Positions 1-64,000 of a stretch of DNA of 64,000 nucleotides are shown here, piece after piece. The DNA lies in NCBI GenBank assembly GCA_903813345.2, contig CAIIXF020000001.1, positions 8,618,001 through 8,682,000 of the forward strand, given 5' to 3'. The DNA comes from Owenia fusiformis (Eukaryota). Position 1 is the first letter of the stretch; each line of letters begins with the position of its first letter. The translations under genes were made by a program, and so were the position numbers. The notes beneath the pieces were generated by a model. That model saw only the letters and a program-made list of their open reading frames with translations. It did no database searches and was not told the DNA's origin.

Positions 1-3000
1 CATGATCTCAGGGATCTATCGTCAGAACGTGGATTATTGAGAACTGGCTTGATTCTAAATAATGGGAAACATCTATTACCTTATAATGTTGATGCCCCAG
101 TTGACTGTCAGGTGGACCCTAACAATGCTCATATTCCTTGTTTCCTGGCTGGGGACCATCGTGCCAATGAGCAGCTAGGTTTGCTCTCTATGCATACTAT
201 ATGGATGAGGGAACACAACCGTGTGGCTACTGAGTTACTCAGACTTAATCCACATTGGGATGGTAACATGTTGTTTCACGAGGCTAGGAAAATAGTAGGT
301 GCTCAGATGCAACATATAACATACAATGAGTGGCTTCCAAAGATCCTAGGAACTAATGGTATGGAACAGCTAGGGGTATACAAGGGCTACGATCCAACCA
401 TTGACCCAACTATTTCAAATGTATTTGCTACTGCTGCATTTAGATTTGGGCATACACTGATCAACCCATTTATATATCGGCTGAATGCAACATTCCAGGA
501 AACCAGGGAGGGACATCTCCCCTTACACAAGGCATTCTTTGCACCATTTAGGATTGTTGAAGAGGGTGGCATTGATTCAATAATAAGAGGTATGTTTGGA
601 GTAGGGGCTAAAAAGTTCAAACCAGACAATCTTCTGAACACAGAGCTAACGGAGAAGCTGTTCAAACTGGCCCATGCTGTGGCTCTAGATCTGGCTGCAC
701 TTAACATCCAACGAGGACGGGACCATGGACTCGCTTCATATAATGAATGGAGAAAATTTTGTGGCCTTTATGAAGCAGAAACATTTGATGACCTTGCCCC
801 TGAGATACAAGACAATTATATAAGGCGCAAACTAGCAGATATATATGGTCATCCAGGTAAGAAATTATTTCGTCTGTAATGTAGTAAATATGCAAGTTCC
901 TGGAGTTATCTTATATGCAATTAACTTTCTCACAACAATTATACTCGTACATGACCCGTGTCCATACATTCTAGATTAAAATCTGTAAACTGAGACAGCA
1001 TTAGCAAAAGATTAGGCTTAAAAGTAAAAGACATTGAGGTTATTGTATGAGTACCTGTGCAAGATCGTCCATTCTTGATGAGCTTTGAAAATTCTTCTTG
1101 CACATGTGACTTTTTAGGATGTAAGATGGGAATATCTTGCATGGAGTAAAGATGGCTGTATCTTTGATAATCATATTAGAAAATAGAAACGTATGAATTG
1201 GAGGTATGTTATTTTACTTCAAGACTGCGATAGTACACCCAGCAATGGTTTTCTTTCAGGAAACATTGATCTTTGGTTGGGAGGTCTGGTGGAGGACTCC
1301 TTAGATGGAAGTATGTTGGGACCAACCTTCCAATGCATCTTACAGGACCAGTTTAGGAGAAATAGAGATGGGGATAGGTCAGTATATTAGTCAGCTAATG
1401 CATTCATATGTAAAGTAGTCTCTGATTCAAAAGATTCTCCATTTAGCCTAAAATCATTGTTGGATGACACTTCCCTTTACTCTGGATGGAGGACTAAGAA
1501 TACAATTGAATATACTTTTTCAGGTTTTGGTATGAGAACCCCGGTGTTCTGAAGCCTGGTCAATTGACTGCTATAAAGCAAACTTCTCTGGCACGTGTCT
1601 TATGTGACAATGGTGATGATATTAAGAGGGTCCAGCGAGATGTATTTAAGAGAGCTGACATTAGACATGAATACAAGGATTGTGAAGAACTCCCATATGT
1701 AGACTTAAAACTTTGGACTGATTGTTGCCATGGTTTGTATAGATGTTTATTATTATGTCACCACTAGCAAGTGAAGGTATATTGTTTAAGACCTCCATTT
1801 TGTGACTGGTTGGTGGCATTTGGTGTCTGTAACAATTGCATAAGGGTTGTGAAAATGAGAAAGATTTTGAAGATTTGGATTGATGCTCACTATTCTATAG
1901 ACTGTTTTATGCAGAATTCAAATATTTAAATGTTTTGGGTCTAATAATTTAGATCGTACAGTTGTAATTTATGATAAAATCCATCATTGTCGTACCTATT
2001 TTCTAAAAGTTCCAAAATATATTTTTATATCTTCGAAATCCATTGATTTAAAGGTCTGGATTTTATAATTATGTGCATTATGATATCAGGATCTTGTTCG
2101 ATATAATTAGATCTTGCAAATCTGTGCATTCCCCTTTATGAAGAGATTTTACTTTTAATTTTCAGAATGCAGCAAATCAGGAGAGTTCAACTCTATAACC
2201 AGTCAAATATATCGCAAGAAACGATCTCTAGAATACAGTTTTCCGGAAGATTCTCCACAAAATGTTCAATCTGATGTTCCTTTCTCAATAAAACTCACAA
2301 ACAGAACATTTACAAGGTCCAAAATAAAGGAGCATAAAAAACCTGTGAAGCAAGATAACAATATGCCAAGTATTAACATTGATATGCCAAATCTGGACAA
2401 TGATATGCCAAATAAACTGAGTGGCTCTCAGGTTGACTTAATTGATGCCCGTATAGAGGGTATGGAGACAGTCATGGGAGACATGCAAAAACAAATTAGA
2501 AAGTTACATAAAAAGGTAGGTTGTATAAATGGTAAATTACATTTTGTGGAAATACTTCATTTTTATCAGAAAATTGACGCCATACAATGTCAATATATTT
2601 TTAATTTTTGAAATACATTGGAAAATATTTGTTAAAGGTAGTATCAGATTTAGCAAGCTACTTGAACAAAAAATTGTTTCAGTTTAAGAATATTTTTGAC
2701 TCATAGCATTCCTTGTCACATTTGTTTTTTAGAAGTGGCCAAGGGGCATACTGTATTTAAGGAAAACAAGATTTTTACAAAAATGTAGTCATCTTTCTAT
2801 AAATGTGGTCACCACCCTATTTTGCACTTTGAATCTTAAATAACTTGACACCAATTTATAACATATTGTGGATCTTTTGGGAGATATTATTTTTGAGATT
2901 GTAAGGAACACATCAGTTGTACATGTTGCTTGCATGTTGATAGTACCTTTAATCTTCATTAGTTCTACTATGTGAGACATGCATCACCCCCAAATGAGAA

Positions 3001-3500
3001 AAGATAGAGATGGAATTTTTATGTAAAATGTTGTCTTTGTAGGTCAAAAAATTGGAGAAAAAATTACGAGTGGAAGAAACTTCATGCCTAGATGACCAAG
3101 GCAAGAAGCGAGCAGATCGGGAACGGTGGAAGGTTGATGATTGCCAGAAGTGCATATGCAAAGTACATACTTTTTAGTTGGATTCATTTACTTACATACA
3201 TGTACTTCGATTTTTTTTTTATTTGGATTTCCCCGAGTAGTACTTTTCAGCATTTTCAATTATTATTTCAGTACATGATCCTTATTTGTCACATTGATCA
3301 TTTCTATTGATGTCATATTTTGAATCTCTATTATGTCGTATTTTGAATCTCTATTGATGTCATATTTTGAATCAATGTTGATGTAATATTATTCCTCTCT
3401 TTTGCAGTATGGTAAAGCAGAGTGCAGCATAGAGAAATGTCATCCAGTAAAGTGTGACTATCCAATTTACCTACCTGGCAAGTGCTGTCCTATCTGTTAG
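1..3500 (+). CDS. PXDN: Peroxidasin, 3' part (animal heme peroxidase domain, linker, C-terminal VWC domain). Exons <1-856, 1260-1377, 1524-1732, 2166-2515, 3043-3162, 3408-3500
   Basis: Peroxidase motifs [27 protein letters not shown] and GDRFWYE (across a splice junction). GT-AG junctions join in frame. Ends in a VWC pattern ([12 protein letters not shown]....C...C.......GKCCPIC*), stop at 3498-3500. Confidence 0.95.
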
Positions 3501-4119
3501 TCATCCTCCCTTTGACATGGACCATATTTGAATATGGCGAGATAAATGTGATCAATCAACTATGCAAGGATGGGTACAACAATTGTATCCTGAACTCATT
3601 AACCATTATTGGTTGTACATTATCTATATAATCAACTCATATCATTCTAATATAGTGTCAACACCAATTCTGCAGTAAGCTTAAAGATAAATGAGTACCA
3701 GCTCAATAGTGTGACACCTCTACTCAAAACTGAACGATAACATTTCACCAGCATATTCACAATAGGACACTTCTACTTTGACCATGGATATAGATCTACT
3801 TCTCATAACCTTAGCGACAGTGAGATGGTCTACTTCTCATTACCATAGCAACCATGAGATACCTCTAGTAATCTTCAATTTAGCAACTACAAGAAACATT
3901 TGCACATTAACATAGCGACAACCATGAGATGCATCTTCTCATCAAGATAGCGACCATAAGACCAAAATTGTGGTTTAATACAAAGAGAATAGTTGAAACT
4001 CTATCGTCAGATTTTTACTGAATCTTTGTTTCCTGAAATACCTCAATTTCCTAGTCTTATTTTCCATGGAAATCCATGACCAGTGTGAGATTTTACTTAA
4101 CAACAAAATACATGATGTA

Positions 4120-4290
4120 CAGTAAAATCTGTCTAATCTGAACAGGTGGCAGATGTTCTTCTTTTGAGTTTTTTTAACATGGAAGTCTATAGTCTAGGTA
4201 GACTAAAAAAGGGGGACTGAAAAAAGCATATTTTATGATATCCAGATTATGTTAAGATTAAATAGGTGTTCAGATATACAGGTTTTACTG
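4120..4290. mobile_element. Small Tc1/pogo-like MITE in the probable peroxidasin 3' UTR
   Basis: TA|CAGTAAAATCTGTCTAATCTGAACA ... TGTTCAGATATACAGGTTTTACTG|TA: imperfect TIRs with a TA target duplication. Confidence 0.75.
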
Positions 4291-5344
4291 TATGTCACTT
4301 CATCCATGGTAAAAATAACAAAATGACCTAACTAGTCCATCCTCATAATTTTATAGTTCGTTTTGTCATACAAATTATGGATGTTCTTTGAATCTAACTT
4401 GATTTGTTTTATCAGGTTTTCATTGTGGAGTTAAAATTCACACACTGTTACTTATTCTTAAATTGTTCTTAATGTAGAGACTTACATTTTATATTTGATG
4501 TTTGATAAGGATACCTCATATGCACCCCCTAAAATGACCAATATTTGCAGTATAACATGTATGCATGAGACATCCTAAGTTAGGTTTACAGAACCTGTTG
4601 TATTAGACTCAGAATGTAAGCATTTAATCCCTTGCTAAGATGACAAGGGAATTCATTTTATTTCTTCACAATTAATTGAACAGTGATTTTTGCATGACTG
4701 TACATCCTCATTGATGCCTGCCATTTTCTGTTTATTCTTTTATTTGTGAAAAAATATTGAGTTAGATGGAACCTGGCAAATGAAGGTAATGTCGATCCAT
4801 AAAAATAAATAACTCATTGATGTCAATGTGACCACAAATTGTAAATTGAATGTAGATATTTTATAATCTATAAGGGATAAAATATCATTTAACTTGACTG
4901 ATCAATTTTTTCATTTGGATTTCTAAATACAAGTTAAGATATGTTTCAATTATAAAACAAGATATTTTTGTAAACAAATGGTTATAAAACTGTTATTCCA
5001 TGCACTGATACAATTATATAGAAAATTGTATCAAATTATTTAGAAAATTGTATACAATTTAGTATGACGTATACTCAACAAAACATAAAGTTTGGCAATT
5101 AGATGTACTTACATTGTACAATGATAGACAGTTTGTATAATTGAAGGATGTCATGCTGCGTTGACATGTACTTCTAGGATAAGTAATGTTAGACATGTAT
5201 TCTCATTTATAGTATAAGTTAGCTGAAATACAACTTTACTGTAGATTAAACATATTTATTCTTGATTCCTGATTGGTCTATTGTGAAATTAAACTGATTC
5301 TTACTTTTCAGATATAATGTTATTTGAAATGCATTTGAACCATG

Positions 5345-5516
5345 ATTATGAACCAAACACTTTGGAATCACAATTAGTACCAAACTCTTTGGAATCACAA
5401 TTAGTACCAAACTCTTTTGAATCACAATTAGTACCAAACTCTTTGGAATCACAATTAGGTACCAAATGCTTTAGAATCACAATTAGGTACCAAATGCTTT
5501 AGAACCATGATTAGGT
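5345..5516. repeat. 27-28 bp minisatellite, about 6 copies (TTGGAATCACAATTAGTACCAAACTCT)
   Basis: Directly visible tandem unit. It explains the repetitive ORFs 5246-5452 and 5317-5502. Confidence 0.9.
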
Positions 5517-5869
5517 AAAAAGGCAGACTGAAGATCATTATTTAGTTCTGTAGGTAATAAAGTAGATTTTAGTGATCCTTATATATTGATCATGTATGTA
5601 TGGCATATTATTTATACATTATGATAACGTGTATATACTTTAAGTATAAGACTTATACATCTGTAAAAAGCAATTGTATAAAGCAAGTGATGAAGCGATT
5701 TACACTATACTGCTGCAATCTCTATATAAAGCATTGTTTTAGTTGAACGTAATATAAATAGTAAAAGCAACAATCATGTACATGTATTCTATACTATACA
5801 TCTAGTAAGTATTCTATACTATACATCTAGAAAGTACATATATTAAGCCAGTGTAACATTATATTAGAG

Positions 5870-6066
5870 CAAAGAGGATTCTCTCCCAGCATTCATCCAT
5901 GATCTTTTGACCGGCATAGACAAATAAAAGGTACTAATACTACCATTATGTTCATTTCTTGACTGTATGTTTCATCTGGAAATGAGCATTATAGTAATAC
6001 TATTACCAAACTGGTCAATGCCAGCCATAAAAAGATCATGAGATTGCTGGGAGCCAATCCTCCTTG
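5870..6066. mobile_element. Fold-back MITE with 9 bp TSD (Mutator-like)
   Basis: ATATTAGAG at 5861-5869 and 6067-6075 flanks CAAAGAGGATT...AATCCTCCTTG. The element is imperfectly palindromic along its length. Confidence 0.8.
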
Positions 6067-7288
6067 ATATTAGAGGCATGCTCAGATTTCTTATGATATG
6101 CTATGATATTTTTCTTGATATGTTAGTATTTAAAGTATTAATATGAACATTTAAATTCATTTTTAGTGATGCAAGTAATTATTGTGATAATCTGGTTACA
6201 AGTGATTTATTCCTTTTATTTGAAATCACTATAATATACAAATGCATTTTTTAACAGTGGGAAAGAAAATTTTATTTAAAGGAACATGACAACGAGACTT
6301 GCACATTTATATTATTTTGTCTGTGATTTGATTTATGAACTTGTGTGGACAGTGGTTCGTGACTTTGTATGACTCTTAATGTGATTGATTATAAGAAAAG
6401 TGATGTTCTGTATGTCTTTTGCAATAAAATTAAGAAAATCATTTTTTATTTATGTTTTGAAAGTCTGATAAATTTTCTCAACCAATGCAAATGCTAAAAG
6501 CATTTTCATCCCACATCCAATTAAAACATTTACGATTTTTCATGCAAACCTATATATCTAGCATGTTGTAATGAGTTGGTGGTTATATTCTACTTTACAT
6601 ATTACTAAATATAGGTTTATTATAAGTTACAGTTATAACTTTTATACAGGTATAAAGTTTAAGCACCATTTTGAAGCATTGCTAAAGAGATTATGTTAAA
6701 TTCTTTCACCATTAGGCAAACCGCAGAGTTGTGGGGATTGGCACCTTGGAACCTTCAATTCAATATCTCACTTTACAGAAATATTTTTTTAAAACTACCG
6801 AAGCTATAAATATGCATATCAAAAGTGAAATTGATCAATCGTCAATGTTACCAACAGAAAAATGTAATATTAACTCCTTTTTTCGAAACTTTAACTCCTT
6901 TTTTCGAAACAATGTTTTTTGTAACTGGATGGATTTGGTTATGTCTTTCACCCAGGCATTTGATATGTTATATGACAATTTCTTGAGCTAATAGAAGATT
7001 TCTACTGAACAAGTTTATTATATACAAGATAATATTGTATACTTTGATATGATAATCCTTTATCATTATGACAGGTTCAGACATTGGATCATATTTTAAC
7101 ATCAAGCTGATACCTTAGCTGAACCTTTAATATGGTGCATACTAAGACTTTTCTTGAACTTCTGGATAAGAAAATTCTAAGTCCAGTTTAATATACCCTT
7201 TTCTATTTGGATAAGAAATGCATTACAGTGACTGACCAATTGTTTACAATTTGGAAAGTGAAAGTTAAGATCTGGGACAAACCCAAAT

Positions 7289-10200
7289 ATGATTGTAAGG
7301 TATGTTTTCACTTATAGTATCATTTAAAATGGGGGAGAGGGTGTCTTATATATTTTGAATTAATAATAAATGTGACCAACCTTCATATAAAATATTTATT
7401 TTGTAATGTCAAGTTTTGTAACACATCCCAGTAGCAGATAAACTCTGATTAATTATAACATTCACTTTTATTTAACTTACAAAATTAACTACAGTATTTG
7501 AAGCACGGACATCTAATACGTTCTTCGAATTGCCCTGGAACTATATTTATACCCTTAAAAGTATTTGAAGTCCCAGAATTTCGCCAGAAACATTCCTCTG
7601 ACTGTGATTTGAAGCAAGAACACAGGAACAAAAACAATGAAATTCTTGCCCTGTTTTTTATTATTTATTTAAATTCTTCAACAATTTTAGGTTGCTACAG
7701 GTAGCACTTTGTGTGTTAAGTGTGGATGGCCAGCAGGTTCCTGTCCCAACTCTTGGCCCATACTGCACACCTGAACCAGACTCAACCCCAGGACCTAATG
7801 GTTAGTAAGTTTTTATAGCCAATAGTATTATGCTTATATTTAGATTCCTTTTTGACTGGAAAGAAATCTGATATTAACCTTCATATCACTTTTGCCACAA
7901 ATAAAATGTTTGATAATGATAATATGTTACTTTTAAATTGACAGCAAGCAAATGCAAGCATTTCAAAAAATATATTAGGAGCTAGAAACTGCATTACTGC
8001 TTTTTGTTGGAAAAAATAATGGAAATGCCATTCACCTTGACATTACTTCATTCCTTGGGCACACCACTTTTCTATCGCAAATGTGCATTAATAATCTCTG
8101 TAAAATATGTATGAAATGACTGGTTCTTGTTTGTTATTTCAGAGCCACGTCTTCCTGAGTTGCCCCCAGCCTTTCAGACCAAGATTGAGTTGAACATCGA
8201 GAACAAACATGTCACCATAGATGCTGATGAGTACAATGATCCTGTCAATAAGAGAGCATATCTACGTCTTATGCAATTTGGCGTTGAAACAAAAACATAT
8301 GTGAACCTAGCAACAAATGAGGCCTATATTGTATATGGTATGTTTTACGTCTTGATTTCTAACAATGTGACATATTATACACGTGGCTATCATCAAATGT
8401 TTTCAATATGAAAGCATCTAATAATATTCAGAATACATTGCATTTACTGATTTTGTGGCACTAATTTTGCATATACAGTTGTATAATTCTGTTTTATACA
8501 GGGCATGCATGTAAGGTTCAACAGTTGAATGAGTCTGACTTTGGTGTCATGTTTGGAGATGTCGTGATTGATGGCAAACGTCGTAAGATGTTCTCAGTCA
8601 GCAGCCTCTTCAAGTTTGGCAAACAGTTTGGCCAGGTAATTAAATAACATTCTTTTAACTAAGACGGAGTATTACTTTACTATGAAATCAATGTTTCTAC
8701 TAGAACCAGTATCACTGCACTCCGGCACTGCGCCTTACAGGATCTCTACCTGAGACACCATGTTTTGCTAGGCTATGCTCCCTGTGCAGCTATATCCATT
8801 TGTGGATAAAAATCATACCACTCCTAAATGTTAAGACATCCTCTGTATCCAATATAAATATTACATGATTGTTGACAAACTCAAAGCAAAAGTATTTGAA
8901 GTACTGTATTTAGATATATATGAGAAGCTTCACTTAAAATACATATATGTACTTATAACAGTGGTGCCATGGCCTTGCAGCGGGGCCATATGCGAATCAT
9001 TATTAGCCCTCCTCTGGTATTCACCTTATACATGAGGTTATTACAGTGTATATAATTATGGTGTTTTCTTTCATAGAAGTACATGGGTAGAACCAAGGCA
9101 AGGGGCATAGATGTGAACTACTGGAGGAGTTGTCAACAATGGCAGTACCCACCTGCTAACATGACTGTTGACTACTACTTCACAGGTAAATACTTGGACA
9201 CTGAGATAAAACACTAAAATCATAAGAGTATAATGTTTATAAGACATCATTGATTAATCCCTTAATAGAATAGGAATGTATTAACTAATAATAAACAATC
9301 TATACAAACAATAAACAATCTTTATAAACAATATAATAAAAATACACTTTTCGGTCGATAGACCAAGCCATGAGAGCAAATGAAGTTACTTGCACAAATT
9401 AGTATTAATTTCTCAATGCTTCATTTTCAGCCTTGAACTGGTCAAGTTCCTTTGATGGTCCAAGTATTCCTGTTAGAGCAGTGGTGGAAGGAATCAGTAA
9501 TGATAAAGACATTCCACACTACTTCCGTCACACCTATGACTTCGTACAATTCACGATTCCAATAGAACAGGATGATAAACTTTTTGATGTATGTAGTTTT
9601 CAAATTGCGATGTGCAAGCCCTTTCATTGTTATTTTGTACTTTCCGAAGAGGCTCATGCGTACAGCAGATAAAAGGGAGTCTAGTAAACCAGAATGTAGT
9701 TTTCAAAAAGATGGAGCAAATGGAAAGCATCACACTTTTCAATTCCAACATTACAATATTTTGTTAGCAAATCAGCTTTAACACTGGAGTAACACTTTAA
9801 AGGCAGAATCTGATCCATAGGGGGTGACACAATTACAAGCAACATGTATAATTGACCTCCCAATCTATTCCTTACAATATCAAATACAATATCTCCCAAA
9901 AGATTCACAACATGTTATAAATTGGTGAAGTTATTAATGATTCAAAGTGCAAAAATGAGTGAAAAATGTTTAAATTCCCCCAAATAATAAGAATGGTAAC
10001 CATTCTAATAGAAAAATAATACATTATTGTAAAAATCTTTAGTTTTCCTGGAATAAAGTATGCACTTTGGTGATTTTTAGAAAATAGACATGACAAGGAA
10101 TGACATGAGCGAAAAATATTCTAAAATTGAAACAATTTTTTGTTTAGCCTGCTCGCTATATCTGATTCTCTCTTTAAGTTAAAATACATTAAAACATGCA

Positions 10201-13200
10201 TTTGTAGTATGATCAATTTAGTCTTTGTTTTTTAGACACCCCCAGGGGTATACTGCGAGGGACGTAAGAAAACTAAACCTTTACCCAACCTACCTAAAGC
10301 TTTCTCATATAGAGAAGAGATTGTCTCACCAGACACAACCAACATACAATTTGCAGATGTAAGTAGGAATGATATTTAGTGTACCTAGTAAAAGCCAAAT
10401 CACAATCATATAGAATGACCATTTTGCCTCTCACCATTGACGTTACCTCAATCTGCTAGACCTTTAAACCATGGCCTTAATAGGATGGAACAACCTATTG
10501 TAGGGTTACAACCCAGGTCAACTCAGATTCTGGTTCTTTCAACTCTGATGTTTATGGTTTAGGATTATGGTTTTGTAAATGTTTTAGGTGTACTATGACT
10601 ATAACTACAAGCTGGTTAGGTTTGACAATAGGAATCCTGTTGTTGCTCCACCATACTATACTACTGGGCCCATTGTAGAGATACATGATTACACCACAGG
10701 TGAATCTTTATAGTTTTTAATGGCTTAAGTTAAGGTTTACCTAGTAGAATAACCTGGTTCATTACATTTGATCTTCAACATATAATTGGCATGATACTCT
10801 TGTCCAAAATTTACCTGACGAGACCTACCTTAAAGGTGCAACAAAGAGAAATATTATAGTATTTTTTGCTTGCAAATTAATTAATCACTCCTTGAATTTC
10901 CTTTTAACTACTTTAAACCATCCAAAGATTGTAAAAACCCAGATAAACTTGGTTTATATTGCAGGTGTATCTTATGCTAGGGATGTTGACAATGGTAACT
11001 GTACCATTGCTGCACTAACAGATAACTTTGACAATACCCTCAGCCCTGTTAACCGCACAAAGGACCCTGGCTATGTGCTCAGGATGAGGAGACCCCTAGA
11101 ACTACTGTTCTTGGATGACACCTACGTGTACATTGGAAAGGTACATTCGGAATGATTTTACGAGTCGTACAAACCCATCAAATCAATCAATTGATCTCAC
11201 ATAAGGGATAGGTATTCTCTGATTTAATCAAGGCTGCTTTGATATATTCCTTTATAACATCTTTTTCCTTTATATACATTTATTCCTTTATATACACACA
11301 TTGTTCTTACATTCAATGGCTAGTTCTATAACTGGTTCGATTACATGATGCTTTGCTACAATTCTTTGTCACATTATCTAGAGATGTTCAGTAAGAATGA
11401 CCCCATCCAGGGTAACACTCATCCAACATCTCAAGGTGAAATCATTAATCCGTGATAACATATTTTGTCTACAAGAACAATGATTGTGATTGTTCTCATT
11501 CATCTTTGTACAAATTCTTATAATTCTGTTTTCCACTTCAGAGAATCATAAGAAGTGTGCCATGTGATGTGTTTTCCTCAAGAAGATCTGACTTCAAACT
11601 ACCAGACACACCAGCATTCAATACAACCTTTGAGATCTACTTCATGAGTGTAAGTATACATGTACATAATCCAGTAATGGGTTTGTGTAAAAAACTGGGT
11701 GACCGGGTAACCAGGTGACTGGGTACTTAATGTTCCTTGCAGGGTTAGGAATTTTTTTATTTATAACGTTGGATCTGGACGATACATGTACATTATTTTC
11801 GATGTCACGTTTTGAGGTTATAACACATCGTAAGAACATTTTGATAACGTTAACTTTTAACGTTAAGATAACGTCGGTAATGAACAGATTTAGTGACAAC
11901 ATATTGACGTCTTTGTAACGTTTCCTTAACTCACAAATATTTTGACAATGTTGAAATTCAACCATCCATCGACGTTTTGCTGAATATTTAAATAATGTCA
12001 GATCAATACGGTCCATGAACGTCATTATTGACATCACCTTTTGAGGTTATTTCAAATCGAAAAAACGTTTCGACGACGTTTAATTTTAACCTTAACAATA
12101 AGTCGGAAATGAACCGACTAAGTGAGAACACAAAGTTTTTGTCATGTTTTTTCCACCAACAAATATTTTGATATTAAAAGCCTGCATTTTTGACAACGTT
12201 GAATTTTAACGTTTGAGTTACGTCACATATGAACCAATGTAGTAAAAAATCAAACGTTCCTGTTAGTTATGTTTTCCACACTAACGAACTTTACGGACAC
12301 GTTACAACTACGTTCTTTTTACACCATCAATAGATGTCTCATGTTTACGCCTCGATGTGTAAAGAACGAAAATGTGCAACGTCTTCTAGGAACTTATATG
12401 CTACTTATGAGCAACGTGACATGGACGTCACTGTTTGCTGGATCGATTATTTTAGAAAGTCCTCTGTCTTGTATAGGGTAAAAATATCGAACAGCAGTGC
12501 ACTCGGTAGGCTAAGTCTGTCAAGTCAATTCACTACTATATATCGGGTGAAATGTGAAACTTTGAAAGTTGGTAACCCTGCTAGGAACGTTAGATACCCA
12601 GTCGACCGGGTACCCAGTTATCCGGTCACCCGGTTTTTTACACAAACCCATCCAGTAATGGATGGTAGATCTGTTTTATTTATCTCTTTTTCATATTCAG
12701 TGTACTCATTCTTGTAATTAGAGGCAAATTAACATTGCCAATGAATGAATTATCCACATTTGAAGTAAATGCATATTATATAATATATTTTGCCTATTCT
12801 TATTCTAGGATGAGTTTTTCCAAGTATCCACTGGCAACTCTTTGGACTCTTACATACCCATGAGACTAGAGATATGGGGAGAGGAGATTGACTTCCATGC
12901 AATCTATAATATATTTGACTTTGCCAAGGAAGATCCAGACCTCTCAAAGTTTGATATTACAGCCTGCTTCCCACCAGAGGTTTCTAAATCAGTGCAGATT
13001 ACATTCCCAGGTAATAACCCTCACCCTAACCCTCTTTGAATGGTTTAACCCTTTTACTACTGACAGTTTTTATGTCACCACCAAAAAGTTCTTAAAACTT
13101 CCAATAACGTATCAAATACTATTCAGACTGACTTCAGTTTTTTTCAAAATCATTTACATGTTTTCAGAAGTTCAAATCTTACTTTATGTTTAAGATTTGA

Positions 13201-16200
13201 CCTTCAGTAACCCTTTCAAGGTCAAAAAAGGTCAAAAGGTCTTTTTTCATCTTGCTTCAAATTGACCAAATTTTTTATTTTCAAAATCATCTACAAGTTA
13301 AGATTGAACTCAAAATATTGTGAGCACCAGGTGGTGACACTAAGGCTGTCATTTTAAGAGATTACCACCAATCATCATGAAATTTGGTCAGATTAGCACA
13401 AATACACTGTTTTATAAGTGTGATGAATTTTATTAATAAATACAAAATATAAAATACAATTATCCCTTTATAAAAAATAGTGGGCACGCCACTTGACTTG
13501 GGATTTTGAAAGATCTGAAGCACATGTAAAATTATAACACAAAATATTGATGAATATTGATATTCTTTAAGATTGACAAATATAACAATGATTTATACCC
13601 CTGAGTATAAATATATCATGACAAGCATGCACATATGAATTCAAAGTCACTCAAAATAGTCTCCATTAGCATATATACATCGTTGCTCCCGTTTGTGTCA
13701 ACCAGGCCTTTAACCTCTTCAATTTTTTCATCATTGTTTTCATACTTTGGCCTCCCACTGCGATCATCATCATCCACACTTTCCCTTCCTTCTTTGAACA
13801 TTTTGCACCAACGAAAAATTAATCTCTTACTCATAGAGTCATTACCATAAGCCTCTTGGATATACTGCACTATATCTTTTGCTTGTTTCCCAAGCAATAC
13901 AAATGTTTTTATTGAACTCCTTTGCTGTAGTGCCAAACTCATGTTTTTGCAGTCTCCAGGACTTTTCCCTTTTTTGAGGGAGTCTATGATCATACTTTTG
14001 AGAAATTAACTGTGATGTCATACCATTTAGTCACCATAACAACATACACACAAAACATAAACATAAAACATAAACAAAAAAATTATGCTTCGATATCCAC
14101 TATACTCAAGAAAGATAGGGGTATAGAACATGTACTGATGGGCCATCATTCTTATCATTCTTACTGATTTTGATCCAAGTCAAGTGCTGTATCCTCATGT
14201 TGCTATGGCAACCAAATTACTGGTTATTATTAGTTATATCTGGTGATTTTCCGCATATAAATAGACAAATCTATTTTCAACATATGGTGAAAATTTGAGA
14301 TAAAACAAGCAAAATTTGACAAAATGAGAGCCTTAGTGTCATTACTAATTGAACGGCCTATATAAGCCTAAAGGTGTGTATGTAGAGAAGCCATGCATTG
14401 GTTCCTTTGTCTGACCTGTTTGTCTGTCCATGCATTCATTGGTTTTTGAATACTGTACATGAAGCAGGTGTTTGCCGAAAGATGTGTTCTGTTCAAAATA
14501 GCAGATTTTTATAGGTGTGGTGTAAAATCTAAGAGTTTCTGAATATGTATTTTTGTTGATTATTTGTAATTAGCAAAATTGGGATTTGTTGTTTAATAAT
14601 GATCAATTCTGTGTCATACTGGATTGTACCTTTTGTACTCATCCCGGGATATTTTAAGATAAACTCCTGAGTTGTGTTTGTAGGTCCTTACTACCCATAC
14701 ATAGGTGATGACCCGAATTATTTCACCATAGCATCCATCTTACAGCTGACTAACATTGGAAAGATCACACCAATCAGAGTTCAACAACCAAAAGTGACTT
14801 ATGATGATAACAATGTGTACCTGACTGCAACATTACTGGAGAGGCCTCCTTATTATGGTAATGGTTCTTGTCACACATTTATTGTATTTCAGTATAATGT
14901 ACAGTAAAAGCTGTTGGTAGTGGTACACCTCCGTTATTGGAACACTTTCAGAAGTGGGCCCATAAGTGGAATACTTAAAAATCTTGTTACCAATTTACTA
15001 AACAGGAATAAGCCTCTGAACGCTGGTCTAAACTATTTTTTTAAGAAAATATGACATCAATCAATTGATAAATCAATAAACAAACTTGAAGTTTTCCCTG
15101 GAACATTGCTGACAGAAAACTTGTTCAGTTCAAAATCTCATTCTTCATTTCTCTATTCCAGCTCTATTCTCAGCTGTTGAACAGTCCAAGTTCAGGCTTG
15201 GTGCAGATGCTGTTATCCCAGATATAGATCTCTCTGACTGTCAGCAGTACTGCCAAGATGAGACTGATGGACTGGGCAACACTATAGTGTGTAATAGCTT
15301 GGACTATTGTGATAATCTACGCACTTGTTCTCTCAGTACAACACACACTGGCTCTGACCCCAAAGATATTAAGACAAACCCAGGATGCACCCATTATTCC
15401 AGTAAGTTTAGAGGAATTTCCTGAAATGTTTCTTCTATTATATGTTTTCTTATTTTTAAATATTCACTCAGGAAAATGTTATAATATACTGTAATATTAT
15501 CATCAGGAAATGTTGATGCCAGAGACCAACCATCTAGAAAGCTATTAGAAGCCTGGGGTGATATTAAAGAAGCAATCTACAGGGGCAGCTTTATTATTAA
15601 TGTACCTGTTGGTGATGTTGGTACTGGTGTTGAGGTGAGGGTCTTTGTTTGTACAGTTAGTACCAGCAATGTCTGAAGTATAATAATTCTTCTTGTGTAC
15701 CCTATTTATTATCAAGATCTTCAAATAAATTTTTCACCAAAGTTTAGTGATCAATTTATGATGGGACAAACTTTCTGGCTGATTATAAAATATTTAGCAA
15801 AATAGAATATTTAAACATTTTTGGGCACCCTATATACTAGTAATGAGAAAAACTTGCAAAATGAAAATTAATTTTTTTATAGACCATTGCCTATACAGCA
15901 TCTAGAGTACGGGAAGGCCTCATTAGAGGCAAATGGCGTGATTTGCCTGGGCGTTACACTCGGCGTTTCAATGTCACTCGTGGTGTTATATTGGGTGATG
16001 TAAACATCAATATCCTTGATGTCGTCACATCTGTGGATGATTGTGCACGGGCATGCGTAACAGACACCAGTATATCATGCCTTACTTTCAACTATTGCTA
16101 TGATGAAGGTGTTTGCATGACGAGTGGACTCCACATGGATGATAACCCAATTCTCCTTGCCAACTCTTCAGGATGCGATCTTTACTCAAGTAAGATTTCT

Positions 16201-19200
16201 CCAAGGCCTTATATATTGTAAAAATTATTAATTATGCAATTATGGTGGGTAACATGTGTATATGTACAAATATCTATAATATGTACAAATATATACAAAG
16301 CTATATGATGTGTGATAAGTAAGGACATTCCAAGTTGTTTATGTTTAATGCCCTGATGAGTCTGAGGTGATACGCATTTTTAGCTTAAGTATTAAACTTT
16401 TGTAACGAATTTTTCATTTTTCAAAATGTTATTTTTGGAGTCCAGTGCCGTTTTTTAGCACTTTAGACAGTTTTGACAGTAGGAAAGTGTTTCCCAGTCA
16501 CAGTTGACAGATTATATAGTTATATTTATGAATAGAACACTTTAGGTGTACTGGGAATAGTGTAAACTACTCTTTTCTGGGAGATTTATTTTGCTTTCGT
16601 TCGTGTGCATTTTCTCACCTCCTATTAGAGAGCTCTGTTGACCTACATTCAATAACTCGTTTTTCCTTGCAATTTCGCCTTAGATTAGAGCCAATGATGA
16701 TTGGTTTTTGTTATATTTATCTAGTTTATAGCTTAATCTAGCTAGTTAATTACAAGATATATGTTTGTTCTGTGTTTAAAAACAGAGATCGTGATTGTTA
16801 GGTGAAGCTATTTTTTTGCAAAAGTTATGTCATCATTGCATCATATTAATTAATTATGCACTAGTGATATCCTGCCTGGGATTCCAGTGACTGGCCAGGT
16901 ATTGCATCAGCCGCTCGTGAGCTATGATTGGTTAGGCAGATAGTTTCGTGTGCAAAACACATGTTACATACATGTTGGGGTATAAATACGGTGGCGGACG
17001 TGACTCGGGGGCTTTCTGCGCATTGACTTTTGACGAACGGGACTATGTGGCTCTGATATTCGGGAGTTTTGGAACTACAAAACTTTGTCGTTTTTGCTAA
17101 ATGCAAAACTTAGACGATTCTTGGAACTACAAAACTTAGGAAGTTTTCTGCTAACTGAAGGATGGCATGTGATGATTGACTTGCCTAATTGAACTTCATT
17201 AGCCTGAGGTAGTAACCATAGATGATTATAAGCCACTGGTGTTGGATTCTAGGTGAATTAACTGGCTTATTGAGGGAAGTTATTGAACTACAAAACTTAG
17301 GAAGTCTTCTGGAACTACAAAACTTAGGAAGTTTTTCGCTGACTATTAGCCCGATAGTCCTAGATGATTATAAGCCACTGATGTTGGAGCATATAGCACA
17401 TTGACTTTTGACGAACGAGACTATGTGGCTCTGATTTACGGGATTTTTGGAACTGCAAAACTTAGGCAGTTTTCTGGAACTATAAAACTTTGTCATTTTT
17501 GCTATCTGCAAAACTTAGTCGTTTTCTGCTATCTGAAGAACATAGTCGATCTGCTACATGGGATGACTGACTATTGACTATTGACTTCTCTTAGCCTGAT
17601 GAAGTAGCCATTGATGATTATAAGCCATTGATGTGAAAACCTGGATGAATTCATTGGCTTATTAGAGGAATTTTTGGAACTACAAAACTTAGTCGCTTTT
17701 CAGCTAACTGCAAAATTTAGCTGATTTTTTGGATCTACAAAACTTAGAAGTTTTCTGCTATCGAAGAACATAGTCGATCTGCTACATGGGATGACTGACC
17801 ATTGACTATTGACTATTGACTTCTCTTAGCCCGATGAAGTAGCCATTGATGATTATAAGCCATTGATGTGACAACCTGGATGAATTTATTGGCTTATTAG
17901 AGGAATTTTTGGAACTACAAAACTTAGTCGTTTTTGCTAACTGCAAAACTTAGCTGATATTTTGGAACTACAAAACTTAGTCGTTTTTGCTAACTGCAAA
18001 ACTTAGCTGATATTTTGGATCTACAAAACTTAGAAGTTTTCTGCTATCTGAAGAACTTAGTCGATCTGCTACATGGGATGACTGACCATTGACTATTGAC
18101 TATTGACTTCTCTTAGCCTGATGAAGTAGCCATTGATGATTAAAAGCCATTGATGTGACAACCTGGATGAATTTATTGGCTTATTAGAGGAATTTTTGGA
18201 ACTACAAAACTTAGTCGTTTTTGCTAACTGCAAAACTTAGCTGATTTTTTGGATCTGCTACATGGGATGACTGCCCATTGACTATTGACTATTGACTATT
18301 GACTTCCCTTAGCCTGATGAAGTAGCCATTGATGATTATAAGCCATTGATGTGACAACCTTGATGAAAATATTGGCTTACTAGAGGAATTGTTTGAACTA
18401 CAAAACTTTGTCATTTTTGCTATCTGCAAAACTTAGTCGTTTTTCTGCTATCTGAAGAACATAGTCGATCTGCTACATGGGATGACTGACCATTGACTAT
18501 TGACTATTGACTTCTCTTAGCTTGATGAAGTAGCAACTGATGATTATAAGCCATTGATGTGAAAACCTGGATGAATTTATTGGCTTATTAGAGGAATTTT
18601 TGGAACTACAAAACTTAGTCGTTTTTGCTAACTGCAAAACTTAGCTGATATTTTGGATCTACAAAACTTAGAAGTTTTCTGCTATCTGAAGAACATAGTC
18701 GATCTGCTACATGGGATGACTGACCATTGACTATTGACTTCTCTTAGCCTGATGAAGTAGCCATTGATGATTAAAAGCCATTGATGTGACAACCTGGATG
18801 AATTTATTGGCTTATTAGAGGAATTTTTGGAGCTACAAAACTTAGTCGTTTTTGCTAACTGCAAAACTTAGCTGATTTTTGGATCTACAAAACTTAGAAG
18901 TTTTCTGCTATCTGAAGAACATAGTCGATCTGCTACATGGGATGACTGACCATTGACTATTGACTTCTCTTAGCCTGGTGAAGTAGCCATTGATGATTAT
19001 AAGCCATTGATGTGAGAACCTGGATGAATTTATTGGCTTATTAGAGGAATTTTTGGAACTACAGAACTTAGTCGTTTTTGCTAACTGCAAAACTTAGCTG
19101 ATATTTTGGATCTACAAAACTTAGAAGTTTTCTGCTATCTGAAGAACTTAGTCGATTTGCTGCGTGGGAATCTACAGGACTGGACAGCACTTCAAGAGGG

Positions 19201-22200
19201 TGAAGCTATCCCCAGCATAGAGCTTAAAGAAGTGGTGTCCAGCCTTCATAGACCTAATTCATGGAATTGGATGTTCCTTTTCTTCGCCTTGGTACTAGTC
19301 AGTGTTTTATTCATAGTGACCTGTTTGATCGCGATTATATGCATCCGTGTGTGTATGAGGACTGAAGCGGACTCTACTAACCAGGAACCTCAAGTAATCC
19401 TTGCACCTAGGCCAGCGTTACAGTCATCATTGGGATTCAGTTTGGCCACTGTGAACTTTGAATAGAATTCTACTTTGAACTATTATTGTACCAGAGAGTG
19501 ATCGTATATAATTAACAACAACAAGTTTATTTGGACATTTCAAATTTGTTTGTAATAATTAAGGTTATAATATATGTGAAATAAATCTATATTGTTGTCG
19601 TGTTGTAATTGCTGTAAACACAAGTACATTTAACGTGTACCCAGAAATCCCAAAAGTAACCTAGCCCTCACACTACCACAAATCGGCTAGTTTGTTACAC
19701 TGGTGGCAGTGGTGGGATATTGTGATTGCAGACTTTGTGATACAACATAACAATATGGAACAAATGACAGATCTTCCATCTCGAGTGTCAATGGAACGTA
19801 GGGAAGATAGTGAGCTAGAGAAAACAGTTTTTCTGAAGACTGATAAAATGGAGATAAACAACCCAAGAGCGGGTGATGATACTTTGCCGGTACCGAGAAA
19901 GAATATTGCATGTACAGCGTCTCCTGGATCCCGATTTAAGACATTAAAATCAGGAACAAGAGAAAAGGATTTGCCAAGCCTTTGGAGTACTGGATATTGG
20001 AGTGGAAAAGTGTTGGATAACACTTTCATCAGTAGTGATGAAGGAGACCCTCCAAGAAGGCAGAGATTTCCCCTTACCTCGACTAATGACAGACCCTCAG
20101 TAAGTCTAAAGAAAGTAGAGGATACCCTGAGACGAGATTTGAGTATGGTAGAGGAGAATGTTGAGGAGAAGATGTCCATTTTGAATGAGACTATTGTGGG
20201 CCAACAGAGCCAAATATAGAAGTTGGCTGAAGCTCAGCAGAGAAGTATGGCCCAAGTGGTGGAGACTCAACAGAGTATGATACGGGGACAAAGGGAGTTA
20301 CAACCGATGATGATGGGGACCATAAATAAAGTTGCAGAGCAGTTCAAGGAAAACTTGAACCATCAGGAGATGAAGACACGAGAAATAAGGAACCAAATGG
20401 AGGGTTTACAGAAGACTATTGTTGACTCGATTATAGAGGAATTACATGACAGTTTGATAGTCAACAAATCAGAAGTAGATGTTAAACCCCAAACAGATCA
20501 ATCGAGAAAAGTTTCAAGGCAGCCAGGAGATCGAACAGTAGATCCTGTCAAAGATTGCTCAGATAAGACACCACCTAGTGGCTGGATCACAAGAGAGCAG
20601 AGTGTTAACAAATTACAGGACCACCAGGATAATCCTCCTGAAGATGGGTATTTACCAGAGGAACAAAGACGCTCCAGACTGCCAGAAAGTGATAGCCACC
20701 ATGAAACTGAATTATCTGTCGAGTTGGTTAAAATGTGTAACAGTCTCTGTGAAAGACTGTCCTCGGAAAACAGAGAGAAGTCCAAAAGTCGGGTTAAACC
20801 TGATACTTTTGATGGCACCACCCCTTGGCAGGATTATAGGGCTTATTTTGATATCTGTGGAGATTTAAACCATTGGTCGGAAGCAGACAAAAGGAATTTC
20901 TTAGCCACGAGCCTGAGAGGCCCAGCTCAAGAAATGGTTCTAGAGATGGGACAGAACTATACATATGACCAACTCCTTCTGGCCTTGGAGAAAAGGGTTG
21001 GTCCATGTGGCAAGGCCGAGGTTTATGAGGCAGAGTTAGTCAGCAGGATTCGAAAGCCTAAGGAAACTCTGCAAGCCCTGGGCCAGGACATAAGGAGGCT
21101 CACGGCACTCGCTTATCCAGAGATGAGTCAAACCGCTCAGGATCGTCTTGCCAGACGGAGTTTTGAACAGTCCATATTAGAGGAGGATATACGGAGGGCA
21201 ATACATTCAAAGGAATGTAATACCTTGGATCAAGCCATTGAAGTAGCCCTTAAGGAAGAATCCTATCTGGAATCCGAAAGGATAAGGAAGGGACAAAAAC
21301 CAAAGAGTAGTCGTGTAATGGCTATTGAAGACAAGGACGAGAATGAAAATAAATTAATAGCCCTGGAGAATAAGATTGAAACTCTGATGGAGAAAATGAT
21401 GGAATTAATGTCCAAGCAGAACAAGTCTGAGCCTGAGATGTCAAGGCCAGCTTTCCGGAGAATGGAATGTTTTTACTGCCATAAGCCTGGACATCGAATA
21501 GCTGAGTGCTTCTCCAGAAAACATGCTGAGGAGCGGGCTAGGGAAGCCCAAGACAGAACCAGCCAAGTAGCCACAGTGGAATTTCTATCCCGAGAAAGAA
21601 AAGATGTCATGTTTTCCAAAAACATCAACAAGATAGTTGCTCATGGAACAGTTTGCAACACAGATGTTGCATTTCTAGTTGATTCAGGAGCAGCTAGTAC
21701 CATTGTAAACTCGGAGGTCTACCGAAAGATATCTGAACTTAAGAGGCCAAAACTGGAGCCGTCCAATAGGGTCATAATACAAGCTGGCGGAGAACCATTA
21801 AGTCAAAAGGGTGTTATGTGTGTTGGAATAAACATTGGTGGCCATGTCGAGAACTTAAAAGCAGTAGTGGCAGATATTGAATTCGATGGCATCTTAGGTA
21901 CTGATTACCTTGCTGCTGCAGGAGCCATATTAGACTATGGTCAGCGTAAGATGTCTATGAGATCAGGCCCTTCTAGAGATGCTCAGGTACGAGCTAGAGA
22001 CACACATAAACGAACATCTCGGAGAGTGACTATGGATGTAGTAAGTAGTCATCCAATCCGAGATAAGAGATATAGCCAGAGAGTTAGACTGAGTGAATCT
22101 TCTGGAAACATGAGAAATGTTGGACAGGATAGTCCAGGTACGTCCAGTACTCGTCCAATTAAGGTCCCACTAGCAAGAGTCTATAGGTCGAAATACTCAG

Positions 22201-25200
22201 GACCCCGACAGAGATCTGACACAGATTATGATTGGAGGAATCATCGTGTTTGCCTCCCATGAAATACTAATTCGAGAGTACAGCCTAGAAAAATATGAAG
22301 TATGTCAAGGACATGGTGTGATATGTCAATATGTATTTGTAGCACTTAGCTGCGAGTTGAACTTGTGAAGATAATTTTGTACATATTAGTTAGGCATTCA
22401 GTAGTTAGATATTTAGTGTTAAGGTTTGAGAAAAACCCAAGTTTAATGAGTTTATGCTAGATAACTCTCATTGCACCTCACAGCACTGATAGATAACCCC
22501 GGGGTTAAACAAACCAGATAGATTATAAGTGTAGGAAATAGCTAGTTAGGAAAAATTCGTTATTTTTTTTTTATAACTTAGGCTTGGTGTTGTTAACACC
22601 AAAATCATTGGTTGGGAGGAGTGTAACGAATTTTTCATTTTTCAAAATGTTATTTTTGGAGTCCAGTGCCGTTTTTTAGCACTTTAGACAGTTTCGACAG
22701 TAGGAAAGTGTTTCCCAGTCACAGTTGACAGATTATATAGTTATATTTATGAATAGAACACTTTAGGTGTACTGGGAATAGTGTAAACTACTCTTTTCTG
22801 GGAGATTTATTTTGCTTTCGTTCGTGTGCATTTTCTCACCTCCTATTAGAGAGCTCTGTTGACCTACATTCAATAACTCGTTTTTCCTTGCAATTTCGCC
22901 TTAATTAGAGCCAATGATGATTGGTTTTTGTTATATTTATCTAGTTTATATCTTAATCTAGCTAGTTAATTACAAGATATATGTTTGTTCTGTGTTTAAA
23001 AACAGAGATCGTGATTGTTAGGTGAAGCTATTTTTTTGCAAAGGTTATGTCATCATTGCATCATATTAATTATGCACTAGTGATATCCTGCCTGGGATTC
23101 CAGTGACTGGCCAGGTATTGCATCAGCCGCTCGTGAGCTATGATTGGTTAGGCAGATAGTTTCGTGTGCAAAACACATGTTACATACATGTTGGGGTATA
23201 AATACGGTGGCGGACGTGACTCGGGGGCTTTCTGCGCATTGACTTTTGACGAACGGGACTATGTGGCTCTGATATTCGGGAGTTTTGGAACTACAAAACT
23301 TTGTCGTTTTTGCTAAATGCAAAACTTAGACGATTCTTGGAACTACAAAACTTAGGAAGTTTTCTGCTAACTGAAGGATGGCATGTGATGATTGACTTGC
23401 CTAATTGAACTTCATTAGCCTGAGGTAGTAACCATAGATGATTATAAGCCACTGGTGTTGGATTCTAGGTGAATTAACTGGCTTATTGAGGGAAGTTATT
23501 GAACTACAAAACTTAGGAAGTCTTCTGGAACTACAAAACTTAGGAAGTTTTTCGCTGACTATTAGCCCGATAGTCCTAGATGATTATAAGCCACTGATGT
23601 TGGAGCATATAGCACATTGACTTTCGACGAACGAGACTATGTGGCTCTGATTTACGGGATTTTTGGAACTGCAAAACTTAGGCAGTTTTCTGGAACTATA
23701 AAACTTTGTCATTTTTGCTATCTGCAAAACTTAGTCGTTTTCTGCTATCTGAAGAACATAGTCGATCTGCTACATGGGATGACTGACTATTGACTATTGA
23801 CTTCTCTTAGCCTGATGAAGTAGCCATTGATGATTATAAGCCATTGATGTGAAAACCTGGATGAATTTATTGGCTTATTAGAGGAATTTTTGGAACTACA
23901 AAACTTAGTCGCTTTTCAGCTAACTGCAAAATTTAGCTGATTTTTTGGATCTACAAAACTTAGAAGTTTTCTGCTATCGAAGAACATAGTCGATCTGCTA
24001 CATGGGATGACTGACCATTGACTATTGACTTCTCTTAGCCCGATGAAGTAGCCATTGATGATTATAAGCCATTGATGTGACAACCTGGATGAATTTATTG
24101 GCTTATTAGAGGAATTTTTGGAACTACAAAACTTAGTCGTTTTTGCTAACTGCAAAACTTAGCTGATATTTTGGAACTACAAAACTTAGTCGTTTTTGCT
24201 AACTGCAAAACTTAGCTGATATTTTGGATCTACAAAACTTAGAAGTTTTCTGCTATCTGAAGAACTTAGTCGATCTGCTACATGGGATGACTGACCATTG
24301 ACTATTGACTATTGACTTCTCTTAGCCTGATGAAGTAGCCATTGATGATTAAAAGCCATTGATGTGACAACCTGGATGAATTTATTGGCTTATTAGAGGA
24401 ATTTTTGGAACTACAAAACTTAGTCGTTTTTGCTAACTGCAAAACTTAGCTGATTTTTTGGATCTGCTACATGGGATGACTGCCCATTGACTATTGACTA
24501 TTGACTATTGACTTCCCTTAGCCTGATGAAGTAGCCATTGATGATTATAAGCCATTGATGTGACAACCTTGATGAAAATATTGGCTTACTAGAGGAATTG
24601 TTTGAACTACAAAACTTTGTCATTTTTGCTATCTGTGAAAACCTGGATGAATTTATTGGCTTATTAGAGGAATTTTTGGAGCTACAAAACTTAGTCGTTT
24701 TTGCTAACTGCAAAACTTAGCTGATTTTTGGATCTACAAAACTTAGAAGTTTTCTGCTATCTGAAGAACATAGTCGATCTGCTACATGGGATGACTGACC
24801 ATTGACTATTGACTTCTCTTAGCCTGGTGAAGTAGCCATTGATGATTATAAGCCATTGATGTGAGAACCTGGATGAATTTATTGGCTTATTAGAGGAATT
24901 TTTGGAACTACAGAACTTAGTCGTTTTTGCTAACTGCAAAACTTAGCTGATATTTTGGATCTACAAAACTTAGAAGTTTTCTGCTATCTGAAGAACTTAG
25001 TCGATTTGCTGCGTGGGAATCTACAGGACTGGACAGCACTTCAAGAGGGTGAAGCTATCCCCAGCATAGAGCTTAAAGAAGTGGTGTCCAGCCTTCATAG
25101 ACCTAATTCATGGAATTGGATGTTCCTTTTCTTCGCCTTGGTACTAGTCAGTGTTTTATTCATAGTGACCTGTTTGATCGCGATTATATGCATCCGTGTG

Positions 25201-27418
25201 TGTATGAGGACTGAAGCGGACTCTACTAACCAGGAACCTCAAGTAATCCTTGCACCTAGGCCAGCGTTACAGTCATCATTGGGATTCAGTTTGGCCACTG
25301 TGAACTTTGAATAGAATTCTACTTTGAACTATTATTGTACCAGAGAGTGATCGTATATAATTAACAACAACAAGTTTATTTGGACATTTCAAATTTGTTT
25401 GTAATAATTAAGGTTATAATATATGTGAAATAAATCTATATTGTTGTCGTGTTGTAATTGCTGTAAACACAAGTACATTTAACGTGTACCCAGAAATCCC
25501 AAAAGTAACCTAGCCCTCACACTACCACAAATCGGCTAGTTTGTTACACTTTGTAATGGTGAAAATACTGAAGCTGAAATACCTTCACATACTCCATTGA
25601 GTATAATATGATCTTTGATCACTTTTATGTTTCAATTTTCATTTGAATTCGTTTCAAGTACACATCAAACAATTTGATTTCTCTTCTGAACATTTGACCA
25701 ATCCTTGTGGAATGAATAAGAACTTTCTCGCATACATGTGAATCTATGTATATCATTTCAAATGTTATTTCTATGATTTGTAGGGGATTATCTGAGCCAA
25801 TATAATGGGTATCCTGGCTTACAGGTGTTTACACAAAATGATGTCATACTCTATGACATAGTCAGTGTATCAGCTTGTGCCCACAGGTAACTATAGCTAC
25901 CATATTGCTTTCTAAGAAATTACTTTTACACCCATTGTTTTACCAATCTGATTGTGAGGACAGTGAAAAGATGAAATAAATATGTATTTTCATAAATGCA
26001 GATACATATACTTCAATTCATCAATCATTGCACAACCAAAATATTCCTCATACTTAATTTTCAAAATTATTTTATATTTAGAGCTCAAACAAGTACAGTT
26101 CTCACAGGTCTTGACATGTTTGCATGAAGGAGTTATATATATTGAATATTGTACCCTTACCATATATGAAAACACCAGTTTTATGGTTGATAAGGGCATG
26201 CCTAGTAGTACATGTTTTTGCATGGCCTTGCACTTACATGTTTTGTCTTCATTGACCAGTTATCCAGACATTAAACACTTAATTTTAGGTGCTCCAACTG
26301 GGACACACTAGATGAAGGAGACTTTGATTGCAAGTCGTTTGATTACTGCTCAGCAGACAACTCCTGTGGCCTCAACAAAGGACACTTCTTTGAGTTTCCA
26401 TTCAAGAACAAAACCTCACAGCCAACATGCCAACACTGGTCAAGTAAGTTAACTTATTTCATCATTTGGTAGTGTTGATAATGTAACTTTTACTGGCCAT
26501 ACTCTCAAATACATGCAATAAATAAATGTATGATTTTGAACTAATATTTTGATATGCAAATATCTCTAAACTGGTAATTCTTTATGAGATTTAAATTGTT
26601 CAGATCCCTTCATATATCATTTTACATGTTTTAGGAAACTACTTAGCAGACTTTGAACTGAAACAACAACGTGTAGTCCCATTGAAGAACACAGAGGTGT
26701 ACAAAACAGATATTGAGAACTGTGCCAAGCTATGTGTTGGGTTAGGTGGAACATGCAAAGGCTTTGATTACTGCAAGAATGTGTCTGAATGTGTTCTCAC
26801 AACTGAACTGTTTAGTAAGATAAAGATAGGACAAACCGTACCTGAAACACAAGCATATTGCAGTAGATATTCACGTAAGTTCAAACTCCAAATTGTAAGT
26901 TCAAACTCCAAATTGAATAAGATCTACATTACTAATAAGCATTGCAGAATGGATATTATTGATACTTTTTAAACATCTAGTAATTTTGAATTGAATTCTG
27001 CTTTCATTTAGGGTCTTATTATCCCGATGGTTCAGACTTTAACCCAGGAGCCACAAAATATGTGAAGGTACCAGAAAAGGGGGGTTTCTCAGCAGGTAGG
27101 TTGTGTTGTAAGCTTTGTGATTTTTAGCTGAAGTTCCAAAAGTTTAAGACCTCCCATTCTTGATATGTGTTCTCAGTGTGCATTTAGTCTAGTAGTTTTT
27201 CAACTCATTCTTATATTTCTGTAATTTTCCAAAAATGTAGAGTTAAGAGTCCAATATGTAATAATGTGTGTAATCTTTCAGGTGCCATGGCTGGTGTAGG
27301 AGTAGGAATGGTGGTATTGGGAGCTGTTCTTGGAGTTGCAATCATCTTCATAGTAAATAAGGTCAGAGGACCAGCTAAAGATGGCATGGGAGTACATTTC
27401 GTCAATAACCCTCAGTAA
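7289..27418 (+). CDS. Uncharacterised type I membrane glycoprotein: signal peptide, 2 ependymin/LolA-like beta modules, 4 PAN/Apple domains, TM, short tail. Exons 7289-7299, 7691-7800, 8143-8337, 8502-8635, 9077-9185, 9431-9588, 10236-10358, 10588-10699, 10965-11140, 11542-11649, 12809-13010, 14684-14857, 15162-15401, 15507-15634, 15883-16189, 25784-25886, 26289-26443, 26635-26874, 27012-27095, 27282-27418
   Basis: All exons have AG/GT boundaries and join in phase. N-terminus MIVRLLQVALCVLSVDG. Four C-x3-C...C-x-[ST/G]-[FL]-[DN]-YC...C...C patterns (PAN). TM GAMAGVGVGMVVLGAVLGVAIIFIV. The fold assignment of the N-terminal modules is inference. Confidence 0.85.
11679..12649. mobile_element. 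Non-autonomous DNA transposon with ~70 bp TIRs and 10 bp TSD (Mutator/MULE-like)
   Basis: ATCCAGTAAT duplicated at 11669-11678 and 12650-12659. Termini GGGTTTGTGTAAAAAAC...GTTTTTTACACAAACCC. Internal ACGTT-rich degenerate repeats. Confidence 0.9.
13335..14360 (-). mobile_element. Internally deleted mariner relic encoding only the N-terminal DNA-binding HTH region
   Basis: ORF 13616-13993: QRSSIKTFVLLGKQAKDI..IQEAYG..MSKRLIFRWCKMFKEGRESVDDDDRSGRP is typical of the mariner/Mos1 HTH. No DDD domain. Partial inverted repeat TGACACTAAGGCT(G/C)TCATTTT at 13335 and ~14321-14342. Confidence 0.85.
17450..19160 (+). repeat. Tandem array of ~226 bp units inside the 5' LTR (about 7 units), built from GAACTACAAAACTTAG-like subrepeats and (CTATTGA)n
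   Basis: GAAGAAC(A/T)TAGTCGAT recurs near 17535, 17763, 18050, 18454, 18688, 18914 and 19141. The identical-type ORFs at 18682 and 18908 are 226 bp apart. Confidence 0.92.
19106..19465 (+). CDS. LTR-borne ORF with one TM helix (env C-terminus-like or small membrane protein). First ATG at 19271 gives 64 aa
   Basis: Hydrophobic WMFLFFALVLVSVLFIVTCLIAIICI followed by a polar tail. Identical copy in the 3' LTR. Expression is unproven. Confidence 0.45.
   Translation: MDLQNLEVFCYLKNLVDLLRGNLQDWTALQEGEAIPSIELKEVVSSLHRPNSWNWMFLFFALVLVSVLFIVTCLIAIICIRVCMRTEADSTNQEPQVILAPRPALQSSLGFSLATVNFE
19701..19718 (+). other. Primer-binding site complementary to the tRNA-Leu 3' end
   Basis: TGGTGGCAGTGGTGGGAT starts 1 nt after the 5' LTR. 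Its reverse complement ATCCCACCACTGCCACCA matches the 3' end of metazoan tRNA-Leu(AAG/UAG class) plus CCA. Confidence 0.85.
19755..22262 (+). pseudogene. gag-pro: gag-protease polyprotein with one in-frame TAG at 20217-20219
   Basis: ORFs 19692-20219 and 20223-22262 are in the same frame. Coiled-coil N-terminus, capsid-like KPDTFDGTTPWQDY..F, zinc knuckle CFYCHKPGHRIAEC, aspartic protease FLVDSGA...GILGTDYL. Confidence 0.9.
22610..22621 (+). other. Polypurine tract
   Basis: GGTTGGGAGGAG directly abuts the TG of the 3' LTR. Confidence 0.75.
22622..25548 (+). repeat. 3' LTR (2927 bp)
   Basis: Nearly identical to the 5' LTR but lacking ~360 bp of the tandem array. Confidence 0.95.
24955..25314 (+). 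CDS. Second copy of the LTR-borne TM ORF
   Basis: The 119 aa translation is identical to that of 19106-19465. Confidence 0.45.
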   Translation: MDLQNLEVFCYLKNLVDLLRGNLQDWTALQEGEAIPSIELKEVVSSLHRPNSWNWMFLFFALVLVSVLFIVTCLIAIICIRVCMRTEADSTNQEPQVILAPRPALQSSLGFSLATVNFE

Positions 27419-28556
27419 TGCTCTAAATACTGCATGAAACAACACTCTACAAACTAGAGAAACCCCTGTTTTTGTAATTTGAAGTAAAATTATAAAAGAC
27501 TAAAAACCAATATTTGTGATTACTGGAAGTGTATTATAAAACATCTGCAGAAGTGTAATGCGAGAGAACATTATTAAAGTGCAATAACTGAAAATTAAAC
27601 GAAACTTCTGAAAACTTTGTTTGTAGTGACTAACAAAACATCTCTCAAGTTATATGATATATAAAGTACATAACTCCCAGTTCTTACAAATAGATGCAGA
27701 GATGAGTGTAATTTTTCCACTCAAACATTCTGCGTGCACAAAGCTGTCTCATGTAACTGGATATTGAGGTATTTTGTGAGGGTAAAATTGACTTTCAACC
27801 ATTGGGAACATCAGAACGGTCAAGTTAGTGTGCAGTCAATGCAATTATTGGAGGATTCATGAAGTTAAAAATCACCAGGTCTATTAATTGTTTTCTTAGG
27901 AATTTGAGAATATGAACTTCATGAAGGATATTCTTGTAATTTATGTTGGAGTAATAGCTTAAGCTACCAGGAGTTGAAAATTTTTCAAGCTTTGGGAACC
28001 ACTGAGACATTTCTGTACTCACCTCTGTACATATGCATAATAATGTAACAATGACATACATGGTCATCTCCATCAACATGACAATACAATATACAAACAT
28101 AATAAAAATCTTGTGTTCATATGATTATTTCACATATATATTAATTTTATTTATTCATGTATATACAAATACATACTATACATTAAAATTGGAATGCACA
28201 TAAATACTTTCAGATACAATAATGAAAAGATACAAACTTAAAAACTAAAATTGAGCAACAGTTTAACAGACATGTAGAAAATTTTCAAGGTTCTTTCATC
28301 AAATCCCTGTATAATCCCCCTCCCTTCCCTTACCAGGGATTTGGTAGTGGAAAAAGTATTGAGGGGAACATGAGCTTAGCTTAAGATGAGATGAAATTTG
28401 TGTTCCTTTTATTTTATTAATTTCTAGAATTATTTTTTTGTGATCACATTGACAAGCACCATTGTGAATTATGAACTTCAAAGACTAGTGGGGCAGCCTA
28501 CATACAGTATTTCTATGTGCATTATACAAAATAAATACTTCTTAACTTTACATTAA

Positions 28557-28735
28557 AGGGGCTACAAATCTATTTATATTCCAATCTTCAGAAATTGTTC
28601 AAAGACTGATAACAATCCGAAAAAAATTTCTTGAACCTCCAGAAATTTTTAGGTGAAACAAGTTTATTTAGATATATGTTTGCTTCAGTTTAGTACTAAA
28701 TAAATCAAAATTACATAATGACTTATAAAGCCCCT
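28557..28735. mobile_element. Short Kolobok-like MITE (TTAA TSD)
   Basis: TTAA|AGGGGCT...AGCCCCT|TTAA. Confidence 0.7.
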
Positions 28736-30557
28736 TTAATATACTGTATTTGGACGGAAAAAAATAAACAAAAGCATATTGGATTATATACACTGTACAT
28801 ACTATTTGTGATTATGCACCTTTAATAGATTTGTACTAATATACATGTATTGTAATGTTCATACAGTTCTACTAAGAAATATTATAATACCATTGTAATA
28901 CTGGTACAAGTATGACCATGCAAGTTCCCAAGAATAAGAGTGGGTGAGAGAATCTCCTCAATTGATCTGTACCAGAAATGATCATGCTTAGCAATATCTA
29001 AATATATGGTGTTGTCTCCCAAATATGTGGATTGATATACTGTCTTTTGGCTACTAGCCTACATCAGGTGTGATATTAGGCCAAGTCTCACATCATATCT
29101 GCAACCCCCTCCCTACCAGATGCAAGAATACATTGTAGATAAGTCTAACATTATATAGCTTTACATATCATTGCCCACATAGAACAAAACTACATGAGTT
29201 TCCCTGATACAAACCAAGAAACATAAGTTGATAATATATTAATTTAAAGTCCTTTAAAGCCTCTAAACTTTAAGAACCAATCACCAGTCTGGAATACACC
29301 ACTGTATAACAGTCATGTACACTGCATCCACTAATCCCTAACATTTTGTATTCACAAATCCATCAATATTTATAGCAGATAACTGAATTGCGACCCGTTA
29401 TCTGTTAATTCACCAAATAGTTCTTTATAAATGAATTCAAGATGCAAAGGAAAATCATGCTTGTGACTTGAGGGGGTCCTGTCCCAGTGCACTATCTCAG
29501 CTGTATTGGAATACTGTCACCTGCTCCCAAGTCTGTCACATGGATCACAGCAGCTCGTTTAGGGGCTCCCGATGGTGTCCTATCATATATGGAAGTGCTG
29601 AATCGACTTATGTACCTGGAACAACAGAAATGGGCATTCTCAATGCATTCCGAAGGGGCAATATTGCGATATAGAAAGTGGATCAATGGTGGTTGGGTGT
29701 TGTTTATAATCATTCACATTTCTTGGACAAAATATCTGTTAGGGCTACATAAGTGTTCCTTATTAGCTTATTTGATTGAAGATTTTGCAGTTATTATCAC
29801 AGTTTTCTTTTTTGTAAATTAAGTTTATATAGAATGCTAGAATTAAGTTTGTTTTTAAGAGGGATAAACATTTGCTTCTGCGAAGCCAATGGTGGACAAA
29901 AACCTAAGCTCTGGACATGAACACATAATTACACAACAAAATATATCACCACAGGACCAAACTGTGCAACACATGGCATAAAATGTGCAACACAGGGCAA
30001 AACTTATGGCTAACTGTAAATGAGAATGACAAGCTCACAGCACAAATGTTAATTAAGGAAGGACAGGTGTTCCTAGGACTTATTTCTAATTTCAGTGTCA
30101 ATAAGGGTATATTCTTAATGTATAACATGCAATTTGTTAGGATCTGATAAAATACGCAAAAATGGGCTGTGTGTCATCTGCAGCACTATATTGGGGTTCA
30201 CAGCACATGTATAATGGGAATAGCTGGTATAAACTCCAAAACGAAACAAAATCACTCAAACTTGTGACAGCAAAATCATATAACCTAGATCCAATAAGGG
30301 GTCATACAGGAAGGGTGCTATAATAATACATATGTGGTGAAACTGCTCAGGTCGAATTGTTCAAACAAAATTCTTGGTGAAAGTGTTCATTACTGTACAT
30401 ATATCTTACTGGAGGCTCAATCTGGCCAGTCTATCCTAAAATCGTCAATTTTAAAAAGTTAACATGTTTACAAACAGGAGGCATAGGAAATCCTCAATAA
30501 CTATGGAAACTTTCATCTATGTAATATTGAATCTTCCTGCACCAGTTCCTTGTGTTT

Positions 30558-31030
30558 CAATCCCCTACCCCATTTCCCTCAAAGCACAAGAGGGGGTAAT
30601 CAATCCCCTACCCAATTTACCCCAAAGCACAAGAGGGGGTAATCAATCCCCTACCCAATTTACCCCAAAGCACAAGAGGGGGAAATCAATCCCCTACCCA
30701 ATTTACCCCAAAGCACAAGAGGGGGTAATCAATCCCCTACCCCATTTCCCTCAAAGCACAAGAGGGGGTAATCAATCCCCTACCCAATTTACCCCAAAGC
30801 ACAAGAGGGGGTAATCAATCCCCTACCCAATTTACCCCAAAGCACAAGAGGGGGTAATCAATCCCCTACCCAATTTACCCCAAAGCACAAGAGGGGGTAA
30901 TCAATCCCCTACCCAATTTACCCCAAAGCACAAGAGGGGGAAATCAATCCCCTACCCAATTTACCCCAAAGCACAAGAGGGGGTAATCAATCCCCTACCC
31001 CATTTCCCCCAAACCACAAGAGGGGTAATC
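30558..31030. repeat. 43 bp minisatellite, about 11 copies (AATCAATCCCCTACCCAATTTACCCCAAAGCACAAGAGGGGGT)
   Basis: Directly visible, near-perfect tandem copies. Confidence 0.95.
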
Positions 31031-33042
31031 AGACAGGAGAAAGCAACGAGACAATGTATCAGAATATCTCAAAATCAAGTTATCAATGCCCTGACCCATC
31101 AGGTATAAGTATCCTGTCAGGTAGGATTCCACTTGCTGGTGTGTAGTTTCTGGCCAAGGGTGCTGGGTGCCTGGAGGGAAGACCTAACCGAGACCTACTC
31201 CTGGTGGAAACATGACAATAAATATTTTCATTCACAGCTGAAGTTTAAAACAATGATCGGTGTTCTCCTGGATTAATGCAATGACCTTGACCTAAATCTG
31301 AAACAATGATAGAGATTCATTTGAAAAATGTTTTGTTTTATGAAAGATGATTACAATTTCCCTTCCAATTAGCGCACAATATAGTATAGGCTGAATAAAA
31401 TGACAAAATTCAAAGTATGACAAGTGGGCCATTACAATAGCTCACATGCATTTTACAGAAATCTATGAAAACAAGCCCCCCTTTTTTCTAATAATCAATC
31501 AATCAAAAGGAATCCTATTATCTAAGTCCCAAAAAGACACGTTGGCCCTTTTTACATATTGCTCCCCTTTTGGAAGGAATATAGTACTCGCTATTCAACT
31601 GATGAAATATCAAAACAGCAAGCCCTTCAAGCAATACAAATAAAGAGTATACATCAATTTTAAAGACTTGTGGATCTAATTTTCTAAAGATTGATGCCAT
31701 GGAGATAAGGATGATCCTTAGGATGTTACCATGGAAACGGATACCATGGAAACTTTGGGAATCTTTGGAATCAATCTTTCAAAATACTGTAAAACATGCA
31801 GTTCCCTCAAACAAGTTAAATTCTTAAACATGTCACTTGTCCAATGGAATCCAGCTATTAAGTGAATCTAAGTTAAGAAAAAACTAGCATGTTTTACAGT
31901 ACAAAGCATAACCCTAAAGGTTTGTGCAATAAACCAATAGATAGATTAGATTAGACACTTTCACAACTTTATTAATGTTTGCTACAGCATGACGCCAACA
32001 TCCCAACAGCAGTCAGGGACCATGTGCTAGAAACAATGTGCCGGTTATGTAGTTATAAACAAAAACATGCTGTTAGATGAGTGCTTTCATTCTCCACTGC
32101 TCACCTCTCTGATCATCTCTGCGGCATGCTGTGGCTACATGTTAGTTATTGCCACCTTCTTATGCTTCTTTTTGCGACGTTTCCTATTAAAGCAACAACA
32201 ATGAGCATACATATATCAGTACATTACTGGAACTTATCAATGGAATATCAAGAAATGTTTGGGCAAGGCCAAATTTTCTAATTTTCATATATTAAGAAAA
32301 CATGAACTACAGGGTGACACAAAAATGTAACCATCTTTTTTGGAAACATTTCTCAATTATCCATGGGATCTTCATGAATTTTCAGCAGGTGTAGAAATAG
32401 TGTTTAATGTGAGAAATAATGGAATATGTAGATGGCATCTGGACTGGGATTTAGTGAAATCTGCAAATGAAGCGCAAGATTTCGTAAGTCAGAAAATGAT
32501 GAAAAGTTGGCTTTGTTAATAACATTTCATGGGGCATAACAATGACAGACAAACATGTAAAGCAGCTGAGAATTAGGTGTTCATAGAGGCCATGCTAGCT
32601 TATATTTACAGGGTGTAGCCCACTGAAAGGAATCACACGTGTTTAGAGTTGTTTACCCAGTACCTCAGCGTGAAAATCTGGTCTCAGCTATTGGTGGGAA
32701 TTTAGTGATCTTCGTCAAGTTTTTTCTAAGATAAACCCAGAACAAATCAAAAGCATGCAAAATCAAAAAAATAAATCAGAGATTTTCATAGATGTGTCAG
32801 ATTTCAATGTATAATGATATTAATTTGGCATACATTCATCCTGATTAGAAGATGGGGATGTTTTTCCATGCTTTCAAAATTGATTCAATTCAAACATGAA
32901 ATTCTCAGGACCACAATGTTTGGCCTAAAATTGAATTATGAGAAATAAATAAAGAATCAGTCAAAATAAGCGACCAGTAATAATTAAAGAGCATGCATTT
33001 ATACTTGTAGATGTTGTGATTATATTGAGTATATAAACTTAC

Positions 33043-43359
<10,317 letters not shown>

Positions 43360-45189
43360 GGTGAATGGAGTTTCTGCACTTAGCCCATTTTAATCAACCA
43401 TCTTTTCTGAAAAAAAGGCAAAATTGGTCTTATTCATTCATTAAAAAACATCAATTGCACTTGAATGGAGAATCTGAAATTGAAAATCTCTGTTTGGTTC
43501 ACGTAAAATAAACATATCTTTTTAAAAAAGTTATGCACAACAGTATGATATTACAAGTTGATAAATAAATAGTATTTACTTTGATATTTAATATAAACAC
43601 ACTCTCAATGCTTTTGATAGGCCTTCTAAACATATAATATTTCAATCATATTCAGTGTCTTTTTGGGCATATTTTGGACTGGAAGGAATCACGCCCGGTG
43701 ATCGTACAAAAATGATAGAGGGGGATGGGGGATTAGGTGATTTCTGCAAGAAAACTCAACAAATTTGGAAGATTTATTTTTAAAGAGAAAAACAGCTGAT
43801 TTGCCAAATGAATAGGCGCAGTGCATCATGGCAAAATATGTTAGGTCATCTAGTATTTTTTTTGAACTGATATCCTTCTAAGATAAGAGATCTATTTAAA
43901 AAGGCGCATCATCACCAACGTGCAAAAGTCAATGTTTTTGCTATAAATCAGGCAACAATGGTCTACACGACCTGTAATAAATAGGTATTTCTCCAAATTT
44001 TCCAATTTTTCATTCTCCAGAGATATAATATCCAGTTTCTTACTGGGGTACTGAGTTTAGTTTTTTCAAATATACGAGTTCTTGTGAATTTGTTCTATCG
44101 TAAAGACATAAATCTGCCAAATTAAATAGCCACCAATATTTCAAATAGAGCAAATCCGTCAAATTAAATAGTGTCAAAATAAGTGTATCATTCTACCGTA
44201 CGAAGTTTGACGCATCTCATATATTGTATTGTATCATATTTTGTTTACCTAGTCTATATCCAATAGACTGAATTTCCTGAGAATTCAGTCTATTGATCAT
44301 TTGTTGGATTTGCACTAGAGCCATAAGACGTCTTAGCTAAAATGTTTTAGCGTAAAAACATTTTACAAATGTAATGCAAATTCAGATTTTCTCAAGAGCT
44401 CTCGGCTACGAGCGCTTAGCTAAAACGGTTTAGGACCCTAGTCATAGCCAAGACGTCTTAGTGTTAAAAAGTTTTACAAGCGAGTGTAAATCCATCGTGT
44501 TTAGCTAAAAGCTCTTAGCCAGTTTTTTTGCGTTGCGCCGAACGAAACATTTGAAACTTTCCATTTACATATGTTGCATGGTCCTTTATTTTGTCTTATA
44601 CCTTGTACCCAATATCATCCCAAAATTATTGAGAAGAACTTATTTGCCTGGCGATTCATCATAATCCTAATTTACAGTTCCTACTCCTACTCTCCCGTGT
44701 TCTATGCGCAGGTGCGTTCTATCCAGCAATTTGATTAGTTCATATTATATGAACCCATGCGCAATAACTAAATATATTTTTAGATAGATGTCACTTGGGT
44801 TCATTATTTCACAGCAGTCCCTTCCCATGATGCACCTAATAGAACACGGGATAGTCAGCCATTTTTCAACATTCAGTTTCGAAACGATGATTTCATGAAT
44901 CTTTTTGCGTATAGCAGTCGATATAGGCTGTCCTTCGTTAAAAATAATATACGGGAATGAACCCAAGGAAACAAAAAACTCTAGGAACTACCAATTTTTA
45001 ACAGTGGACGTGTCTTGAGGAAGAAATCGACTCTGGAGCTAATAATTTGGAGGTGAAAATTGCTGGTTCTTGCATTTTAATCACTTCTTTACATATTCTT
45101 CAGATTTCTCAGCAAGTAGTGGATGGATTGCTACCATTTTGGGTAACTTTGCTCTGTAGTGTTGTTTGAATCAGCATGTCGATTATTGA

Positions 45190-45878
45190 AAGGATTCCTT
45201 ATGTTTTTACTGGATATATCTTACTCACTTCGAGAGCCATGTTAGATTTTAAAACTTATGGCTCTCAAACGGGGAAGTGAACAGCTGATTAATAGTGACC
45301 TTTGAAATCGAATTAAGTCGATCCGTGGCTTACTTTTGGTCTCTAACTGTGTCTTACATCAGTATCATCAATCCGTGTAAGTATTGGAGCGCAGAAGTAC
45401 TTCTTTTTCGATCAAGACTTGTAATTGTTAGTCGAGTGAATGTTTTTACTGCCAAATTCCAATATGGCGTTTTCTGCTCGGACATTTTCGTAAATCTCCG
45501 GAGGTTGTCCGAACCTAACTAATTCTCAAAATTCATTTCGTTCGTTGCGTATCTCTGTCCTAGCAAACCGCCATATTGGAAATAGGTCTAAAAAACATTC
45601 ACTCGATGAATAATTTACAAGTCTTGATCGAAAAAGAAGTATTTCAGCGCTCTAATACTTACACGGATTGATGATACTGATGTAAGACACAGTTAGAGAC
45701 CAAAAGTAAGCCGCGGATCGACTTAATTCAATTTCAAAGGTCACAATCATTCAGCTGTCCAAATGCTCCGTGGGAAAGCTATTATATCAAAATCAAAATA
45801 GCTTTCGCAGGAAGTAAGATATATCTACCAATCATTTTCTACAAATTTCAGGAGACTTCAAAAACGAATTCCCTTATA
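45190..45878. mobile_element. Fold-back MITE; best-conserved arms 45295-45426 and 45612-45744
   Basis: ~130 bp near-perfect inverted repeat with degenerate outer arms. Exact termini are uncertain. Confidence 0.75.
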
Positions 45879-46135
45879 CTCTTAATAAGAAGTACACACT
45901 CATTGGAGGGCTTGCCCGACCCTCCAGACAAGCCCCTGTGGGTAATAAGACCAAAACTCACACTTCAAATTGTGATGTGGAAAAATGGCGGACATTTGAT
46001 TTCAAATTTTATGATTACGACATGACACCTTATACATGCAGGAATTTATCTTTGGACGAAGGCCACGATACAGTGGCCTTAGAAAAAGGAAAGGTTCCCT
46101 TACCTTTTGCTTCGGAATCGGAAAAAATTAGGCTA

Positions 46136-46372
46136 CAGTTGGGGACAAAAATAAATGACAGGTCGATTTTCGATCACCATTTCCTAATTATAGTGGTCTG
46201 AAAGCCCATAATTTCAAATATTGTCTAGATACATATCCCTTAAAATTTGTATATCTTACATTTTGTATAATCTCATCCACTGATTTATGGCCTCTTGTAA
46301 ATTCTCTTATTTTTAACATGGGAAATCCTCACTTCAGCAAATCCACCTGTCATTTATTTATGTCCCCAACTG
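46136..46372. mobile_element. Tc1-like MITE
   Basis: TA|CAGTTGGGGACAAAAATAAATGACAGG ... CCTGTCATTTATTTATGTCCCCAACTG|TA. Confidence 0.85.
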
Positions 46373-46554
46373 TAGGCCTATGAAGTCCTGGCCTAAATTT
46401 TTTTAAAAAGAACACTAAATTCAAAAAGACTCAAAATCATGATTGGCACTGGTTGGTTCAGTCCGTCTATCAAGGTACAAATATAAATTGTGTCGTAGAT
46501 CTAACTTGCTTAGAAATGCACTGATATTTATTTATTTATAAACCAAAAACTCAC

Positions 46555-47181
46555 CTCGAAGTAAATATGAAAAATGTAGATTTTGATAGCCTCACAACTC
46601 ACAAATGGGTCGCCGACAATGAATGTAGTTCAGTACATATAACAGTATAATTTATTGCTTTTGATTTATCTATGATATATTATATTATCGAATGTATACT
46701 GTGTAATATGATAGTTATTAGTTTCTAGCACTAAAAAAGAGACAAATAAAGTTTAAAGCATCTAAATTCGTTAGTATGCGTACGTAGCGATACACAGCAT
46801 AGTCACGTGATATGTTGCCATGTCTGGTTTCTACGTCTAATTTTGAAAAAACTAGGCCGACAAAAATACACAAACTTTGTCTATTTATTCATTAATACAA
46901 TCAGTGTATGTTTGCCTAATACAATCATCTTTATACATCTGATGCATCTGTAAATGGTCATCTTTGAAACCTATATATGTCGGGACTATTTATGTGACGT
47001 GAACTCTGATTGGTCATAGCTCCGAATAGTTTTCGCGCGGCAAATTTGAACTGCATTTGTTTATAGGTGTCAGCACAAGACTAGTCTTATTAAACTGCTG
47101 CCATCTTTTAATAAAATTGTATTCAAGCAGGTGCTGCCATCTTATTATATTCGTTTGAATAAACTACTCTTTCATTAAAAG
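46555..47181. promoter_or_regulatory. Probable bidirectional promoter between PPP1R42 (-) and PREB (+)
   Basis: Candidate non-coding PPP1R42 exon 1 donor (GAG|GTGAGT, minus strand at 46555). E-box GTCACGTGA ~46802, TGACGT 46995, ATTGG 47009, TTTCGCGC 47031, TTTGAA 47045, and YY1-like GCCATCTT motifs at ~47100 and ~47136. Confidence 0.6.
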
Positions 47182-47241
47182 ATGGCAGGAAAATCACTGG
47201 GATGTGCTGCCACCTTTTTACCGGATATTACTAAAATCAAA

Positions 47242-50200
47242 ATGGCTCCTCATCGAGGAACAACAATCGTTCATACAGAATTTCCACTTTATACCGTACG
47301 TGCCCTAGGTGATCGTCATTTTATGGTGGCGGGAGGAGGAGGAACTGCTAAGACGGGTGTTAAGAATGCTATTGTAAGTGAAATCTTTCAGTTGTTGGTA
47401 GAAAAAAGCTATAGGATAAACACGTCATCATAAATAAACTTCAGACTTCAGTTCAAAATTTGAGGTAAGTCACAGGAACTTGTAGCACTCACGGACCTTT
47501 GCCAGATTACCTCCTCTGTGTCTAGGCTCAATAAATATACTCAAGGACAAGACACGAGATCTTCGGAAAATTTATTTTTTCTTGATTTTGGAGTCAGTTT
47601 ATCGATAAATAGAGTCTATCACATGTCATACATCAAATGATGCATACTGTTAGCTTCAACTCCAATCGCTAAAGCCACACATCCAAGAAAGCGTCTGCTG
47701 ATAAAAGCATAAAATAAGCGAGCGTATATTTAATGGAGTGCTTCGGCTATTTCCATTGTTCAAATGTTTATTCCCAAAGTCAAATGCATTTTCTGAGAAT
47801 GTGACGACATTCCGGATGACGTCACATCAGAGATTACCAAGAAGTCCCATGACGTTTCTTTAAACTCCTGTAGAAACAATAACAACCGTTTGTTAGGCTA
47901 CGCGATCCTTTACTTTCATTGGCTGCTTGTTGCAATGTAACGTAATTTGAGAGACGAACAACATCTGACACTGCCGGAAATTACCGAAGCACTCCATTAT
48001 CTTAACGCTCTGAAACTTTGAAATAAATGTCCCGGGAAAATTCGAATTACAGCGTCAATAATGGATATCATGCAACCATTCAAATTAATACATAAAGAAG
48101 AGATTACTGGGTAAATATTGATCAATCAATGTCTGACAGATGGAAAAAAAGGTCAGTATGACAGTCATATTTTTGGGTGGTCATTTTTTTGATGTAGTAT
48201 TTTTGGCTCATGTCCTATCTTCCCATTTATCCTTTGAGCCTACTACCAATAGGGGCTGGATCTGGCTCCGGATCTGTGGTAGCACTAGGCTATGAATGCT
48301 TACAACCAATCAATGAAGTGTAAGGAACGCATGCTATATACATGCTCATTATCCCAACGAACAAAGTTCTGTAGGGATATAGTGAAGCCCTCCGTCCGTC
48401 AGTCCGTCTGTCCGGAAGATAACTCGAATACTAGTTGACAGATTTTCTTCATATTTAGTGGAAAGATGTATATTGGTGAATAGTTCTACCCAAAATTTTT
48501 TTTTTCAAGATGGCCACCAGTCTAAAAATGGCGGGAATTTTTCGCAAAAATCTTATGTTTTTCATTTCAAACCAAAATAATAAATATTATATTATATATA
48601 TTATTTGAAATTTTGGTAGTATATTAACAACATCTATCTATTTCACATTTATCCCGGGTTTTTCACCCTGACCCCCAGGGGCCGTAAATGGGAGATTGGG
48701 AAAACAGGAATTTGCGTTAATTTTGAGATGTTTTTGAAGTATAGCTTTATTATATAATTGAAGGAATTTCAGAGCAGATCACAATTATGGCATTGTTTTT
48801 CTGATTTGCGCCTCTGAAAATTCAAAATGGCTGACTAGAGCAGAAATTCGACATTACTTAGAGTTATCTTGAAAGTATGGTTACATGATACTACAATGAT
48901 TTATTTAAAATATTTATTGAAGGTAAGAGTATATGGTAAATATTACATTGTGACTGTACAGATTGATGATTTATATAGTGTTCGTTGGGATTTGCTACTC
49001 CGTGGAGTTGCCATTTTCTAGTTAACTATGCAGGGATGTAATAGGAAATGACCATATAGAAAGTCGTCCGTATTTCTACGATGAACTCTGATTAGCTCGG
49101 TGATATCAGAGATTTATTGTAGACTGAAAGAGTGAAGAGGAAGCTCTCTTTTCAAGAAGTGAAGTTGAACGAATGCAAAGGGTATATGGAAAAATACATG
49201 TGCAGTATGTCCATCATATTGTACATAAATGACATTTGTATATTTCAGATTATTTCGGTTTTTGTGCAATAACCTTGTGGCCTCTTATAGGGGTTTCAGT
49301 CGTGTTATTCGAAAATAACAAGGCAGAGAAGCATCAAAATATAAGAGGCCATACCTTTTAAGCCTAACCAGAAGCAATCCAAGATATACAAATCTCATTT
49401 GTGTTTAATATAAATTATTTTTCCATATATTGTTGCACAATGGTCTTTTGATTTCTTATCTTCTTAGGTTTTATTTATGTAAATAATAAAACAGTGAAAT
49501 GGACTGTATCAATTATACTTTCTTCTGAAATATAAGGTCTATTCATTGTTCAATCACCTCTTCAATGCATAAACCATGAATGCATGTAATATATACAGTG
49601 TACATGTATCTACAGTACCTCGTCCTCCATGCAAGAACAAGAGAGTTCAAATCAAAGATGTCAGGGGTAGTAAAATGTGCCCCACTGGATTGTACAAGCA
49701 CTCCAAATTTTCAATTCTAGTTAAGTCATAAATCAAAATCAGCCTCTAATGGCTTTCTTTTTGCAGGAAATTTATGAAATTAAGAATGCAGAAGGAGAAC
49801 TCCACTCAGAAAAGTTGGGCCGCCATGAAACAACTGATGCAGTTATGAACAGTGCATGTATTTGCAACACTAAGAACTATGTGCTGGCAGCTGGGATGGA
49901 AGACAAATGTGAAATATTTAACCTACGATACAAAATTATGTTTCAGTCTAAAAATCCAGGTAAGAATTTAATGATTTACAAAAAAGTATATGTTAACGTG
50001 ATGCAGTAGAAATTGAGAAAACTGCTAGAAACCCATGTCATTTATGTTATGTATAAATAAACCATGAAAAATTGTGACAGTTTTTGACATTTGAGAAATT
50101 TTAATTCTTGAAGATAATTGAATGTGTATTTATAGATGGAGACACTGTGGTTAGGAAAAGGAAGAGCAATCTGACGAAAGCTCAGGACATCAAAGATGCT

Positions 50201-53200
50201 GAGCGTTCTATTAAATTTGAAGTTGAGCACCTGAACTCAGTGACAACAGACTTCCATAGCAAAGGTGGCTACCAGAAAGTTGTTGCGTTCAATCTGGAGG
50301 GAACACTCATGGCAACTGGGGGAGGAGATGGACATCTCAGGGTTTGGGAGGTAAATATAAGATATCAATATTTTAAAGTCTAGAAACAAACAAAAGAACA
50401 CAACTGTGCCTGGTAAGGTGTATTACTTGTATTTTTGGGTGAAGTAAGATAGAGGAAAAATAAACCCCAGAATGTATAGATGAACCTGTATTCAGATTTA
50501 CCCTTCTTATAGTTAAGATATAAAAGCTATGTACATGATGTATAATTGATTCAGTTACAGCTTAACATTTTGCAGGCAAGCATAATCATAAATCATAATC
50601 ACCAGTACTCTTATTCAATACCTGGTTGTTTTACTCAACATTGTGACATTCATTCTTACCAGTCTACTTTCTCATGTGACAAATTGATAGACAAATATTT
50701 GAAGGATTTATTTGTAACAAGAATGTAATTTAAAGTATGTATATTTCAGTATCCCAAATTGAAGAAAGTGTGTGATGTAAAGGCACATAACCAGGAGATT
50801 GATGATCTGGACATTAGCCCACAACAAAATAAGGTACACCACTATAATAACAGCATCGTTATATTGTTCATATGGAGTTTATATTACCACTATAGTTAAC
50901 ATAGGGGTCTGCAATCAGTCTTTACCAAACAATAATTCATTTTCCATTTGGCATATTATTTCCAGTAGGTTTGTGTGTACATGTGGTTTCTAAGAAAGAA
51001 ATGAGGGACGTTAAATGCTTATTATTATTTAAAGACTTTCTGCTCCCCCCCAGTGCTGGGTCTATGGGACCACCAATACCTCCCCCAGCAAACTCAAATG
51101 TCTTATTGGTTGTAGTGTATAATCTATCTGAAAGACACGTCTATAAATTTGCACATTCCACTTTTTGCATATTTTAAATTTCAGGTTGTGACCCTCTCTA
51201 AAGATAACAATGCATTTATATGGGACAGTAGGAAAGGAAACAAAATATGTCCACTCAAGTGGACTCAAAATACAGGAGATACAAAATACAGATATAGAAA
51301 CTGTAGGTAAGTTCATATAATTCTTATACAATGAAATAGATCACTCATAGTTTGGCAAGGTGTGTCCTAATCCAGCCAATCCAAACATAGTGTTTCAAAT
51401 ACTTGCAGTGCGTTATATGTCACCAATCACCACATCCAAGGTCACTCCTTGCATTGTTGTCAAAAAGTCATTGAAAAAATATTCTTTTAGTGATTTTGTA
51501 TCTTTTATGTGACATGATAGAGAATATTTTGCAATGTGTGAAAAGAATTTAAGCCCAAGACCCAATGCATTGTGGAATGACCATTCTTTTCAGGTCTTGT
51601 TTCCTAAAATTAACTTCTTTTTTAAAATTAACACTTGATGCTGTGTGTCTCATGCAAAGGACGATTCTCGGTTTGGAGAACAGTCTCCTGGGCTAATAAT
51701 TTTTTCATGAAAAATATAGAAATATTACCCAAATTAAACTATGAATATTCAAAAGAGGACATTTAAACCTACAAGATGTAAAAATAACAAATTGGTCTGA
51801 AGCAGGGATAACGCTCAATTAGACCGATTCAATAAAATACAAGTCTCGATTTGGGGAAAGAAGTTCATCAGTGTACTGCGCTAATATTTTTTTGCGAAAA
51901 ATCTAGAAATATTACCCAAATTAAATTATGACTATTCAAAAGAGGACATTCAAATCTATATTATGTAAAAAAAATCAAATTTGTCCGAAGCAGGGATAAT
52001 GCTCATTTAGATTGATGAACTTCGTTCTCCAAACCGAGAATCGTCCTTTTGGAAAGCAACCCCTTCAAGGAATGGTCAAAACACATTGTACTGATTCCAG
52101 GGCTTAAATTCTTAAATAAATGATATATGATATTATAATCTTAACTGTTGAATACATGAACCACTAGCAGATCCATGTTCTACCCCCTAGGGAAAACAAT
52201 TTGTAAGGCCTCAATTAGTGGGCCTTTTTAGGCATTACTTGGCCTTTTTGGGCCTATTTAAAAAAAATTCTGACTTGAAATGTAGCCCCCTTGTTAGCTT
52301 CTGGATCTGCCAGTATGTACATATAGTTTAAGATGGGTAACTAAGGCCCAAACTATACAGGAAGTCTTGCATATATTGATAATAATTAAGGAAAAACTAC
52401 ATAATAGTCAAGTGTTAAGCATAGAATTAAATTCTTTGTTTATTTTGAGTTTTTCATCTTCATTTAGATATGGCCTTATAGAGGGAGCAAGAGATAAGTT
52501 CAACCTCTACACGACACATATACCTGTAGTCAGGGGAACTAAACCGCCAAATTGTTACCTCACAAAGTGGGAGACCAAGAACTACACACCTTGTAAGATA
52601 GTCAGCACTGGTCAGGCAGTCACTTCAGCATTAGCAGTCAGGTAGGGAATATTCAACTATGAGATTGCCTTCTATATTATCTGGTTCACCTTTTGCTTAA
52701 TCGAGACTGATTCCAGAGTCATTGTGTAAGGCTGTAAGGAGAAAAGAAAATATGTGTTTTGTCAACTTTTTGTTTTTGGCTGAAAGTAAAATTACTTATC
52801 AAGATCTAAATTGTTAGTTAATTCCATTATTTAAGCAAAGTTTGGTTTGCTCTATGGGTATCTTAGATGGATTGCTAAAACCTATTTTGTTGCAAGAATG
52901 GTCAAAGTTAGATAAATATCAGTGATGAAAATCATGTTCATGAAGCGGTGGCTTGAGGGAAAATGTACAGTATGTGTATCTAAATCAAAAAACTGTGGTG
53001 AGAAAGTCTGTGGTGAGGTCAAATTATCATTTTGAAAAATTCAGTGTCCAACTTAAAAGTTGCATTAAATGTTTCATACTTCTGTTTCCAGCTCAGATGG
53101 TACCTACCTTGGACTAGGGACATTATCTGGAGATGTAGGGGTCTATATCTCATATAGTTTACAGGTAATAACATACAGTACTTGGTAAGTCATTTGCCAT

Positions 53201-54017
53201 GCTTTCCCCAAAGACTTTGTAGATACATGGAAACAAGATGATATACTGTGAAATTAAATATGTTAATTGAAATTTCATGTTGGTTATGCAAACTTTAATA
53301 GTTGAATTAATAGTCAAAATTCTGACACATAATTTAAGAATTTTGAAATAAAGAAAAAAATCAGCTTTGCCCGGTAGATAACTATGTTCTTTCTGCTGCA
53401 TTTTTCCAGTTCAGAGTAATTATTATTTCAAAGGGAAACCTATCAAATTCAAATGCTTTAACTGATATGCCAGATAATTTGTAATATTATATTTTCAGAA
53501 ATTATATTATGTAAAAGAGGCTCATGGTATATTTGTTACGGGACTAGACTTTTTCCCATCCTCCGATTCAACACGTGCAATAATGGGTGACCATGACGTA
53601 AACCTGCTCAGTATCTCCGCGGACAACCAAGTCAAAGTTCATCAGGAACCCACCAGAGGTTAGTGCTTCCAATACAAATATGGGAATACCTTGAATACCT
53701 AGAAAACTGTGAACTTCTTGCTCATGATGATTTTGTAAAACATGTGTCGTTCATTTGGGATTTCTCATTTACTTTACTCTGAAATGCAACAAAATGGTAG
53801 CTCCTCAAATTATTTATTTTTTAGACCACTGAAATTGTTCTGAGGTATACACTCTAACATAGTCTGAAGTAAAATCATATTAGGGTTCAAATCAATTGTA
53901 ATGAATTGAAAATGTCTTATTTTTGTTTCAGCCAGTTACAGTGCATTCTGGGTGCTGCTAGGTTTCCTTGCCATCATATATGCCATCTTTTGGACACTCA
54001 CTGTACTTGGATTGTGA
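47242..54017 (+). CDS. PREB: Prolactin regulatory element-binding protein / SEC12 (Sar1 GEF; WD40 plus C-terminal TM). Exons 47242-47373, 49767-49959, 50136-50350, 50750-50833, 51185-51306, 52468-52641, 53092-53164, 53499-53658, 53932-54017
   Basis: FPLYTV...VAGGGGTAKTGVKNA (Sec12 K-loop), TDF...YQKVVAF...MATGGGDGHLRVWEYP, AHNQEIDDLDISP, EAHGIFVTGLDF, LLSISADN, then TM FWVLLGFLAIIYAIFWTLTVLGL*. An upstream in-frame ATG exists at 47182. Confidence 0.95.
47525..48240. mobile_element. MITE with degenerate TIRs and TA flanks in PREB intron 1
   Basis: TA|GGCTCAA...TTGAGCC|TA. Internal inverted pair ATGGAGTGCTTCGG / CCGAAGCACTCCAT. Confidence 0.6.
48349..49023 (+). mobile_element. Helentron-associated non-autonomous element (HINE / DINE-1-like)
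   Basis: 5' TT plus subTIR ATCCCAACGAAC, (GTCY)n microsatellite, 3' subTIR GTTCGTTGGGAT, stem-loop GCTACTCCGTGGAGTTGC, end TTCTAGTT. Confidence 0.85.
51655..52051. mobile_element. MITE with ~30 bp TIRs and an internal ~190 bp direct duplication
   Basis: AAAGGACGATTCTCGGTTTGGAGAAC / GTTCTCCAAACCGAGAATCGTCCTTT. Repeat starts at ~51711 and ~51899. Confidence 0.8.
52163..52314. mobile_element. Short degenerate MITE
   Basis: ACTAGCAGATCCA ... TGGATCTGCCAGT inverted termini. Confidence 0.5.
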
Positions 54018-56162
54018 TATCAAAGGACATTGCACAAAACTGTGATATTATTACTAAGACAGGTGTATGCTGTACAGTATTCTACAGTTCTGGATTTTAT
54101 GCCAGTGGTTCTTGTATGAATGCTCATCAGCTAAAAGTCAAGACTTTTAAGTACATTTTATATGTATTGATAAGGCCCTATAATTAATGAGCATTCATTT
54201 AGCTAGGTATAAATCTGGTGTACTTCTTCCAGTGGTTGGAACATTCACTATTTAGACTTTGAAACAAAATGCCAAATTATTCCAACATAACAAAGTTTCC
54301 TCCACATGGTTTCAACTAACTGCATAAAGTTTTAATATATTTCTTAAGGTGAAGTAGCCTACCTTCTAAAGGTAAATTTGTTGATATTTATTTAACTCTG
54401 TACAAGATTAGATTATATTTTTGTGAAGAATAGTTTAATTGATGTAATCCAGAATGTCTTAACATTCTGGAATAACTGACATATGATATGCCTAAATAAT
54501 ATTGTCAGTTTAATTTGAATTGTTTTTTAATCATGATTAAATCAAAAAGAATAGTTAGATGATATTGAATTATTTTTTCCATATGATGCAAACTTAGATT
54601 TGGTTTACATTCAATGAGGTAAAATGGACTATTAACAGGATTTATGCGATTGATAAATGTTTGTAGTTCAAATTTATTAATGCACCCATGGGCTTTCAAC
54701 TTTCTCTTGAAAGCCCATGATGCACCCTTTGACAATTTCATTTTTATTCATGGTTGTGGAAGATTTTGATTGTTTCTTATATTACTCTTATTTTTTATTA
54801 TACCCATGTTGGCAGTACACTATGTCAGCATGGAGTCATTGATCGAATTTTGATCTGGAACATATAAGCACTTAGTTTTTATATATAAATGCAACATATA
54901 TGACACTCCTCCAGTCATTATTATTGTTGTTAAGTTGTAATACAGTAGTAATCGGGTATCATTTGAAGGTACTGAAAACAATACATCCTTGCATAGTGCC
55001 TACTGTTTACCTTGTTAGAATGTGTTGGAAACATTAGTTAACTTCCATCATACATGGATTTTCAGATTGTGTTCCTTACAGAAACATGATTATTTGATAC
55101 ATTATGACAAGTGTACAGCCTATGACATGTATGATACAGAACAAAATATTGCCTCTTGAGCTAAAACAATGGAGTGTATGAGTTGGGAGTTTATTGTAAT
55201 GTGATATACTAGTATCACAGTTTCAAACCTTCTGTGTTGAATATCGTAGGAACATTTTTTTGTGAGGGGTTTGCATCAAAATATCAATGTCTAATAGGAA
55301 ACTAAATTTTAGTCTTGGGAAGAGGGTTAACATCATTCAACATTTCAATATTTCCCAAACATGTAAACGAGTGGCTACCTTTCCATTGAAATACTTCCAG
55401 TAGAACATAAAACAGATTTTAAAGTACAAAGGAAATAAAAGTGAGAAGAGCAATGAATGTGTCTTTCAACAAAAGTTTACAAAACTCCATGGAAATGTTT
55501 TTGGGTTTTTTTCACCGGAAATGTTGCCATTTCAACATTTGAGGTATTTAGTTTTCAGGGGATGGGGGTCAAGGTCAAAATTAAATATATTTAGTTTCCT
55601 ATCAGACTATCAGACGAAGCCACCTCTTATTTGACATGTTTTATAAAACATGTTTTAGGTAGGCTATTGAGAATTATTTATTTTAACCTTGGAATGAAAT
55701 ATCAGGTTTTCCAAGTGTATGTCTTCAATAATAAATCCTAGGCTATTCTAATGAAATAAAAAGTTAAATAAAAAAAATCATGTTTTGTTAAATTTTAGGT
55801 TTCAATATTTGGAGCAATTATTCTGTCAACACTAGCCAGTGTCATTGTAGATTGCCATCATTATTGTTACATTGCTACTTGATCATAGTGTGTCAAGGAA
55901 ATAGAATAGATTTAATTTGAAATAATCCTCAATATTTCATTTTTAAATATTCAAAATTTAGTCAAAGTTATCATATTTGAAACCACGTACAAAATTATAT
56001 CAATGAAAGTTTTTTCTTTTGAAAATTATGTCATAGAAGACAGGGGGTGCAATAAGGCCCCCTTTCTGAGCCAATATTGCTTGGGATTTCAATTATGATG
56101 CTGAGGAAATGGAGACTCAGGGAAATAAGAACTATGTGTGCAAGCGCCTACATTTTTATTTC

Positions 56163-56354
56163 CATGGGCGTAGCGCTATTTTTCTAATTCTAAGTAGTAC
56201 GCCACCACCACAGGAACAAGAGTTGAGTGAATGAAAAAACAATCATTTGGGGGATCTGGGGGTTCTCCCCTTGGAAAATTTTGAAATTTGGTTGTATTTG
56301 GAGCGAATTTGCAACCATCTGGTACGCCTGTGCATACCGGGTGCTGCGCCCATG
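56163..56354. mobile_element. Short hAT-like MITE
   Basis: CATGGGCGTAGCGC ... GTGCTGCGCCCATG. TSD not evident. Confidence 0.55.
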
Positions 56355-57111
56355 ACTTCTATTCTTCTTAAATCATATGAGCAGTGTGAATAGCTCTCTT
56401 TGGCTGAGTAAAACAAAAGTCGCTAAAAATTGGATCTTGAGGACATGCTACACTCATTAACAACTTCCACCCAGTGAATCAACAAACCTAATATTGGAGT
56501 CTTGATTGAATTGAAAAGGTTTCTTGCTACTGAAATAAATTTTGAACCAATCATATTTAATCTTTCATTCACTCCGATTTATATGACGTCATTCATGGAT
56601 CCAGAAAAATAAAGACTCGGGAAATATCTCATTTTACGCTGGATTTCTTGTGGAATAAGCTTACAAATAGCAGAAGCCTTACGGTAATATTATATTTAAA
56701 CTACCTAACTTAGATTTGCTGTCCAGTATATATTTTCAAAACGCCCTTTTGACCACGTAAGTGTCTCTGAAAAATTCGTGTTATCGCCCACGATTTCAAA
56801 AAAATTGTTCAAATTCAATTGTTTTATTCAAAATCAGTCGAAAAAGGTTTGAGGTATGCCCCATAATGGGGCATGAAATGCCGGAAGGCGATTTGCCCCA
56901 AACCATGCCTATTCATTGTATATTTGTTTGTATATATGAAATAAACCTAATAATAAAAATAGGTATGCCCCTCTACACAAACTCCCATGCAGTCTGCAGT
57001 GTCTCGGTAGACACTGCGGCGGGCAGATGAAGAAAATCCCCAAAATTTGGTGAAAATAGTTACCATTTTCATCGTATATGTGGTCAATTTTCACACAACT
57101 TAAAAAATATG

Positions 57112-58027
57112 TAGGGGAAGTGGTCCTAATTATCGCACGGTCCTAATTATCGCACGATTGTCCTAATTGGCTAAAATATGCACCCACCTTACTTCGGTCC
57201 AAAGCCTTCTCTATATTCCGGCTTTGAGTAGAAGATTGAGCTGCCTTGGTACTATGAATATTGTAAACCAGTGTGTTACACGCACATTAAATATGGCATA
57301 ATAATATGAAATATACCTTTATGTATACGATTTGAAGAACATCAGCTCACATGGCGTCTGAATCTATTGTTATATTTGATTTCTTTAAGCGAGAATGATT
57401 TCAAAGTTTCCTCCATTTTATTCACGTCCAGAACCGGAAGCCATTTTTAGCTACAGCGAGAAAATGTCACCATGTGTCAAACTCCGAAATGAAATTTTGA
57501 AATATCTAAATCCAGACAAGCAACGCTTCATCCTAAATATAATTAATATTCTTAAAAATTTATAAAAAATGAGTACTAGGTGCGTGTAGGTGCGTGTAGC
57601 ACCTTTTCTAGAGTACAAACGAAATCAATGAAGTTACGTCTAGCTGTAAGCTAGAGACTCGAGTAACACCCACCATCTTTTAACCAGTTTTACGAAAAAC
57701 AGTTCAACACCATTACTCCCAATCTTTATGATTTATTCATATATTTAGAAATATCTCTTCATTTTTTAAGAATTGTTTACTTCCGCTTTGCTATTGCGCA
57801 AGAAGTGAAATTCGTCTGACAAAGTTTGACCCCCCTCCAACTAAAGACAGAAAAGTAAGTGTATAATGTATATTTTGTTGATATTTTACACTAAAACTGA
57901 TAGAAAAATGATTATAGCATATGTGTGTATCTGTTATAAACAGAGAAATGTGTACAGTATCGTGAAATGACATCTGAAACACAACTGTGCGATAATTAGG
58001 ACGACTGTGCGATAATTAGGACCACCA
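57112..58027. mobile_element. Non-autonomous DNA element with doubled subterminal repeats
   Basis: (GGTCCTAATTATCGCAC)x2 at 57122-57155 is inverted to (GTGCGATAATTAGGAC)x2 at ~57987-58023. Right terminus is uncertain. Confidence 0.7.
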
Positions 58028-58400
58028 CACATGCGAGTCTAAGGGGTCTTAAAGTGTTAGCATTCGGAGATTGAGAAATGTCAAACACTACTTAAATTTT
58101 AGAAGAAAGGTTGATCTTTCATCTCATATTCTCAAAGTAAGTTGAAGTTATCATATTTGAAATCGTCAGTAGTTTTCCAGAGTACCCGTGCGGTGATAGG
58201 ACCATGTTCCCCAATCATTATTTTGTCAAAATATCTCAAAATTATTGAAATATGAGAAGAAATCACAGCGGAAGGAATTCTGAGTAAAAGTTGTATTGAT
58301 AATAGTTTACCGTTATCTCGTTCCAAGACTATCTCTACGTTCTAGTCTTGCGAACGTCTTATTCTTTTGTCTGTACGATTACAACACTACTCTTCTTACA

Positions 58401-58758
58401 CTTAAGATACCTATTCCAATAGATTCCTTGGTATTTTACCATTCTTTTCGTGTAGTTGAATCCACAATTGTGTGAGTTTATCGGCAGAACGAAGAGGTTT
58501 TCGTTTTTGATAGCAATATTTGCGTGTAATATTTAACTTATTTCAACCTTCAAATTCCTCCATTCAGTTCCCGGCATGCACCAGTCATAAGGGAAATCCC
58601 TGGGGAATTCCCCTTCCGACATTTTGAAAATTGCTGATATATTTCCAATGTAAAAACTAAAATCTCTTCGTTCTGCCGAAAAACCCATACAATTGGCGAT
58701 CTAACAACATAAAAAGAATTCTAAAATATTAAGGAATGTATCGAGGTAGGTCATTTAG
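58401..58758. mobile_element. Degenerate fold-back MITE
   Basis: TCGGCAGAACGAAGAG / CTCTTCGTTCTGCCGA plus flanking imperfect arms. Confidence 0.65.
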
Positions 58759-59104
58759 GTGTGCAATGCGTAGTATTTTCTCCAACTTTGTAAAAACATT
58801 GACTGACCAATTATACGCGCGTACGACCACAATCTAAAGGGGTCGTAGGATGCGATAAGTTAACCGCATGTGTTGTTTATTAGTTTATACGCGCAATTCA
58901 ACCAATGAAATAATCTAAATTTTTCAATCACGCTACCTGAGCATGGGACAAGAACCAATCACATCAGTTGTTTATTACGACGTTACCATGCTTATAGTGA
59001 GATACCTGCCCGCCACAGTGATATATCACTGCACGGGAGTTTGCCCCATACAAAATCCATTTAGAAACCCGTGAATTTCCTGCAACATTTCAAGGGGACT
59101 TCTA

Positions 59105-59209
59105 CAGTTTGGAACATAAATAATTGACAGGTGGATTTGCTGAAGTGAGGATTTCCCATGTTAAAATAAGAGCATTTTCAAGAGGCCATACATCAGTGGA
59201 TGAGATTTT
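59105..59209 (-). mobile_element. Truncated second copy of the Tc1-like MITE at 46136-46372
   Basis: Reverse complement of ~46269-46372. Begins TA|CAGTT. Confidence 0.8.
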
Positions 59210-59982
59210 TGTCGGTTTCATGTTAAAAAAAGCAAGAACTTAACTTTGACATATAAGTGTTACCTGATGAATGGGACCCTCATGTGCCTTCCAAATGGTA
59301 GTAAACGAACTCCAGTGTAACTACATCAGCTTATCTTTCCGTCCGATCAACAATTAGTACAGTTATACGAGAAATGTAAATGAACTGAAAATATTCCCAA
59401 AATTTTTCCGAATGGCTTGTCATTTTTCCAGAAGCTATGATACGTTATATTACCGAACGTGTGTGAAAATGGAATTTCAATGAAATGTTTGTTCGATGCT
59501 CGGATGATCGCATTTTATTTATCTCTCGTAAAATGAACGAACAAACATGCCATTTTCACACATGTTCGGTAATATAACGTATTATAACTTCTGGAAATGA
59601 CAAGGCAGTCGGAAAAATTTGGGATTTTTTTTCAGTTCGTTTACATCGTACTACTTGTATATTTCTTGTATAACTGTACTTATTGTTGATCGGACGGAAA
59701 GATAAGCTGATGTAGTTACATTGGAGTTCCTTTACTATCATTTGGATGGCACGTGGGGGTCCCATTCATCAGGTAACACTTATATGTGTAACATAATAAT
59801 GATTATGTATAATGATTATCTAAAGTGTCCCATAAGCCTTTGAAGGCTGGGTGCACGCTCGTTTGTATTGATTATATATGTATGTGAAATTGTGCACGAG
59901 ACACTGAAATAAACAAATACTTACTTACTTACTTACTATATGTCGAAGTTAGGTTCTTGCTTTTTTTAACATGAAATAGACA
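59210..59982. mobile_element. Fold-back element with ~250 bp inverted arms
   Basis: 59210-~59465 pairs with ~59555-59982 once the insertion at 59788-59936 is removed. Confidence 0.85.
59788..59936 (+). mobile_element. 5'-truncated non-LTR retrotransposon 3' end (LINE/SINE tail)
   Basis: AATAAA followed by a (TACT)n tail. 7 bp TSD TATATGT (59781-59787; 59937-59943). Absent from the opposite arm of the host element. Confidence 0.8.
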
Positions 59983-60360
59983 GTAACTTAGAATTTACAG
60001 CCAGTTACTTATGTCAGACATTAACAACATTTCGTCCAGTTTTCGAATATCGCCATTTTGTTTTAATTTTAGAGGAAATCACGCAATATCTCATCAAGGA
60101 GCTGAGCTGGTCCCATTTTAATTAATGATTTATTTATCTGGCAATTTTTAGAATATTCAATAAATTTATGACACGACGGCCAGCTTTTTTCAAATGGAGT
60201 TCACAGTATTCCAGATGAAATAACCTCTAGCCAAGAAATTGGCTAGAGACTCGAGTAAAGGGAACCACTCAAAATCACCCAAGATAATAACTTCCTTCTC
60301 ATATCAAAATAACAATGGAGTTCATACGTCAGGTAAATAATTCGTTTAGAAATATGGTTC

Positions 60361-61010
60361 CAGTGATTTCATTAATGGCGTCCTTCAATGGAGAGGACGT
60401 AAATCAAGATTGGGAAGACGTAAAATAAAAAATAAAAAATGTTTTTGGGACGCAATTTGAATTTCCTTCCCGGAAGTTGCTTTCTTATTGTAAATGGTAC
60501 GAGTCATGTGATAGCACAAATAGTTAACCAATACTCGATATCCGAGCAGTAATCAGTACGAGTCTTACAGTTGGCCGCTAGCTGAAGACAAGATTTAAAC
60601 CATTTTCTATTGGTCAAGTGTGATCACAAGATCATTATTTAAGAATGCGCATGCGCAAGAAATTGAACCTCGCGTAGATTGCTCCTAAACTAAAGCAAAA
60701 TCAGTAGCTAATTGCTTCGAAATACACAAAGAAAATGTGTTTCTAATGGTTGAGTATAAGTTATACCTCACAAGTGATGGTATCTGTATCATTCAATGAC
60801 ATACTAGACTCGTCAGAACACTGATTTAGACTGATAAATAGCAAAAGCGATACAAAACTTAATCAATTTTATTTCGGTTAGTGTAAAAGTGTGACTTTGA
60901 ATTCCCGGGAACATTTTTTCAAGGGACGTAGTTTTTTGAGGGGAGACGGATTTTTTGAAAATCGTTACGTCCCATGGACGCAATCTTGGACAAACCTACT
61001 GAAAACACTG
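60361..61010. mobile_element. hAT-like non-autonomous element related in end structure to 40233-40940
   Basis: CAGTGATTTCATTA ... TACTGAAAACACTG. Subterminal GGACG(C/T)AA repeats. TSD not evident. Confidence 0.55.
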
Positions 61011-62073
61011 ACTATACAGCAGGCAAATAACAACGATTCTAATTCATTGTGAAATAACTTATTATGTTGTGAGTTCTGACTGTTGATCTGGAGATGTTTT
61101 GTCGACATGGGTGTCGCAGAGAGCATTTGATTGACAATCAACCTTTCCTACATTCAATGCCAGCTCTACTACTGTGCCATTATTTGATTCAAAATAATTA
61201 GGAGTTGTTATTTTTAGTTACGAAAATGCTCTGTCAAACTTTAACTCATGGGGTTACTTCATCCTCGTGGGACTTCGACCATGGGGTTATTTCAACCATG
61301 GCTGATAATTCAAATTTTGGGGTTCAGCCACCACACAAAGAAGATGAACATAACAAATAAGCAGAAATGTGTAAATTACATATCCCCGACCTCAAACACT
61401 CCATCCCATCCCTCCACCCATCAGCATGGTCTAAACAATATATAAAGTAAACTTGGTTGCTACAAAAAAGTGTCACCCCTCACTCACTCAATTAACAGTT
61501 TCTGTAAGTAATTACATCAGCTATAACTAAGATGTAAATTGTAGTCAATCATGATCGCTGACTAAAAATCAATAATTTTCCCCAACATTCAGCATAGTAT
61601 ACAGCTACGTAACAAGATTATTTTAGTCCTCTGCAATGTAATTCTAATGATTTCGTAATGAGTTAATCTTATTGATGATGTTGAGTTATTAAGTTTTAAT
61701 TACGAGTTGTAATCTGTATATGGAGGCATTAGCATACGTTTTCGAAAGTAAGAAACCTTTCAGTTTTCATAAGGTTCGTGGCTTCTTTGTTCGTAAACAT
61801 GTAATTCAAGGTATTCATATGTAGAAATATGAAAATAATATCAGATTGAAGATTTGTTTTGCAAAAAAGTTCAAATGGAAAAATATAGTCATTCATTTGT
61901 TATTCAAGAACAAAAAATGGTCAGGTAAAACATATGTAGTTTTACCAAATGATTGACTCTATTTCACCATGTATATCAATCAAACAGTGCTTTTGGCCAT
62001 CAGCCTAAAACTTTAACATGGATTTGTTGATTTAAACTTCACATTCCATTATGTTGTGGATAAGAAGTATATA

Positions 62074-62559
62074 CTGTAGATTGGGTTAATTTGGCGCTAC
62101 TTAATTTGGCGATTTTGCCATTTTTGGCATATTGGCGGCTATTTAATTTGGCGGATATGCAAAAAAAATTTTTATTAACTTACGCGTTGTTTGCGAATTT
62201 TATGTTAATTTTTTCTTTTGAGGACCACTGGCAATATTCACCACGTTTGTACATTTTTGTGAGATCATCCTTTACATTTTGCACCTCGATTGATGCTGCT
62301 ACTATACTGCACTTTTCCTTTCTCGTTTTTCCCTGAGTATTAACAAGTGACTGACCAGTTCTGAGCCAATTTATGAGAGACATTTTTTCATATTTTTGGA
62401 AAAAACTAAACCGGAAGTGACCTAAATACACTCGACGAAATACCCTAGATAATTCCCGGGGATTCATTCTAAATTTTGGCGAAGATTTATATTGGCGAAT
62501 TTTTCAATTTCGCCAAATTCGCCAAATTAAAGCGGGCGCCAAATTAACCCAATCTACAG
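62074..62559. mobile_element. MITE with TA TSD and TTGGCG subterminal repeats
   Basis: TA|CTGTAGATTGGGTTAATTTGGCGC ... GCGCCAAATTAACCCAATCTACAG|TA: perfect TIR. Confidence 0.9.
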
Positions 62560-62867
62560 TAGTATCATCTAGAGTTTGGCAAAAACATATCAGATATATT
62601 TAAGCTGTACATGTAATTTTAAAATGGTAGTATGACCTTTTTGTTAAAAAGATACATTTTGAAAATGGCATTTCTTGCTATTCTGAGATCTGTATACTTT
62701 AAAGTGTACTTTAGCACAAAAAAGACTTACTTTAATAAGGGTATTGATGAGAACTCAGTATTTCATTTGATACCTAGGATCATTCAGATAGATCACATGG
62801 GAGCTTATAATAAATTATCAAAATTATTTTTTTGTTCTTTCACATTTTTCATGTTTATATGTTTCAG

Positions 62868-63740
62868 ATGGGTCGGTCACGGAGAAGACGAAGGTCGTGT
62901 AGCAGAGATTCTTCTTATGACAGCTATGATAGGAACAAGCGACGCAAGGTCTCTAATAACAGTTACTATGACGATTACAAATATAGGCATTCCAGGTCTA
63001 GATCTCGCACTCCTCGCAGGTAAGATTGCCAAATATAATAATAATAATATTTTTTTATTTTTTACAATTTTAAGGTAAATCAAAATATTAAATTTGAAAT
63101 TTGGCTGAAGTGCAAATATTCATTTTAACATGTTCGAGGGGGTTTAGTATTATGTAGCTTGCCAAAATTTTGCAAAATCATTGCTTCGTTTACTACTTCC
63201 TGTTTAAACAGCTTTATCTGTACCAATCTCTCTCCATAAATTTAAAAAGAAAAATTGAATTCTGAATGAATTGCAACATGTTATGTTTACAGGACGATGA
63301 TCTGGTAATTCATGAAACATGAACATACTCTTTAGATACGTTTAGATCTGTATTTATAATATTTCATGTAACATTAACTAATTTTTATTTCGTGATAATG
63401 ATATCTTAGTAGTAGTATCACATGACTGTTACATGAATATATTGTACATGGATGGTTTCTATCACACATATTTAATATTATGTTGGCTTTTACCACATTC
63501 TGTTTTTGTTCTTCTAGACGTGAATACACCCCAGATTCTTACTACAGAGAAAGATCTTATACTCCTGAACGTGAGTATCAAAGACGGCAAAATAGACGGC
63601 ATCGTTATGACGACAGATTTGACTACAATTCTGACTACGACAGGTACCGATCACAGGATGAGAGTCGCTACCGTAGCAGTAGGCGGCGTCCTCGCCACAG
63701 ACGACAACATCGCAGATCGGAAAGTACTAGTACAAGCGTG
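62868..63740 (+). CDS. RS/RD/Y-rich N-terminus of a probable CDC-like (CLK/LAMMER) kinase or other SR-related protein. Exons 62868-63019 and 63518-63740; continues beyond the window
   Basis: MGRSRRRRRSCSRDSSYDSYDR...RSRSRTPR|RREYTPDSYY...RSSRRRPRHRRQHRRSESTSTSV. In-phase AG/GT junction; ATG lies directly after an acceptor. The kinase domain is not in the window, so identity is inferred from composition only. Confidence 0.6.
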
Positions 63741-64000
63741 GTAGGTACCTTTCTTTAGCCCTCCCTTGCTGTCCAAGCCATGATTTGAGAATCACCATGA
63801 CTGAGCTAAAATTGCATTAATTTACCCTTGTAGAAAAATTCAATAATAGTGGTAAGAGGTAAATATTTTGTTTGAAATATTTGGTAAGTTGAAACTAATT
63901 TGAGTTAGTCTGCAAGGGTATCAAGCATTTTAAAACATTTCCATGGTTAACATAAAATCAATAAAGTATAGATGGCGTCAAAGTCGGGAATGTTGCAAGA

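Follow-up and report, generated by a model that had tools for sequence, protein, structure and literature searches.

A very young LTR retrotransposon with giant LTRs and a gag-protease interior, probably a non-autonomous derivative of the Ty3/Gypsy type

The element and its long terminal repeats

The 64-kb stretch of DNA analyzed here, referred to below as the window, contains a 9148-bp element (16401-25548) that is a structurally complete and very young LTR retrotransposon (Table 1). Its two direct repeats carry TG..CA ends and jointly account for 6226 of the 9148 bp (68%), and when they are aligned globally with each other, 7 mismatches are found in 2927 aligned columns. Alignment and direct reading thus bear out the first-pass annotation, which had placed at this position a very young element with LTRs of 3.3 and 2.9 kb making up about two thirds of its length, TG..CA termini and a CTTT target-site duplication. 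The duplication lies within the 4-6 bp range of LTR retrotransposons; a match of 4 bp is expected by chance with a probability of 1/256, and since a C follows both LTRs, the boundary could also be placed 1 nt away, leaving a 3-bp TTT duplication instead. The polypurine tract (PPT) and a tRNA-complementary primer-binding site (PBS) lie beside the LTRs, as had also been annotated. A scan of the window returned 0 tRNA genes, and the PBS was therefore matched not to a local tRNA but to a published probe antisense to the 3' end of tRNA-Leu(UAG), to the first 18 nt of which, as given in PMC6103689, it is identical at 18 of 18 positions. All cis signals for reverse transcription and integration, i.e., LTRs, TG..CA ends, PBS, PPT and target-site duplication, are present.

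Table 1. Features of the element and their positions in the window
Feature	Position	Strand	Basis or remark
Target-site duplication CTTT	left 16397-16400, right 25549-25552	.	direct reading
5' LTR	16401-19699, 3299 bp	+	TGTAAC...GTTACA; blastn and global alignment to 3' LTR; direct repeats
TATAAATA, putative promoter element	16981-16988	+	direct reading; unique 5' part of LTR (16401-17068)
Tandem array in 5' LTR	17069-19169	+	TRF; repeat families; units about 196-287 bp
LTR-borne ORF, 126 codons stop to stop	19085-19465	+	unique part 19170-19465
TATATAAT (19505-19512) and AATAAA (19580-19585)	19505-19585	+	direct reading
Primer-binding site TGGTGGCAGTGGTGGGAT	19701-19718	+	starts 1 nt after 5' LTR; complementary to tRNA-Leu(UAG) 3' end
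Upstream gag frame	19755-20219	+	first ATG after PBS, 154 codons, then in-frame TAG (20217-20219)
Gag-protease ORF, 671 aa	20247-22262	+	frame shared with 19755-20216; Pfam
Capsid-like helical domain, aa ~181-350	20787-21296	+	pLDDT 87-97; conserved core of all relatives
CCHC zinc knuckle CX2CX4HX4C, aa 407-422	21465-21512	+	Pfam zf-CCHC, below cut-off
Complete retropepsin domain, aa ~463-573, DSG and ILGTD	21633-21965	+	Pfam, model, Foldseek
R/S-rich tail, 98 codons	21966-22259	+	no homology to anything
Non-coding stretch, 347 bp, GC 0.31-0.35	22263-22609	+	between ORF stop and PPT
Polypurine tract GGTTGGGAGGAG	22610-22621	+	adjoins 3' LTR; direct reading
3' LTR	22622-25548, 2927 bp	+	layout as 5' LTR

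The giant size of the LTRs is mostly due to a tandem array located in the presumed U3. About 64% of the 5' LTR consists of this ~227-bp array (TRF: 7.5 copies with a period of 227 at 17443-19169). Every unit contains 26-27-bp subrepeats with the core CTRCAAAACTTAG, a 13-mer that is found 28 times in the array of the 5' LTR and 24 times in the 3' LTR; the rest of the window has none, with 0.30 occurrences expected. Four indels (1, 4, 7 and 360 bp) separate the LTRs, each of them in the form of extra bases in the 5' LTR and each located inside a short or long tandem repeat, i.e., of the slippage type. The largest one, by which the array of the 3' LTR (at about 23285-25018) is shorter, makes up nearly all of the 372-bp gap in LTR length. 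The presence of these indels, one of them 360 bp long, means that the locus was rearranged after, or during, insertion.

Downstream of the array, TATATAAT and AATAAA are likely a promoter and a poly(A) signal, an arrangement that would give a short R and a U5 of ~100 nt. They are preceded by an LTR-borne ORF whose unique part is a GC island (GC 0.449 vs 0.363 and 0.303 in the flanks) and encodes a transmembrane-like helix followed by a short tail; among 450 ORFs of at least 45 aa, the hydropathy of this ORF is reached by its two LTR copies only. Pfam returned only sub-threshold membrane-segment matches for it, Atlas no usable match, and a search for homologs among proteins of 222-2000 aa found none. 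Rfam gave 0 matches at gathering thresholds in the whole window, and the LTR arrays thus contain neither a ribozyme nor any RNA of another known kind. The suggestion that the element carries its cargo in the LTR is therefore not upheld: what the LTR holds is mostly a minisatellite-like array and one ORF, and no captured gene was identified by TRF or by the Pfam, Atlas and homolog searches.

The gag-protease reading frame and the missing pol segment

The 2922-bp interior (19700-22621) is open in one frame over 86% of its length (19755-22259) and holds gag and protease without reverse transcriptase (RT), RNase H (RH) or integrase (IN). An interior of 2.9 kb with only Gag (capsid-like, CCHC) and protease had been annotated, and Pfam confirms this content. 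The gag frame, however, starts earlier than the Gag-protease ORF, being open from 19701 with an ATG at 19755, and is cut by the TAG listed in Table 1. At the local composition, the chance of 172 codons of this gag frame staying open is 3.6e-6. No Pfam match and no recognisable domain were found in the upstream gag part, and a phmmer comparison with 154 relatives gave nothing significant (best E 0.049 in this small set).

Downstream of the TAG, three domains follow one another. For the capsid region, the profile matches the Ty3 Gag chain 6r22_A in PDB (E 0.0019), and relatives give Retrotrans_gag or PNMA matches. Foldseek, run with the whole predicted model, returned protease matches only among the matches listed, and the capsid fold thus rests on profile evidence. 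Residues C408, C411, H416 and C421 of the zinc knuckle are invariant or nearly so across the alignments of relatives, and there are nucleocapsid matches in PDB. The retropepsin covers positions 3-90 of 90 of Pfam Asp_protease_2 (E 3.4e-9, aa 467-555), is predicted with a pLDDT of 93-97, has the EIAV protease as its best Foldseek match (TM 0.85) and retains D479, G481, G551 and D553, which are invariant in the alignment of relatives. A Gag with capsid-like and CCHC parts joined to a retropepsin is the combination of Ty3/Gypsy elements. The same domain content is present in domesticated gag-protease host genes like PEG10, RTL or ASPRV1, and the best PDB profile matches are chains of retroviral-like aspartic protease 1 (E 5.9e-17). 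However, genes of the PEG10/RTL kind are marked by the loss of LTRs and signals and by conserved orthologues, whereas here near-identical LTRs, PBS, PPT and target-site duplication are all present, the frame contains a stop, the location is probably intronic and no close orthologues were found, all of which makes domestication extremely improbable. The in-frame TAG probably prevents the present copy from producing full Gag-PR; with this premature stop after the first ATG of the gag frame, the annotated claim that the family makes its own particle is unsupported.

Homology to the relatives ends directly past the complete protease, so that the missing part of pol amounts to about 3.5 kb, and a post-protease block common to most relatives that reach that far is absent from the ORF of the window. 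The deletion junction likely lies at the start of the R/S-rich tail, between about 21965 and 22065; a tblastn comparison with 154 relatives gave no sense-strand match ending beyond 22064. The tail has no phmmer or tblastn match in these 154 relatives and falls below a pLDDT of 50 from aa 583; the chance of its staying open is 0.0027, and its GC content is coding-like up to the stop. The first-pass annotation had proposed an HMM search for remnants of RT and IN at 22000-22620 and had put the non-coding gap between the ORF stop and the PPT at ~360 bp. The gap measures 347 bases, and the search found no remnant: 0 of 18 six-frame segments (at least 20 aa, 21900-22621) matched families of RT, RNase H or integrase, and there was no Pfam match in any frame of 22263-22609. 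Devoid of these enzymes, the element is unable to make copies of itself, and any movement in the present form would have required RT and IN provided in trans.

A gap of this kind could also be produced by faulty assembly, with the interior collapsed or mis-joined or the LTR arrays mis-assembled. The LTRs are repeat-rich, such arrays are hard to assemble, and the 360-bp difference falls exactly in the tandem array. However, the interior is unique, its reading frame runs continuously over the presumed junction, the PBS, PPT and target-site duplication are in register and there is no N in the window, and we consider an artefact very unlikely.

Relatives and origin of the element

The Gag-protease ORF has 6655 relatives at E<=1e-3, and at the level of sequence its Gag-PR is homologous to Ty3/Gypsy-type polyproteins with the order PR-RT-RH-IN. 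This order, together with Integrase_H2C2, rve and Integrase_p58_C, is found in the full-length relatives P0004, P0069, P0116, L001 and L005; the assignment to Ty3/Gypsy is made through Gag-PR homology, the element itself having no RT or IN for an RT phylogeny. All relatives are distant. No protein more than 45% identical is found among the best 150 of the 6655 (from a database of 1.84 billion representatives), two protein searches returned no close relative, and Gag-PR identity to the nearest full-length relatives is only about 21-33%. A search for related loci gave 119 pattern matches, 5 of which were confirmed, all at 29-33% identity, and an exact 27-mer spanning the LTR end and the PBS had 0 matches in a prokaryote genome collection. 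L001 and L005 (contigs filed under bacterial MAGs) and P0069 have homologous Gag, NC and PR, with loci 29-33% identical to the window element, but carry the RT-RH-IN that it lacks; L001 also has an LTR of about 535 bp and its gag and pol lie in separate overlapping frames. Eleven of 20 scanned relatives (chosen from the best 150 listed) look gag-PR only. We rejected such database proteins as evidence for gag-PR families: they are mostly truncated gene models, and several of them run into the N-terminal region of RT.

The probable location of the element is an intron of a PAN-domain gene, where it lies in sense orientation and, carrying its own poly(A) signals, may affect this host gene. It is the only copy in the 64-kb window, in which no further copy, solo LTR or partner was found, nor any RT or IN in the 68 other ORFs. 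A single copy in the window and nothing more than 45% identical among the best 150 relatives establish neither a family nor a partner.

With a probability that we put at roughly 0.6, the element derives by deletion from a Ty3/Gypsy-type (Metaviridae-like) LTR retrotransposon, is non-autonomous and was inserted very recently in an animal-type genome. According to this explanation, the deletion of pol would be older than the present insertion. The deleted RNA would have been transcribed from the 5' LTR and packaged into particles of a compatible Gag, its reverse transcription would have been primed by tRNA-Leu, and integration would have followed, with RT and IN provided in trans as the Gag-Pol of an autonomous relative recognising the same LTR ends. 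With 7 mismatches in 2927 aligned bases, the LTRs are so young that little time remained for 3.5 kb to be lost once the element had inserted. There are also precedents: gag+protease-only forms of ATHILA are reported to outnumber full copies (35, 207 and 205 vs 11, 112 and 71; PMC11735389), and new insertions of bovine ERVK[2-1-LTR] are described as mainly defective D-type copies (PMC10924933). Counted against the explanation are the single copy in the window, the lack of any protein more than 45% identical among the best 150, the four LTR indels, the in-frame TAG and the point that no sequence feature reveals whether deletion or insertion came first. The annotated scheme, in which a gag-pro-only family borrows the RT and IN of a Gypsy partner, is a plausible proposal, and the family's own Gag-PR may contribute, although the gag frame of the present copy is interrupted by the TAG.

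Alternatively, an autonomous element could have inserted here and then lost RT-RH-IN in a single 3.5-kb genomic deletion, never having moved in its present form. A single copy is seen in the window, the four LTR indels, including the 360-bp one, attest to indel activity at the locus within the same short time, and the gag frame carries or acquired a stop, all of which is in line with such a one-off loss. However, the LTR indels all lie in tandem repeats, unlike a 3.5-kb loss of unique sequence; only a short time is available, given 7 substitutions in 2927 bases; the break left the protease complete, and another 98 codons beyond it stay open; and young deleted copies in well-studied systems, as described in PMC11735389 and PMC10924933, usually derive from already deleted RNAs that were transposed. 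We consider this course of events possible but unlikely.

At the other extreme, the element could belong to an established, selected semi-autonomous lineage in which Gag and PR are under purifying selection, the particle is the element's own and parasitism is limited to a partner's RT and IN. The complete protease, the retention of all conserved residues of Gag, NC and PR, and a post-protease tail open over 98 codons (p 0.0027) agree with this, as do plant precedents, namely Fatima 1.4 and 1.5 (PMC6097303) and the 28 of 115 sugar beet families reported with GAG/PROT only (PMC13570524). Yet an intact ORF in so young a copy is uninformative about selection, the gag frame is interrupted by the in-frame TAG 154 codons after its first ATG, and there is one copy only, with no others for dN/dS and no known partner, which leaves such a lineage rather doubtful. 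A further elaboration, which we regard as speculative and quite improbable, is a semi-autonomous animal Ty3/Gypsy parasite with Gag and protease under selection and RT and IN taken from a partner, with an additional functional unit in the parasite's 3.3-kb LTR. This unit would be either a small transmembrane protein gene or a terminal exon transduced from a host membrane protein, the 3' UTR and poly(A) signal of which would end the transcripts of the element, while the array of 28 13-nt cores would act as an enhancer or a silencing decoy. The sag ORF in the LTR of MMTV is a parallel for an LTR-borne small protein gene.

Significance and comparison with known non-autonomous elements

A single locus of this sort is an ordinary product of retrotransposon decay, and defective hitch-hiker elements of a similar kind are, in the sources consulted, already well described in plants and mammals. 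What is new here is the stop of homology after the protease, the in-frame TAG, the LTR array, the LTR ORF with its transmembrane-like helix and the probable intronic site. If further copies share the junction, they would document, for an animal, a non-autonomous LTR family restricted to gag and protease and would provide a young, possibly still polymorphic example for the competition of defective and autonomous elements. A literature search of limited coverage returned the gag-protease-only configuration from plants only, and animal cases may be in print. The annotated statement that non-autonomous elements of this type are known chiefly from plants is fair where gag/protease-only forms are concerned; cattle, mouse and koala, however, offer documented cases of defective LTR elements mobilised in trans (PMC10924933).

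Among the closest counterparts of the window element are plant derivatives, both Ty3/Gypsy and Copia, such as those of ATHILA in Arabidopsis (PMC11735389) and RLC_famc1.4 and 1.5 of Fatima in wheat (PMC6097303), along with the sugar beet families mentioned above. As far as they are described in these sources, they likewise keep LTRs, PBS and PPT, have a gag and protease interior without RT, RNase H and integrase, and are presumed to obtain RT and IN from autonomous relatives. They are, however, multi-copy families demonstrated genome-wide, whereas the window element is one copy in an animal-type genome, and it differs from them in having 3.3-kb LTRs that form 68% of the element.

With a complete protease and a TAG-cut Gag frame, the window element does not belong to TR-GAG, a class reportedly first described from Coffea. 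It resembles the members of this class in being non-autonomous and in keeping a Gag ORF, for which they are called semi-autonomous, but TR-GAG elements are described as being without enzymes, and 9.1 kb exceeds the size spectrum proposed for the class (PMC13570524). Dominant LTRs, large size, lack of autonomy and absence of pol are likenesses to LARDs. LARDs have long LTRs. They are defined as longer than 4 kb, a length that the window element (9148 bp) passes, and are classed among non-coding non-autonomous elements (PMC13570524); in contrast to their non-coding interiors, 86% of the interior of the window element is open in one frame, which sets it apart from them.

Among animals, trans-mobilised defective LTR elements include the ERVK[2-1-LTR] D-type of cattle, ETn/MusD and IAP I-delta-1 of the mouse, and RecKoRV of the koala (PMC10924933). 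As portrayed there, these are also young defective copies moved by competent relatives, with the flanking portions of gag conserved. However, they are retrovirus-derived (betaretrovirus-like), and the D-type is described as having no intact ORF, its central segment being swapped rather than deleted. Non-autonomous LTR elements of Culex quinquefasciatus provide an invertebrate counterpart, with LTR identity above 98%, a PBS (including Leu), a PPT and a target-site duplication, tandem repeats as a major component and, in the account given, no known master copy (PMC3286476). The Culex elements are non-coding and their repeats lie between the LTRs (PMC3286476), whereas the repeats of the window element lie within its LTRs and gag-pro is kept.

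Structure of the element and of its giant LTRs

The stretch 16401-25548, in a window with zero N, is confirmed as an LTR retrotransposon and shows every structural hallmark of one. Both LTR copies start with TGTAAC and end with GTTACA, and CTTT is duplicated on either side of the element, the LTR boundary being ambiguous by 1 base (a C follows both LTRs) and the shifted version giving a 3-bp duplication. The PBS is identical at 18 of 18 positions to the opening 18 nt of the tRNA-Leu(UAG) antisense "3' end probe" printed in PMC6103689, and thus the tRNA-Leu assignment rests on a published sequence. The tRNA scan found no tRNA gene in the window, and no Rfam family was found there at gathering thresholds. 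The first-pass annotation had described both LTRs, their TG..CA ends, the CTTT duplication, the tRNA-Leu PBS and the PPT, all of which were recovered, and the LTRs, which it put at about two thirds of the element, make up 6226 of 9148 bp (68%).

Features of the element and of its surroundings (window positions)
Feature	Position	Strand	Remarks
5' LTR	16401-19699	+	3299 bp; blastn and global alignment
LTR part 1, unique	16401-17068		GC 0.373; contains TATAAATA at 16981-16988
LTR part 2, tandem array	17069-19169		2.1 kb, 64% of 5' LTR; TRF
LTR part 3, GC island	19170-19465		GC 0.449 vs 0.30-0.36 in flanks; unique part of 126-codon ORF
LTR part 4, AT-rich	19466-19699		TATATAAT at 19505-19512, AATAAA at 19580-19585; 3' of LTR ORF
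LTR ORF copies	19085-19465, 24934-25314	+	one per LTR
Inter-LTR indel sites in 5' LTR	16683, 16845-16848, 17801-17807, 18431-18790		repeats
PBS TGGTGGCAGTGGTGGGAT	19701-19718		1 base past 5' LTR
PPT GGTTGGGAGGAG	22610-22621		adjoins 3' LTR
3' LTR	22622-25548	+	2927 bp; blastn and global alignment
An_peroxidase (Animal haem peroxidase) ORFs	1-879, 1510-1764	+	Pfam; E 3e-103 and 1.8e-10
Mos1-type HTH ORF	13619-14005	-	HTH_48, E 5.6e-5, just under Pfam cut-off
PAN_1-domain ORFs before element	15113-15421, 15883-16218	+	Pfam
PAN_1-domain ORF after element	26595-26969	+	Pfam
Leucine-rich-repeat ORFs	38672-39049, 41193-41432	-
WD40 ORF	50105-50380	+	weak match

In a global alignment of the two LTRs, 7 of the 2927 aligned columns are mismatched; there are also four indels (1, 4, 7 and 360 bp), and in all four the extra bases are in the 5' LTR, within short or long tandem repeats. 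The 360-bp indel lies inside the tandem array and makes up nearly all of the 372-bp difference in LTR length; the 7-bp indel corresponds to one repeat of an ATTGACT run. The near-identity of the LTRs agrees with the earlier description of the element as very young: from 7 differences in 2927 bases, or 5 without the two mismatches beside the 360-bp indel, the insertion age would be of the order of 10^5-10^6 years at rates of 1-5 × 10^-9 per site per year, which are our assumption and not computed.

The units of the array are ~196-287 bp long (TRF period 227, 7.5 copies), each with 26-27-bp subrepeats. The core CTRCAAAACTTAG has 28 occurrences in the 5' LTR and 24 in the 3' LTR, all on the + strand, and none elsewhere in the window (0.30 expected). 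The LTR ORF encodes a 26-residue hydrophobic helix between NSWNW and RVCMR and, beyond it, a tail of 35 residues; its hydropathy is reached solely by its two LTR copies among 450 window ORFs (stop-to-stop, at least 45 aa). It has no Pfam match above cut-off, no Atlas match and no homolog in the 222-2000 aa range, and resembles either a membrane protein's terminal exon or a small membrane protein encoded by the element. In the layout that we infer, U3 extends to ~19535, with both R and U5 short. Transcription starting near 17010, with an R of 2.6 kb, is less likely, as it would require the 5' poly(A) signal to be ignored at a distance of 2.6 kb from the promoter.

Same-strand PAN_1 ORFs on both flanks suggest that a PAN-domain gene probably has the element, in sense orientation, in one of its introns; the LTR poly(A) signals may truncate transcripts of this gene. 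The An_peroxidase ORFs are exons of a gene for animal haem peroxidase that appears to end near 1764, the HTH ORF is probably a mariner-like transposon remnant, and the leucine-rich-repeat and WD40 ORFs are probably exons of other host genes. The 64-kb window contains no further copy of the element or solo LTR, and none of its 68 other ORFs of at least 75 aa matches RT, RNase H or integrase.

The gag-protease interior and the absence of pol

The interior of 2922 bp has a single long frame, which is open from 19701 (first ATG 19755) and ends with a stop at 22260-22262. Its sole interruption is an in-frame TAG at 20217-20219, after which it resumes at 20220 (next ATG 20247), so that the gag frame is split into 19755-20216 and 20220-22259 (+ strand). 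Since 172 upstream codons would be open by chance with p = 3.6 × 10^-6 at the local base composition, 19755-20216 is read as an N-terminal gag segment that the stop truncates in this copy; Pfam gave no match for it, and it shows no significant similarity to 154 database proteins related to the element's Gag-PR. The TAG lies downstream of the first ATG that follows the PBS, so full-length Gag-PR is probably not produced by this copy.

The 671-aa ORF contains an aspartyl protease covering Pfam model positions 3-90 of 90 (E 3.4e-9) and a CCHC knuckle (aa 407-422) that scores below the Pfam cut-off but whose cysteines and histidine are conserved in the alignments. In its AlphaFold2 model, built on a 23-sequence alignment (mean pLDDT 69.1), aa ~181-350 are helical and capsid-like (pLDDT 87-97), the protease (aa ~461-570) has a pLDDT of 93-97, and aa 583-671 are below 50. 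Foldseek against the PDB returned retropepsins, with EIAV protease the best (target-normalised TM 0.85, E 7e-7). No capsid chain is among the PDB matches listed, and so the putative capsid at aa ~181-350 rests on sequence evidence: relatives match Retrotrans_gag or PNMA (Pfam), and the family profile matches Ty3 Gag-Pol 7q5b_A (E 5.2e-7) and the Ty3 Gag chain 6r22_A (E 0.0019).

The first-pass annotation had placed a capsid-like, CCHC-containing Gag and a protease in this 2.9-kb interior, as found here, and had seen no remnant of RT, RNase H or integrase; the HMM search that it proposed gave the same answer. None of the 18 stop-to-stop segments (at least 20 aa, six frames) of 21900-22621 matches these domains at E up to 10, two of the 18 giving weak, unrelated, sub-threshold family matches. 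Comparison of the 154 related proteins with the interior by tblastn gave 199 HSPs at E<=1; on the sense strand, the 15 that reach furthest downstream end at 21938-22064, just two of them past 21986 (22058 and 22064). A post-protease block (G..GC.RV....IPP.SE, then ARtLV, PVR..N) is common to most relatives extending past the protease (22 aligned) and is missing from the window ORF in this alignment. After ~aa 573 (nt 21965) the ORF is unrelated to its relatives and predicted to be disordered; its tail is rich in R and S (19 and 15 in 101 residues) and open for 98 codons (chance 0.0027), and GC is coding-like (0.40-0.45) through the tail to the stop and 0.31-0.35 thereafter. We read these features as a probable deletion junction at ~21965-22065, joined to sequence that was once, or still is, coding; one candidate for the tail is a variable C-terminus of the ancestral pol.

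Relatives in sequence databases

A word-indexed protein search gave three proteins of similar length and one longer, and an exhaustive search of 1.84 billion representatives gave 6655 at E<=1e-3, of which 113 reach E<=1e-30. Among the best 150 of the 6655 the highest identity is 45% (39% for the best-scoring one), and both the element's family and a close partner are absent from these libraries. In three full-length relatives (P0004, P0069 and P0116) the order is PR, RVT_1, RT_RNaseH, Integrase_H2C2, rve, Integrase_p58_C, with ~235 residues separating the protease from the RVT_1 match. P0116 also has Tc1-type transposase domains fused to gag-pol and is on this account a chimeric gene model.

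Twenty of the 150 listed relatives, chosen for being at least 690 aa long or aligned through the protease, were scanned with Pfam: RVT_1 was found in 4, integrase pieces without RT in 3, protease without RT or IN in 11 and CCHC only in 2. P0001 has Gag-PR and Integrase_H2C2 without RT by Pfam; this protein, P0142, P0043 and P0095 have Gag-PR followed by integrase pieces and no RT, and represent elements with internal deletions or else spliced gene models. In alignments, several "protease only" relatives run on into the conserved N-terminal RT region. Such proteins, gene models of unknown contigs, several of which reach RT, were rejected as evidence for gag-PR-only families.

The exact 27-mer comprising the LTR end and PBS has zero matches in the prokaryote genome collection, and a profile-based scan of this collection gave five loci, 29-33% identical, all from contigs that are assigned to bacterial MAGs. 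Two of them, L001 and L005, look autonomous from their ORFs with RT-RH-IN, L001 having the protease as well. L001 (1-10437; LTRs ~535 bp) and L002 (1-8695), two contigs under one bacterial MAG, are copies of an autonomous Gypsy-type element with gag followed by PR-RT-RH-IN in an overlapping frame; they are 99.94% identical over 5348 bp, L002 being rearranged past the integrase core, and are eukaryotic DNA binned with a bacterium.

Origin of the insertion and known defective elements

No cis signal for reverse transcription or integration is missing, and the gag-protease frame is present; pol is absent. We consider it probable (about 0.6) that pol had already been lost from the RNA that gave rise to this insertion, and that RT and IN came from an autonomous relative. 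A compatible Gag would have packaged this RNA and tRNA-Leu(UAG) would have served as primer, with copying and integration carried out by the RT and IN of that relative. This reading draws on the near-identical LTRs and on the young deleted copies of documented systems, which arise by transposing deleted RNAs. A serious rival, to which we give a rather low probability, is that pol was lost by deletion after insertion; the indels between the LTRs are of slippage type, unlike a 3.5-kb loss of unique sequence, and this too argues for arrival as deleted RNA. The first-pass interpretation is supported in part: the Gag/protease-only interior, the cis signals and the missing pol stand. A stronger version of the arrival reading, contained within it, is a lineage under selection whose particle is of its own making, the latter point having been proposed in the first-pass annotation. 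To this version, too, we give a rather low probability, given the premature stop in the gag of this copy and because the integrity of the ORF is uninformative in so young a copy.

TRIMs reportedly occur in bivalves, and no description of an animal gag-protease-only LTR family was found by word matching in a limited literature collection, which does not prove absence. In plants, gag-plus-protease-only derivatives are already established: three genomes contain 35, 207 and 205 such derivatives of ATHILA vs 11, 112 and 71 complete copies (PMC11735389), in wheat the Fatima subfamilies 1.4 and 1.5 have gag and protease ORFs whereas 1.1 has RT and INT (PMC6097303), and GAG/PROT alone is kept in 28 of 115 non-autonomous sugar beet families (PMC13570524). 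Among animals, defective LTR elements of bovine ERVK[2-1-LTR] are mobilised in trans (PMC10924933, which cites mouse MusD/ETn and IAP I-delta-1 and koala RecKoRV as further cases), and Culex has 38 non-coding, non-autonomous LTR families carrying tandem repeats (PMC3286476). The element belongs to the already known type of gag/protease-only LTR derivative, and its only unusual features are the giant array-filled LTR and the transmembrane-like ORF.
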